This document shows, in pieces, positions 1 to 64,000 of a stretch of DNA of 64,000 nt. Positions within the stretch are counted from its first letter, which is position 1. Each line of letters opens with the position of its first letter. The DNA is from Diplonema japonicum (Eukaryota; Protista; Euglenozoa: Diplonemea). Where the stretch lies: contig OZ025671.1 in the NCBI GenBank assembly GCA_964019335.1, forward strand, positions 248,001 through 312,000. Reading direction: 5' to 3'. The notes below the pieces were generated by a model. It had not been told where the DNA came from. It ran no database searches and worked only from the letters and a program-made list of their open reading frames with translations. A program made the translations under genes and the position numbers.

Positions 1-611
1 TTCAAAAACCTCTTCCTGCGTTCCTCGACATCGTAGATCCCCGTGCGGCGTACGTAGGCCGCCCACGCCAGCTGTTCATCGGGGGAAAGTTCGAGACGTT
101 TCTTATCAGTGCTCCATGTTGCTACTAGGTTTTGTTCGATATCTAAGGCAGACGAAACAACTGATAAAGATTCGTCGTCGTGCAGGCCAACTGCACCCAC
201 CACCCTTGAGCGGTGCGCTGTGATCATGTCTAAATGCTCTTCTGAGGATTTCTCCAAGGCCAGCAGTTTCACGTTAGCACTCTCCACCAGGTCCAAGGAG
301 TTTCGTGGAAGCGACATCCCTCGTTTTCTTGTCATTTGTGGTTCTGACGGTTGTCGGCGTAGCAAGCCGCTTGACGCCCTTCGTGACGCGAGGGACTGTA
401 GTGGGGCTGGTGGTGGTGTTACGGGTGCCGTCTTTTTTTTTGTGTCGTTTCTCTTCGTGGCGATCGGTGCTGGTGGCAGTGGGCTTGGCAGTTGTTGCAA
501 TGGTGTGATTTTTCCGAAGGTGTCGTCTTCGTCATTGTCGGCCACCTCCTCTATCGCACACATTCCTTCTTCCCTTGTGAAGGCGAATTTTTCAAACCCA
601 TCTTCTTGCAT
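1..611 (-). CDS. Hypothetical protein, runs off the window start (3' partial); may have an upstream exon around 650-890
   Basis: Stop-free minus frame from ATG at 611 (MQEDGFEKFAFTREEG...) to base 1, with coding-like composition; not in the ORF track because it has no stop inside the window. Confidence 0.6.
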   Translation of the reverse strand, partial: MQEDGFEKFAFTREEGMCAIEEVADNDEDDTFGKITPLQQLPSPLPPAPIATKRNDTKKKTAPVTPPPAPLQSLASRRASSGLLRRQPSEPQMTRKRGMSLPRNSLDLVESANVKLLALEKSSEEHLDMITAHRSRVVGAVGLHDDESLSVVSSALDIEQNLVATWSTDKKRLELSPDEQLAWAAYVRRTGIYDVEERRKRFL

Positions 612-899
612 TTTTTTTTCCCCCCTCTTTTCTTAGAACTTTAACCACCCTGGGGCTACGTTGGCAGAGAAACGGGAAACATTTCCGTACCCGGAGAGCG
701 TCCTGAAGAGATTGGATCTCGCAAGGTGGCCAGGGGTGCCACGACGAGCTCAAAAAAGCAGTGCGAAAGGAAGGGGAATGCACGACCCCCCCGCCGGCTT
801 TGACGAGAGCCGAAACCCAGCCTGGAAAAAAAAGCGATAGCCGCCATGAACGCTGCGGCGATGGGGTCGATCCCGACGAGACTTCGAAGGCTGTTTTCA

Positions 900-3181
900 A
901 AAAAAAAAAAGCTTGGAAATGCGTTTTTTCTTTTGCCAACATAGCCCTGGGGGGGGGGGGGGGGGGGGGACAGCAGACGAATAAATGAATAAAAATGAAT
1001 CAGAAAAAAAAATGGCGCTCCTTCTTGCCACCCCCCCTTCATTCCCCCCCCCCCCCCCCCCCCCTGTTGTTCTCTTTCTTTTTTTTTGTTCCTTCTTTCT
1101 GGTCTGTTTCATGGGGGGGAATAAAAAAAGGGGGGGAATCAGAGTGGATCAAAAAGAAGGCTTTTTTTTTGTTTTTTTTTTCCCTGCTTCTTTTGGTGTG
1201 TGTGTCGGGAGGGAGGAGGGGACAATCGAGGAAAGCAATAAAAAAAGGGGGGAAAGAAAGGGCGTGACCTTTCTTTTTACCTAACATGTGAATCAACAAA
1301 TGCAGGACAAACAATGAGGGTATGGAAGGGGGGGGGCAATAAAAAGAACGGGACAGGCTTCCTGCAGAATAGAACTAAAAAAAGAGGGGGGGAAAGGGAG
1401 GGGACATCGTGACAATGGGTCTTTTCTTTTCTTTATTTCTGTTACCTGCCTTGGCTGTCCGATCCGCATGAGTGAGAGACAGGCCGACCAAAATACTGTT
1501 TCTGCTTTTAAACGAGGCTCGGAGCACTCATCTGGGTTTCCTATTCTTCTTTTTTTGCCCTTTCCCCATTCTTTAATGATTCTAAATCAAAGTATTTTTT
1601 TTTTCTTTTTTCTTTTTTCTTTTCTCTCTCAACTATAACGAATTGCTAAGCACCGAATCTTGTTTTGCCCTGCCAAGCCGGCAAATACTCATGTCCCTCT
1701 TTACATCTGTATAAAGGTCCTGAAGGATCGTTTGGAAAAAGAAAAGAAAAAAAAAAAGAGAAGAAACGAGGGTTTTTTTAATTGTTTTTTTTTTCCTTTT
1801 TTTCCCATGGGGTGGGGGGGCTTTTCTGTGATCGGGTGTTTCCCTTCCAAGCAACACGGGCCGTATTTCAATTTTTTTTTAAAAAAATTAGAAGAAAAAA
1901 AAATCCTAGATCTTTTTTTCTGCCCAATGGGGGGGGGGGGGATTCTTTTTCCCCCTCGTAATTACTTTTTAATTCACACTTTCTTCCCCTTTTTTTTTCT
2001 TCACTGCAACTTGAGAAAAGTTAAGTTGTAAGAACCAAAAAAAAAAAAAAAAAAAAAAAACAAAACAAAAAAAAAAATGGCGCTTCATTTTATTTGTGCG
2101 TGCGCGAGCGGTATTTTACCTAAAAGAGGAACTGGCCGTTGTTTGTACGTGCCATAAAAAAATAGCTCATTACGCTGCTATCAAACTAGTTTTTTTTTTT
2201 TTTTTTAGTCTCGACAATAATATATATAAAAAAAATATATAAAAAAAAAAAATCTTGGGTGCAAAGCCCGGTCATCTCTTAATCATATTGCGCAAAAAGA
2301 AGGCATCATTAAGTAAACATATTACATAAGCATTTTGGTTACAAATTTTTACCTAACAAAGAGACTGTTTTGGAATGCATGGCATTTTCCAAGCTTGTAT
2401 ATCACCTCCAAAAGTGTCACTGGTATAACGACAGGGAGTATGTAAAGTACGCTAAAATCTAAGTACGGTCCCACGATCCTCGTCTTTTTCTTGTTCCTTC
2501 TTTTCTGGGGCCACAGGATGCACTTTGCACCAGCTGTCCTCCAGCTCCAGCGTAGAGGCTATGGAGGATATAAAGAAGAAAAAAATGAAGAGGGAAAAAA
2601 AAAAAAAAAATTAAAAAAAAAAGAGGGAACGCCACACTCTTTAACTGATGAACTACAAAAGAAAAAAAAAAATGAAAAAACCCATGGGTCAAAACTACTG
2701 AACTCATTTCTCCATAAAAATTTGATTTTGTGTTTTCTTTTCTTTTTTTTTTTTTTTTTTTTTTAAACTACCCCCTTTAATTTCTTCTTTTTGAAAAATT
2801 CTTCAAGTATTTTTTTTTTTTTTTTCTTTCGCCCAAGTCCCAGAAGGAGGGGATCAAAAAAAAAAAACTTTTAAACAAAAACGTGTCTTCTCTTTATTTC
2901 TTCCCTTCTCAATAAAAAAAAAAAAAAGAGAGAACAAAACATGAATGGGGTAATGAGGTGATGAACTCAAGAAAAGTCAAAAGAGCACTACGCAGTTCAT
3001 CTATGATAAAACCGTTTTTTTTTTTTTTTTTTTTTTTTTTCTTAGCAAAAAGATGAAACCGGGCTACCGTCTGCTTCGTCTGCATGGACAGGCTGAAGAC
3101 TTATTTTTTGCATCAGAAAAATACATGTCTCTCCTTTTGTAATGAGTAACTGGGAAAGGAGATATGACGGGTCACACAAGT

Positions 3182-3216
<35 letters not shown>

Positions 3217-4223
3217 GATGTTTAAGGGCAAATCCCACTCGAGGACCACCCTAAAAAAAAGAGTCATAAACACGAACACAGTTTTTTTTTTTTTTATTTT
3301 TTTTTTTTTTTTTTTTTTTTTTGGCATTGTTATTTATTTTTAAAGATTTTTTTTTGGATTTTTTTTTTTTTTTTTTTTTTTTCCATAGCAAATACAGCAT
3401 AGTCTTACCGAAACCATGACGTTGTTATTGAGAGAAAATCCCGTATCAACGGGTATGTCGCAAAAATATAATATTTTATTATACCAAACAGTTTTTGGGT
3501 GGCTTGTCTTGGATGCTGATTCCGTCCATGTGAAAGGGAGACGGCAAGACTTACTACAGTTTATTTAGTTCCCTCATAGCTCACCATCCGCTGGGTTTGG
3601 GGGGCCTGTGCGTGCTCAGGCCAATTTTGACCTAATTAAAACCAGATTTTTTTTTTTCTTCTTTTTTTTTTTTGGTACCGGTATAAGGTGTACGCTATGT
3701 TTTTTTTTTTTTTTTTTTTTTTTGCTTTTTTTTTTTTTCTTCTTTTTTTTTTCTTTGAAAAAAAAATAGGAAAAATAAGAAAGAACAAACGGAAGGTAGT
3801 GCAAAAAAAAGGGGGGGGGGGAGGGACCCTCAAAAAAAAAAAATTGAAAAAGGATTAAAAAAAGGATTGACCTTATGCAAAAAATACAGCCTGATTTCAT
3901 GTGAGATCAGACTATAATTATTTACTTAATTCAACAATTATTTTACTCTTTTTCTGGCCCTGTAGTCAAAAAAAAAGGGGGGTTGCGTCCAACGCTAGTT
4001 GTGTCGTGGCTCTGAAGACAGTGCTTCCGGCCGATGGGTGTTTCAAAGGCATGTGAGTGGAGCGATATCCTTTTCTTTTTGAATGAGGACCAGGGGGAAA
4101 CAAAAAAAAAAAATAAAATTTTTAAAAACAACTTCGTCTCAACATCTTCTTTGTTCTCACTTTTTTTTTTTTTTTTTCTTCAACTTACGTATATTGTACA
4201 GGAAATAAATAAAAAAAAAAGGG

Positions 4224-4254
<31 letters not shown>

Positions 4255-6290
4255 GATGTGTGTGTGTTTTCTTTTTCTTCTTCTTTTGTTTCTCTTTCTT
4301 TTTTATTTCTCTTTTTTCTTTTTTTTTTTTTTTCTCTTCTTCCTTGGCTAAAGGAGTAGAGGGGGTAATAAAATAAATTTCACCTTTCTCCAGCATCATT
4401 GCATGCCCAATGGTCAAGACGCCAAATTTTAGAAAGTTCGTTTACTTCTGTGCAAAGAACTTTGTAAAAAGCGGTCTGTCCCATTATTGAGCTCGAAAAT
4501 AGAAGGGGTTTCAAGGGAGAAAAAAAGAAACTGTAGAAAATATGGGGAGAGGGGAGATGTGTTTTCTTCTTTTTTTTTTTCTTCTTCTTTCTTCCTTATG
4601 CTTGCTTTAACTTGTTTCATAGCAATCGGGACTAGGGGGGGGGGGGGGGGAGGGGGTAGAGTTTAGGTCCTATTTATCTCCCCCCCTACTCGTAACATTT
4701 AATAAGCAAACTAAAAAAAGCTAATTCCAGCGAATTTGTGTTGTGCACAGTAGCGCTTTATTAGCCTTTTTAATGAATTTTGGCAAAGTGGTATTTCTTT
4801 TTGTTCTCTCTTTTTTTTTCTTCTTTTTCTTCTGTAAAAAATGAAGAATAAAAATTCTTTATACTGGCTTGCTTTTTTTTTTCTTCCATTGACAATTAAC
4901 AAGTGTTTTTCTGTTTTCATCATAAAATAAAAAAATCGTCCTACCACGCTTGCTAAATGAATAGTTTCCTTTTAGTACTGAAACAACGGGGATGATCAAA
5001 AAAAAAATGTGGGAGGGCGTTTCTTTTTTTTTTTTTTTTTTTCCAACAAAAAAAAAAAATACCTCGCACTTCCATTCAACACTTTGGAAGAAAGAAAAAA
5101 AAAAAAGAAGAAGAAAAAGAGGAAAGAAAAAAAGAAACAGCGTTTCACGAAAACAAAAATTCAGACTTTTTAAAAACCAAAAAAAAAAAAGAAAAGAAAA
5201 AAAAAAGGGGGTATGCCACAGTCCCGCACAGGTGCAAGCTTTGTTGTTATTGATCGTTATATAAATATTCTATCGGCTCACGTGACCCCAGCTCGCACTC
5301 TGGGGAGGAGTCGCCACCATCTGGACCAGTTATGTCCTGCTGCCCCAACTAGAGGAAAAAAAAAAAGAAAAAAAAACCTGGACTTCTCGCACGCAAGGTG
5401 AAAAGGGAGAATATTGGACAAGAGAGAAAATATAATAAAAAAAAAATGGAGGGCGGGGAGAGAGAAAAAAAAAAAAAAAAAAAAAACAAGAAAAAAAAAA
5501 AAAAAAAAAAAAAAAAACACTGAATCATGGTTGAGACAATTTTCCCCAAAGCCGTAAGTTAAACCCTAAACTGTTTGTTTTTCTTTTTGCTTGTTTTTAA
5601 AAAGATTTAAAATACGGTAATAGGGAAGAGCATTCTTCCAGGAAAGGGGGGGATCTTTCCAAAGAAAAAAAACTTTTAAAACAAAAGAAAAAAAAAAGGA
5701 GAGAGGCATCAGAATAAAGTACCCCCACCCCATGAAATTGTTGCAGCTTTTCTTTTTTTCCTTTTTTCTCGAAAGAAAAAAAAAAACTCTGATTGCAAGT
5801 ATCAGAAACAATACCTTTTTTTTTTTGTTTTTTTTTTTTTTGTTTTTTCCCGTTGCAATTTCTTTTAGCCAGTGTTGTCACCCATTCCTGTTCCCTGCCA
5901 TATGGAGGGAGAGGACATATAAAGTTTTCAAAAATAAAAAATTCTTTTTTTTTATCTTTTCGTTATTGTTTTGTATACGGTATGGGGGGGGGGGGGGGGG
6001 GTGGTGGTGGTGAGAGGTGGCGGTTCTATTCCTTCTTTTTTTTTCTCTGCTTTCCCCCCCGTTTTTTTTTTTTTTTTTTTCCCATCTTTTCTTTTTTTTT
6101 TTTTTTGAAAAAAAAAGTATAAAAATACAGGCATGAGTGGGAGCATCAGGGAGGGAGGAAAATAAAAAAAAAAATAAAAAAAAAAATAAAAAATAGAAAG
6201 GGCAGGAAGGGCGTAATAAGGGGGGGGGAAAAAAAACACACACTTTTTTTTCTTTTTTTTTTTTTTTTGTTCAAGCTTCAAGTTCTCTTC
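900..6290. repeat. Gene-free, low-complexity region rich in poly(A), poly(T), poly(G) and poly(C) runs
   Basis: Dozens of 10-30 nt homopolymers; ORFs here are only poly-K/F/G/P artefacts. Confidence 0.8.
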
Positions 6291-6291
6291 T

Positions 6292-6700
6292 CTATGTAAT
6301 TTTAGATCTTGGGAGGGTATTTGCCTCCAAATCCAGGCTATCTCCGGGCTGGCCTGCGGCAGGCTGGCAATTATTCATCCAAATTCTGCACTTAAATTCC
6401 CTGAAGGAATCGTGCAACAATTGTCTGAAATCAGGCTTGTTGACAGCGCTAGAGTAGTGAATCGTCAGCTTCAGCCTATCAAGCTGAAATTCAGTACGAT
6501 GGATAGTGACAGGGGCCTTAAGCTTTTTAGCTTTGTCCACAACAAACATGCAAGCGCGCTTCTCCTCTTCCACTCTGTCGTTCTCCCACAGCCTGAGTTC
6601 ATCAAGATTGGCAGGGCGCACTACTCTGTATTGGGGAATTCTTGATTCGTCTGCGTTCCTACGAGCAACAGAAACAAGCCCCAGGTCGACACCCTGGGTG

Positions 6701-6733
<33 letters not shown>

Positions 6734-6826
6734 ATTACCTTAGCTGCCTCCACTAGCCAGTACTCACCCTGGACCTGCTGCACTTCTTCCATTGTCATTT
6801 TGGTTGCAAACTCAGCTTTTCTCCCG

Positions 6827-6866
<40 letters not shown>

Positions 6867-9658
6867 CCCATAGTATCCAGGGTTAACCGATCACTCGCGG
6901 GTTTTTAATTACAATCGGGTTTTAAATTGACGTCAAATGAAAGGCGAGCATGCAACCATGCTTAAAACCCTTATATTCGTATCCCGGGCCCCCAGATACA
7001 CAAAGCCGACCCCAGGGAGCATCGAAACGACTTAGAAAAGGATTATTTTCCCGAAAAGCTGTTTTTTCGCTTTTTTTGGCGGGTTCTTAATTAAAAGCGA
7101 AACAAAAAAAACACGGACACACGGAAGCGTGCCCGTTGAGGCAGGATGTTCACCCACAGAGAACTGAATGCACGCACACAGCGATGAACGCCCAATTTCT
7201 TACCTCCCTGCTTGCAACCCGGCGTGCCTGAGAACGTGGTGCCTGCCAGACGAAGACAGAGCACCGCTGATGTCCTGGTTCAGGTACAAGAACAACAGCT
7301 GCCTTCGTACGTCTGGTGTGAGGTGGACGCGACGCATCTCTCCGAACTTGGCGTCGATCGAGGAGAACACCGCGTTACTACAGGCTGCGTGTGCAGCAGC
7401 GACAAGGCCCTGTCATGCAAAACAGGGAGAGCAGCTTTCTGAGCCAGCCACCACGCTTCGATATCGAATGAGGTCGTCTCAAGGCTGTATTTGGGCTATG
7501 GCCGAGTAGGACAGCCATTCCCCCTCTCACACGTCTGCAGAGGTAGGCTGTCGCGTACCGTTGCGAAGCCGCGCTAGGAAAACCAGTTGGCAGCGTCATG
7601 AGCTATTTTTATTAGGTAAAATTCCGCTCGTGCGCATATAATAACAAGTCTGAAAACCAGTTTTTTCAAAAAAAAAAAAAAAAATTGAGCATGGTTTTGG
7701 TATTTTTTGCCAGAAATGGGTTTTGGATCGATCAAACCGACCCGAAATTAGAAAAAAACCGATCAAACCAATCATAAATCCTGTTGTTTTTAACTTGGAC
7801 CTCCCTGACCCGGGGGAATTACATGTCTGAAAACCAGTTTAAAACTGCATTTAAAGCCTTAAATAAGGCTCTATTTTGGGTTTTAATGGCTGGAATGGGC
7901 TCAGATCGTCAAAATAGGGTTTTTGAAAAAAAAAAATTTGAGCACGGTCTTGGTATTTTTTGCCGATCAAACCGATCAAACCGATCCGAAATTAAAAAAA
8001 AAAACCATCAAACCGATCCAAAATTAAAAAAAAACCGATCCGAAATTACAAAAAACCGATCAAACCGATCCGAAATAACAAAAAAAAAACCCATCATTAA
8101 CCCGACTGTGATCGAAAATCCAAAATTGCTCGGGTCGGGTTTCAAAAAAACCCGAAGGTGATCTGTTAACCCTGGATACTATGTTTTTTGCTATTTTTGT
8201 GCAATACCTTAAACAAAATCGTGACTGCCGTGGGCAGCTCAGCCGCAGGCGGTTGGTCGGTCAGCTGTGGGGGAAGAGGTGGCGCAGGGGGCACCCTCAG
8301 CGGGGCATTAGCACCCTCATTGTTCTGAGGTGAGTCGACCTTAGGTTGGTATAATAACTTCTGCTGCCTTTTGCCGTTTGACTGTTATTTGTTTTTTTCT
8401 TTCTTTCTTCTTCTTTCTTTCTTCCCCCATACGGAAAAGGTCAGCTTGACGATTCTCAGCCCTGCCGTGCGGATGACAAAATCTTTAGTCTGTTTTTTTT
8501 TTTTCTTTTCTTTTTTTTTTTCTCTTTCTTTTTTTCTTTTTAAATCCAGCAACGCACCGTAGTGACGGGTATGTCGTTGACGTGTGTCAGCGTTTTCCCG
8601 AAGGCCCTCTCGATCCCATTGGCGCACCCTGGGGTGCCTTGCTTGACACCGGCCAACTGCAGGTATTTCCCGGCCCACTTGAACCCGAGCTTGTCGTTGG
8701 GGTCCTTGTGCACCTGTTTTTACGTTCTTCTTTGTTTTTCTTCAAATACCATAATCATGAGATCTCCCGTAGCGTCGTCATGAGTGGGCGACAGACAAGG
8801 AGATGCGTTCTGCGGGGGTAGGAACGGCGGCTGGGAGAATGAAGCGTTGTTTGAAAAGGAGTTGTACGGGGACGAGTCGCGAGAAGAGGGAATAACCAGC
8901 GGCGGGGCACCGTGGCGGAAAGGGACGTCGGAGTTGAAGGTGTTGTCAAGGGAAGGTGGGATATCGGTGCCCTCTGCCAGCGCACGAGCACGGGCTTGGA
9001 ACTCAAGCAAACGTGGGTCAGGGCCTTCCGTGGCCATCCCAAACACCTCCTGCGGCGCTCCCGCCGGCGGAGGGGGGCTTCCACTATACACCCCGGACGG
9101 GCTCTGCCGACCATCGCTAAACGTCCCCAACACAGGCATCATGTCACTGCTGAAGGTAGCAGTGGCAGCTGTAATATGCGCTGGATTAATAGGGGGAGAC
9201 AGTCCCTCCGCAGCGCTCCCAAAGGTGCTGTTCGGTGCTTCACCAGGCTTGTCACCATATGGGTTGTGCCGGTAGCCAGGGGACGCAGAACGAGAAGGCG
9301 ATGTGGCCTGGTCAGGGGCAGGGGCGGAGAAGGTCCCAAGCAAGGGCATGTCCGAAGCAAAGGTACCGTTTGGCGATATGGCACCTTCCCCGACCCGGCC
9401 GTTGTGGGGAGAGGAGATCGCGTGCTGGAGGTAGCCATACGACGTGGTCACACCTTCGTTCATGGATGCAGTGGGGCTGTCGAAGGGTGTGCCGGGGCCG
9501 CCCCCAACCTTCTCTGCCTCCGCCTTCCTAAACGCCAACAGCCGCGGATCAACATCACACGACACGGATTCATCACCACTAGGGAACGGCTCCGCACTTC
9601 CACCACCACCTCCCCCTGCTGCTACCTTCTCATACGGGTTGTGCCGGTACCCCGACAT
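6292..9658 (-). CDS. PSP1 C-terminal domain protein with a Pro/Ser-rich N-terminus and a PDZ-like segment; 6 exons (introns 8714-8749, 8490-8557, 8382-8432, 6829-8207, 6694-6738)
   Basis: Removing the GT-AG introns gives TILFK|YGRKAEF...EYWLVEAAK|GVDLGLV...EFQLDRLKLTIHYSS..KPDFRQLLHDSFREFKCRIWM, the PSP1 signature known from kinetoplastid cycling-sequence-binding proteins. Confidence 0.85.
6869..8183 (-). mobile_element. Non-autonomous hAT-superfamily DNA transposon (internal deletion derivative) in intron 4 of the PSP1 gene
   Basis: TIRs CATAGTATCCAGGGTTAAC(C/A)GATCAC at both ends; imperfect 8-bp TSD TTTTTTCC/TTTTTTGC; subterminal AACCGATC/CCGAAATT repeats at about 7725-8140; frameshifted relic FDIEAWWLAQKAALPVLHDRALSLL / VFSSIDAKFGEMRRVHLTPDVRRQLLFLYLN matching the hAT C-terminal dimerisation domain. 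Confidence 0.85.
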
Positions 9659-10038
9659 TTGTTTTCTTCAACAATTTCTTTTGGAGTGGGAAGTGTGCTG
9701 GGGGTGTGTGGGTGGGGGGGGTTCCCTGTTTTTGTTGTTCTTCTTTCTCTCTTTTCGGTCGAAACAAAGATATACACATCAAAACTCCCCCCCTCTTCTT
9801 CTCGACCCCGGCGTCCGGGAGGAGAAAAAAGGATCAAACAAAAACAAAAAGTAAAAAGGCGCAAAGTGAGAACAAACAGGAAAACAACTGTTCCCCCTCA
9901 CTTCTCGTAAGGAACACATGGCAAAGGGGAGATGAAGGGCGGCACCCACGCTCTACTAATTGACAAAATATAAGAAAAAAAGAAAATACAAAGCATCGAA
10001 TTAAGTGACGTGTAAGTACCACCCCCGGTAAATAAAAA

Positions 10039-10077
10039 AATTCACTATGATAGGAACGAAGTGGTTAGCAACGGCCC
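10039..10077. repeat. Dispersed ~40-nt motif AATTCACTATGATAGGAACGAAGTGGTTAGCAACGGCCC; further copies at 25241-25280 and 25351-25379
   Basis: Three near-identical copies seen directly, each at or just downstream of a minus-strand stop codon. Confidence 0.75.
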
Positions 10078-10146
10078 GCAAAAAAAAGAAGGGGCCTTAC
10101 GGAACCCTCTTCTTTTTCTCTGTTCTTTTCCAGATTTCATTTGGTG

Positions 10147-11463
10147 CTATAAAAGCTCAGTGTAACCGTACAATCCAGGCGCTAGACGACAGCTGTAGAT
10201 ATGATCGTGAGCATCACAGTTCCTCCAAGACGGGTCAGCGGCCTCACGAACAGGCCAGAACCCGACACGATGAGCCTGTACAAGGTATGACACAATGGAA
10301 AGTCCTATGAGGAGTAACCCTGCTTCTAAGATAGGGACCCCGCTGGGACCAAACAAGGAAGGGATACACCACAACGTGAACAACAAGCAGACAATAGCCA
10401 AGAGGGGTGTGAATGGAGAGAACAGCACGATGAACGGCCGCAGCACATCCGGCTTCGATTCCCTAAGAACCAACACCCCACAAACCACAGGAACATACTG
10501 CGTGGTAATCGTCAACATCACAGACAGATCCACCATCATGCTAGGAGACATGTTAAAAACAGCAATGAGAAGCACTGTAGATGCAGCAATATGATGAGGA
10601 GCTAAAGGGTGGCTTGTGTAGCCTTCAAGGTAGTGATTAGTAGCGGATGTATAAGAGGATGTTAGAATGCGTGTCGCGATGACGAAGATACAAGAAGAAA
10701 AGAGGACGGAGACAGGGTACCACCTGTCTGGTGGGGCAGTCTGAGAAAAAAAGATCGCGAGCATTTTTACAACAAGCAACGCCGCCAGCGCGACGCTTCC
10801 AGTTGCGAAGGATAAAGGGAGCTTCCTTTCGGGTTCGTGAAGGTTCTCACCCCATCGCCCTGCTTCGTCGACTTTTTTCATATCGTACAACCCGTACCTT
10901 GCGGCAGAGAAAACTGCGTGAAGTGTCGGGAGGGAACCACTGTTCTCCCACTCCCATGACGTACTGCGTCCTATCAAGAGTGCGTAAATTGTGATGATAA
11001 TGACGATGATCTCCGGCAGCAATGTTTCCCTCATTTGGGTCAACAAGAACATCCCTCCGAACAAAACCGCAATTTCTGGCCGTGCATAGTTACCCGCGAG
11101 GACTACTAGCGCAGCTGCATCTAGTTGTGCTACCATTGCGGTGTTTACGACGCAGCTTACATACGCCAAGAGTCGGCCTAAGGTGTTGCTGTTGAAGGCT
11201 TCTCTGATGTATATGTATGATGGCTCGTCTTGTGTTCTTGGCATGAGTCCTGCGAGTTCTGCTTTGCAGAAAGATAAGAGAACTCCAAGGAGGACGCCTA
11301 AACAGTACCCTGGGAGTGCCCAGGAACCCCCTGCTTTTATGACCATTTGGAATGTGAGCAACGGGCCGACTGCAATTCCGCTTACGAGCATCACCGTCAC
11401 CACTCGCCACATTCCGCTTACCAATTCTCCATTGTCGGGGCGTGTGTGCATTGCATATGGCAC
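10147..11463 (-). CDS. APC-superfamily amino-acid permease (divergent)
   Basis: Many hydrophobic segments; FCKAELAGLMP..SYIYIREAF and C-terminal LRESKPDVLRPFIVLFSPFTPLLAI motifs typical of CAT-type permeases. Confidence 0.75.
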   Translation of the reverse strand: MPYAMHTRPDNGELVSGMWRVVTVMLVSGIAVGPLLTFQMVIKAGGSWALPGYCLGVLLGVLLSFCKAELAGLMPRTQDEPSYIYIREAFNSNTLGRLLAYVSCVVNTAMVAQLDAAALVVLAGNYARPEIAVLFGGMFLLTQMRETLLPEIIVIIITIYALLIGRSTSWEWENSGSLPTLHAVFSAARYGLYDMKKVDEAGRWGENLHEPERKLPLSFATGSVALAALLVVKMLAIFFSQTAPPDRWYPVSVLFSSCIFVIATRILTSSYTSATNHYLEGYTSHPLAPHHIAASTVLLIAVFNMSPSMMVDLSVMLTITTQYVPVVCGVLVLRESKPDVLRPFIVLFSPFTPLLAIVCLLFTLWCIPSLFGPSGVPILEAGLLLIGLSIVSYLVQAHRVGFWPVREAADPSWRNCDAHDHIYSCRLAPGLYGYTELL

Positions 11464-12104
11464 TGGGCTGGGAAGGTAATATCATGTTACGGGATAAGGG
11501 GGGGGGGGGGGGGGGGAAGAATGGAAAGAGAGGACTTTTAGTATTAGAATCAACTAATTTTTGTCCCGCTAAAAAAAAAAAAAAAGAAAAGAAAAAGAAA
11601 GAAACGAATTTTGTCTCGTCTATACAAATAACAGAATAGAAGAAGAATAAACCCCCTTGGAATTCACCCCCCCCCTCTTTTTTTTAAAAATAGTAGTTCT
11701 TTCTCGAACTGAGTAAACAGCTCTCGATAGATGCGGAGTGAGGGGGGCAAAGAGAAAAGAAAAGATTCTCCAAGATGTGTATTACTTCTTGTCAGTACTT
11801 ACACAACAGGAGTTTCTGTCCCCCTCCTTCATTCTTCCTTTAAGGGAGTTGGACTATAATAACACACGAACGATATGAAAAGAAAAAGAAAAAAGAGAGA
11901 AGGGGGACTCGTTCAGCTGAAGGAAGAGCACACCACAAAAAGGAGAGAAAGTGGAGAAGTGTTTTACAACAATCCACCACCAGGAAAAAAAAAATCATAG
12001 AAAAAGGGAAGGGTTTCCACAAAAAAAAAAAGTGAGAACCATCGGAGACCCCATTTTTTCTTTTTTTTTTAAAACTTTAGTAAGAAATCTATTTAGTCAA
12101 CTTT

Positions 12105-12698
12105 TTACTTTGCTAAAGGTACCTCTTCGTCGGGGTCCAATGAAGGCGGGACAGGTGGAAGAACCCGCGAGAATCGGCGGGGGCGAGAGGGAGGCGGGGG
12201 TCCAAGGAAGGAGCCACGGCCAGAATACGAAGAACGGTCGTCGGGGCGCTTGGGGATAATTACCGCAAGATCATTGATGTTCACATATCTGGTCTGGTTG
12301 GAGTGCACAGACCCTGTGATGGACGCTGTGTCGTCGTCGTCCTTCACTATGATGGGGACCAGTCCATGCTCGGACTCTAGGTTTTTCGTCCGCAGCGTGT
12401 CAATAACGGCTCCTGTGAGCTTGTCCAACCGTGTCACCTTTGCAACCTCGTTGAGCCCTGTCAGCTGGACTACATCACTAGACACGTTCTTCATTTCAGA
12501 TAGCACAGTGTTCGTCGCTTCTGTCAAGTTGCTCAACCGCTGTTCCTTGTGCCACCTCATCATCTGAAAACACCCGAACGCTACGCACAGAGCAGCCGCC
12601 ATGATGCCCAGCCACACGCTGTGGTGGTACTCCCATCCCTGCACGGAGGTGTTTGACCCCGACCCCGACCCTGCCTCTTGGGGTACAACTGAGGTCAT
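12105..12698 (-). CDS. Hypothetical single-pass membrane protein
   Basis: 197-aa ORF with one hydrophobic segment (VWLGIMAAALCVAFGCF). Confidence 0.65.
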   Translation of the reverse strand: MTSVVPQEAGSGSGSNTSVQGWEYHHSVWLGIMAAALCVAFGCFQMMRWHKEQRLSNLTEATNTVLSEMKNVSSDVVQLTGLNEVAKVTRLDKLTGAVIDTLRTKNLESEHGLVPIIVKDDDDTASITGSVHSNQTRYVNINDLAVIIPKRPDDRSSYSGRGSFLGPPPPSRPRRFSRVLPPVPPSLDPDEEVPLAK

Positions 12699-12978
12699 CC
12701 CACCTATACAATGTGAGTGCTTCTTTGGTAGTGCAGAAAGTAAAGCTTTTTTCTCTTTCTTTTTTTAATTTCACCACAAAAAATGAAATTTACTATGATG
12801 GTGACGCAGACACTATCGGCACCGTTCTGCAGTTGCCTGTCTGGTGGTGTTGGTGGCTGCTTGTCGCGAGGGGGTGGACGATGGCATTACTACACATAGA
12901 CTGGTATAGTGCCAGGCAGGGAGGCGTTTTGGCTGGAGGAGAATAGTTCTCATATCATGCCTATAACATATATCTGCT

Positions 12979-14103
12979 TCAGAATAAGTCAGTGAACTTT
13001 CTGCACCCTTCCTCCCCTGTCTCCCACGAGGTCACGACACGCACCACAACCCTTCCTTCGCGCTCCCCCCATGGGTAAAGCAGATATTTGTTTTGCAAGG
13101 TTTTCAACTGTTCCTCCGTCACCGTGATGAAGAGCTGGTTTGTCTGAGGAACTTCTACGTGCACCACTGACGGCTTCGCCAGCAGCGTCTCGTACATGAA
13201 GGAGGCCATGCCGTTGGCGCTGCTTGCATTGCGCTCCCACAGCGCATCGGTGAAGTATGCGAGGTACTGCACGGACGCGTAGCGTGCTTTCGACATGATT
13301 AGCAGCTGTTGTTTGGAAGCAGCCTTCACCTCTACGGCAGACGGGCAGACGTGGCCTTTGATCACGACGGCTTCTGCGTTGAAGAGACCGTTCTTCGCAC
13401 CACCCAGGGTCACAAGGTCCGCAAGGGCAATCACCCGACGCATTATTTCTGAGGGTTTCAAACCTTCTGAGCCACGCATCATCATGGACACACACGCGTT
13501 CGCGATCCTTGCACCGTCTACATGCAGCAGCACGTTGTACCTACTACACACTTCTTTGATTGCGGTGATCTCGTTTAAATCGTAGATGTCGCCGAACTCC
13601 GTCGACAACGTGATGCTGACGACACGTGGCAGGGTGTAGAACTCAGGTGTTTCGTTGCAGTGGGCGAGAAGCGTGTCGAGCTCAGCGGGTACCACCTTAG
13701 GTGATGGGAGTAAGTGCATCTTAGCGCCAAAGACGTTCTCGCAAGCTCCAACAGTGTTTGTTTGTACATGCGCACACTTCGAGGTCACGACAGAGTGGAA
13801 CGGCCTGCTGCATGCAAGACTAAGCGCCAGGACGTTACCTCCTGTCCCGTTAGAGACGAACCTGATGTGCGCAGCGTCGTCCAACGACAGCTCCTTCTTC
13901 ATCACCTCGATGGTCTTAGTGGTCACGGGGCATTCACCGTACGACGGCATAGCGGGAAGCTCGTTCACCTGTCTCACCGCCTCCATCACCTCCGGGCACA
14001 CTCCTCCAGTGTTGTCGCTTGCGAACATGCAGTTCGGCGCCTTCATCAGCTCCGCACGGCATTCATTGAGAATACCCGACACCCCCCCACGCACGTTCGC
14101 CAT
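12979..14103 (-). CDS. ltaE: Low-specificity L-threonine aldolase (PLP-dependent, LtaE-type)
   Basis: FASDN, NGTGGN, LHVDGARIANA and GGAKNG (PLP lysine) motifs; start taken at MANVRGG. Confidence 0.9.
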   Translation of the reverse strand: MANVRGGVSGILNECRAELMKAPNCMFASDNTGGVCPEVMEAVRQVNELPAMPSYGECPVTTKTIEVMKKELSLDDAAHIRFVSNGTGGNVLALSLACSRPFHSVVTSKCAHVQTNTVGACENVFGAKMHLLPSPKVVPAELDTLLAHCNETPEFYTLPRVVSITLSTEFGDIYDLNEITAIKEVCSRYNVLLHVDGARIANACVSMMMRGSEGLKPSEIMRRVIALADLVTLGGAKNGLFNAEAVVIKGHVCPSAVEVKAASKQQLLIMSKARYASVQYLAYFTDALWERNASSANGMASFMYETLLAKPSVVHVEVPQTNQLFITVTEEQLKTLQNKYLLYPWGEREGRVVVRVVTSWETGEEGCRKFTDLF

Positions 14104-14337
14104 GTTGCCTTGCTGGGATTCTTGTACACGCAAAAAGAAAAGAAGCAACACAACAACAAAGAAAAAAAAAATCATATAAAAATTCTAAAAATCACTACTG
14201 AGAGGGGCATTGGTATTAACATGCGCTTGGTAAAGCGACATATGAAGTGTAAAGTTGTAGGGAAAAAAAAAGGGCAGTGCAGAAACACCCTCTCTCTCGG
14301 GAAGTGGTGGACACGCACCAGGCATGAAAACGAACAA

Positions 14338-16393
14338 CTAGTAAGTCCTGGATGCGGCCGCCGACATGGGCCTTGACAGCCTACTGGACTGGGGCTTCCT
14401 CGGGGTCAGTTCCTGTTGATGGCTTTTGATTCTCTGCATGACGCGGGACTTTGACTCTAGGTTGATCCTCATGTCTCTATTTTTGAGGACTTCTTGCCTG
14501 AACTGGTCCTTGTATTTGATATTATCCTTCTGCAGGGAGGTGATGGTGGCTTGCAGGTCGTCTGTGTTCATGTTATCGGGTGTGCGCTCACGATCTTTGC
14601 ACTTCAGACACTCTATTTGTGTGGTGTTGTTGCTTGTTTCCTCCCAACGTCTGTTCGCAAGGTCGTAGGCCGCCTGCTCGAGGTTTTGTATCAGTTGCTC
14701 AACGGCCTCCTTTTTCGGCATTTTTCTGTTCCAGACACCTCGTGGCACAACAGGGTTGTCGATTTCGCAGAAGTCCGAAGCAGACACAAACGTCAGCGGG
14801 AAATTCATGAACGAAGGCTGCTTAGCACGGTACCCCTTCATGTCTGCTAAATACTGCTGTGTCTTGTACCAGCAGGTCTGCACATGCTGCAACAACGTTA
14901 AATCCACAGGCTCCACACCTATCGCTCCATTGTGTGAACCTGATGCCTTTTTGTACTTCTTCTTCCCCAGCAACGACACGCCCGTCTGCTTCGACGGGTC
15001 TAGTTGTATTACAATTCTCGACAGATTCCTCGAATACTCGAACAGATACTCCACCTGTTTTCTTAAACACCTCACCTCCTCTGTCGCGCTCTTCCGCAGC
15101 TTCTGCAGGTCTGTTCTCGTCTCTGCAAGCTCTTGCTTCTCTTTCCCAAGAACTGCGTTGTGGAACCTTGCCATCTCCTCCGTTGTTTTCTTGTGCGATT
15201 CCAAAGCTTGTTTGTTGATCCTCTCGCATTTCTCCCGCTCTTGAGCCCTCCCAGCTTCGATGAGCTCCTCCCTCCCCCGTACCTTCAGGTGGTCGACTGT
15301 GTCGCTGGTCCGAAGCTGCTCTCTCGTAACAGATTCTAATTGACTTTTATAAATTTCTTCCACACGCTCGATATCCCTGTTTGTGTGGTTGCTTGTGGTT
15401 GTCATACCTTCTGAACACCTGCATGTCCGCTTTGCATTTCTTGTCGTGCGCTTCCTTCATCCGCTGTATCTCAGCTTGGAGCTCTTCTACCTTGTCCTTC
15501 AGCTCCGCTTGCCTCTCGAGTGACACCGCGACCTGCTTGTCGGCCCGCTTCCGTTTGTTCGTACTCTCTTCTTCTTGCTTGCTGACGATGGCTTGGTAGC
15601 GGCGGACTTCGGCTGCGGCAGCAGCGGTCTTCCCAGCAAGGCCTTCCTCGCGTACTGTCGGGGTTAGATAAGACAACAAAAAAAAAAAAAATATAACGAT
15701 ACCAGCGTAGGCTGCAACGATCATCTTAAGCTGTGCTTTGACAGAATCGGAACGGTTGGCAAAGACGGAGTCGTTCAAGGGCTTGCTGGGTTCAGGAACG
15801 CCTTCCTTGGTTAGATGGGTATAAGAGTGAGACTCCACGGGCTGGTAGTCGAAGATGTTTCTGTCATGTTCATCTTCTTCCTGGGGGGAGAGGGGCTCTA
15901 CTGGACTTGAAGAACCTAGTCGGGATAAAGTGTCGGTTATAGGAAGGGTGCTTGATGAGCTTGTCGAGACTTCAATTCTATCTTCTTCGTTCTCGCTATT
16001 CTCTACAACAGCTGACACTGCAGCCAAGGCGGCACCAGCAGCGCCCCATATGTACACCAGATTGTGGAAATCACTCTGTAGGTACTTAGGGGGTAGTTGC
16101 TTCTTTTTCTTTTTCTTTCTGGTCTCCAAGCTTGAGTGCTTTATCCGTATAGGATTGGTGTCCTGGCGCGGGGAAGGTTGGGTGGCAGCCTCGTTCTCTT
16201 TTGTGCCCTCCACTTCTTCTTCTTCTTCGTAGTCCACTTGTAAGCCCATAAGCATCAAAGCCATGGTTTCAGGTGAGGGGCACTCCCCCCTCCCGATCCT
16301 TCTCTGCACTTCCAAGAGCTGCTTCCTCCGTACCCCGGTGAGCTGCACCATGTCGGTGGTGCCCTCTCCTTCGCCTTCCATCATTCCCTGCAT
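14338..16393 (-). CDS. Coiled-coil hypothetical protein; 3 exons (introns 15655-15702, 15377-15407)
   Basis: Two ORFs joined in frame by a 31-nt GT-AG intron; a 48-nt in-frame intron explains the poly-F stretch; E/K/Q-rich heptads. Confidence 0.75.
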
Positions 16394-16602
16394 TGCCGGC
16401 TGTTTGCTTGCTTTACAATATCGCTTGTTGATAAAAAGAAGAGAAGGAAGAAAAAAAATATTCACAGTTAACTATGTAAATAGTTGCAGTAGAAGAAGAA
16501 AAGAAAGGCAAAACCGAAATTAGAAGAAACAAACTTTTTTTGTCTCCGCCCCCCCCCCCCCCCCCCCCAGAGCGTCAGCCAAAAAAACAGCGTGAATGAG
16601 AG

Positions 16603-16650
<48 letters not shown>

Positions 16651-16979
16651 TCGTCCGGATGGCGGCGCCCTGCACAAGAACTGTCATTTGATTACAGGAG
16701 GCGCACTGCGGCCGAGTTGTTGCTTCTTCTGCGTTCCGCGTCGTGTCCTTCATGCGTGCGATGTACAGCTCAACCCCAGTAACCAAGATTCGGTGCTCGT
16801 GCAGTCTGCTGCCTGTTCGTCACCCTGAGCATCTGCGTTACGTTCTTCCACTCGGGTGCTACCGGTGATGACCGACGAGGAGGTCAACAGCGAACAACAC
16901 ATCTGATGTACTTCTTTATATTTCCATGTTATCCCCACCACCAATAAAGTACAGAAACCGTAGCTTTAGAATCGTTGGG
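16603..16979 (-). mobile_element. Short SL-headed, poly(T)-tailed retroposon or retroposed RNA fragment
   Basis: SL copy at 16942-16978 (one A>G change), ~295 nt of GC-richer body with no intact ORF, then T44 (16603-16646). Confidence 0.7.
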
Positions 16980-17052
16980 CAAAAATAATAAATTGATCTA
17001 CTTTTTTACCCCTCCTTTTTCTTTTTTTTTTCTTTTTTTGTACTAACGTTCT

Positions 17053-19699
17053 TCAACAGCCGTCGCTGCTCCCACCACCGATGTAGCCGTAGACCTTCAG
17101 GGAAGACATAACTATATAAAAGAACCAAAGAAGGAAGAAAGCAAAGCAAATGAGGTATCGTCTGGGGCCTCCCAGCTCGCCCCCGTAGCTGTAACGGTTT
17201 GCCAGCAGCATACCGAGGCCCAGCAAAGCACAGCAGAGGAAGAGCACGACGCTGTACACGAGATCACCTGCGGGGTACTTGTACTCCTCTCCCTTGGTCT
17301 CTTTGTAGACAGAAGCAATGCACCAGGGAAGGCCCAGACCAAGAAAAACATTAACACAGTTCGAACCCGTCACGTTCCCAATCGCTGCATCCGCATTATC
17401 CTCCTCTTCAGCTACCGTTTTACTTGCATACGTATCAGGCAACGAGGTACCAAGGGCAACAAATGTTATCGCTGTCACCGGGTCCTTCAAGCCCGCAACA
17501 CATCCAAGTAATGAAGCAAGTTCTGCCACAATAGCTGTTATCAGACCTTTTTTCTTTTTTAAATGTCGGATTAAAGCATACCAATAAGGCCCAACGCCGA
17601 AACAAAGGCTGGCCACCCGCCTTTATACCGCGGCGGGGGGATCGCAGCCCCGAGCAACCTCCAGAAAATCGTTAAAAAGTGCATAAGGTAATCCATCGTT
17701 GTGTCCCCTTCGATGGCGAAGCAGTCGATGAACTGTTGCCCCCAGGCGTTCGCGTTTCGCTCTTCAGCTTGCTGCACCGCAAGCTGCTCCACGTGTTCCA
17801 CGAATATTCTTGTTGTAGGGTCTTCTGTGATGGAGACTGTCAGTGTTGTGCAGCGTGTCTCAGCGCCCTCGATGTCCGTTAACACCAGCGAAAAGGTCTT
17901 ACTTTTCTGGTGGGAGTAGGTGTTCAAAATGGGTATGTCCACCTCGGTGGTCTGGTCGTTCCTTGTAATCCGTTGTTCTATCTCAACAGGAATGTAGTCC
18001 GTGCCCCCCACGGCACTGCCTTGCACGCTCTTCACCTTGAAGTTCACGGATTGCTGCGTACCCCCCAGCCTCTGCACCACTGCAGTAAGCTGTCGACACC
18101 GATTTTCTTTTTTGTTTTTTTTCATACCACTCCGATGTTCTCCGACACACTGATGCACAGCGTGTCTGCCGCCTTGCACTCCAACTCCTTCACCCCTGCC
18201 TTGAACGTCTTTGCGAACCCGATTGTAGGCTTTGCCGACGTCGAGAGATGCACCTGTACGAGGAGAGGGTGGTGCGTTCAAAGAAGAACCCATACCGAAC
18301 ACTTCAAGACAGTCCCCAGTCTTGCCCCACCACCTGCAGACAGCAGAGTTACCTCGAAGCTCTAGTGGTTTTTTCTTTTTTTGTTTGTTTCCTCTTGTAC
18401 CTCATTGGTATCATTCCGCAGAAGCTTCACAGTGACACAAGCCCGGTTCTCACCCTTCTCCATGATGACGTGCCCTGAGGCAGCGACGTAGTCCTTCCCC
18501 TTCTTGGCGGTGATGTCACGCGTTTCGTACTTAGCAGTGACGGTGGAGGTCTTGGGTCCGTGGCGGAGGAGTGTGAGGGTGGTGACGTTTCCTTCAGGAC
18601 AGTGTATGGACGAAGTGAGCCACTCGAGGATGACAGGGCAGGTGTCAGCCTTGGCTACCGTAAGTGGAGAGCATGGTGAACAAGGGGTTTGCAGCTGTAC
18701 AGAGATATCGGTGAAGTCGCTTGGACAACTTTTCCGCCGACCAAAGTAACTAGGCTTCGCGCGATGGAAGAGATTCTGCGAGTCGCGCGCCATGTCCACA
18801 AGCGAGCTCCCAACATTGTCGCCAGCATGGCAATCGTCTCTGAGGAGGCCCATGATCTTTTGCAGGCGGAGCTCTGTTACGGTTCTGTCGGGGTCGTTCT
18901 CGGTTGAGGCACCTTCCGACGCATATGATGGCTTCGTGACGAAGCAGCTTTTATCTTGCAAGTATGCAACGATGATCAACACTGGGAAGAAGCACAGCGT
19001 GATGACCGCTTCGGTGATGGTGATGACGCACTTCGTCCAAGACGACAGTGTGACCACCAACCACAGATATGCAAGGAGAGATGTTGTGGAGGTGATGATG
19101 AAAACCCCAAGTTGGTCTATCTTCTTGGGCTGCTCAACAGACACAACGCAAATACCTGAAACCACTAGTAAATTGAAGGCAGCGGAGCCAACAATAGTTG
19201 ACGGGCCCAGCTCGCCCGGTTCTGCATCTAACGTTGAAACAGTTTCTATACAAGACAGTAGAATTTCTGGTGCGGAACTACCCAAGGCCAGCAGTGTCAG
19301 GTTCGCCACGGTAGGGTTCCACACCGACACCTTCACCACGGTTTTCTCACCGTCGTTTGATATCGCAGTGCGAAGCTTGTCGCTTGTTATTTCTTCGATT
19401 GCAGACATAAAAGTATCGGATATCACTGCAATGCCGATAAAGGCGTGGACGAGCCCTGCTGCATACAGGGCACCCCGGACGGCGTTGTGCCACATGCCTT
19501 CAGCAGGTACCAAGATGTAGCTGTCGCATAATTTCGTTCCGTTTGGGTAATACTCCACGAGCATGCCTTGCCCGTGCCGGGAGATCCTCCTGACGCCTTT
19601 CTCCGGAAATACTAGCTCTGCTGTCATCAGCCCTGCAAACTGAACACAAATCACAAGTATTCGCCATTTGAGGTGGTCCCATTTCCACCGTTTTTTCAT
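17053..19699 (-). CDS. NCX: Na+/Ca2+ exchanger (NCX/SLC8 family) with Calx-beta domains; introns 18362-18400, 18254-18295, 18090-18127, 17547-17581
   Basis: alpha-1 repeat WNPTVANLTLLALGSSAPEILLS, GPSTIVGSAAFNL; alpha-2 repeat ALGTSLPDTYASK, GNVTGSNCVNVFLGLG. Confidence 0.95.
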
Positions 19700-20375
19700 G
19701 CCCCCCCCCCCCCCCCACTTCCCCTCTTAAAAAATGTGTTGTTTGATAGGGTGAAACTAGAGTAATGAATATAATGGAGAAGTGCAGCGTACCTTTGATG
19801 ACATGGCAATCATTACCTTGGGACTGGGGAGGGGGGAGAGCGACTCCTCGGGGAGGAAAAAAAAATTAAACGGATGCTAGAAAAAGAAACAACGATGGAG
19901 GGAATCTTTTTTTTTTTTAAAAAATCCTCTCCCGGTGACTTTTTCTTTCTTTTTTTTTTTCATTTCCTGTTTTTTTTTTTTTTTTTTTTTAAATATAATA
20001 ATAATAGATTGTCTAAAAAAGAAAGAAAAAAAAAAAACGAAAACAAAAAAAAAACCAGATCTTTACTGGTTGGTACTTGAAGAAGCGGTTTGCGAAAAGA
20101 AAAGAAAAAATGTAGCTTTTCTTTTTTTTTTTTAAATCACCAACAAAAAATTATAAAATAGTAATTTAACTCGAGTACTCTTGAAAGGGGGGGGGTGAAT
20201 AATAAAAATAAAAAGACGCTAAAATCTGAAAAGTTTTAAAAAAAAAAATTATAGCTCATTCGGCGGGAAGAAGGGGGTAAAAAAATCTTTCTTTTTTTTT
20301 TTAAAAACACCTCCCCACCATTTTTCTTTCCCCTTCTTTTTCATCATATTGAGGCCACTCACTGCTGCTCTCATA

Positions 20376-20409
<34 letters not shown>

Positions 20410-20421
20410 GTTATTACAAAT

Positions 20422-21210
20422 TTATTCCACTGGTGAAGCGGTTCTTGTGCCGGTTCGTTCCTCAGTTTCCTCGGCTGTAGGGCTTGCGGTACCGAGGGAG
20501 TCCTCATTTCTAACTAGGTACCTGCCTTGTTGCTGAGCAGGTGAATTCGTAGAGGTCGGTGAGTCCCCAAGCCCAGGTGGCGCAGGCGGTGCATTCGGAG
20601 ATGCATCAGTATTACGCAGCGCTATCATTGTGTCATTGCCAAAGGGCGCTGTTGACCGCAACCCTCGTCTGGAAGCAGATGGTGGCGTGGCTGTCTCGCT
20701 ACGTTCATCTAACGGGAGCTCCATTCTGCGTCGTTCTTCAGCAGACAGCACAATGCTGGCTCTTGGTGCTGTAGGGCGTCTTGAGTAGTAATCCGCTCTC
20801 AGACGGACGGCGGCGTCTGCCTCGTCCTCAGTGTTCACGAAGAGGAGCGTTCCGTCAGCCTCTGTGACTTGTATCCACCCCCTCCCCCCGCCCAAGCGGA
20901 CTTCTACCCATCTTATTCCCTCTATCATCTTTTCCTCGCCTGTCCCTACCAGTGCATCGCCAATATTTGTCAGTGACACCACTGTTCCAAGCTCGCCTGC
21001 TGAGAATCGGACCTCCTTCTCGCCTACTGCGTACCATTCTGTCTCCTGTGCTGCTGCATCTGTGGTGGTAGGCACTTCTGCTTGATTCAAGGTCGTTGGA
21101 ACCATGTTGTTAATGTTGTTGTTGTTGTTAATGTTGTTGTTTGTGGCAGTGCGAGGCTCGTCCCTTTTTTTCGGTCTTTGGTTTGGAGGTGAGCTTGAGC
21201 AGCAACCCAT
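20422..21210 (-). CDS. Hypothetical protein with an N-terminal dual-acylation motif (MGCCSS) and an SH3b-like segment
   Basis: MGCC myristoyl/palmitoyl motif; ...RWVEVRLGGGRGWIQV. Confidence 0.7.
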   Translation of the reverse strand: MGCCSSSPPNQRPKKRDEPRTATNNNINNNNNINNMVPTTLNQAEVPTTTDAAAQETEWYAVGEKEVRFSAGELGTVVSLTNIGDALVGTGEEKMIEGIRWVEVRLGGGRGWIQVTEADGTLLFVNTEDEADAAVRLRADYYSRRPTAPRASIVLSAEERRRMELPLDERSETATPPSASRRGLRSTAPFGNDTMIALRNTDASPNAPPAPPGLGDSPTSTNSPAQQQGRYLVRNEDSLGTASPTAEETEERTGTRTASPVE

Positions 21211-21752
21211 TTTCTTTTTTTCTTTTCTCTTTTTTCTTCTCCCCTCCAACCTTTTTTTTTTTTTTCAATGCGATACAATTATTTTAGCGTTTTTTTTTTG
21301 ACTCAGATTATTAAAAAAAAAAGAAATACGGATGCTTATCATAAAGAAAAGAGGGGGGGGGGGGAAGAAAAACACCCTCTTCTCTCCCCACCTAAAATGC
21401 AAGAAAGATGAATGAGAAATAAAAAATGCTACTAAAAAAAAAAGGAGAACCTTTTTTTTTTCCCCCTTATTTATTTCGTACATGACCCTCCTCTTTTATT
21501 TCCCCCCCCCCCACATAGCCTTTGAAAGTCTCATTCTGCTTTTTCTTTTTTTTTTTCCCTCTTTTTTATATTTTTTTGCTCTCCCCTGGGATGAAACCAT
21601 AAAAAAAAGGGGGGGGGAGGAGGGAGAAAACTATAAAAAAAATTGAGTGAAAACAAGGAATCTGCAACGCTACATACACTTCTTATTTTTTTTTTTCTTT
21701 CTTCCTTTTTTTTTTTTTTTTTTTTTTTCCCCCTTCCCCCCCGCCTTTTGTA

Positions 21753-22421
21753 TCACCTTTTTTTCGGTTTTGGTTTGGGTTTTTTTTGTAGTTGGTGAAA
21801 ACGCCAAGTTACGAGAGATGTGTTACATGGTGCACAAAGACGTGTATTCTTCCACTCTGCCGGTAGGGAAGGCCGCTTATTCCCGCACGAGTTGCAGACC
21901 ACAGCACCGCACCCACGACAGTGGTGCCGACGGGCGAAGAACGTGAAAAACTTTCGGCACAGTTTGCAGGAAGAAGAGGAGCTATCGTCCACCCAGTGCG
22001 GGTGGACAGGAGTCAGGGGTGTAGTAGGTACGTGCCCTCCAAGGTAGAGGGAGAATGCAGTTTCCGAAACAGAAGCCAACGGAAGCATTTTTTGCGCCTT
22101 CCTCACAAGGTCCGACTCCGTGGCCTTCTTTGGTATCCACCGGCCACCGTCGTCTACGAACATCCCACCTCCCTTACAATTGCACGACCTGCCCCGCCCG
22201 CATTCACAGCCTTTCGCCTTGGGGCAATCTTCGTTATCCTTACTTTCCTCGGAGCTGCCCATCATTGGCAGCGCTGATATTCTGAACACCTTACCATTCC
22301 CCGGTTCCTTAGATGCTGATATTCTGTTGGCGTTGGTGTTACTTGGCGCAGTTGCGCCAGCGCCAGACCCCCGCGGCGCAACTAGATGCGGCGCTACAAA
22401 GTGGGGCGACACATACGTCAT
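21753..22421 (-). CDS. FYVE zinc-finger protein (start uncertain)
   Basis: WVDD..CKLCRKFFTFFARRHHCRGCGAVVCNSC...RLCAPC. Confidence 0.9.
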   Translation of the reverse strand: MTYVSPHFVAPHLVAPRGSGAGATAPSNTNANRISASKEPGNGKVFRISALPMMGSSEESKDNEDCPKAKGCECGRGRSCNCKGGGMFVDDGGRWIPKKATESDLVRKAQKMLPLASVSETAFSLYLGGHVPTTPLTPVHPHWVDDSSSSSCKLCRKFFTFFARRHHCRGCGAVVCNSCGNKRPSLPAEWKNTRLCAPCNTSLVTWRFHQLQKKPKPKPKKR

Positions 22422-22535
22422 CCCAACCTGATGAGTGGCAGTTAGCAATGCAGATACGTTAAAGATGAGAGGGGGGGAGAACTTCGTCGCTTCCTTAGCG
22501 CTTTTTTTTTTTTTAATCCCCACTTCTATGTTATC

Positions 22536-23663
22536 TCAGAACAAGGTGGATCCGACACGCACACCTCGTTCCTCCGCGAGTTCTTGAAGCTCCTCCGCAC
22601 CTATGAAGTCATCCATATCCTCGCAATGCGATATTGCCACAATGAAGTCATTCGGTGTGCACCTCACTCCGGATTTCTCCATTTCCTTAAGAAGCTCCAC
22701 TGTGTTTCCCTGCCTTTCGCGACAGTGCAGCGCAATGAGGCAGCTCCACGCTTTGTCGTCTTTCGCTTCACCTAACATGTCGAAAACAGAACGGGCGGCG
22801 GAGTACGACGAGTGAGATGCAATGTTCATCCCCAACATGAACGCAGGTGCTGTTGCACGGCAAGGAGGAGTTCTCTGAAGAATTGCAAGAGCGGCCTGGA
22901 GATTGTTGCCGTCGTTCATGCACACCAACAGTAAGCCTTCGTACGTCTTGTTGGGAACCGGTTCTTGAAACCCGGCGAGGAATCTGACTGCCTCGTCCCC
23001 GTTTGAGCAGAAGAGCCTTGCAGCAGACGATTTAACCTCTGGCGTTACCTGCTTACTGGATACTATCTTATTATAAACCGACCTACCGAGGCTGAAATTT
23101 TGTGTCTTGACGCAAGCCGATAAGATGGAGACATATTCTTTAGGAGTAGGGTTTATGTCTGCTTGCTCCATATTGGTAAGGACTTTGAGTGCAGCGGTGA
23201 CGTGACTGGATTTGCTGAAAGCGGTGATCGCAGAGGAGTACAGACCTTCGTCCGGTGTAATTTTCTTGTTAGATAGGAAATCGAAGACAGAATGGATGCT
23301 CGTGTCCATGGAGAGCTTTCCCATTGCTAGTACAACAGCAGACCAGCAAAATAGGTTGTTTTCTATTTCTTTACTGTGTTGCGTGGCGAATTTCAATACC
23401 CTGTGCGGGGATTTCTTCCCCAGAGCCGTCATGACGCTTGAGTAAGTTCTGGCGTCTCGTTCCACGTTTCGTTCCTTCATTTCTTCAAATAGCTCCAGTG
23501 CCGTTCGTCCTGCCCCTATCCTCGTGTTCCATAAGGTAGTGTCTTTGATTCCGTGGTCCCGCATTACTCTCAAGGCTTCCATTTCATTTCCCCTTCTTCC
23601 CAGTTCCTTCACTTGTTGCACTGCTTTGCTCAACGTAAGTTCAATCGCAGCTCCCCGTTGCAT
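22536..23663 (-). CDS. Pentatricopeptide repeat (PPR) protein
   Basis: Tandem ~35-aa PPR-like units (LFEEMKERNVERDARTYSSVMTAL; KITPDEGLYSSAITAFSKS; EMEKSGVRCTP). Confidence 0.85.
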   Translation of the reverse strand: MQRGAAIELTLSKAVQQVKELGRRGNEMEALRVMRDHGIKDTTLWNTRIGAGRTALELFEEMKERNVERDARTYSSVMTALGKKSPHRVLKFATQHSKEIENNLFCWSAVVLAMGKLSMDTSIHSVFDFLSNKKITPDEGLYSSAITAFSKSSHVTAALKVLTNMEQADINPTPKEYVSILSACVKTQNFSLGRSVYNKIVSSKQVTPEVKSSAARLFCSNGDEAVRFLAGFQEPVPNKTYEGLLLVCMNDGNNLQAALAILQRTPPCRATAPAFMLGMNIASHSSYSAARSVFDMLGEAKDDKAWSCLIALHCRERQGNTVELLKEMEKSGVRCTPNDFIVAISHCEDMDDFIGAEELQELAEERGVRVGSTLF

Positions 23664-23877
23664 CTTTTTTAATGGAATTTCGGACCTGAACGAATCCCTA
23701 CTTGTTGCCGTGGGGGGAGGGGGGGTTTTGAAGGAAAAAAAAAAAGGAAAAAAACCCCCCTGGAAACATTGTCAACGTTCCCTCTTTCTTCCTTCTTTTT
23801 GTGTGTTGTGAAATGAAAATTTCACCCAAAAAAATCTTTTTTTTTCTTTTCCTTCCCTGTCTTTATTCGGTACCTGG

Positions 23878-24486
23878 TTAAGGTAAAGGCTGCGGTTCGC
23901 CTAATGTCGGATTCGGGTGAGCAGGATATCCCGGTTGGACCCTTATAGAGTTGATACGGGTGAGCTGAGGGGCTTCATGGGGGGTGCAGCAAACGTATCC
24001 TGGGGGAACACCTCTGAGAGTGAGCTCGGTGTGGTGCTGGCAAGCTGAACAGCAAACTAGAAAGTGAGAAACAAGACAAGTCACAGCACAAGAGTCGGAA
24101 ATTGCATTTGCTCGGATGATACGACGCCTGGTCCAGAAGGTGTAACCCCCTAGAACAGCCCACATGAGGAAGTAAAACACCCCGAATCGTGTCAACACAG
24201 CCACCACCAGACCGAAGAAACTCACTGCAAGCAACCCCAGCGTGACCCCTATATGCGGGGTGTTTGCTTCTCCATTGAACACAGCGTTGTATACGCGACC
24301 CATGTGGCAGGGCAGACACCAAACCACATCACACCCTTTCCTCCAATCGGGGTAGCAGCAGTCGCAAAGACCCCTCTGCCAGTCATGCATTTCGAGTGCA
24401 GTGGCCACTACCACAACCTGCGCGGGGTAGTTCAGGGGTGGTGGGTTATCCTCTTCAGGCGGCTTTTCACTACATTCTTGCATCAT
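23878..24486 (-). CDS. PLAC8-family Cys-rich membrane protein
   Basis: DWQRGLCDCC, WCLPC, RRRIIRANAI, CCSACQHHTEL. Confidence 0.85.
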   Translation of the reverse strand: MMQECSEKPPEEDNPPPLNYPAQVVVVATALEMHDWQRGLCDCCYPDWRKGCDVVWCLPCHMGRVYNAVFNGEANTPHIGVTLGLLAVSFFGLVVAVLTRFGVFYFLMWAVLGGYTFWTRRRIIRANAISDSCAVTCLVSHFLVCCSACQHHTELTLRGVPPGYVCCTPHEAPQLTRINSIRVQPGYPAHPNPTLGEPQPLP

Positions 24487-24573
24487 CTTTTTTTTTTTTT
24501 TTTTTTATATTAGTGCACCTGTAATCTCACTGATCCTCAGGATACAAATGCTCTAATAAGGACTATAGTTTTG

Positions 24574-24876
24574 TCACCGTGTCCAAAGGTACCCCACACC
24601 CCCAAGGCTCACACAGAACGCCATCCCCAGTCGAACCCCTGCACGATTTTTAACCACATTTCTCTGAAATACGCTTTCCGCCTGAAGGCGCGTCGCCTCT
24701 GCACGAGGGCCAGGACACAATGTCTCCCTAGGTAGGTCCTCGTCACGCATCACCCACGCATAGTTCTCTGCATTCCTGTCGGCGGTAGGGAGACTGCCGA
24801 GGTCGGCCGCTTTGATATTATTCTCCAGCTTGTAGAATTTTGAAGCAGGCCCCCGGCCTCTTATGTCATTGTCCAT
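24574..24876 (-). CDS. Small hypothetical protein with a C-terminal TM helix
   Basis: ~100 aa from MDNDIRGRG; terminal hydrophobic LGMAFCVSLGGVGYLW. Confidence 0.6.
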   Translation of the reverse strand: MDNDIRGRGPASKFYKLENNIKAADLGSLPTADRNAENYAWVMRDEDLPRETLCPGPRAEATRLQAESVFQRNVVKNRAGVRLGMAFCVSLGGVGYLWTR

Positions 24877-25376
24877 GCCCCCTCCACCTAGAGTGGCTTT
24901 CTTTTTTTGAATGTGAGGAAAAAAGAATATAGTATGAGCTAAAAAAAGAGGCAAAAAAAAAAAAGAAGACGAAGAAGTGCATGGGGCTATGAAGACTAAA
25001 CAAGCTATCGGTACGTACCAGACTAAGAACAGAAAAACGTCAGGCTGAGAAACAGTTCTTTTAAATATTTCTTTTATATTATTATTTTTTTTGGGGGGAC
25101 CTAGTACTGAATCCGTAGCAAACAAGGGGGCTTTCCAGAGAGAGAGAGTGGACAACAAAAAAAACCTCCCCTTCTTTACTTTGATTTTTTTTTTTTGCCC
25201 CTACTTTCCCTCCTTTTTTTTCTCCGTTCTTGGAAAGAAGAATTCTCTATGATACGAAACGAAGTGGTTTGCAACGGCCCACGAAAGAAAGGATAAACAC
25301 GTTACAAAAATCACAGCGACCTTTGGAAAAAGGGCGAGAAAGAAAAAGAAAATTCATTATGATAGGAACGAAGTGG

Positions 25377-28300
25377 TTACTGAGAGACCTTTGACGCGCT
25401 TCCAGAAAATGAACAAAACTTAAGCTCAAGATCCCTAGCTTCCGGTGACCGAAGGCACGGTTTGAAACGTGCTTCCTTGAGCATCAGGCTGGCAAGCAAA
25501 TTAGAACCAAGGGACGGTTTATATACAGAAGAGTGCATACACATCACAGCAAGTCCAGTTTCGTCAGACGGACTTCTCGTCAGAATTCGAGCACGGGCCC
25601 GCCACGCGAGGCAGCAATTGGGTGCACCAAGACGGAACGCGGATTTGATCACTTCGGCGTAAAATCGTCGGCTTTCACCTTCGTCTGCCGCTTCGCCTTT
25701 CATAAAATTGTAGGCAAGGGTGAGCGGTGGGAAGAGGGATGCTAAAGTGCGAAAAGCCTCGAAGCACTCAGCGATGACACTGCACAGTTCATCCGTCAAG
25801 TTTGATGAAGAATACTCAGAAGACACTTTTGTTTCAGACCCGGACACAGGAGACCAGCTGCTCTCGTTGTACCCTGCCTGCTTCCGCTGCGATGCAAGGA
25901 GCGCATCAAGAAAAAGCCACAGTATTAACCCTTGGTACGGTGTGGCAACCTTCATCGTATTCTTGACCTGAGCAAAGGTTGCTTGTACGTTGCAAATCCC
26001 ACCGCCCTGTGCCAGATGGCACGCTTTTAAGCAAGCAGCGAGGCCGTGCGTGATGACGTCGTCGCACTCTCCGCCTGCAAAAGGTTTGTCGTCGCTCCAT
26101 GCAACCTTCCCTTCAAAGCCTAACCGGAGGATCCTATTGGTATCCATGAAGTTTAATTCCACATTCGCACACTGCAAGAGACTCTCGTAATAGTCCCACT
26201 TCGGCTGCTCCGTCGTGTCCCGGTCGAACGGTTCACCGATCAACACCCTCAACAGCTTGTGCAGATTCAACGCAAGGGATTTTGTCGACGGCCGCCAGAA
26301 GTCAGCAGGTCCGTATTTCCCCTTCTGCTTATTTCCGTTTTCCATCCACGCTGCGGGCAAGGGGCTCATCGCAGGGCACTCGTTGGTAATCCACTTATCA
26401 AACAACCCGATGCACCCCCATGAACCGCACCCTGCGATTATGGTCAATGGGTAGCTGATATCCCACTCGGTGCACGGCTTCTTACCAAAGACAAGGTCTG
26501 AAGCACGAAACAAACACGACATGTCCAGAATGTGGGATTTAGCGATACATTTGATCTGCTCAAGACGTGATTTTGCGGAGTCGCAATCACATTCCCACAA
26601 GTCCAGTTCCATGTGCAGGAGTTGGTATTGTAATTTGATGGCTGTTCTGACAGATATAGCGGGTTTTCGTGCTGGGAAACAGCACAGGTGCTTCCTTGGG
26701 GGGTGAAACGAAGCTTTTTTAACGGCCAAGCGCTGCATGGCGGTTCTGGCGTTGGTGGTGTTGCCTTGTTCGTTCCAGAAACCAGCAATTCGCAGCTTCC
26801 TGAGGTCGCAAGCTTCGGAAACTTCATCGAATGGGACCCTGATTAATGCCGACAAGCATCCTTGTATGTTCTGCCCCTCCAGCGACCGTTCATAGTGCTC
26901 GTTGAACAGGGTTAAAATCTCGCTCCGCGGCAAAGAGCAGGCTTCGACATGTGCGATAACTTCGTCGTCCGTGTAGTCAGCCATATTATATATCACACGC
27001 ACCACTGCACTATGCAAAAGCTGCTTATCCTTCCCAAGGCAACTGTAATATATTATGTCACGCGCCTGTTGTGAGTTTGATCTTTTTGCTGGTTTACATC
27101 ATACCAAGTTCAGGGCATACGACAGCTTCCCGTTCGTCCTCTTCACCAGGTCACTCCTGACGAGCTTCTCCACCGCCTCAGAAACGATCTTATAGCTTCC
27201 ATATGCATCGAGACACTCCTGCAGTACCTGGTGGGTGCAGCAGGTGATGGCGGATAACATTGACGCCACCAGCCGTTCGTGTCCAGTTAGCAGGTCGAAG
27301 CGCTTCATGACATGTGCCTCGATGGAAGGTACAGTGTGCACGATGAACTCCTGGAAGTAAGACACACGCCTCACGGGAACTACAACTTTGTCCTTGATCT
27401 CTATTAAGGACGCGAATTTCAAAGCGGTCGTGATCTGCATTGCAAACCCAGGCCGTGCATCACTCTTGCAGTAGATGGTGGAGACAAGCGTCGGATCACA
27501 GTTTTGTGAACCAAACACAAAGTTCAGCAACCCTTCAAGGACAGCCTTGCTGAAGCTTTGTAGGACTGATTTGTAAACAACAATCTCGTCGTTCAGTAGA
27601 ACGAGGAAGTCGCTAGCATGCTTTTTTCCCACCTCGACGAACCCCGGCTCCGTGAGGCCATGGTCCGTGCTTATCGAGGACTCAGAGATGTCATGCTGAA
27701 GTGACTGATTCAGCTCTATCCGATTCTGGGGTCTAGTTGCGATGACCGCCTTGCCTCCGTTGTTGAGGTAGTCCAAAATGAAAGAAATAGTGAGCTCGTC
27801 CAGCCACTGTACATCGTCTATGATCAGCAGCGTGCGGTCCCCGTGGAACCTACGCACCCAAGCTCTCAGAACCTGGTTTAGAAGGCTTACCTTGTGTGCT
27901 GATTCCATGTTTTTGTGCTCTTCCGTGGGAGTTGGCAACCCTGGCACCCGTATCACGTAATGCAGCAAAGGGAGATGTTTGCGTAGCTCAGGTACAAAGC
28001 TCATTTCAATGAACTGCACCGACATCGTCTCAGTGAAATGGGTCACCAGGGGTACTACGGCGAAGTACGGTACGAACTGCAATTTTTATTTAAAAAAAAC
28101 AGTGTTGCTTGTCGTTTTCATACCTCCTCAGACTCGGATCCCGCTATCCTGACAGGGTGCAGCCCGTTGTACGTGGCGATGGACTCTGCCACCTCAAGGA
28201 GCATCGATTTCCCCATCTGTGCTTCACCTATGAAGTTGACTATTTTGTGCTGTTCTGTGATAGGACCATGGCAACTCTTCTTGTGCAGGATGCCTTGCAT

Positions 28301-30191
28301 GAACGACATGAGTATCGAAACCTGCGGATCGCTGAGACTCATAAGGAACATACCTCAATGCCCCGCCCGAATATCTTCTGTTTTGTGCCTGGTACTACCT
28401 GTGGTCTCGACTCAGGCGACTCGAGCATACAAGACGAGACCTGCAGTTGTGATGTGTGTCAAGCATGCATACCGAGTTCCCGCTCTTGATTGACATTTTC
28501 AGCTGTTTCGTATCATTCCTGGGGGACGCGAACAGCTTATTTCGTGGGGTGGCGTTCATCGGAAAGCGTGGGCTTTTTCGACTCCCGTCGGACTGCCCCG
28601 ATGAGCGAGAGGACAACCCCCGCGACCCCCGTGAGTTAAGCGAGTCATCGGAGAAAACAGAGTCCGCAGATTGCTTCATTCGCGACCGCTGCAGGCTTTT
28701 AGCTGCCTTGCTGGAAAGGAGGGAAGCTGTTCTCGCGAGGTTGAGACGCTGGAAGGACCCAGAGGAGGCGCTGTCAAGGGAGCCATCGTGTCTGCTGGAG
28801 ACCATTTCATCAGAACTGATTCCCTCCAGCGCAACAAGTGACATCGCTTGGTCAGACGGATCGTACTGTTCTATCTGATACACTGGGATAGCTACGCTGA
28901 CGCCTTTTAAAGACAGCCCTTCGGGTGCCACCGGCGTGAACATAACTCCCAGCCGTTTGCTGCTGGTGCAACTTGCAACCGTCTCTTCATCGATGTAAAT
29001 AACACTCTCCTTGTTGAGTGCGTCCGCCTTGCACATTAATCGCGCTCCTATGTTGACGCCATCGCCCAGTGCCGTGTACTCCCGCCGTGCGGTACACCCT
29101 GTCAGGCCGCAGTACACCTTCGCACGTGAGACACCAATAAAAACACGCCCCGTGAGCTTTGACAGCTTTCCCGACATTTTAATCGAGAACCTCACTGCCC
29201 GGTCAGCAATGTCCTCGTGGGTGTGTAGAGGAAGGCCGAACAAGCACAATATGACCCACCCTTTGTCATCGATAGTGACCTTGTTGAGAACGCCTTCCAC
29301 ACTGGCCAGGGCCTTCTGAACAGCTACCACGACCAATTGCAGCTTTTCAATCGCGGTATCGAGGGGCAGCTCGTTCAGCGAGGAAAGTTTGATGAAGACA
29401 GACGAGATGGTGCGGATCTCGCCGAGTGCCCTTCTCATCAGGCACCAGGCTACTGTATCAAAGGAGAAGCTGCCAATGGCGTTGGTGCTGAGTTGGCTTT
29501 CCACACAATCCCGTCGTCGCATCCTCGGAATGTGGGTAATGCTCTTAAGTAGGAAATATGTGGGGGACACGTCAGCATCTTCTATGGTGTGCTCCAACGT
29601 CAGCTGATCGCGCACTTCTTCAGTTATGACGATCTCTCCCTTACCAGCAAGGTCCAGCCCCCGTGCTGCTTTGTGCACAGCAGTGCCCAGTACGGCATAT
29701 CGCCACTTCCCTAAGGCTGTTGCGCCTCGTCCGCCTAGGATAACGACGGAGAAGCTGCCAAGGGAGATGCCTATGTGGATGTGCATGGTTTCGATGCTGG
29801 GGTCATCGAAGCTGTATTCATGTTTTTGGAGCCTCAGCGCACAGCGTGTTGCCATGTTGATTGAGAAGATGTCCAGACCCTGCCACACAGCCAGCAAGGC
29901 GTCGCCGCTGAACGTCAAGACATCGCCTGAGTTCTGATGTATTATGGTGATCATGTCCGTCAGGTGCTGGTTCAGCATCGCAGACAACACGTCCATGCCT
30001 TCATGCCGAGCCTGCAGCTTCGTTGCCAAACTGGAGAACCCTGAGATGTCGATGAAGAGCATGACACCTGAGCCGTCTTTGCGACCGGCCTTCACTGTGT
30101 CCAACTGGCTGATCTCCCTTCGCACCATTCTGGGAAGTAATGATCGTGCATCTTCCAATGAGATGCCTTCCCAGGAGTTGTCGGACTCCAT
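25377..30191 (-). CDS. Soluble (sAC/ADCY10-like) adenylate cyclase: two class III cyclase domains plus a STAND-type P-loop; introns 28441-28472, 28322-28353, 28077-28123, 27066-27104
   Basis: LFIDISGFS..GDVLTFSGDA, second domain DDKG..CLFGLP..RREYTALGDGVNIGARLM, Walker A GEAQMGKS, Walker B LLIIDDVQWLD; introns join four ORFs in frame. Confidence 0.9.
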
Positions 30192-30287
30192 CGTTCCTAT
30201 GGTTTTGCGTTGTGGTGAAACGTAAATGGCGTAACAAAAACGAAAGAAAGAAAGAAAGAAAGAAAATACTAATAAATACTACATCTA

Positions 30288-30614
30288 CTACAGCGACCCG
30301 CAAGGGGAGCTGGGTACAGTGGTTTTCCGCCGCCCGCCAGTTCCCGCTAGCAGCGGATACACCTCTTGTTCTTCGCCCATGGACCCTCGCATCATCACCC
30401 ATGGGACGAGCAACTTCGAGCTGGGACCCGGTTTTTTTTCCTCTTGCGCAACACAACACCTTTGGCACAAGCCCCTCTCGCACCTTCCACACCACTCCAT
30501 GAGAACTCCCGAAGTGATTGCCTCACACCCATGGCACGGCCCTGTATCTAGTATTCCACCTTCGCACTCTGGAGAGATACGCGTCTTGCACACTACACAC
30601 CTGCGTGCCTCCAT
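30288..30614 (-). other. Small Cys-rich ORF (zinc-finger-like); gene or retroelement relic
   Basis: CVVC...CHGC-x11-CGRC-x4-CQRC. Confidence 0.35.
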
Positions 30615-30766
30615 GGTAGGGCCTGTGATGCCTGGACCGCGGGAAGGTGATTAGGGAAATGGAAAACACTCACATTTAAAAAAAAAAAAAGGTTTTACTA
30701 CTTTTTTTCTTTTTTTCTTCTCTAGGATAAAAATGAACAGGGCAAGGCAAGGACGTAAAAAGGAAA

Positions 30767-33516
30767 TCAGCTCAGCTCGAAACCTGTGTTATGCTGGATC
30801 GCCGTAGAGAGCTTCTCGCGCAGCTGGGGGAGGTTAGCGTATGGGGGAAGCTTTAGGAGGCACATGCACGTGGAGGCTGATGGGAGGCGGTCAGCTTCAC
30901 CACCGAGGTGGATACAGAACTTGGGGTGCAGGTACTTGAACCCTAGCAAGGGAGCACGGTCTACAGAAGTAGCGAATTTCAATAGCTGCCGTTGTTGTTC
31001 GGGGGTGAACTGTTCACGGACGACCTTTTATTGTTAAATATATATTTCTTTTTTATTTCATTTTCTTTTTTTCAACAGACCTTCCAGAACATTCTAATGG
31101 TATTGTGTCCTGCAGAGTAACCCCCACCGTACACGGAATTCTCCTCCCAGTCATCGATGTCCAACGGAGCCGCGTTGTCATGCCCGCACAGCAGCACCTG
31201 AAGCTCTGTGGAGTCGAACATGCGCAGCCAAGAAGGAGAAACAACCTCCTGGAGACCTTCCTTCATGGCTGTGACTTGTTTTGAGATCTGCTGCGTTAGC
31301 TTGAAGTACGACATCATGTGGATGTACCGCATTTTGTTCTCGTCCGTGACCGGTGTGTCAGCCCCTCCAGGGAAGAACTCTATCGTTTTTGTAATCCCAA
31401 CCCGATCCACCGTCACCGCAAAGACCAGCCCGACAGATTCCACCTCGTCAGGCAGCATGGTCTTCAACTGGAGGAGATTTTTATGAAGCTCCGGGTCTAG
31501 CGACGACAAGTCATGCATGCAGTTGCTTCTCTCAAGAAGCGAATTTCTGAAAAACTTCGTCAATGGCAAGTCGATCAGGATCCCTTCATACAGTGCCTTG
31601 CCCAACACTCTTCCGAGAAACCTATACCTCTCTAGATGTCCTTCCCCATACAAATGTTCTTCGTTCGAGGACGGGTTGGGGAACACTTCGTTTGCTTCCG
31701 TCTCCAGGAACAGGCCATGGGCTGGGTTGAAAGCTACCTTCGACAACTCCGCGAGGAACTCCTTGAACACACCGTCGCCGAAACCAGCCTCTTCAACACC
31801 ATCTCGTGAAATGAAGGCGACCCTCGCTTTCATCTTCAGCTCGTCGGGCGTCATTCTTGTGATGGCTCGGAAACCATCTTCAAACACCCTGTCACGTCTG
31901 ATGGTGGCGTTCTGCCCACCGAACCACGCCATGTCCAACCCGAGGGAGTTGATGTCCTGCTCGACTAGCGACCTGAACATCAAAACGCGTGAGTCAAATG
32001 GGATTGTGAAAGGTATGTTTTGCAAGACTAAGAACGTCCTGTAGACAGGGGAGCCCTTGTGGTGGGCCCGCCAGTCGTCGAGGGCGATGCTAGTCGGCCA
32101 TGGGAACGGTGCCTGCACGATCCAGTGCTGGGGTTTGAGGAACTCTTTTCGTCCGTTCCAGTCATGGAGCTTGCGCAGCAGGCTCATCATTTCATCGCGA
32201 ACGAGCACGGAGGATGCTTCATGGAAGATGCTCCTCGTGCCGTGGTTGATCAGCTTCAACGTCACATCTGTAAGGTCTAAGCAGTCTTTAAGCTCGTCAA
32301 TATGAGAGCAGTCCAAGAAATGCCCGCACGCAAGCAGGAACAGGTACAACGGCTTGACCACGTGGTCTTCGTACTTCACCGCCCTTGCGATAGGGCCCAT
32401 GTCCAGTCTGGACCCCACATCCTTCCACAGAGCTCTCAGGAACCCATCCGAGAACGCCAGCACCGTCAATACTGCTGTCTTCGCCTTGTTATCACTGCAC
32501 TTCGATAGCAGAGCTGTGTAAAAGCTGCACACGTGCGACAAGTCACCCTGCTTCGTTGCCGCGCTGATCGCCCGCCGCCCGAAAGACGGCTGCATTATGT
32601 ATAAGGTTTGTATGTTCTTGCTCACCCATGCCGGGCTGGTGTGCTGCAGATACTCCCCAAACAGGTCCACTAATGGCGTCATGAGGGACGGCTCATCAGA
32701 GATGAATGATGGCAACACTCTGCTGAAGCCTTCTAACACACCACCCGCCCACAAACCCTCCTCACAGCACTCCTTGAACATCTGCAGCACGGTTGCTCCA
32801 GAGAGGTCGAAAAGAGTGTCGAAGCCGAGGATCTTGCCTGCGGTGGTGACCTGTTTAGTGTTGCTTGAGACACGAAGGGATCTGCTGAAGATATGGATGA
32901 CAAAGGACTTGAACCCACCGGGAGTGAACGAGGTTCCTTGTTGCAGAACACCTTTGACGACATCCTCTGTTGGGGCGACGAGGTGGCTGAAGACGTTGAG
33001 CGACACACATTTTTCTTGAAGGGCATGGAAGAGGATGCTGTCTGTGAAGCATGTAGGGTTGATGACAACTGCAAGGAGCTCAGGGACATAGAGGCACTCA
33101 AGGGTGGCAGCTGTGATGAGTTTCAAACACCTGTTGAAGTACAGGACAGGATCCACCGTTTTGTGAAGTAACGTGAAGGCAGCTGTATCGCACAGAATGG
33201 CAGCCGCAAGCTCAGGGAGCAATCGAGACCGTGAGGCTGGTGACGCTAATGAAAAATGCCGCAACTTCTCAACTACACTTTCAAGCCTGCCCAACCCGCT
33301 CTCCAGCTTTGCGTCTACGTCGGCTCTGCACCTACACCCTCTGACCCAGCTCTGTATTTTCACACTAGCATCAACATGCACACGAGACTCCTCCCGCTGT
33401 GCCCGCTGCTTTCGTAACGATTCCATTTTCTCTCTGCGGCCCAGGCCGCGCTTGGAGCCCGCCATGCTCACCTTGTGATCCACACCCCTGCCATCGAAAT
33501 GCATGAAGGAGGCCAT
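30767..33516 (-). CDS. UBE3C: HECT E3 ubiquitin ligase, UBE3C/UBE3B-like; intron 31025-31080
   Basis: N-terminal IQ motif (IQSWVRG), [24 protein letters not shown], catalytic [15 protein letters not shown], terminal GFELS. Confidence 0.92.
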
Positions 33517-33737
33517 GGTGCCCTGTTGTGCCTGCTGTGGGATAAAAGGGCAAGGAAAAAAGGAGAGAAAAAGCAAAAAAAAAAAGCAGGAACGAGCAGG
33601 GACCATGCAGGGTTGCCGCACAGCATCAAAAAAGGGTAGTACAACGTGGGATAAAAAGGTTGTTTCGTTTTTTTTTCTTTTTCTTCTTTTCTTTTTTTTT
33701 TTATTTTCCTCTCTCTTTTTTTCCATCGTTCAAAGTC

Positions 33738-34814
33738 TTACTTTTTCCTCAATCGGTATGCACTCTCGTCGCGGCGCGAGCCTGTAGCCGTGGCTGCAGT
33801 GATCCAATCCTTCGTCACGATGTGCCCCTTACCCGACGCAGCCACTTCTTTGTATTTGGGTGTGTTGTAATAAGCACAGACTAAGTGCGTTCCTCCCTGT
33901 CATTGTATATTTGAAGAAACTTTTTTTTTCTTTTTGCGTACCTTCGACCAGTCGTCCGTGCACCTTGCGCCTAGTTTGCAAGCCTCGTCTCGGAGGTTGG
34001 ACCTTTCGGGATTTTTAAACCCGGAGAGGCAGACCTTTATGTTTTATTTTCTTTTTCTCTCATTCTTCGCATACTGTGACGCCCTTGAGAGGGGTTGTGG
34101 ATATTTTAGCAATCTTCTTATCAGAACTATTCTCCTCAGCAGGCCGTTTGGAACCTGACAGTTTTTTAGGAACGAAGACCTTCGGTTTGCTTTGAGCGGG
34201 CTGCGGAGGTTGAAGCTGTGTAGGGATCGCGGTGGCCGGTGCCACTGGGGGCTTCACCTGCTCAACGGCAAGGGGAAGGTGGGGGTTAATAACTATTGGC
34301 CCCTTCTTAGAAGGGGAAGATACTTCCGCTGGGTATGGCACTGGTGAGGGGTCGGAATGCCCTGTAATAGTGTAAGACTGCAAGCCTAGCTCGCAAGGCG
34401 GCTCCCAGTTGTTGAACACTCCTATGAGTATGTAACCGAAAGACAAGGTTTTTTCTTTAGACACCAGGTTTGTCTCTATTGCTTCATTGATCCCAGCCTT
34501 GTGGTCCCACATCGACCGAAGCATTGTCTTGCCCACAACTCTAACAGCATCCTTCCACAGAACCTCCCCTTCCCCTCCCCGTATTTCTATGTGAGACGCA
34601 CCCTTGTTTTTTATCTGAATGCTCTCGATGAAGCTTTTTTTGTTTTTGTTATGGTTTTGTTTTCTTGTTTCTTTGCATACCTTCTCTCTTTCAGCTTCAC
34701 CACCACCACCACTTTATCGCAAATTACGTCGGTTTTCCATTCTCGTCCATCCACAGGGGGCATAATGCTGCATGGTGCTGTCTGGCTTATAGCGCTGTGT
34801 AACAGTACAGGCAT
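33738..34814 (-). CDS. XRCC1: DNA repair protein XRCC1 (N-terminal domain plus BRCT1); introns 34634-34680, 34035-34074, 33897-33941
   Basis: Spliced product VVVVKLKERSFIESIQIKNKGASHIEI (XRCC1-N) and PLKGVTVCLSGFKNPERSNLRDEACKLGARCTDDWSKGGTHLVCAYYNTPKY (XRCC1 BRCT1). Confidence 0.88.
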
Positions 34815-34956
34815 TTTCTTTTTCTTCTTTTTTTTTTACTCCTTCTCCCTTTTTTTTCTCCCTCCCCCTTCTATTAAATATTTTCTTTTTTTTTAAACAA
34901 TTTTTATGTTTTGAAAAGAAAAATTAGATCCCCCCCCCCCCCCCCCCTCCTTCCAG

Positions 34957-36366
34957 CTACCGTCTGGTCTTAAACATCCTCCCGCGAAACGACCTTGTTA
35001 AGTATGCAACCCCTGCTATGCCGCTTGTAACCATCAACAACGTGAGGAAAGCAGCGGCATGAGCGAAATCAGGTTGGGGCTGAGGTTCGTACGAGCGTGT
35101 AGGCTTCGCAGCCACGTGTTCTGCAACAGGGGCGGGGGTGACTCGTATCGAGGTATGTTGGACCACAGCTTGTCTTTGTTCATCGTCTGGATCGTGTGCG
35201 GGTTCTTGCCCGACACCCTGCGGCTTAAACTTCGCCATGATATACGAGATGCTGGACTGCGCTTCCAACGGTGTGAATGCCTTCTGCGACAGGTCAGCAG
35301 GGTGTTTGAATGGCGGCTGAAAGACGTCCCCAACCACCTTAGCGGACAGCATACGCTCGACAACCTTCTGATCATACACCCCGACACCTTTATACGCGGT
35401 GAGAAGTTTCGTATACGCAGACATAGGCCTTTCCAAGGCTGTTTGCAGTTGAGGCTTGCTTCTAAAATACACCCTGCTGGGTACCCTACCGAAGCCGACG
35501 AGTTCTATCCTGTCGAGGAACAGGTTGACGTATGCAAACGCATTGATGTTGGTCTCGATCATTCCCTGCAGGGTGATCATGTGTTTGCCGGTTTCAGGGT
35601 TGTGGTAGTAGTCACCGCTGTGCTTGTGGCCGTGGAAGACAGCCAGGATGTTGCTGTACTTGAGCAGAGTGTGTCGTATAGGGTTCGTGGCCAGACCAAT
35701 TGGAATATGCGCGAAGACTATCACGTCTTGCTTTGCGGTGCTTGCCTGTTGTAGCTGTTCGTCGAGCCACTTCACCTGAGCGTCTTTTAAAGCACTGCTT
35801 CCTGCAGTTGGAGGCAGTGTCATACTGTCCAGCACAATGAATCTAAACGGATCGTACGAAAAGGCGTAGTAGAAGGTGTCTGATTTGAGCTTCCATTGCT
35901 TGAGAAGCCATGAAATTTGCGTCTTGTTACGGAGCTTTGCAGGCTCGCCGAAACGGTCATTCTCCCCCCTGAGGTCGTGGTTCCCCATCACATTGTGGTG
36001 CGGGTGGGGAAGCTTGTCCCACACGTCCAGCACCAGCGGCATGTTGACCATCATGTCCATGTCGCAGAGGTCGCCCAGGTCAACCGAGAATGTGATGCCT
36101 GGTATTCTGCTCAGAACGTCCACGCTCTCTTTAAGCTTTTTCATGACCCCGCCGTGTTTCCGCCCCTTTGAGCTCGCAGCTAGCTTCACCTCTTTCTTCC
36201 AACAAGCCAAGTCGCACCACCACGGCTGCCGATGCTTCACATTCGCGTGTGGGTCTGCTATCAACCCGAATGTTAACAAAGGTACCGGCCAGCCAGATCC
36301 CTCGAGCCCGCCCTTTAAGGGAGCCTCGCAGAGGGCGATCAAGAGGATGAGGGAGAGGATGGGCAT
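34957..36366 (-). CDS. Calcineurin-like metallophosphoesterase with a signal peptide and a C-terminal TM helix
   Basis: DPH, LGDLCD, GNHD, FAH, GHKH motifs. Confidence 0.9.
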   Translation of the reverse strand: MPILSLILLIALCEAPLKGGLEGSGWPVPLLTFGLIADPHANVKHRQPWWCDLACWKKEVKLAASSKGRKHGGVMKKLKESVDVLSRIPGITFSVDLGDLCDMDMMVNMPLVLDVWDKLPHPHHNVMGNHDLRGENDRFGEPAKLRNKTQISWLLKQWKLKSDTFYYAFSYDPFRFIVLDSMTLPPTAGSSALKDAQVKWLDEQLQQASTAKQDVIVFAHIPIGLATNPIRHTLLKYSNILAVFHGHKHSGDYYHNPETGKHMITLQGMIETNINAFAYVNLFLDRIELVGFGRVPSRVYFRSKPQLQTALERPMSAYTKLLTAYKGVGVYDQKVVERMLSAKVVGDVFQPPFKHPADLSQKAFTPLEAQSSISYIMAKFKPQGVGQEPAHDPDDEQRQAVVQHTSIRVTPAPVAEHVAAKPTRSYEPQPQPDFAHAAAFLTLLMVTSGIAGVAYLTRSFRGRMFKTRR

Positions 36367-36481
36367 TTCTCTTTCTCCCCACCCTTCCCCCGCCCCCTTT
36401 TGAAAATTTAGCGGGGGAACTGAAAAAAAAAGAGGAAAAAAAAAGGAAATTACAACCTACAAAAAAAAAGGGGGGGGGGGG

Positions 36482-37192
36482 CTAGAGTTGGATATGGGGA
36501 GCAAGATGGGAGAGGAAGGTTTGCGCCTTCAATGTGTCACGGGATATGGCGTCAATCGAGTTTTGTAAGTCGTCGGCTTTAGCGGTGAGGAGGTGTTGTT
36601 CCGAAGCAGCTGCGGTGAGGGCCTCTGTGCGGTCGTTGAGCTGCTGGGAGACTACCTGCAGCTCCTGTGTGAGCTTTGCGATTTGGTCTTGTAGCTGGAC
36701 TTCTTCCTGACGGAGGTACGCGGCTACCTTTTCATCGACAACCTGTTGTTGTTTAAGTTCCTCCATGTCGTTGCTGGCAGCGTCCTTCTCCCCTTGCAAG
36801 ACACCGCACCGGGCCTCTGCCATTGAGTACATCCGCAGGTACTCCCTGACCTGGTCTTTTTTACTGTCATCCCGTATTTCCTGAAGTGCTCTCTCTATTT
36901 CGGGTGAGAACTCTGTACCCGCACTGCCCTTCCCACCGGCTTCTGTGCTGTATGTCTCTATGATTGATTTCAACGACCTGTTAACGACGGTGCTTTGTAT
37001 ACTCTCTCTGCAAAAGGGGCAGGCTGCGGATTTGGATTTTTGATGCTTCTCCAAACATCTTGAGCAGAATGTGTGCCCGCACGGTACCAATGTGAGTGGG
37101 GTGTACGTTGGGTGGAGCATCAATTCCATACATATCGGGCATCTGTGACTATCTGCCCCTTTTTGCAAAAGGTTTCCATTTTCAGTGCTCAT
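36482..37192 (-). CDS. RING-finger E3 ligase with a coiled coil
   Basis: [21 protein letters not shown]. Confidence 0.9.
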
Positions 37193-38013
37193 TTACTTCT
37201 GTAAAAGAGATCTTGAACGTTGACGGGGAAAAAAAAAAGAAAAGAAAATAGGGTTTGTGGGTACTCGGAAAGGAAAAATCAGAAAGGAGAAAACAGGGAA
37301 AGGAAGATAAAAATGGAGGGCGAGAAAGGGAGAAGAAAAAAAAAATCAGGAGATTGCAAAAGAGTGGGGAGGCGGTGGTGTGCCCCCAGCCTTCTTATAA
37401 CATTTTTTTTTTTTTTTTTTTTTTTTTTTTGTATTATACTTTCCAGGCAAGCGATAAAAAGAAAAAAAAAAAATACATGTAACAAGGATTATGGCACACC
37501 CAGGAGGGAAAGGGGAAACAGAAAATGCATCGACCCCTTCCCACCGTCCCCTCCTAACACCCCACCACTCTACTTAGGAGAAGACAGAGAAAAAAAAATA
37601 GTTTAAATAAACTCCAGTCACCGCTCCTATCCAACCGCTTCTGGGTGGATACAGAGGGGGGGACTCACACTGGGGGGGGGGGGGGGTATTCTTTTTTATT
37701 TCTTCGTTATTGCTTTTTGTTATTCTTTTCTCCCTTGTCTAAAGAAAATCTTCTTGAAAAAAAAAAAAAAAAGCCCACCCGCAAGAATGAAAAAGAACGT
37801 AAACAAAACACGGTAAAAAAAAAAAAGAACGTTTTTTTTTTATTTCTTACAAAAAAAAAAAATCTCTTCCATTTTTCTATTTCTACGACCTAGATGCGGA
37901 GAAACCAAACTTGTGGTTCCCACCCGCGAAGCCCCAAGTGGCCACGGTGGTGAGGGTTTCCTGTTTTTTTTTCTTTTTTTTTTCCCACATTTTTTTTTTT
38001 TAATTTCCCCCGT

Positions 38014-39025
38014 TCAAACCTTCTTGCTCTCACCAAGCTTGCTGTTGAGAATGAATGACACAGAGGTCTCGGGCTCCTTGTTGAGTTTGTCAACCTTGGC
38101 CTTGATGGTGAGGTCGTGCTTCTTGGCAACAACGGCACCACCGTAGTTGTCAAGTTTGCTGTCCTTGAGGTCAAGGAGGTGGCCGAGCTTCCAGCAGTAC
38201 CCAAAGAGGTTGAGGGGAACACCGAACAGAGAGCACGACTTGACGGTGTTCTTGTTGACGTTGTACTTCACGGAGAGCTGAGCAGGGACGCTCAGCACAC
38301 CCACGGCAAGCTCTGCAGCGGGCTTAGGTGCCGTCAGGTTGTCGGCAGCGACCTTCACGCCCAGCTGGAGCTTGGCGTCGCTGACCTTGGTCTGGTACGC
38401 AGCGTGCACATCACCAGAGTGCTTCATCTCGGGCACAAGGTAGCTCTTCACAACAGCACCTGCAGTGACACCAGTAGCAACAACACCCTTGGCGGCTGCC
38501 TCAAGGAACACCTTCTCACCCTTTTCTTGCTTACCAGTGAGGGTCCAGGGCCCCTTGGTCACCTCGATGCAAGGGGTCACAGTCTGCTTGGCGACCTCGG
38601 CGGTGGCCTCGGCACTGGATTTCATGTGAATTTAAAAAAAAAAAAAAAAAAAAAAAAGTGCATACTCAGCGCCCTCAATGGGAAGAGCCCACTTGTACAC
38701 AAACTTCGAGGCGAACCCGTTGTCCCACTTGCCGAGGAAGCCAACCTGGCCCGTAGGGATCTTGACCTTGTCCTGTATTTTTTTTTTTTTTTTTTTTTGT
38801 TACAAATATTTATCTTTCAAAAAAATTCTCGCAGCTTTTTTTTTTTTTTTTTTTTTTTTTGCTCGTGCGAACAAAGACACATAGTCATAAATAATTATAT
38901 TTTTTTTGTGGTGGGGTTTCTTCTTTTTAAAAAGGGGGAAATACCTCGAGCTTCACGCTGTCGTTGAAGTCCTTGCTGAACACATTGTTGGTGTCCTTCG
39001 CAATGTCGCCGAACTTGACGCTCAT
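38014..39025 (-). CDS. VDAC: Mitochondrial porin (VDAC-like); introns 38773-38944, 38615-38665
   Basis: N-terminal helix MSVKFGDIAKDTNNVFSKDFN followed by amphipathic beta-strands; ~260 aa after splicing. Confidence 0.75.
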
Positions 39026-39220
39026 TTTTTTTTTTTTTTTTTTTTTTTTGTGTGGCTTCTTTTTTTTTTTCCCACCACAAGCAGATACATTTCAAAAGGG
39101 ACCAATGAAAAAAAAAAATGAAAAAACTCGAAGAGGGGAACAGTGCGCCCGCAAAAAAAAAAAAAAAAAAGAGATGAGATAAAGGAGGTTCCTGTTTTGG
39201 AACGTCCCCCTTGTCTCTAC

Positions 39221-42200
39221 TTATCTACCCCTTTCTCCCTTCTGGGGCCTCGGCCTTTCTTTCTTTTTTGGCTGTGTTGCCTTCCTCAAAGTATCCTCCC
39301 TTTCTTCTTGCCACTTTCTGCCCAGTTTCTTAAGGTCCTTCTTGGTTTTCTCTGATGCAAAAACTGGCCTTCTGTTCCATCCCAGACTCTTCTTCGCACC
39401 TATGGTTCTAAGCGCGTGGTTCTTCTGGCTCTCCGCTGGGAAGATCCGCTTGCCTCTGACCTTCTTCTGTATGCGTGCTGTGTCCCACCCCTCTTGGATT
39501 CTTTCCAGGAGGCCGTGGAAACTCCGCGCTTTCTTCTGTATCATGTCTAGATCACCCTTCTTCCCCGTGATCGGCTCGACGCCCAGCGTGTTCTCGAAGT
39601 CTAGTACGAGTTCCATTGTGGTGACTGTCGTCTTCCTCAGTCCATCGTACCACTTCAGCTTTTTGAGCCACTTGACGATGTCTTCACCGTGCTTCATCAT
39701 CAGGCTCCCGCTCACATGCTTCCTCAGCTCCTTCCATTCAGGTGGCGCATGAGCGTTTCCTTCCGTTATCTGTTCCCAGGGGTGCGTCGTGTACGTTTCT
39801 AGCTTTCTCTTGTCCTGGAGAAGCTGGTCCCGTTTTGCCACCACTTCCAGCAGGTAGTATTGCGTCTTCCTCAGCCGGTGTTGGTGTGTTCGGTGATCAC
39901 GCGGGAGCGTTCCATGTAGCTGCATGCAGATTGGCATTTCCGTCTTGCTGGCCACTACTTCTGCATGTACTTCCTTCTGTTGCACCTCCTTCGCCACACT
40001 GCATTCCCATAATGCGTGTCGCAGCATGTTGCTCTCGTCCTCCTCCGCACCGCACGCGTCGCATGTGACTTCGTCTGTTGTTGGTCTCTTGTTCACACGC
40101 TCGTGTGTCTCGTCCCCTTCCTCTTCCGAGCTGTCCTCGCTTTCGCTCTGCTCGCCCTCTGGGGGTGGTACCCGTCTGGTGATTTTGTCCTGGTACCACG
40201 CCTTTGGGTGGGTGTAGAAAACCCCTCCCGCCACGATCCTCCGGAGGTCTCTCGCTGCCATTGCTCCTTGTGGTCCGAGTCTCATCAGCTCTCGCCACAG
40301 GTCGTTCGTGCGTGGGTCTGCGCCCCGGTCTAACCCCTCCATCGAGCGTCTTCTGTCCTGTATGTGTTCCGCACGTCCCGACCTTAGCTTTTCTCGCACT
40401 ACATGTGCGAATTTGTCCTTGTTCTCAGCTAGCATTTCGGTGAACTGCCCCCAGTTTGTGCTGATCTTCGGGAGCCACCGCTTCATCGCGTTGCCTATCG
40501 GGCCCAAAGGTGTCGTTCTTGTCGGGTCTTGGTACCCTTTGGCAAGTCTCTGGCACCGCTCCCACACCTCTCCCAATTTTCGTCTCGTTCTGTATATGGC
40601 TGCTAGTGCTCTGTAGGGCGCTGCTACCTCTGGGTCGTGTGTGTGTCCGCTGAACAGGTTTGACAGCACCGCCGCTGGTGATCTTGTTCTGTACCTCGGT
40701 CCCCACAAGGCGTATGTCGCGGTTGATGTGAGCGATTTGAGGTATCCTTCCGACGGCGGCGCGAATGCAACATCATACAGACAGCTGGGTAGCACCGTTG
40801 TTCGCAGGACTTCCGCTTTCTGCCAGAAAGAGAGCTGAGTGGTCGCGAGCCTCCGTAGCGTGTCGCCCGCCGCCCTGGCCCTGGTGTTGTCCGTCTGCGT
40901 CTGACCATCCGTGCGCATCCTCGCCCCCAGGATCTTGATCTTGTTCGTGGACCGCAGCTGCCTTCCTGCTACCTCTATCCCTGGTGCCTTCGCTCCTGCT
41001 GCGAACACTTCGGACTTCTTCGTGTTGAGCTCCATGCCAACTATGTCGCAGAATGCGGATGCACTGTCCGTGGCTTTTTGTAGTACTTCTGCTAGTTTCG
41101 CCAACAGGTATGCGTCGTCCGCATACGACAGAGTCTCCGCTCCCGTTCGTTCCTCCACACTCCTCATCAAGACCGCTAGTAGAGCGTTGATCATGATGAT
41201 GGAGATCGGGCACCCTTGCAGGATTCCGTTTGTGGTTGTGAACTCCTCGCCTACTCCTGTCGCGTATCTGAATCTCCTTCTGAGACCCTTGTACATCCCT
41301 TCTAACGCTCTCAGGATACCTTTGTCCATTCCCATCCGTTCCATCAGCTTCAGCACCAGTTGTTGTGGAACTGTGTCAAAACACTTGGCGAAGTCTAGTG
41401 CGACACCCAACAACGGTGTCTTGTCCATCGCTGCTTCCTCTATCCTGGTGCAGATGTCCATGAGAACGTCCTCTGTCCCATGTCTGGCCCTAAACCCGTG
41501 TTGAGTTTTGTGGATCCAGGATTCTTGCCATTCGAGAATATCACCAAGCCTTGTGCACGCCCATAATCTGTACACTGCCGACGTGACTGTTATGGGCCGA
41601 TGCTCGAGTGGTCCTGCGTTCTTGGTCTTCGGGATAAGGGTCACCAGAGCTGTCAACGCCGACTCCGGCCATTTTCCTGTCTCCTCTACCTCATTGAGGA
41701 AAACAGCCCATGCGTCCAATATGGATACTGGTAGCCTTCGTAGCTCTGCCATCCGCCAGCCGTCTACCCCCGCTGCGCTTCTGGCCGTCTTTTTCTTCAG
41801 CACCTGCTTCAGGCGTATCCCAGTGATCGGTGTCCACACCATGTCTCTTTTTTCGATGTACGCACCGTACTCCTTCTCGAATGTTGCGTACGCGGGCTGG
41901 GGCTTGTCTCTGTATTTCGCAAAGACATGTTCCCAATGTTCCCTCATTGTCCTGTCCAATTCCTGCGGGTTTGCAATCGTGTCCTTTTCCATCTCCACAG
42001 TTGCTGTCCCCCGCTTGTCCTCGATTCCTTTCGCGCTGTCCACGAGCTCCTTCGTCTCTTTTCCTTGTTCGACTGAGTCAAGGTAGCTCCTGTGCCTTGC
42101 CGTGCGCTGTTCCTTCACCATCTCCCGTTCGCGTCTCTCCACCGCCTCTGACATGATCTCTGCATCCGCCACCATGTCCTCGATGTTGGCCTGCGTCGGG

Positions 42201-44062
42201 TCAATGGGTAGGCACTTCACGCGCGTGTGTTCGAGCTCCCCGTTCAGGTTGTGGATTGTGTTCACCGTAACCTTACTGAGCTGCCCTCCTCCTCTTTTCT
42301 GCAACATGTTGAGCTGCGTCTGAATGGCTCTCAGCCTGCCTCGCATTTTCTCCAGCCGTACTTGCATGATCGACGCTGCCCCACACGAGCCAGTTGTTGT
42401 TGGTGCACATAGTTGTCTCTGTTGCGGTTGTCTCACCTTGCCGCGGCCCCTATAAGGTGCCGTGCCGACGGTCTCGTCCCCCAGAAGTATCTTCTCGCTC
42501 GCCTCAGCTAGCGCGAGGTACGCCGCCTCCGGGTCTTTTCGCATGTGTTCCCTGAAATTGCTCTCCTGGAGTGCCTTACTCCCCTCTTCTTCTGCTGGTT
42601 CCACGCCTCCTGGGATTTCTCGGGGTATCATGTATCTCTTCACAGTCTGCTGGAATCTCGCAAGTCTCAGCTCTACCGTCAGAGTCATATGGTCCGCCCC
42701 CTTTACATCCCTGCTTGTTCTGCAGCCCTGTAGCGCCTGTGCTGCGAAAGCGTTCAGGAGGATGTAGTCGATCCTCGATGCACAGTTCTTCCGAGTGAAG
42801 GTTGGCATCGGGTCTTCTCCTTTTCCCGCTGCGCATGCTCCTGCCGCATCAGTCCATCCGTTCATCAGCGCGTGACGAAGCTCATACGATCTTTTCTCGT
42901 CCGTGTTGAGGTCGCCTGCCACAATCACGGGGACGTTCCCGAGCTCCATCGCCTTCTTCCTGAGGACGTGCTGCAAGAGTCGTTCTCGTTGCCTCCTTGG
43001 TTCCTCTCCCTCCCCTGCTGGGCAGTACACGGTGATGATGTGCAGCCACATATTTTCCCCGTCTATGCTGACCCTTGTGTGTTGCCACCTACTGTTGATG
43101 TCTTGCTTAGCGTCATCCCTCTCGAGTGATGTTCCCAGAGCTGTTCGTGGCTCGCGTACAAAAGTCGCCAGGCCTCCTCGTCTTGCGATATCTATAGATA
43201 TCAGACCTTCCTTGATCCTTCCCTGTTGCGGGTCTGCCCACATAGGTCTGTATTTTCGCTTCTTGTTCTTCTCTGTCGCGGATTTCATTGCGTGTGCCAC
43301 CTCTTTCTGTCCTGCTGCCGTAAGTGCAGTCTCTTGTAGGCAGATCACGTCGACGTCGAGCTGCATGACGCTTTCCAGCCTGTTCCTCAGAGACGCTACA
43401 TTTGCAGTTGCGAGATGGAAAACCTGTGTCGGTGGCTTCTTGGTACTGCCTGTTTGTTCACCCTCACTACTTAGGACTTTAAGTGTGCGGTTACCAGCCT
43501 TCTCATAGGGGGTATGGCGCCCCTGACTCGCCCCCGTCCCAGTGGTCAGGACACCCCTTCGTTCAGGGCCGGGTAGATTTCCCCGTTGTTGTAGAGTCGA
43601 AGTCTGGCCAGGTGCTGTAGCCTTCTTGTTCCGAGTACCAAGTGCCACCTTCAGCAGGTCCTCCATCTGCACTACCGTGGCCTCCGTCTTGCCCAACCAA
43701 TCCATCATGTGTAGCGGCGCGAGTACAGCGTCGTAGTGCTGGGAGTCGTAAGCAACTATAATCGTCTGCTTCGCCCCGTCTGGCTTCGTGGCTCGCACCA
43801 TTCTCTTTTTGTGGAGGATCCAGATACATGTCTGGGTTGCCCATCCTGCCGCTCCGAGGGTGTAGTAGTCCCCCCACTCTCCGTCATGCTCAATCCTTCT
43901 GAGAGAAAGGGAGTGTTTCCTTGCTTCTTTGTAAAACTCCGGGTTCGTCGCGATGTACTCTGCTGCCTGTGCGCGTACTGTGCTGGCGTTCCCTGCTCCT
44001 CGCGCCCTAGCAATTGCAGCGAACTGGCAATTTCCGTCCCCTTCCACTGGCATGTATCTCAT
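39221..44062 (-). CDS. Element B ORF2: OTU cysteine protease, AP-endonuclease, reverse transcriptase, zinc finger, C-terminal domain
   Basis: OTU GDGNCQF..EWGD..QHYD; APE ANVASL, CLQET, GDLN, RIDYIL, ADH; RT LDFAKCFD, GILQGCP, YADD; CDAC..HALWEC. Confidence 0.95.
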   Translation of the reverse strand: MRYMPVEGDGNCQFAAIARARGAGNASTVRAQAAEYIATNPEFYKEARKHSLSLRRIEHDGEWGDYYTLGAAGWATQTCIWILHKKRMVRATKPDGAKQTIIVAYDSQHYDAVLAPLHMMDWLGKTEATVVQMEDLLKVALGTRNKKATAPGQTSTLQQRGNLPGPERRGVLTTGTGASQGRHTPYEKAGNRTLKVLSSEGEQTGSTKKPPTQVFHLATANVASLRNRLESVMQLDVDVICLQETALTAAGQKEVAHAMKSATEKNKKRKYRPMWADPQQGRIKEGLISIDIARRGGLATFVREPRTALGTSLERDDAKQDINSRWQHTRVSIDGENMWLHIITVYCPAGEGEEPRRQRERLLQHVLRKKAMELGNVPVIVAGDLNTDEKRSYELRHALMNGWTDAAGACAAGKGEDPMPTFTRKNCASRIDYILLNAFAAQALQGCRTSRDVKGADHMTLTVELRLARFQQTVKRYMIPREIPGGVEPAEEEGSKALQESNFREHMRKDPEAAYLALAEASEKILLGDETVGTAPYRGRGKVRQPQQRQLCAPTTTGSCGAASIMQVRLEKMRGRLRAIQTQLNMLQKRGGGQLSKVTVNTIHNLNGELEHTRVKCLPIDPTQANIEDMVADAEIMSEAVERREREMVKEQRTARHRSYLDSVEQGKETKELVDSAKGIEDKRGTATVEMEKDTIANPQELDRTMREHWEHVFAKYRDKPQPAYATFEKEYGAYIEKRDMVWTPITGIRLKQVLKKKTARSAAGVDGWRMAELRRLPVSILDAWAVFLNEVEETGKWPESALTALVTLIPKTKNAGPLEHRPITVTSAVYRLWACTRLGDILEWQESWIHKTQHGFRARHGTEDVLMDICTRIEEAAMDKTPLLGVALDFAKCFDTVPQQLVLKLMERMGMDKGILRALEGMYKGLRRRFRYATGVGEEFTTTNGILQGCPISIIMINALLAVLMRSVEERTGAETLSYADDAYLLAKLAEVLQKATDSASAFCDIVGMELNTKKSEVFAAGAKAPGIEVAGRQLRSTNKIKILGARMRTDGQTQTDNTRARAAGDTLRRLATTQLSFWQKAEVLRTTVLPSCLYDVAFAPPSEGYLKSLTSTATYALWGPRYRTRSPAAVLSNLFSGHTHDPEVAAPYRALAAIYRTRRKLGEVWERCQRLAKGYQDPTRTTPLGPIGNAMKRWLPKISTNWGQFTEMLAENKDKFAHVVREKLRSGRAEHIQDRRRSMEGLDRGADPRTNDLWRELMRLGPQGAMAARDLRRIVAGGVFYTHPKAWYQDKITRRVPPPEGEQSESEDSSEEEGDETHERVNKRPTTDEVTCDACGAEEDESNMLRHALWECSVAKEVQQKEVHAEVVASKTEMPICMQLHGTLPRDHRTHQHRLRKTQYYLLEVVAKRDQLLQDKRKLETYTTHPWEQITEGNAHAPPEWKELRKHVSGSLMMKHGEDIVKWLKKLKWYDGLRKTTVTTMELVLDFENTLGVEPITGKKGDLDMIQKKARSFHGLLERIQEGWDTARIQKKVRGKRIFPAESQKNHALRTIGAKKSLGWNRRPVFASEKTKKDLKKLGRKWQEEREDTLRKATQPKKKERPRPQKGERGR

Positions 44063-44143
44063 GAGCAGCTGTTCGGCTGTGCTTCGCAGGAGTTGCCTCT
44101 CCGTTCCCTCTGTCCTCCCGCCGCCCCTCCATGCTCCTGCGTT

Positions 44144-45826
44144 TCATCGCCTCACGCACGCGCGGCATACCTTGCGGCTGCATCCGTCAACCTGGCACCT
44201 AAGCTGGTACCGCTTCTTCGGCTGCTGCTTCTCGCAACCGTCGCACCACCACCTCCCCTGCTTCTTCTCGCCCTCGTCGCGGTCTGGGTAGATGTGGGCG
44301 TGCCTGTCCGTGTCCCTCTCCCTCCGCCTTCGCTCGGTGTCCCTCGCTAGGCTCCGGCTCTTCGACTTCGACGACGCCCTCGACTTCGTCTTGGCCCTCG
44401 AGGTCGTCGTCTCCGCCGCGTATCCTGCCGTGGCCTGTTCCTCGGGCTCCACCGACATCCTCACCCCAGACGGGGATCTCATCCTCGGCTTCGGTGATGG
44501 TGATCGTGATGCCGATTGTGTGGGGGGTGTCGTCTCCCTTGTTGACTTCCCTCCAACCTTCCGTTTCTTCTCTGTTGGCTTCCCAGAGAGCTTCTCCAGC
44601 ATTGCCTTCAGTTCTTGCACTTCCTTTCTGAGAGCTACCACCTCCTGTTCGAGCATCTCTTCTTTTTTCGTAGGGCCTTGCAGTTGCTGCTGCTCCTTCT
44701 GTTGTTGTTCCCGCGTGTGCTGCTTTCCTTGTTGCTGTTGTTTTTCTTGCTGCGGGTGCTGTTGCTCAGGTGCTACCTTCCCAGCTTCGACCCACGCCTT
44801 CTGCCCGTGTGTCTTCCCGTATAGCGCCAGGAACTGGCGCTTCGTGTACGTGCGCCCCGCGTACTCTTCCGGGTCTGCGGGGTCCGTCCTCTTCTCCTCC
44901 TCCTGCTTTCGCACTGCCTTCGGCGGCGGCTTCCCTGCCTCCCACACCTCCGCCGTTCCTCCCTGCCATTTTATCTCCCCGAAACTTGGGGGTGCCTCCG
45001 CCTGCAACACAGCCACTGTGCCCCCCTGCTTCGGGATGGTGCGGATGACCACCGCTTTCCACCCTGCTTCTTTGACAACCTCCTCGATGGTGGTTGTGTC
45101 CGCGCCCTTCGGGAGACCTCGGATGTCGTAGGTGGTCTTTCTGACAACCCCGAGGCCTTCCTTCAGGAGGTACTCCTGCACTTCCTCCCTTCTCTCGCTG
45201 ACCTGCAGGCCCCATCCCTTGCCGTTCAGCGTCAGTGTCGCCGAGGGGGTGATCCGTGTCATCACTGCCCCAAGTACGTTTTGTGCCAGCCAGTGCTGCC
45301 TTGTGGACATCCACAAGGCCCCCCTTTCCCTCCTCTCGATCTTCCAGGGACCGTCCTCGTTCCCTAGCGCGGTCCCCTCCTGTTCCGGTGCCATCCAGAT
45401 TAGGAAATCCATGACAGATTCCCCCTTCTTGCCTTCCCTCTCCATGTGTGGCCCTACGTGCACTCCCGTCAGGCCCGCCTTGCCGAGAAAAGCCATCACA
45501 CTCTTTCTCGGGTCTTCCTTCGCCGCTTTCCATGCCTCGTCTCCTGCCGCCCACTCAGCCATGATGGCCCTGCAGGCGACCTCCTCCTTTGCGCCCTTCA
45601 CCGGCGCCTTCTTCCTTTCCCCTCCTTTCCCGCTGGCCGCCTCCCTTGGCGCCACCAGCCGCTGCACCGTCACCGTCCCGCCACTCACCTTCTTCCCCAC
45701 CCTCTCCGCCCAGTTTGGGCCCTGCCCGTCCCGGCGCGTCTGCACCGAGCTTTGCTCGGTCCCAGGGGCACCGCTTGGAGGTGCGCCGGGTTTGCTTGCT
45801 GATTGCTCTGATTGATGTTCGCTCAT
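44144..45826 (-). CDS. Element B ORF1 (RRM-like region, coiled coil, C-terminal Cys zinc finger)
   Basis: YDIRGLPKGA..EEVVKEAGWKA RRM-like; coiled coil EQEVVALRKEVQELKAMLEKL; CDGC..CQVDGCSRKVCRAC. Confidence 0.85.
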   Translation of the reverse strand: MSEHQSEQSASKPGAPPSGAPGTEQSSVQTRRDGQGPNWAERVGKKVSGGTVTVQRLVAPREAASGKGGERKKAPVKGAKEEVACRAIMAEWAAGDEAWKAAKEDPRKSVMAFLGKAGLTGVHVGPHMEREGKKGESVMDFLIWMAPEQEGTALGNEDGPWKIERRERGALWMSTRQHWLAQNVLGAVMTRITPSATLTLNGKGWGLQVSERREEVQEYLLKEGLGVVRKTTYDIRGLPKGADTTTIEEVVKEAGWKAVVIRTIPKQGGTVAVLQAEAPPSFGEIKWQGGTAEVWEAGKPPPKAVRKQEEEKRTDPADPEEYAGRTYTKRQFLALYGKTHGQKAWVEAGKVAPEQQHPQQEKQQQQGKQHTREQQQKEQQQLQGPTKKEEMLEQEVVALRKEVQELKAMLEKLSGKPTEKKRKVGGKSTRETTPPTQSASRSPSPKPRMRSPSGVRMSVEPEEQATAGYAAETTTSRAKTKSRASSKSKSRSLARDTERRRRERDTDRHAHIYPDRDEGEKKQGRWWCDGCEKQQPKKRYQLRCQVDGCSRKVCRACVRR

Positions 45827-45916
45827 GTTAGTTCCGCCCCCTTTAAAAAAAAAAAAAACTCAAAGTGCAGGACAAACCCCCTCATGGAGGGCCGCCCTTG
45901 GGTGGGTTAGGGGGGG

Positions 45917-48900
45917 TTATCTTTTTATACTCCCCTTCTGGAGCATTGCTTTCGTTCCAATCGAGGCCTTGAGCGTCTTGCGGAGTCGTGTGATGCGGTC
46001 TCGCTTGTAAGCGGCTTTCAGTTCCATCAGCTTGTCGTGAGTGGTGTGGGTGGCGAAGATGGGCCTCCTGGCGAAACCCATAGCCGTCTTCCCACCTATT
46101 GCGATGAGGGACTTCACTCTCTTCTGTTCATCTGCTGGGAAGGGGCGTGGCTTCTTCCGTGCCCTGCATGCCGCGTTCAGCTTTCTTATCAGTGCTTTGA
46201 TCTTGCGAGCCCTATCTTCCAGCAGACCCCCCAGTAACTTGCCTGTCGTCCATTCGAAGTCGATGGCCAATTCCACCGCTGACACTTCAGAGCTGGTGTC
46301 CTCCTTCACCCATCGTAGCTGTGACAACCACTGCAGCAGCGGGTTCAGGAATTCTGCGACGATTCCTCCCACTCCTTCGAGCTCCCCCGCCGTTGGCACG
46401 AGGCATCTCCTTCCCTCCACATTGCGTACCCACGGCAGCGGCTGTGTGCTGGCGTTGTCTATTTGCATGAGCTCCACATCCCGTTTCCCGACCACCACAG
46501 CCATGTATCGCTGCAGCTTCTCCAGGTGTGCGAAGACATGCCCCCTCGGCAGTATCGCGTGCAGCTCCAGACATAGGGGCCATCCTGATCTGTTGCGCAA
46601 CGGCTCCATTCCGTCTAGTGCCAGTTCCTCTTGTGCACAGGCGCACTCATACAGCTGATGGCGGAGTAAGGTCACCGTGTCCGGGTGTGGAGACTTGCAC
46701 AGGTCGCATCTGAATCCTTGCGTGTGCGATACCTCCGTCGTTGGTGCCTGGCCCATGTTCTCCTCGTCGTCACCGTTGTCGTCACCTTCAGGCGCCAGTG
46801 GGACGCTCTTTCGCTTCGCATTTGCGTGCGGGTTTAGGTAGGGAACCCCTCCTGCGATCACTCGTCTCAGGCTGTAGGACATGAGCGGGTCCTTGGCCGT
46901 CCTCCATAATCGGTTCGTCTTGGGGTCCGCCCCCGGCTCTATCCCGCTTATCGTGCTCCTCTCGACCGCCAGCGTCCTACTTCGGGCCTTCCTCACCACC
47001 TCTCTAAAGATGTGTCCGCGTTCGGCCCAAGATGTGTTGCAACCTAGTAGCTGCGCCCAACTCCATCCTATTCGGGGAAGCCACCGGCAGACCAGGTTGC
47101 CAACCGGCCCCATCTGGATGGAACCCGCGTCATACCCCGCAGCGATCTGCATGCATCTCTGCCGTAGCCGACTGTCATCGAGTGCTCCGGATACTACCTT
47201 CAGGGAGTGGTACATTACGTAGGAAAGGGGGTCATTGGTGTGCCCCTTCAGCAGGACTGTGTTTACCGCGGTGGGCGACCGTCCACGGTGATGAGGGCCC
47301 CACAGGTTACAAGTGATCTTCGTCGTTAGCTTCTTGAGTGCCTCATCACATGGAGGGGAGAACGGCCCACTGTATAGGCAAGATGGCAGGACCGTCGTGC
47401 TGACCAAGTGTGCTTTGGTTTCGAAAGCAATCCTTGTGCCCCCCAGTCGGTCCAGCGAGCCAAGCGCCCCCGTGGTCGGTTTGTTCCACGTCGTTCCTGT
47501 CCTGCGTGTGTTGATCTTCACCCCCAGTCCGCAGAGGTCTGTCACCGTCTTGTAGGGTACCGCGACCTCCAAGCCTTTCCTCATCTCCGTTCGGTTTCCT
47601 ATGACTTTCGACTTGAAATCTTCAGCAGTGCCGAAACCAACAGTCTTCTCCTTGTTGATTTCCATCCCCGTCAGGTCGCAGAACTCCAATGTCCCATTGA
47701 CCGCAGCTTGTAGTGAGCCACGCAGCTTTGCCAGCAGGTATGCGTCGTCAGCGTAGGCTAGCACTTCGGCGTCTGGCGCGACTTGCTCGACTGCCCGCAC
47801 CATGATGGACAACAGGGCGTTGACGACGATGACTGACAGGGGGCATCCTTGGAGAATGCCGTTCGTTGTCTCAAATGTTTCTCCCACTCCTATGGGGTAC
47901 TTGAACCTCCTTGTGATTTGGGTGTACATCCCTTGGAGTGCTCTCCCTATGGATTGGTCCATCCCCAGGGCGTCCATGAGGTCGAGAGACAGCCGTTGTG
48001 GCACTAGATCGAAGCATTTTCGAAAGTCTAGGGCTAGTCCTTCCAGCGGTTCTCCTTCCACCAGAGCTAGTTCCAGCTTGGTACATAACTCCATGAGGGC
48101 AGTTGTCGTACTGTGTTTGGGTCGAAACCCGTGCTGTCTCGGCGTGATCCAGCGTTCTTGCCAGTCAAGGACACCCTTCAGCCTCGTACACGCCCACAAG
48201 CGGTAGATGGTGCTGGTCACTGTGATGGGACGATGATTCAGTGGTGCTGACCCCTCACCCTTCGGAATCAGGGACACCAGTGCTGTCGTGATCTGTCTCG
48301 GCCACTGGCCTGTTTCCTCGATCAGGTTGAAGAGGTCTGCGAAAGCCTTCAGGATGCTCGTTGGGAGACGCTTCAGTTCACTCATCCGCCAACCGTCCAC
48401 GCCACATGCTCCTTTCTCCGGCTTCTTCCTGATCACTTCCCTCAGCTGTTCTGCTGTGATGGGAGTCCGTGCCATTGGGGCTTTCTTGATCAGGTCCCCG
48501 TAACGTTGTGCAAACCGCTCATACTGTGGCTCTTCCTCGAGTGTTCGCGCACAGAAGACGCCCGACCACGCGTTCCGCATCACCTTGTCCATTTCCTGTA
48601 GGTTCGCCGTCACCCCCCCGTCTGCTACCTCAACCACGTCCGTTCTCTGGTTTGGGCGGTCTCTGACCCAGGCTGTGATGTGCTTGCGTTCTTTCCCAAA
48701 GTCAGCACGGACTGAGCGTTCGTAGGCCTTCGTCTGCATTCTCTTGCGGTATTGGAGTAGCTCTGATAGCATTCCCTGAGCGAAGTCCTCTGCTATGTCC
48801 AGCTCCTCCCTGATGCCGTCGATACCCCCTGTCGCGTCCACCTGGCAGTTGTCAACCTTCAGTTCTTCTCCTAGTGTCGCAATATTTCTGAGGACGTTCC

Positions 48901-50110
48901 GTAACTCTACCGGCAGCGGACCGCAGTGTCCGTTTTCATAAAGCCTTAGCATTTGCTGTTGCGCACTGCGGATCTTGTGCTTCAGCTTTTCCAGTCTTTG
49001 TTGTCTGTTCGATGCCGCTCCGACCGCCGACTCCGCCGACCTCGCACTTAGCTCCGATTTCGTAGGTTCCCGTACTTTGCCTCTCCCGGTGTACACGCTG
49101 CGCGTCGGCCCCTTGTACCCATGTAATAGGTACTCCTCTGCGAGGTCTGATATCTCCGAGAAAGCTTCGGTGGGCTCCTGTGCTGCTATGAACTCCCGGT
49201 ACCTCGACTTCTGCATCAGTGCCTTCGCCACCTCGCCAGGCGCCTTCTTGGTCTTCGGTATCTCCTGTGGGATGGTGTACCTCAGGACTTCTTGACGAAA
49301 AGCTGGGATGTTGAGTGTCACCGACAAGCATCGGTGGTCCGACCCGGTGATCATATCGCTTACTCCGCAATGTTCGAGACCTTGGGCCGCGATGTTATTC
49401 AGCAGGACCCTGTCAATCCTCGTGCTGCAGTTGGTCCTAACGAACGTGTCCTCCGCCTGTACACCATCCCTTCTTGCACAGAACGCAGCGGCGTCTACCC
49501 AGTCTGTCTGTATAGCTTTCCTTAACGTGGGGGATCGTACTTCGTCCGTGTTGAAATCGCCCACCACGGCCACAGGCACGTCTCCCAGTTCGAACTTAAG
49601 ACGGCAAAGGATGTAGTGGAGAAGCTCTTCACGGTATTTCGTCTTGGCTTGGTCCTGACCCGAGTGGCAGTAGACGTTGATCAGGTGAAGCCACCGTTTG
49701 CTTCCATCGAGTGAGATCTTCACGTGTGACCACCTGTCCCTGTGCGGCCCATTCGTTTCACAGCGCACCGCCGTACGTGGTTTTTTCACCAGGGTTCCTA
49801 GACCACCCCGTTTCGCTATCGTCAGAGATGTGACACCACTGGACTCCCTGCCTGGCTGTGGCTTGCTCCAGAATCTGGCGTATCGTTTGCCCCAGTCATC
49901 GTCTCTCAGCACGTGTTCGATTTCCAGCTGCGTCTGAGCCGTGAGGGCTGTCTCCTGGATGCAGAATGCGTCCGGGAGGACGGTGGAGTACTCGCTCAGC
50001 CTGTTGTTAAGTGATGAGCCGTTGTGTGTGAAAATGGTGAATTTCTCGTGTTCTGGCTCTGGTCCGGGGTGGGGTTCGATACCCTGTTCGGTGAGACGTT
50101 CAAATTTCAT
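45917..50110 (-). CDS. Element A ORF2: 2A-like peptide, AP-endonuclease, reverse transcriptase, zinc finger, C-terminal domain
   Basis: RLTEQGIEPHPGP; APE HNGSSL, CIQET, GDFN, RIDRVL, SDH; RT LDFRKCFD, GILQGCP, YADD; CDLC..HQLYEC. Confidence 0.95.
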   Translation of the reverse strand: MKFERLTEQGIEPHPGPEPEHEKFTIFTHNGSSLNNRLSEYSTVLPDAFCIQETALTAQTQLEIEHVLRDDDWGKRYARFWSKPQPGRESSGVTSLTIAKRGGLGTLVKKPRTAVRCETNGPHRDRWSHVKISLDGSKRWLHLINVYCHSGQDQAKTKYREELLHYILCRLKFELGDVPVAVVGDFNTDEVRSPTLRKAIQTDWVDAAAFCARRDGVQAEDTFVRTNCSTRIDRVLLNNIAAQGLEHCGVSDMITGSDHRCLSVTLNIPAFRQEVLRYTIPQEIPKTKKAPGEVAKALMQKSRYREFIAAQEPTEAFSEISDLAEEYLLHGYKGPTRSVYTGRGKVREPTKSELSARSAESAVGAASNRQQRLEKLKHKIRSAQQQMLRLYENGHCGPLPVELRNVLRNIATLGEELKVDNCQVDATGGIDGIREELDIAEDFAQGMLSELLQYRKRMQTKAYERSVRADFGKERKHITAWVRDRPNQRTDVVEVADGGVTANLQEMDKVMRNAWSGVFCARTLEEEPQYERFAQRYGDLIKKAPMARTPITAEQLREVIRKKPEKGACGVDGWRMSELKRLPTSILKAFADLFNLIEETGQWPRQITTALVSLIPKGEGSAPLNHRPITVTSTIYRLWACTRLKGVLDWQERWITPRQHGFRPKHSTTTALMELCTKLELALVEGEPLEGLALDFRKCFDLVPQRLSLDLMDALGMDQSIGRALQGMYTQITRRFKYPIGVGETFETTNGILQGCPLSVIVVNALLSIMVRAVEQVAPDAEVLAYADDAYLLAKLRGSLQAAVNGTLEFCDLTGMEINKEKTVGFGTAEDFKSKVIGNRTEMRKGLEVAVPYKTVTDLCGLGVKINTRRTGTTWNKPTTGALGSLDRLGGTRIAFETKAHLVSTTVLPSCLYSGPFSPPCDEALKKLTTKITCNLWGPHHRGRSPTAVNTVLLKGHTNDPLSYVMYHSLKVVSGALDDSRLRQRCMQIAAGYDAGSIQMGPVGNLVCRWLPRIGWSWAQLLGCNTSWAERGHIFREVVRKARSRTLAVERSTISGIEPGADPKTNRLWRTAKDPLMSYSLRRVIAGGVPYLNPHANAKRKSVPLAPEGDDNGDDEENMGQAPTTEVSHTQGFRCDLCKSPHPDTVTLLRHQLYECACAQEELALDGMEPLRNRSGWPLCLELHAILPRGHVFAHLEKLQRYMAVVVGKRDVELMQIDNASTQPLPWVRNVEGRRCLVPTAGELEGVGGIVAEFLNPLLQWLSQLRWVKEDTSSEVSAVELAIDFEWTTGKLLGGLLEDRARKIKALIRKLNAACRARKKPRPFPADEQKRVKSLIAIGGKTAMGFARRPIFATHTTHDKLMELKAAYKRDRITRLRKTLKASIGTKAMLQKGSIKR

Positions 50111-50203
50111 GTCAGATAAGCGTATCGGATTGTATTTGGAAGGATGGGAACGGGGCGGAGGGAATGGGTTTGGGGGGTGGGTTTGGGGGGAGCCCTCATG
50201 GAG

Positions 50204-52447
50204 TCATTGTTCGCATTGTTCGCACCCGCGGCATTTTACCCTTTTGCAGTCTGGTAATATGCAGGTCTGTGCTGGGTTGTTCTTTGTGATGTTCCCGCCG
50301 CAGTAGTGGCATACACCCTTCCAGCATTGATATGTCCCGTTGTAGACGTGGCAGATGCCCTTGCCCAGGCAGTCGTCAATGTCGGCGGGGCCCTCGTCCA
50401 GGTCGATGTCGGTGTCATCGTCAGTTGGGGGGGGACCCAAGTCATCTTCGGAGTCGTCCATCATCTCCTCCCCGGCAGCAGGGCGCATCATCGGGGCCCG
50501 GTTCCCGGGGACGGGCTTCGAGAGCGTCGCTTCCGTGAGTCTCTTAATTTGCTCGGTGAGCGCGGCCATCTGGATGTGCATCTGCCGGACCTCCTCCCGT
50601 AGCTCCGCGTTCTCCCTCCGTAGACTGACCACCTCAGCCGGCGGCTTGACGTCGCTGACCGGTTCCCCTGCAAGTTTACGAAGTGCGTTTTCGATTGCTG
50701 TGAGGCGGTCCTCAAAGGCCGGGGGATCGGCTTTCTTCGATGTTGTGGGCGACTTACCGGACTTCGGTGGGGCGGCTTTACCCGTAGGGGCAACCTTCTT
50801 TCCTGCAGCTGGTGGTTTGTGGTCTGGTTGAGAGGACCCCGTCACTGCTCCGAGGTACGACTTGCCCGCGTTGTTTGTGGTCCCCGTTTTCGGCCTTCCC
50901 CAGGACTGAGCTGGCGGTGTCTTTTTGGTGGGTGGGTTTCTAACGTCGGGAGCTATCCTGCAGTTGAGGACCCGCCCAGTTGGGGACGTGATCTTCAGTG
51001 ACGTGGTTGGGGGTTCGCCCCCTCGGATGTACCAGCACCTCATGCTGTTGCACCATCCGCCGTGTAGTGGGACGGCCTCCCACTTAATCGCCTCGAGTAT
51101 CGCCTCAACGTGTTCGGCTCCGCACTGCCCGTACAGTCCCGACAAACGCCACCTGGGCTCCCCATGCTGCCCGCGTTGTCGCTCCTCCTCGCCTAATACC
51201 TTGTCGAGGAGCGTGGTTTTCCTCTCCTCCGATGTCCTCACCCCGAGACGGCCGTCGGATTCGCGCAGCGCTAACCCCTGCTTCTCAGTCTCCGCCAGCT
51301 CGAGTGCCTCTTCCAGAGTGATCTCCTTCGGGAGCCAGGCGACAGGGGACTTCTCCACGTCCTTCGGCTTGACGAAGATCCCCATCTTCCCGGATGCACT
51401 TACGAGGCGGCGGCGGTTCTCGGTTGCGATCGTGACGAGCACGTCAACCCTTGGGGCCGGTCCATCCACGTACTTGTCGATCCTGTGGATCGTCTTACAG
51501 CCCAGCATCTCCTGGACCAGCTTGCGGGGTTCGGAGGTCACCCTCTCCCAAGTCTGGGCTGGGGTGTGCGTCTTCGAGACGACGAAAGCTACCCGCGTGT
51601 ACATCGCGGCCAGGTCAATACCCACCGTGTTTTTGTTTTTTTGAGAGCGCGAGATCTTTCCGCTCAGTACGTGCAAGAACATTGTCCTGTTCGAGTACTC
51701 TCCAGCCGCCTTGAGCACGACGTCGTGTTCGTATCGACCCTTGCCGTTGCGTTTGAGGAGGACTGCCTTGTTCCCGTCCCAGGGCATCTTTTCTGCCTCC
51801 TCCACGTTGACCTCGGTCGCGATGGCTATGCCATCTTTCCCTGCCACCAGCTCTTCCCACTCTATGAAGGGTAGGTCGAACTGTCCCTGCTCGAGGAGCC
51901 AGCATTTCTTTGCCTGCGGTTCCTTCCGTGGTGGCTTGCTGTTCGGTCCCCTCCATGCCTTCGCCTCTCCGTCTGAGGTTGGAATCCCGACCCGTGGCAG
52001 CTTGAACTGCTGCATAGCTTTCTTCAGCACGTTCACGTTGAACGGCTCCGTGGCGTTGAGGTATGCCCGGCCGTCGAAGGCGACGTGGATGGGCTGCTTC
52101 TTGGACTTGGACTCTCCCACGATAGGGGAGACGATGAGGGCGCCGTCGTCGGCCGTAATCAGGTGGATGTCGGTCTTCAGTGCGCGGGCGGTGGCTTGGA
52201 TGGTAACCGGGTCCGCGGCGGTCCCCTCCCTGGCGTGCTGGGAGCAGTACAGGTCGTAGTCTCCGATGACACTCGCCCGGTACTCCTCGCTTCCTCGCAG
52301 CTCTTGTATCATGCGGCGCCTAACGTCGCTCCCCTTCTTTCCCGTCTTCTCTCCGACCACTCCGTAGAAGGAGTTTCCGTTTCCAATCCCGTACCCCTTC
52401 CCGCGGGCTGTCATCCCGTACCCCTTCAAAGCTTTGTGAACGTCCAT
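50204..52447 (-). CDS. Element A ORF1 (degenerate OTU-like N-terminus, RRM-like region, coiled coil, Cys zinc finger)
   Basis: GNGNSFYGVV..TAADPVTIQATARAL..IHVAFDGRAY; WRLSGLYG..LEAIKWEAVPL; CHYC..CILPDCKRVKCRGC. Confidence 0.85.
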   Translation of the reverse strand: MDVHKALKGYGMTARGKGYGIGNGNSFYGVVGEKTGKKGSDVRRRMIQELRGSEEYRASVIGDYDLYCSQHAREGTAADPVTIQATARALKTDIHLITADDGALIVSPIVGESKSKKQPIHVAFDGRAYLNATEPFNVNVLKKAMQQFKLPRVGIPTSDGEAKAWRGPNSKPPRKEPQAKKCWLLEQGQFDLPFIEWEELVAGKDGIAIATEVNVEEAEKMPWDGNKAVLLKRNGKGRYEHDVVLKAAGEYSNRTMFLHVLSGKISRSQKNKNTVGIDLAAMYTRVAFVVSKTHTPAQTWERVTSEPRKLVQEMLGCKTIHRIDKYVDGPAPRVDVLVTIATENRRRLVSASGKMGIFVKPKDVEKSPVAWLPKEITLEEALELAETEKQGLALRESDGRLGVRTSEERKTTLLDKVLGEEERQRGQHGEPRWRLSGLYGQCGAEHVEAILEAIKWEAVPLHGGWCNSMRCWYIRGGEPPTTSLKITSPTGRVLNCRIAPDVRNPPTKKTPPAQSWGRPKTGTTNNAGKSYLGAVTGSSQPDHKPPAAGKKVAPTGKAAPPKSGKSPTTSKKADPPAFEDRLTAIENALRKLAGEPVSDVKPPAEVVSLRRENAELREEVRQMHIQMAALTEQIKRLTEATLSKPVPGNRAPMMRPAAGEEMMDDSEDDLGPPPTDDDTDIDLDEGPADIDDCLGKGICHVYNGTYQCWKGVCHYCGGNITKNNPAQTCILPDCKRVKCRGCEQCEQ

Positions 52448-52489
52448 CTTAGACTGACGCGGTTGCTTAGATTGTCAATGTGTTTGCTG

Positions 52490-52563
52490 TGATCTGATAT
52501 GATCTGATATGATCTGATATGACTCGATTTTTCTTCTCTTCTCTTCTCTTCTCTTCTCTTCTC
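52490..52563. repeat. Short tandem repeats in the element A 5' UTR: (GATCTGATAT)x3 and (TTCTC)n
   Basis: Seen directly. Confidence 0.85.
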
Positions 52564-52659
52564 CTTTACGTTGCTGATCTGTGTCGCGCTTCAACTTCCA
52601 ATATTTGTATTTTCTTTTCAAACCGTTGCTGTGTGAACTTTATTGGCACGGTCGGACAC

Positions 52660-52697
52660 CAATAAAGTACAGAAACTGTAGCTTTAGAATCGTTGGT
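52660..52697 (-). other. Genomic copy of the spliced-leader exon (diplonemid type), fused to the 5' end of element A
   Basis: ACCAACGATTCTAAAGCTACAGTTTCTGTACTTTATTG; contains the euglenozoan SL core CAGTTTCTGTACT.TATTG and closely resembles the Diplonema SL as I recall it. Confidence 0.9.
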
Positions 52698-52729
<32 letters not shown>

Positions 52730-52790
52730 TATAGAAAGAAGTAAAAGGTAGCTAAGTAATGACAGAAACTGTAGCTTTAGAATCGTTGGG

Positions 52791-52822
<32 letters not shown>

Positions 52823-52854
52823 TATAGAAAGAAGTAAAAGGTAGCTAAGTAATG
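52669..52854. repeat. Tandem duplication of a 93-bp unit (flank + T18 + partial SL) at the 5' junction of element A
   Basis: Units 52669-52761 and 52762-52854 differ at one base (52697 vs 52790). Confidence 0.9.
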
Positions 52855-53748
52855 AGTAGGAATCAATAATACAAAAAAAGAAACCCCCCCAAGGACGGGA
52901 GATCTAACCCATCGGAATTTAGCCGATTTTTATCGGCTCCTGTCCTTGGGAGGAACAAATACTTTCGGACGCGTAGATTTCTTTTTCTTTTTTTTTTTTT
53001 TTTTTTCTGCTAGTCGAAAGAAGTAGCTGTGCGGTCTCATCCTTGAGCATTAACTTCCTGTACCGAACGCTATTCGGGTTTGCAACCCTTTTTCTTATAT
53101 TTCCTGCAAGTGGTTTAATCCCCCTCTATTCTTATCAGGGGAGACAACGAAGAGAACGGGGGGAGGAAATCACAAAATAAAAACACACAAAGGTAGTCCT
53201 CCCCCCCCTTTTTTTTCCCCTCTTCTTTATGCAGCATGCGACAAACCCGGAGATGCCTGGTGCGCACAGATTGAACGAGAAGAAGAAAAAAAAGGGAATC
53301 ATGGAACTGCACACAAGAAAGAAGGAGGTAGAAATATAATCTGTGTAAAACTCTTTTTTTTTTTTTTTTTTTCTTTCACTCCTCTCCTGTCTACCCAATC
53401 CTCACACTCCGTGGTGTGCTTGCTCGTGCTTGGCTGATAATATCGTCGTCCTGTTTTTTTGTACCATTTATTTTTTTTTTCCCCCTCCCGTTTTCCCATC
53501 ATCCATCATACCCACGAATCGTTGTCAGCGTTCGGACTGTCCACCACTAGGTCGTGCCGATCATCATCCCTCTGCCCACGCGATTTATTATAGCAATACC
53601 GAATCAACAACAGCACTAACAACAAGGTAAGTGCCATACCCACCACTGCTATGTCTGTTTGCCATCCCTTTCGTAGCATGGCCCTGAAGAGGAAATGGCA
53701 CAGAAGATATACAGGGGGGGGGGGGGAACAATGCTAAAGACACACTAT

Positions 53749-54558
53749 CTAATCAACCTGCCGTTCACCATGCGGGACCAGCTCCTGCACACCAAGCTCC
53801 TTTGCAAGCTGTGGAGCGTCCAACACCCCTGTTTGTTTATATGACAGTTGTTGGGGATGCCTTGTCACCAAACCCTTGTCTTCCAAAGTGTTGAGTGCCA
53901 TCGCACACCCCATCCCGTACGCGTCCAGTTTTAAAGACAAATCCGCGAATGAGTTCTGACAATGCAATTTTTTCGCCGCTTCTCGAATTTTAGGAAGCGG
54001 GGTGTGCAGGGCGGCGTGAGACCCTGACAGTGCCACTCGCTTTCGTTTCTTCGAGGGGGCGGGAAACGTTGCCATGTGGACCGCGAGGTGGAGAGAGGAT
54101 TCCATTGTGGAGCTAGCGGGAGGGGGGTCAGACGGTATGCCAACACACCCCTCTTGAAGAGCCTCATGTATGAGGTACCTCACCGTGTGAACAGTGGACG
54201 TGTGTGTGAGGTTTGTGGTCACATAAGTAACCAGCTTCTGTTCGTTTTGAGCGTTTTTCTGCAGCATCTCCTTCGCGATGTCACCGAGCTCCCTCTCGGT
54301 GTATCTTTTTAGCTCCAAAACCAAATCCCCTTTTGTCGACCCGCATCGCTGCTCAACGATGACCCCCCCGCCCTCGATTTGCACTCTGTCGCCGTCCCTC
54401 ACCCACTCAACGCCCGCCTCTCGAACCGCCCATTTTATACACTCGCTTTTCCCCGAATACGGAGGGCCCCTTACAACAGCAGACCCTTTTTTGGTGTGGA
54501 GTACGAAGAGAAGCAGCTGCTCGCATTCTTCTTCGCGGTGGAGGGGTGGGTTGTGCAT
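53749..54558 (-). CDS. Highly reduced ORC5/Cdc6-like AAA+ and winged-helix protein
   Basis: PLHREEECEQLL..AVVRGPPYSGKS Walker A; C-terminal ALNTLEDKGLV..SYK..QLAKELGV winged-helix-like end. Confidence 0.55.
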   Translation of the reverse strand: MHNPPLHREEECEQLLLFVLHTKKGSAVVRGPPYSGKSECIKWAVREAGVEWVRDGDRVQIEGGGVIVEQRCGSTKGDLVLELKRYTERELGDIAKEMLQKNAQNEQKLVTYVTTNLTHTSTVHTVRYLIHEALQEGCVGIPSDPPPASSTMESSLHLAVHMATFPAPSKKRKRVALSGSHAALHTPLPKIREAAKKLHCQNSFADLSLKLDAYGMGCAMALNTLEDKGLVTRHPQQLSYKQTGVLDAPQLAKELGVQELVPHGERQVD

Positions 54559-54679
54559 TTCTTTTTTTTTTTCCATTTATAGTTTCCCCCCCCCTTTTTT
54601 TTTCTAAGGGAGGAATAAGCCGGGGGGATAAAGGAGAGGGGGAAATGCATAATATCTTCTACAGTATTTTCTAAACATT

Positions 54680-55198
54680 CTAGGTAAAAAGCCTGGACCC
54701 ATGACGGCGAGCCGCCGTGTGGATGGTGGACGCTTCGCAGTAGTCGTCGTAGGCCCGCTCGCATTCCCGGTCGCGTTGTGGAGATATTTGAGGGGAGGTT
54801 CCAAAGGTGATGCCACACATCTGGCAGAACCGTGCGGTGTGCACCCTCGTTGTCCCACAGCTGTAGCAGAACCTCGGCTCAGGGGTGGGGTCTTGTTGTA
54901 TATGAGGGTGCTGCGATGGGGGTGGTTGTTGGTCATCCTCCTGCTGTGCGGCCCGCCTCCCCGCACCCCCTGCTAAGTTCAATAGCTGTTCCTCCGTGCT
55001 CATCCCCTTTGTCGCTTCTAATAAAATCTCAGCGAGCTCCCTTTGCTGGTTGATCCCCTGTCCCACCTTCACATCGACTTCGTGCAATCTTCTTGCTACT
55101 AGTTCAGCAAGATCTCGCTGCCTCTGCTCCATCTCGGCAACCTTCATCTCCAGACGCCTCACGACCCTTGCCATGTCATGGTTGTCATGGTTCTCCAT
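54680..55198 (-). CDS. Hypothetical coiled-coil protein with a double zinc ribbon
   Basis: RFCYSCGT..RFCQMCG. Confidence 0.7.
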   Translation of the reverse strand: MENHDNHDMARVVRRLEMKVAEMEQRQRDLAELVARRLHEVDVKVGQGINQQRELAEILLEATKGMSTEEQLLNLAGGAGRRAAQQEDDQQPPPSQHPHIQQDPTPEPRFCYSCGTTRVHTARFCQMCGITFGTSPQISPQRDRECERAYDDYCEASTIHTAARRHGSRLFT

Positions 55199-55293
55199 AC
55201 AGGTGGAGTTCCTTTTTTTCTTTTTCGCTTTTTTTTTTCCCCATGATGAGTGCAGGGAAAAATATAATATTATAAATATAAAGTTGTTTACTA

Positions 55294-56640
55294 CTACAAT
55301 GGTACATGGGTCTGTGGTGGTAGGGCCATCGCCGCCGACTCTCTATACGCGTCGTACTGGCGGACTGCCATCTCCGAGCAGTCCCATTCCTTCACGAACT
55401 CGACCCAAAAGGTGTCAGCCATCTTTTTTTGCGCCACCGGGTTGACGTACGACACGTATTGTGGGAAGGGCGACGGGGGGAAGATGTTCGGCGGCGGCTG
55501 CTTGCGCTTCTTCTTCTTCTTTTTCTTCTTCTTTTTCTTCTTCGGGCTTTCCGGAAACACAAACTCGACCTTCGGCGTGGAGGGCGGGGTTGGGGTTTCT
55601 TCTTCCGGCTCCGTCTGCTCCTCGGACTCTTCCTCCTTGACAGGCACCGCAGAAGGCGCGGGCGACGATTCTTCCTCCTCAGCTACCGATGTGGCCTGTG
55701 ACACCGATTCGACAGCATCAAGGTTTCCTGAAGAAGTTTCCAGTGTGTGGTAGCAGTCTTGACACGCACGTTCAGGGCGGTCATAACCAGGGCACATCAT
55801 GACGTGGGGGCTGCATCGGTCGCAGACAAGTCTTCCGCATTTCCTGCAATGGTGGCGTCGTCGGCTTGTCGTGAACTTAGCGTTGCAGATGTTGCAGTCT
55901 TTTCTCGCATCGTCACGCTCCCATGGGGCTTTTACCCCCCTCATCATCACGGTCTCTTCATCGACAACACCCCCGAAGGACACTTTACGTTTGTCTCTCG
56001 GGCTAGAATCTTCTTCGCTCGTCGCGCTGAGCGTTTCCACCTCCATAGCATCGATTCTCTGTCGTGCTGGGACCGACGGCTGCTGCTTCAGGATCGCTTC
56101 CAGCGACTCGTTGGGGTTTATATTCGGGCATCCCTTGTGGCGTATCAGGTATGCATAGTGCAGGATCTGATCCTTTGTAGCATGTGCTTCACTCCCTTTA
56201 GGAAGATTTTCTATAGGCAGCTTCTTCCCTGTTAGGGACTTTGCGTATGTTATGGCACGGAGGAGCTCTGTCATGTCTTCGGTGGTGGCGTAGCCAGCTC
56301 GTTTCTCTGACGGTTGTAAGAGAAGTAGATCGTGGGATTTCTCTTCGGGGATGCAAAGAAGAACCGCGCAGCCTGTTTTGCCCAGTCCTGACCGTTTGGG
56401 CTCGTACTGTCTGTAAGCGCCTTCGATGTCTGCCACGTTGATCACGCGCTTCACTTTGAAGCTCTTCGCTTCGCAGACCACCAGCACAGAGGTGCTCACT
56501 AAAACAGCACGCTTCTGCCGTACCCCATGGCTGCTCACCTTGTCTACTATCCTCACAAAACTCGCGTTCTGCAGTTGATTGTAATTAGGCCTCCTCGGTG
56601 CCTCGCCGTACCCGTCCTCTGCTGACTTGGAGCTGAACAT
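55294..56640 (-). CDS. FYVE-domain protein with an N-terminal PH/TH1-like domain
   Basis: WERDD..CNICNAKFTTSRRRHHCRKCGRLVCDRC..RACQDC; VDKVSSHGVRQKRAVLVS. Confidence 0.88.
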   Translation of the reverse strand: MFSSKSAEDGYGEAPRRPNYNQLQNASFVRIVDKVSSHGVRQKRAVLVSTSVLVVCEAKSFKVKRVINVADIEGAYRQYEPKRSGLGKTGCAVLLCIPEEKSHDLLLLQPSEKRAGYATTEDMTELLRAITYAKSLTGKKLPIENLPKGSEAHATKDQILHYAYLIRHKGCPNINPNESLEAILKQQPSVPARQRIDAMEVETLSATSEEDSSPRDKRKVSFGGVVDEETVMMRGVKAPWERDDARKDCNICNAKFTTSRRRHHCRKCGRLVCDRCSPHVMMCPGYDRPERACQDCYHTLETSSGNLDAVESVSQATSVAEEEESSPAPSAVPVKEEESEEQTEPEEETPTPPSTPKVEFVFPESPKKKKKKKKKKKKRKQPPPNIFPPSPFPQYVSYVNPVAQKKMADTFWVEFVKEWDCSEMAVRQYDAYRESAAMALPPQTHVPL

Positions 56641-56829
56641 TGGTCATCATGTATATACTGTAAAGAAGAATGCTTGAGAGCGCGGGAGGACAATGTGAAG
56701 GGAAAATGGAAAGATTGCAACGAAGACCAGATGGAAAGGAGGAGAAAAAAAGAAAAGGCACACTGCACCGAATAACGAAATATTAAAACCGAAACACGCG
56801 GGCATAAAAGGAAAAGAAAGCAACAACAA

Positions 56830-56884
<55 letters not shown>

Positions 56885-56964
56885 AACAACAAAAAAGATT
56901 CACTACGTGTTAACGACCCGTCTTAAAAAAAAAAAAAGAAAAACAAGAAAGAAGAAGGCACTTT

Positions 56965-59900
56965 TCAATCACTCGATGACGAATCAGCAAACATTGATGC
57001 GGGCATTTTTTTGGAGGTTACGGTTGAACGTTTCGCGGTGGGCTTGGGACGCGCTGGTGCCTCTGACTCTGAACTGTCACTCTCGAACATAGACTTGCTG
57101 CGTGCCTGCGAGAGGATAGAAAGAAAAAACTATTCTTTTAAGGTATGCGTTTTTGCGCTCACCGGCCGCGCTGTACTTAGTCCCCGTTGTCCCCGTTCTA
57201 GGGGCTCTGGCGGGTTCCTACTGCGGTGGTAAAACTGCGGGCAGCCTTGTCGGGGTCTGCGACAGGTACGTGTCACGCAAGCCTTCGATGCTGCTCACGG
57301 TTCGCTCCGGGAGTACTGGCCTCCTGTCATACCCGTGTGTGGTCGGTCCTCCTATACAGCGCAGGGAGTTGACGCGATCCACTCGCGCTGCTGGGAACGC
57401 CGTCCTTCTGCCATCAGCGTGGTACAGGTCCTGGACACGTCTCAGCACACCTCAGCCTCCTTGCCTTGACGCCCAGGTCCTCCACCTTGCCCACTTCCCC
57501 GCCGTCGTCTAGCGGCAGCTCCATCTCCCGCTCGAAGTCGAGGGCAAGCTCCAGCGTCGTAACCGTCGTGTACCGTCCATCCCACAGCAAGCCACTCAGC
57601 CACCTCAGCACCGGCCCCAGCAGCCTGTCCATCACCTTCCCCGATGCTCCCAGCCCACGTAATTCGGCCACCGTCGGCGTCGGGTGTGCCCTTCCCGTCA
57701 CGACCACCCGCCACGGGTATGTCTGCGTCTGCAATGCGCGGTTCGCTTCCACCGCCGTATCCCTCAGCGTGACCACCTCCAGCAGGTGCCTTTGCACCAA
57801 CAGGGCCCTCGGCTCGTCTTGGCATCCCCTGGGCACTATGTACACTGCAAACACCGCCCCAGCAAAAAAAAAAAAAAAAAAACACTGGAAAAGAACAAAC
57901 CTTCCCCGTCTTTGGAACGACTTTTGTAACTTTCTTCCGTGCGATCGGCTCGTCACTGGAGCTGTCGGAATCACTCACAGTGACTCGGGCTGCAGCAGGC
58001 TTCGCCCGTGCAAGCGGCTCGGAATCGTCGCTGCTGCTATCCATAATTAATGATTTGGACCGCGGCTGTGTTGTTAAGATAACTTTAACTTTCTTTATTG
58101 ACATCACACCTTAGCAACAGAGGACGTTTTTGCAGGAGGTTTTCTTGACTTGAACATGTCGTCGGAGCTGGAGTCGGAGGAGTCTGTAATGAGAGACTTC
58201 CCACGTGTACGGGGTGGAGGTGCCTTTTTGACAGGGATCTCGGAAGAAGAGTCATCAGACGAATCAGACACCGCAATGAGTGACCTCCCTCTAGGCTTTG
58301 CAGCGGCCTTTACAGGCGGAGCAGGTTCATCACTGCTTGACTCGTCACTCTCGCTTGAGTCCATATGAAGCGATCTACCTCGCAACCTGCCAGCAGTGGC
58401 TGGCGATGCTGCTTTCACTGCAGGCTTTGCGAACATCCCATCCGACGAGTCGCTGTCGCTGCTCGACACCAGTAGAGACTTCCCCCTCTGCCTTAAAGGT
58501 GCTTTCGCGGGCTCCTCTTCACTGGACATCTCAGCTACTATTTCCTGGCCTATCTTCTCCTGTACGGTTGGTTTCTGAGAGCCCTCTGTGCGCATACCCT
58601 GAACGAGAACGTCAGCTTCGTCTGCCCTTCGGTCGCCTTCTTCACGTCTTCTGTCACATTCACAGCAGTGCCATTAATGTGCGTCAGTATCATGTTCATC
58701 GCTTTCGTGAACCCACACCTCTCTGCAGGTGTGCCCGCTGTAATGCTCGTCACCTCCTGTTTTGTGTTAGATCTACAGGTCGCCTCATGGCATACCATAT
58801 TCTTGACGTTAAAGCCAAACTTTTCATCAGCGACCCGTGTCATCTCCAGGTGCAGCTCCGCCACGTCGACACTCGCATCGGAGTCAGACTCGGAGTCAGA
58901 GATATGTTGCGTGGGGCGTCGCCCATCTGCTGGTGTCTGCCTTGAGGCCTGCACTGGCATGAAGTCGGAGTCAGAGGAAGAGTCAGCTTTGTTCTCTTCC
59001 CCGCCCTCCGAGTACCGAGAGAAGGCACGTGATCTTTCCGCCTGCGGCACTTTCGACTTGGATACCGCGACAGCCTTGACGGACGCCTCGTCAGAGCTGC
59101 TGGAGTACACAGGTGGTGCTGGCTTTTCTTCAGGAGTCTCAGGTCGTGTCGTAGCGAAGGCAGCAAGAGGGTCCTCGTCCATTGCATCACCGACAGAGGC
59201 AGACTTCTCATCGGAGTCGCTCGATAGGTACGCGGTCCGAGTGGGTCGGGGAGGCGCTTTCACAGGTGCTGCCATAGACTCTGAATCGCTTGAACTCTCG
59301 AAAGCAATTTTCGTAGAGGACTTTGCAGCAGGCTTAGGTGCCGGCACTTCAGACTCCGAGTCGCTTGAACTCTCGAAAGTAGTTCTCGTAGAGGACTTTG
59401 CAGCAGGCTTAGGTGCCGGCACTTCAGACTCCGAGTCGCTTGAACTGGATATTGCAGGCCTAGGCACTTTAGGCATTGGAGGTGGGGCTGCTGGCTTCTG
59501 TTCAGGCTCTAACTTGGGGGTCGACTCCGTTGTTGAAGGAAGATGCGTCTTTTTGCTCTTCCCCTGCGGTTGGATAGACTCTGACTCGGAAGAAGAGTAG
59601 AAGGTGTTGTTGGTGGTCTTGGGAGCAGGCTTAGGTGCTGCTTTGAATTCTTCTTCACTCGACGACTCCCTCGCAACTGCCGGCAGGGCCGCAGGTGCTG
59701 GGACATCAGCCGGTTTTTCACTGCGGAAAATCTCTTCGTCTGAACTCCTGGGAGACGTTTTATGCTTTCTCAACTTCTTCTCTTTCCCCCCGTTCACGGG
59801 TTTGGGGGGTTGGTCGGGGCTAATGTCCTTCTTATTCAGTTTAACAGCAGTGATGATCTCTTCGTTCCTTGCCCTCAGGTCAGCGAGGCGCGTGATTGAC

Positions 59901-61255
59901 TCTTGCTTCGTGTTGTCGAGGAGGTATGTGAGGGTAGAGATGCGGTCTGTGGCTATCGTCTCCTGCTCCGTTAGCTTCCTCTCAAGCTCATCAAGTTGGG
60001 CAGCTTGCGTTTTCGACAAAATATCGAGAGCTTCACGTGTCTGTTGCTCTTCCTGTAGCTGGTTGGTCACGGTCAGCATCGTGTGCTCAAGCTCAGCGAC
60101 CTTAGCCTCCAAGCTCCCCTTTGCGGCACCCAGTGTTTCGACCTCCCTCGTCAGCATGTCTAGATCTCCTAGTTTCCACTGCGCATCGGCCAGCTCTTCT
60201 TCCAGTGCAGCTTTTTGCTGTGAGGCAAGCTTCCTGTCTGCTTCTGCTTCTTCTGCCCGCGCCGTGACCTCCACGGTCTGTTGCGCCAGTTGAGCGAACC
60301 TCTCCGCCCTGCATGCCTCAGCGTAGAAGGTCCTCGACATGATCGTTGTCAGCTGGTGGTGCGCGTCGCTCAGCGACGTCCTCTGCTGCGGGTTAGCCGA
60401 CAGCAGGCCCTTCACGAAGCGGGCGACTTCCTCGCTGACGCCAGTAACAGGTAGGTATGAAGCTTCGGTAGCGTACTGCGCGCCGTGTTGATAGGGGTAC
60501 GCATGGCCTGTGAGCATCCTGTGCAGGACAAGCCCCAGGCTGTATGCATCAGTCTGTTCGTAGTCGAGGGTCACGCCTCTCCCTGCTTGGGCTGAGAGGA
60601 GCTCAGGTGGCAGAACTGCTTCGTCACCCCGATGTGTGTATCTAGAGAGGTACAGCATTTTCCATCCGCCTTCGCTGGAAGCAGACCTAGCATCAAAGCA
60701 AGAGGCGAAACCGGTGAGCTTAGTTGTGAACGAAGCATCGACGTAAATGGTGTCGGGGCTCACAGCACGGTGGCAAACACCATGCTGCTGCAGGTGCGCG
60801 AGAGCGGAAACGAGCTGCGATGCGAGAGTAAGCACTTCACGCACGGGGAAAGGGGCCGTGCGCTCTGTGATAACGGTTGAGAGAGGCTTGCCACAGCTTT
60901 CTGTGATCACAAACAAAGCCCGTTCCCACTCACTAATGTGCCTCGCACTCGTGACCACTTGCCCAGCTGCATCGATGAATGAATGCAGCGCCCGCGCGAT
61001 GCAGGGATGCCCCGGAACTCTTGTACCACTTGCAAAGCCGTACTCCGCAGCCACTGTGTCTCCCATTCCCAGGTTCGAAGGCTCCTGTTCGTTGTATATC
61101 ACAGTCATAAGCACATCTCTCTCAGCCTGTATTGCCCGTGCATTGTACCCCACCGCCTTCACGCCACCATTCACATCCCTCCTTCCCAACGGTGCAGCTA
61201 CCCTGTAGTCGCTAAGCCTTGTCCCTCTCAGGCCAAATCCATAACTCTCTTCCAT
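56965..61255 (-). CDS. PINK1-like pseudokinase with a coiled coil, Ser/Asp-rich repeats and a PDZ-like domain; introns 58560-58597, 58066-58109, 57106-57900
   Basis: HPCIARALHSFID, QLVSALAHLQQHGVCHRAVSPDTI, TGFASCF, PPELLSAQAGRGVTLDYEQTDAYSLG; PDZ-like EKFGFNV..AGTPAERCG..LTHING; introns restore the frame to TGA at 56965. Confidence 0.8.
57130..57863 (-). mobile_element. 5'-truncated, frameshifted copy of a third related LINE family inside intron 3 of the kinase gene
   Basis: QRHLLEVVTLRD..YPW..LRWLSGLLW..VTTLELALDFE and FPAARVDRVNSLRCIGG..GYDRRPV align by eye with the ORF2 C-termini of elements A and B; bounded by T19 and T6. Confidence 0.88.
59286..59446. repeat. 75-bp coding tandem repeat (SSSDSESEVPAPKPAAKSST..FE)
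   Basis: About 2 near-identical units seen directly. Confidence 0.85.
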
Positions 61256-61397
61256 TAAGTGGTGCCCAACCTTTTCGTTTTAATCGTTGGTTGTTGAAAC
61301 GAAGCAAATGAAAATACTGAACTAAACATGGAACAAACAAAAGAAAAGACAAAATGGGGCAACAAGGGGGTTCATAGTACAAAGAGTGGAGAACGTG

Positions 61398-64000
61398 TTA
61401 GTAACTTGCCATGCGGTCGGCCCCTCTGCACCGTCCGCGTAAGCCAAGCGAGGGCGAGAGGACTTGCGGGGATGGGGAGGGGGATCTGTGCCGTGACTGC
61501 TTGAGGAAGTTGGTATGTTTAGGGGGTGGGGAGACCTGCGGGGAAGAAATGGGAGAAGAAGAAGATGAAAAATGACGAGAAGAGGACTTGATACGACTGA
61601 CGCGCGCCAAGGCCTCGGTAAGAAGACGTTGTTTTTTGGTGTTCTTGTTCAGCAATGCGGACGCATCATTAACTGCTGAGACGGCATCATGCCCGCAGGT
61701 CGGACACCCTATAACTTCATGAACAACAGGTTCGTCAACCAAGGCAACAGCAGCCCTCCATCTTGCAGCCTCACTTGCCTGTTTTTTTCTTCTTTTTGAT
61801 TTACTACAGTTCTCCTCATACCTGTGATGCCAAGCGACTCTCCAAAGCGGTGAGACGCATATCCCTCTCCAGCGACTGCACACGTGCCTCAAAGTCATGT
61901 TGTACAAGAGGACTACTGCCTCGTTTCGGTGGGCTAGGCGACCGGCGTATCCGCCCTGCCTCCAACGTGTGTCGCAGGGCAGCTAGCTCATGTCTGTGTG
62001 CAGACACTTCTGCACGCAACTCAGAAGCTTCATCTTTTGAAAGACACTGCTGTGCGCTGTGCATGTCATACTTCGGCGAAGCAGGAGGTGACGGAGGTAT
62101 CCGCGGTGGTGGCTCAGCAAGTTTTGCATCCACTCTTGCAAGTGCCTGATCAGCTGCACGCAACATGCTTAAAACATCAGCGTTGTCATCAGAGGGAACG
62201 AAGGGTGTGAGCGGTATAGCGGGGGAGGGTGTTCTAGGTGCTTCAGCCTCGCTAGCACATGGGGAAGCACGTCCACAAGACGAAGCTGTGCATTCCGACG
62301 GCGGCTGTGTGCATGCAGACTCGACCGTTCGGAAACGAGGAAGCGGAGATTGAATAGCTGTCTTTCTTGACAAGATAGCTGCATCAAGTGACTTGTTCGG
62401 GACTCTTGCGGTGTCGCGTGCTGCTTTTCTCCATGACGCCGATTCCTCCCCTGTGATGTTTTCCCATTGCATCTTCTCCTCCAGGGAGGTTTCGTTTCGC
62501 AGATAGGCTTCGTCACTCGTCACGGTGTTGAGCTGCTTGTTGGTTTCACGCATCAGCCCGACCCCCAGCCACCGGCCCATCTCAAACCATTTGTCATCCT
62601 CGTCATCTTCGATCTTCTCACGGATTGTCTCCTCCAGCGACATAATTGCCTTTCTGCAGTCCTCTTCCGAACCGAGTCTCTCACTGAGCATTTTCCTTGT
62701 GCCGAACAGCTCATTGGTCATCAGGATCTCTAAATCATAGCGAGCGTCGTCTTCCTCTGCTTGTATGGTTTTCCTGTCTGCTGTCTCCTCGTGGGCAAAG
62801 TCCTGCCTCTCCTGAGCACGTGCTGATTTCGCATCCTCAATCTTTCTTCTTATTTTCATTTTACTAGAAGCAGCAGCGGTCACAAGAACATTGTGCTCCT
62901 CCATCTGCTTCTTTAGAAGCGCGTCCCGTCCTGGCGTCTCTTCCTTCATCAGTTGGTACCTAGCTGTTTGCTTCCATGTCAAGGCAACCCACTGTGCTTC
63001 TTCGTCGTCTTTGAGCTTCATGCGCACTCTTGTCTCTCCTCTCTCAACATCTCTTCTGGCCTTCAAAACAAGAACATGCTTCTTCTCCTCTTGCACTCGG
63101 CTGCTTAAAGCCATCCGTGCCGCCTCTTGCAGTCTCTCCACCTCCTTCCTAGCGACATCTTCGTCTTTCTCTGTTGTCCTGCATGCTGCCCTGAGGCGCA
63201 GTATCCTCTCCTTGTAGCGTGCCTCGCACTGCACCCTGCTGACCTCGTCCATCTTCACCAGCGGCTCAGCATTCATTTGCTCTTCGCGCATGATTTGCAC
63301 TCTGTCCATCTCTTCCTCTTTCACGAGCATTGCCAGAGCCGATTTGAACTGCTCTTTCATCTCCTCTTGGTACAGGAGGAGGGGGCTGTTATCTTCTGTG
63401 ATTCGAATGGTGCCTGTGATCTTGCCGCTCACTTTGATACCACCACGACCTAGGAAGCCTGTGAAAGACACGGGCTTGCCTACGTTCGCAACGGCATCCG
63501 ACAGCATGACACGTGTTGTCCCGATTAGCTCGTCCTTGTCGCGAAGCGAGAGTAACAAATACTGCCGTGCAAGATTCTCTGCAGAATGGGTTATTGGATC
63601 CATCACTGCAAAGGCGCCGCCGTGGTACTCAGCACCTTCAGGACGCAGCTCAGGGCTTCGTGCGGAAGGCATTTCTGCAAACGGGGCCCATGCTGAGATG
63701 TGGGCCTTGAGTGACAGTTTCTTAATATCGTAGGAAACGACGCATTTGTCCACCATGACAGCCCGCTTGGCGCATGGCCTTGAGAACGCTTCGCAGAAGA
63801 GCAGCTGCGTGTCGAACTTGAACGCAGCACACGTTGCAGGCATCCCCGCTACGTCGTGTGCAGCGTAGTTCGTAGGCCGCATGTCGTATAAAGGCAATGA
63901 CTTCCACATCACGCGTTGCTCCAGCGACGCATGCTGCAGCTCGTTGCTCAACGTTAGGTCCCCTTCGTTGAAGCCGTCCAATATGTTTCCCACAGCCACT
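61398..64000 (-). CDS. Large coiled-coil protein, 5' partial; possible C2-like domain; intron 61779-61821
   Basis: 727-aa open frame running off the window end, joined to the 61398 frame by a GT-AG intron (ASQ|ASEAARW); YLLLSLRDKDELIGTTRVMLSD C2-like segment. Confidence 0.75.

Follow-up and report, generated by a model that had tools for sequence, protein, structure and literature searches.

A single in-frame leaky stop separates gag from pol in gammaretroviruses (gag-UAG-pol) and in some LTR retrotransposons (UGA in Candida Tca2), where the stop lies between an abundant structural protein and an enzymatic one, the ribosome sets their ratio and a protease or an equivalent separates the products; the mechanism of stop bypass in Tca2 is unresolved (PMC3956500). 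Alphaviruses, coltiviruses and triatoviruses employ type II sites, with UGA-CUA or UGA-CGG and extended stem-loops at a spacing of +9 to +16 (PMC13517186). L1Tc/ingi and other APE-type LINEs carry a 2A/StopGo peptide just upstream of the endonuclease (Heras 2006; Odon 2013, PMC3708506), and L1Tc/ingi are mostly single-ORF elements whose AUG lies 40-80 aa before the 2A. The mRNAs of SART1 and human L1 are bicistronic, and their ORF2 relies on ribosomes coming from ORF1, through a UAAUG overlap or a 63-nt spacer, any stop being accepted. LINE ORF2 proteins with an N-terminal Josephin (Haematococcus) or OTU (Symbiodinium) domain ahead of the endonuclease and reverse transcriptase have also been described (PMC13405545). 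How LINE ORF2 is translated from bicistronic RNA is a long-standing question, for which only termination-reinitiation models (SART1, human L1) are on record.

We compared with these systems two elements, A and B, which both lie on the minus strand of the window (the whole stretch of DNA analysed, 64,000 nucleotides). Both are APE-type LINEs, in whose ORF2 an AP-endonuclease domain precedes a reverse transcriptase, and the Pfam families Exo_endo_phos and RVT_1 scored above cut-offs in each (3.9e-9 and 6.2e-21, respectively, in A). An original prediction had placed in each element an ORF1 whose TGA stop closely follows a zinc finger, and an in-frame linker of 93 nt (A) or 81 nt (B), with a 2A-like motif in A and an RGG site plus OTU protease in B; all of these, coordinates included, were confirmed. 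The features of element A are as follows.

52660..52697, minus strand: 5' end, spliced-leader copy of 38 nt, kinetoplastid/diplonemid type, with a T tract before it
52447-50207, minus strand: ORF1, 747 aa, with an N-terminal OTU-like domain (catalytically dead), a coiled-coil-like region and a C-terminal zinc finger
50206-50204, minus strand: ORF1 stop, TGA, context CAA TGA CTC (UGA-CUC)
50111..50203, minus strand: linker, 93 nt, 31 sense codons, LHEGSPQ...IRLSD
45917..50110, minus strand: ORF2, ATG at 50110, 1397 aa from the ATG, TAA at 45919-45917
50098-50060, minus strand: 2A-like RLTEQGIEPHPGP
50060..50098, minus strand: the same motif read as a 2A/StopGo-like peptide, RLTEQGIEPHPG followed by P, N-to-H variant
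~49978-49334, minus strand: APE endonuclease of ORF2 (Pfam)
~48268-47633, minus strand: reverse transcriptase of ORF2 (Pfam)
45845..45916, minus strand: 3' UTR with a short hairpin, ending ...GAG plus 14 T on the sense strand

The stop of element A lies directly 3' of a CxxC...CxxC zinc finger (ORF1 ends CRGCEQCEQ), and the C-rich linker is in frame with both ORF1 and ORF2. The OTU-like domain of ORF1 was recognized by hhalign against an OTU alignment (probability 96.6%), a Pfam search of this ORF1 having given no match, and its catalytic D, C and H are replaced by N, S and A. The spliced-leader copy, also present at the 5' end of the related family F45, indicates that the template RNA was a mature trans-spliced mRNA. 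Element B has a 5' UTR of only ~18 nt (GGGGGCGGAACTAAC), without a spliced-leader copy, and the following features.

45826-44147, minus strand: ORF1, 560 aa, with a C-terminal zinc finger
44146-44144, minus strand: ORF1 stop, TGA then A, context CGA TGA AAC
44063..44143, minus strand: linker, 81 nt, 27 sense codons, NAGAWRGGGRTEG...EQLL, in frame with ORF2
44134-44120, minus strand: AWRGG, followed by G (putative cleavage site AWRGG/G), in the linker and upstream of the OTU domain
43721..44110, minus strand: OTU cysteine protease domain, Asp/Cys/His intact (DGNCQF ... HYD)
39221..44062, minus strand: ORF2, ATG at 44062, 1613 aa from the ATG, TAA at 39223-39221
~43411-42749, minus strand: APE endonuclease of ORF2 (Pfam)
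~41632-40922, minus strand: reverse transcriptase of ORF2 (Pfam)
39153..39220, minus strand: 3' UTR with a hairpin plus 18 T on the sense strand

Here too the stop directly follows a CxxC...CxxC zinc finger (ORF1 ends CRACVRR). A 3' tail of the hairpin/T-run type was present in every family checked, and an Rfam search for an HDV-like ribozyme gave no match in either element. Copies of A and B are dispersed in the genome, with 5' truncation and recent near-identical full-length copies; many of the aligned copies are full-length and ~100% identical with intact frames, indicating that the ORF1-TGA-ORF2 design transposes. Genomic copies were examined as 0.2-2.5 kb pieces, and the 3' ends of ORF2 as 160-nt pieces only. 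From the sequence alone, A and B are likely to be active LINEs of a euglenozoan, most probably a diplonemid. Their closest named proteins are generic Diplonema papillatum annotations, and the gene models of the Diplonema papillatum and Logan homologues (P0004-P0008) are N-terminally truncated. The B-related fragments L046-L050 are truncated or rearranged, and were uninformative.

The TGA is kept in 18/18 aligned A-type copies (lineages A1-A3, A1 being element A) and is also present in A4 and A5; it is likewise kept in 15/15 aligned B copies (B1 being element B) and in family B2. Nine more lineages of the same genome carry the TGA with an in-frame, stop-free linker (A2-A5, F49, B2, F43, F41a and F41b), with APE identities to A of 85, 85, 74, 69, 49, 43, 41 and 41%, plus B2. 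All 11 of the in-frame lineages examined thus share the arrangement, and the other two reading frames of the same linker stretches are mostly interrupted by stops. The distance from the stop to the domain anchor varies from 20 to 77 codons across lineages, and all linker indels are multiples of three, so that the frame is preserved. A dN/dS of 0.15-0.44 in the linker, as against 0.09-0.21 in the flanking ORFs, shows that the linker evolves under coding constraint. The original prediction, which had recognized the design in two LINE families, thus counted too few, as there are at least 11 lineages, and its argument that both linkers would be in frame by chance in 1 in 9 cases is superseded by the 11/11 in-frame lineages and by the stops in the other frames. 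The comparison of copies and relatives that it had proposed showed that copies, subfamilies and deeply diverged families all conserve the place of the TGA, the frame and the absence of stops from the linker; the linker dN/dS is below 1, as predicted, and neither of the refuting observations that could be sought here, copies missing the TGA or linkers shifting the frame, was made. We note that the lineages share ancestry, and the 11 in-frame cases are not independent if the linker codes for any reason.

A copy-specific nonsense mutation is ruled out by the presence of the TGA in every copy and every lineage. An intron across the TGA is also ruled out: A, F45 and others carry a 5' spliced-leader copy and are therefore copies of processed mRNA, and an intron would not survive retrotransposition.

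The identity of the stop is equally constrained. ORF1 ends in TGA in 13/13 lineages, whereas ORF2 of the same lineages ends in TAA (2), TAG (7) or TGA (2), with differences even between A1 and A3 (Fisher p = 4.2e-5 for ORF1 versus ORF2 stop usage). In a sister clade, F44/F45, ORF1 also ends in TGA but ORF2 lies in the -1 frame, indicating that a TGA can be retained even when no ORF2 product could come from readthrough.

These data are in our view best explained by programmed readthrough of the UGA with subsequent release through 2A or OTU, a reading we favour by a modest margin and on comparative support only, without translation data. Ribosomes would translate ORF1 and mostly terminate at the UGA; a minority would decode it through a near-cognate tRNA and continue through the in-frame linker into ORF2, as in retroviral gag-pol. 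The outcome would be an abundant ORF1 protein and scarce endonuclease/reverse transcriptase from a single mRNA, with no internal initiation. ORF2p would then be separated, in the A lineage by a 2A/StopGo peptide that skips the Gly-Pro bond co-translationally, and in the B lineage by an OTU protease that would cut after an RGG that resembles a ubiquitin tail and lies a few residues downstream of the stop. The exclusive use of TGA at the end of ORF1, set against the varied ORF2 stops, further supports readthrough, whose occurrence and efficiency, together with the residue inserted, remain inferred. The readthrough origin of ORF2 advanced in the original prediction is supported comparatively only, as there are no ribosome, peptide or usable RNA-read data: the one possible RNA run, which carries another organism label, contains related LINE pieces at 85-95% identity, but depth was zero over 50105-50478 (assembled contigs only).

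A further line of support comes from the scarcity of AUG codons. No AUG is found between the TGA and the first catalytic endonuclease residues in A2-A5, F49 and F43, and the position of the A1 ATG is occupied by AAG in A2 and A3; the lack of an AUG in the linker of most lineages favours readthrough, as does the fact that in B both OTU homology and predicted structure precede the first Met (Met28, 44062), beginning at approximately linker residue 12. These observations also bear on the possibility that ORF2 is expressed from its own mRNA or its own AUG (50110 in A, 44062 in B), through a trans-splice acceptor or internal entry, the shared frame being incidental. In its favour, the listed ORF2 begins with an ATG in both A1 and B1, and the linker of A is pyrimidine-rich, resembling a trans-splice signal. 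Against it, the next in-frame Met of A2-A5, F49 and F43 lies inside the endonuclease core, Met28 of B falls within the OTU fold, past the first helix, the RGG common to B1 and B2 is upstream of the Met, and in A1 the first AG past the pyrimidine tract is downstream of the ATG. We regard this explanation as very unlikely.

A more serious alternative is that translation ends at the UGA but a retained 40S subunit restarts it without an AUG in the first linker codons, such that ORF2p is never fused to ORF1 and the 2A or OTU merely trims a short leader, as in single-ORF L1Tc/ingi. Reinitiation is the sole mechanism shown so far for LINE ORF2 (SART1 UAAUG coupling and human L1; PMC3708506, PMC5972666), SART1 coupling likewise needs downstream structure, the L1Tc/ingi 2A located 40-80 aa from the N-terminus is a precedent for a 2A after a short leader, and F44/F45 show that a non-readthrough route is usable in this element group. 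Human L1 ORF2 reportedly starts without an AUG (Alisch et al. 2006, cited in PMC5972666), and a missing AUG alone thus cannot exclude reinitiation. However, reinitiation tolerates any stop, and here only ORF2 stops turn over; restart would be needed no more than ~3 codons past the stop in order to include the conserved RGG, and similarly early in F49 to provide the upstream context of its 2A, with 27 codons to the G/P junction; no restart codon is conserved across lineages; and the changes in host eRF1 described below point specifically at UGA. Reinitiation therefore appears unlikely.

A further criterion of programmed readthrough is a stimulatory context, either a leaky hexanucleotide or 3' RNA structure, and the lineages differ in this respect. 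The stop context is UGA-CUC in A1 and A3, UGA-CUA in A2, UGA-CUG in A5 and UGA-CAU in A4, and the UGA-CUN of four of the five A lineages resembles type II viral sites (PMC13517186). Six lineages have UGA-A, which is not classically leaky. Hairpins starting 5-11 nt past the UGA are found in F43, F41b and F49, and resemble type II viral sites in their spacing. F43 and F41b have outer stems of different sequence, both of which pair, and a further stem, with one compensatory pair, is common to F43, F41a and F41b. Downstream RNA structure was not significant in B1 or in the A lineage, and structure prediction on the linker of element A itself found none (fold z-score ~0).

The UGA-specific signal could also suggest selenocysteine insertion, as in Naiad Penelope-like elements; selenocysteine machinery is present in Euglenozoa. 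In both elements, however, an Rfam search with a limit of E = 1 gave no SECIS-like match; the 3' UTRs measure 55-75 nt with one small hairpin, the AUGA of A1 is missing from A3, A4 and A5, and the UGA lies in a linker rather than in a redox motif. Selenocysteine is all but excluded.

We then consider the host release factor. Host eRF1 carries N61S, S70A and G73S, an altered GTS loop, and SIKS in place of NIKS, substitutions common to close relatives only. The S70A/G73S changes make human eRF1 poor at UGA (PMC3025575), and the A70/S73 pair, located at the site that governs UGA recognition, is identical to that of Euplotes, in which UGA is a sense codon (PMC3025575). Position 70 is also altered in Blastocrithidia eRF1, where S70G is the UGA-readthrough substitution (PMC12153298). 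The UGA-weakening substitutions further support readthrough, although it counts against this that in vitro UGA recognition by the single S70A mutant was rescued by eRF3 (PMC3025575); that the variant eRF1 is the cause of a leaky UGA is an inference. UGA is a sense codon in Euplotes and Blastocrithidia, whereas in the host it is absent from long frames and seems to be a weak stop that has not been reassigned.

The same factor raises the possibility that UGA is decoded efficiently, through an ambiguous code or a dedicated tRNA, so that ORF1-ORF2 would approximate one polyprotein with no low ratio. The Euplotes-type A70/S73 pair with SIKS would agree with this, and release devices straight after the stop would fit a polyprotein. 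Against this, each element has a single UGA, always located at the ORF1/ORF2 boundary, and its >2,000 codons include no other; 26 dynein heavy-chain frames of 2,300-4,650 codons have no in-frame stop; and TAA, TAG and TGA all terminate long ORFs in the window (crude count). UGA as a general sense codon is ruled out by these dynein frames, the longest of which runs for 4,650 codons without a stop, and on these counts efficient decoding at this site is very unlikely. Two side observations concern host genes: TGA flags in HSP70 matches fall where match pieces end, as they should at exon ends, and the host has introns, the HECT gene ORF at 31075 ending in an intron and not at a true TGA stop.

Programmed readthrough would leave ORF2p fused to ORF1, and a release device follows the stop. 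In the A lineage this belongs to the 2A class. A4 (GIEPNPGP) and A5 (GVEPNPGP) match exactly the core octapeptide (D/G/C/N)(V/I)ExNPGP (PMC12846837), and the canonical core is thus found in these lineages and not in A itself: A1-A3 and F49 have HPGP, without the Asn of NPGP. This N-to-H change is reported to lower 2A activity without abolishing it, and HPGP is also found in 20% of L1Tc copies (PMC3708506). The predicted skip in element A lies between G (50065-50063) and P (50062-50060); skipping activity is inferred, and 2A release in A, as first proposed, holds with the caveat that its own 2A is the weaker form. From the UGA to the G/P junction there are 27-60 codons, with no AUG between in most lineages, and it can be inferred from sequence alone that the upstream requirement of a 2A (~18-30 translated residues) would be satisfied only if the linker is translated.

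The OTU domain of element B falls marginally below the Pfam gathering score (22.2 bits versus a cut-off of 23.3), which is offset by profile and fold evidence. It matches OTU1 of the PDB with E = 0.0015, DGNCQF and HYD aligning to OTU1, and an AF2 model (mean pLDDT 89.8), in which linker residues 14-25 form the first OTU helix (pLDDT 86-98), retrieved OTUD1/2/3, yeast Otu1/2 and nairovirus OTU in Foldseek with probability 1.00. C39 is invariant in the OTU alignment, and D36 and H136 are each at least 90% conserved. The fold and the catalytic residues are thus established, and activity is inferred. The RGG lies 4-8 residues past the stop in B1 and B2, whose OTU domains are 41% identical, and unrelated OTU homologues carry (R/L/S)GGG(R/K) at an equal distance from the catalytic site. 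Autoproteolysis in B, also part of the original prediction, remains inferred, as does cleavage at the RGG, although the motif itself recurs in B2 and in distant OTU relatives.

The OTU of B could instead be a deubiquitinase that protects the element or stalled ribosomes, and not the device that frees ORF2 from ORF1, an alternative that concerns this component only. Its nearest folds are cellular and viral deubiquitinases, a 2026 preprint ties Josephin/OTU on protist LINE ORF2 proteins to ribosome stalling (PMC13405545), and in the AF2 model AWRGGG is disordered and not docked in the OTU cleft. On the other side, B1, B2 and remote homologues all conserve RGG/GGG at a constant spacing ahead of the catalytic site, and the OTU copy of the A lineage, where the 2A serves the junction, has lost all three catalytic residues. 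OTU-superfamily proteases are known to process viral polyproteins at GG sites (arterivirus PLP2, tymovirus PRO). We lean against the deubiquitinase explanation.

Beyond readthrough with release at these junctions, a bolder reading can be formulated, which in our judgement is slightly more likely to fail than to hold. An entire superfamily of diplonemid LINEs would make ORF2 by UGA readthrough, enabled by an eRF1 that is poor at UGA, with interchangeable modules (2A, OTU plus RGG) freeing ORF2p and all avoiding internal initiation; in F44/F45, as part of the same joint claim, an overprinted -1-frame leader would be reached by leaky scanning and removed by the 2A. If true, non-LTR retrotransposons would for the first time be seen to use gag-pol-type recoding, and mobile elements would provide a natural example of exploiting a stop codon that is weak throughout the host. 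The comparative evidence favours a retroviral solution in a non-LTR element, with two or three protein-separating devices, and ties the design of a mobile element to a property of its host, a release factor with Euplotes-type UGA-weakening substitutions. If the eRF1 link holds, UGA may be generally leaky in diplonemids, affecting gene annotation and proteome prediction; diplonemids are among the most abundant marine eukaryotes. The short linkers may also represent compact natural readthrough-plus-release cassettes for expression in trans-splicing protists.

The suggestion that the system is undescribed held in part: 2A in LINEs and DUB/OTU domains on ORF2p are known, and the link to readthrough is new. 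The LINE proteins with Josephin or OTU domains (PMC13405545) are reported with no mention of an upstream in-frame stop or RGG site, whereas the OTU of B directly follows the UGA and a conserved RGG. Compared with type II viral sites, A2 has UGA-CUA itself and A1, A3 and A5 have UGA-CUC, UGA-CUC and UGA-CUG; six lineages have UGA-A, and the A lineage is without detectable structure, so far as sequence alone can show. In contrast to gag-pol systems, A and B are non-LTR elements of the APE type, always use UGA, and would achieve release through 2A or OTU and not an aspartic protease. Unlike in L1Tc/ingi, the 2A comes after both a complete ORF1 and an in-frame UGA, and an AUG is usually missing between UGA and 2A; and unlike in SART1 and human L1, only UGA is used, and it is followed by a coding, in-frame linker and by release devices.

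Elements A and B (A1 and B1 in lineage comparisons) lie in head-to-tail order, both on the minus strand. The original prediction had described in each an ORF1, a TGA, a linker of sense codons and an in-frame ORF2, and this anatomy held to the base:

52447-50207, minus strand, element A ORF1 (sequence reading)
50206-50204, minus strand, TGA stop of element A ORF1, then 31 sense codons
50110 (ATG) through to the TAA at 45917, minus strand, element A ORF2
45826-44147, minus strand, element B ORF1 (sequence reading)
44146-44144, minus strand, TGA stop of element B ORF1, then 27 sense codons
44062 (ATG) through to the TAA at 39221, minus strand, element B ORF2

In both elements a CxxC...CxxC zinc finger is located a few residues before the end of ORF1, and Pfam identifies an AP-endonuclease and a reverse transcriptase in ORF2; element B ORF2 additionally carries a match to the OTU cysteine protease domain, slightly below the Pfam cut-off. 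The nearest named ORF2 homologues are Diplonema papillatum proteins (33-49% identity). Two LINE families of this genome are transcribed, since identical Trinity transcripts exist in EukProt. We consider the host a diplonemid or closely related to one.

A 38-nt spliced-leader copy of the kinetoplastid/diplonemid type heads element A (52697-52660, minus strand), and the related family F45 has the same head. Upstream of the head in A, approximately 90 nt are directly duplicated, with a T tract and a truncated copy of the spliced leader inside the duplication (window 52700-52900, minus strand). Unlike A and F45, B copies lack the spliced-leader head; all start at GGGGGCGGAACTAAC, 18 nt 5' of the ORF1 ATG and right after a genomic T tract (window 45827-45844, minus strand; loci L031-L043). 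An Rfam search bearing on the 5' end of B RNA revealed no HDV-like ribozyme. In all families checked, the 3' end is not poly(A) and consists of a short hairpin, GAG or a similar triplet, and a sense-strand T run, as seen in the window and at L061-L069:

39153-39170, minus strand, 3' hairpin and T-run end
45845-45858, minus strand, 3' hairpin and T-run end

LINE insertions immediately follow genomic T tracts, and the insertion of A lies directly upstream of B, with the T run of A as the sole separator.

The 62.5-Mb host genome was searched and found to contain many near-identical full-length copies of A and of B with intact frames. The TGA is kept at 18/18 A-type and 15/15 B-type junctions aligned, and a lesion peculiar to the window copies is thus ruled out. 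Searches that used the endonuclease of A and the OTU region of B as queries brought up further lineages, whose junctions were then fetched. A2 and A3 share approximately 85% nucleotide identity with A; endonuclease identity to A falls to 74% in A4, 69% in A5, 49% in F49 and 41-43% in F43, F41a and F41b, and the OTU of B2 is 41% identical to that of B. In all of these (A2-A5, F49, F43, F41a, F41b and B2) a TGA directly follows ORF1 and ORF2 is in frame, with 20-77 stop-free codons separating the stop from the first conserved domain of ORF2. The alternative two frames of these stretches contain stops in most cases, and linker lengths differ by multiples of three without exception. The expected conservation of TGA, frame and stop-free linker across copies and families therefore held in the in-frame lineages. 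We note that the lineages share ancestry, and that their counts are not counts of independent events.

Four results, namely the exclusive use of UGA, the absence of an AUG, the coding character of the linker and an OTU fold that begins before the first Met, tilt the evidence towards UGA readthrough as the route to ORF2; they are comparative, and no translation or read-level RNA data support them. Concerning the first, the ORF1 stop is TGA in 13/13 lineages, the sister families F44 and F45 included, while their ORF2 stops are divided among TAA (2), TAG (7) and TGA (2) and differ even within the A lineage (TAA in A1 versus TAG in A3). The difference in stop usage is significant (p = 4.2e-5, one-sided Fisher test; lineages related). 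As TGA-to-TAA requires only one transition, a constant TGA at these divergences argues for selection for UGA itself. The main alternative, termination followed by AUG-independent reinitiation within approximately 3 codons of the stop, has precedent in LINEs, but it leaves the restriction to UGA unexplained and we consider it unlikely. Near-complete decoding of UGA is at odds with two observations, that the elements have no other UGA and that long host frames lack it, and is very improbable. Selenocysteine insertion at the UGA can be all but excluded, as neither the Rfam search nor the 3' UTRs gave a SECIS.

With regard to the start of ORF2, A2 and A3 carry AAG at the site of the ATG of A1, and in A2-A5, F49 and F43 no AUG occurs in frame ahead of the first endonuclease catalytic residues. 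A linker dN/dS check had been proposed along with the original prediction, and values were below 1 among A1, A2 and A3 (0.15-0.44 over 31 codons; 0.09-0.21 in the flanking ORFs). PSKY(N/D)P and the context upstream of the 2A also recur across A-lineage linkers, and, per dN/dS and these shared motifs, the A linker behaves as coding sequence. In B1 and B2, RGG lies 4-8 residues past the stop. OTU homologues from a library of 1.8 billion proteins align from approximately linker residue 12 of B, and in the AlphaFold2 model of the B OTU (mean pLDDT 89.8) residues 14-25 form the first helix of the fold, placing Met28 after it. On the basis of the homologue alignment and this predicted model, the protein domain of B starts upstream of its first Met. 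A separate ORF2 mRNA or an AUG start fails both for the AUG-less lineages and for this OTU helix, and is thus highly unlikely.

An exception is provided by F44 and F45, a sister clade of relatives of B in which TGA again terminates ORF1 but ORF2 occupies the -1 frame:

L051 (G000:C2:150500-153000), plus strand, F44/F45 locus
L052 (G000:C11:77800-80300), minus strand, F44/F45 locus
L060 and L070, further F44/F45 loci

A canonical 2A ribosome-skipping (StopGo) peptide is encoded approximately 20 codons past the ORF1 TGA, and the -1 frame is stop-free through all ~590 ORF1 codons, against an expectation of 7 and 10 stops (compare B1, 4 versus 8.8 expected, and A1, 18 versus 16.1 expected). In both families the first AUG past the ORF1 AUG falls in the -1 frame. 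We infer that leaky scanning into an overprinted leader removed by 2A, or -1 frameshifting, could be at work here. The group thus has more than one solution for ORF2, and, since the TGA persists in F44/F45 without ORF2 being reached by readthrough, the argument from UGA exclusivity is slightly tempered.

Returning to the in-frame lineages, for which we favor readthrough, the stop is followed by CUA, CUC or CUG in 4/5 A lineages (A4 has UGA-CAU), with a C-rich, G-poor tract downstream and no predicted structure; UGA-CUA is the classical type II readthrough site of alphaviruses and others (PMC13517186). Non-A lineages have a UGA-A context. In F43 and F41b a GGAG-looped hairpin of 11-12 bp lies 5 and 11 nt past the stop, its outer stems being unlike in sequence and paired in both; in F49 a 16-bp hairpin starts 11 nt past the stop, and F43, F41a and F41b have in common another stem, of 11 bp and with one compensatory pair. 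Given the few sequences, an RNA-structure signal near the stops is no more than suggested:

L057:1985-2113, post-UGA hairpin of F43
L059:157-285, minus strand, post-UGA hairpin of F41b
L053:1844-1972, post-UGA hairpin of F49

The original prediction had ORF2 released by a 2A peptide in A and by OTU autoproteolysis in B. For A, the motif class held for the lineage: A4 (GIEPNPGP) and A5 (GVEPNPGP) fit the expanded StopGo core, (D/G/C/N)(V/I)ExNPGP with a Gly-p12/Pro-p15 association (PMC12846837). Element A itself has the HPGP form, as do A2, A3 and F49. This N-to-H substitution, also seen in 20% of L1Tc copies, reduces activity (PMC3708506), and element A may therefore separate its proteins incompletely. 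A ORF1 opens with an OTU-like domain whose catalytic Asp/Cys/His are replaced by Asn/Ser/Ala (hhalign probability 96.6%; window 52447-51968, minus strand); the AKAWRGP that comes next is similar to the AGAWRGG site of B.

For B, the OTU fold and the conserved RGG held, and self-cleavage remains an inference. The domain matches OTU1 by sequence (E = 0.0015, catalytic Cys and His aligned) and OTUD1/2/3 and nairovirus OTU by fold (probability 1.00). Several distant OTU homologues keep (R/L/S)GGG(R/K) approximately 25-30 residues before the catalytic DGNC, e.g. EEYRGGGRVEGRD, indicating that the Gly-Gly motif is a family feature; AlphaFold models that of B as disordered. The motif fits a putative ubiquitin-tail-like cleavage site. 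A serious alternative for the OTU component only is that it is a deubiquitinase unrelated to release, DUB domains on LINE ORF2 proteins having been linked to ribosome stalling (PMC13405545); we rate this clearly below even. B1 and B2 also have in common QRGN(L/S)PGPER(R/W)GVL between OTU and endonuclease (window ~43480-43520, minus strand; L055), approximately where sister families have 2A, of which it may be a degenerate remnant. Some 30 sites, each 2-7 kb from a contig end (e.g. G000:C9:6555-6962 and C16:770838-771245), encode a distant OTU domain with 25-27% identity to that of B. The open frames around it reach ~2,970 codons, suggesting a subtelomeric element family that carries OTU.

The host has a single eRF1 gene (exon 1 at L078:45-494, minus strand, on G000:C12). 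Compared to the canonical protein, it has TAASIKS for TASNIKS, Ala for Ser70, Ser for Gly73 and one residue inserted in the GTS loop, and it retains Glu55 and YxCxxxF. These changes are common to four close relatives (80-93% identical); the remaining eukaryotic matches have canonical motifs at these positions or another variant. Eliseev et al. showed the A70/S73 pair in Euplotes eRF1 as well, a factor that fails to recognise UGA; in human eRF1, S70A reduces UGA termination 2.4-fold and S70A/G73S 4.3-fold, the single mutant S70A being rescued by eRF3 (PMC3025575). The Blastocrithidia UGA-readthrough substitution is Ser70Gly (PMC12153298). UGA as a general sense codon in the host is ruled out by 26 dynein heavy-chain frames of 2,300-4,650 codons with zero stops. 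We infer that UGA would be a weak stop in the host lineage, and that the LINEs may exploit this weakness. A HECT-domain ORF that apparently ends at a TGA (31072-31074) in fact runs there into a short intron (GT...AG, ~57 nt; window 31010-31075, minus strand), past which the domain resumes in another frame; since introns can mimic ORF ends in this way, ORF-based stop-codon counts are unreliable in this genome.

The original prediction knew of no description of such a paired system, and this held only for the readthrough route. 2A in LINEs, euglenozoan ones included, was already known (PMC3708506), and DUB/OTU domains on protist ORF2 proteins had been noted (PMC13405545). Stop-codon readthrough in gag-pol is textbook knowledge. 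In the full-text literature searched we found no description of readthrough as a route to LINE ORF2, and the reviews in it name only reinitiation; as far as this search extends, the novelty lies in the route and not in its components. The nearest statement, which leaves the mechanism unclear, concerns Candida Zorro3, whose likeness to the elements described here lies in the in-phase stops between its ORFs (PMC3956500).
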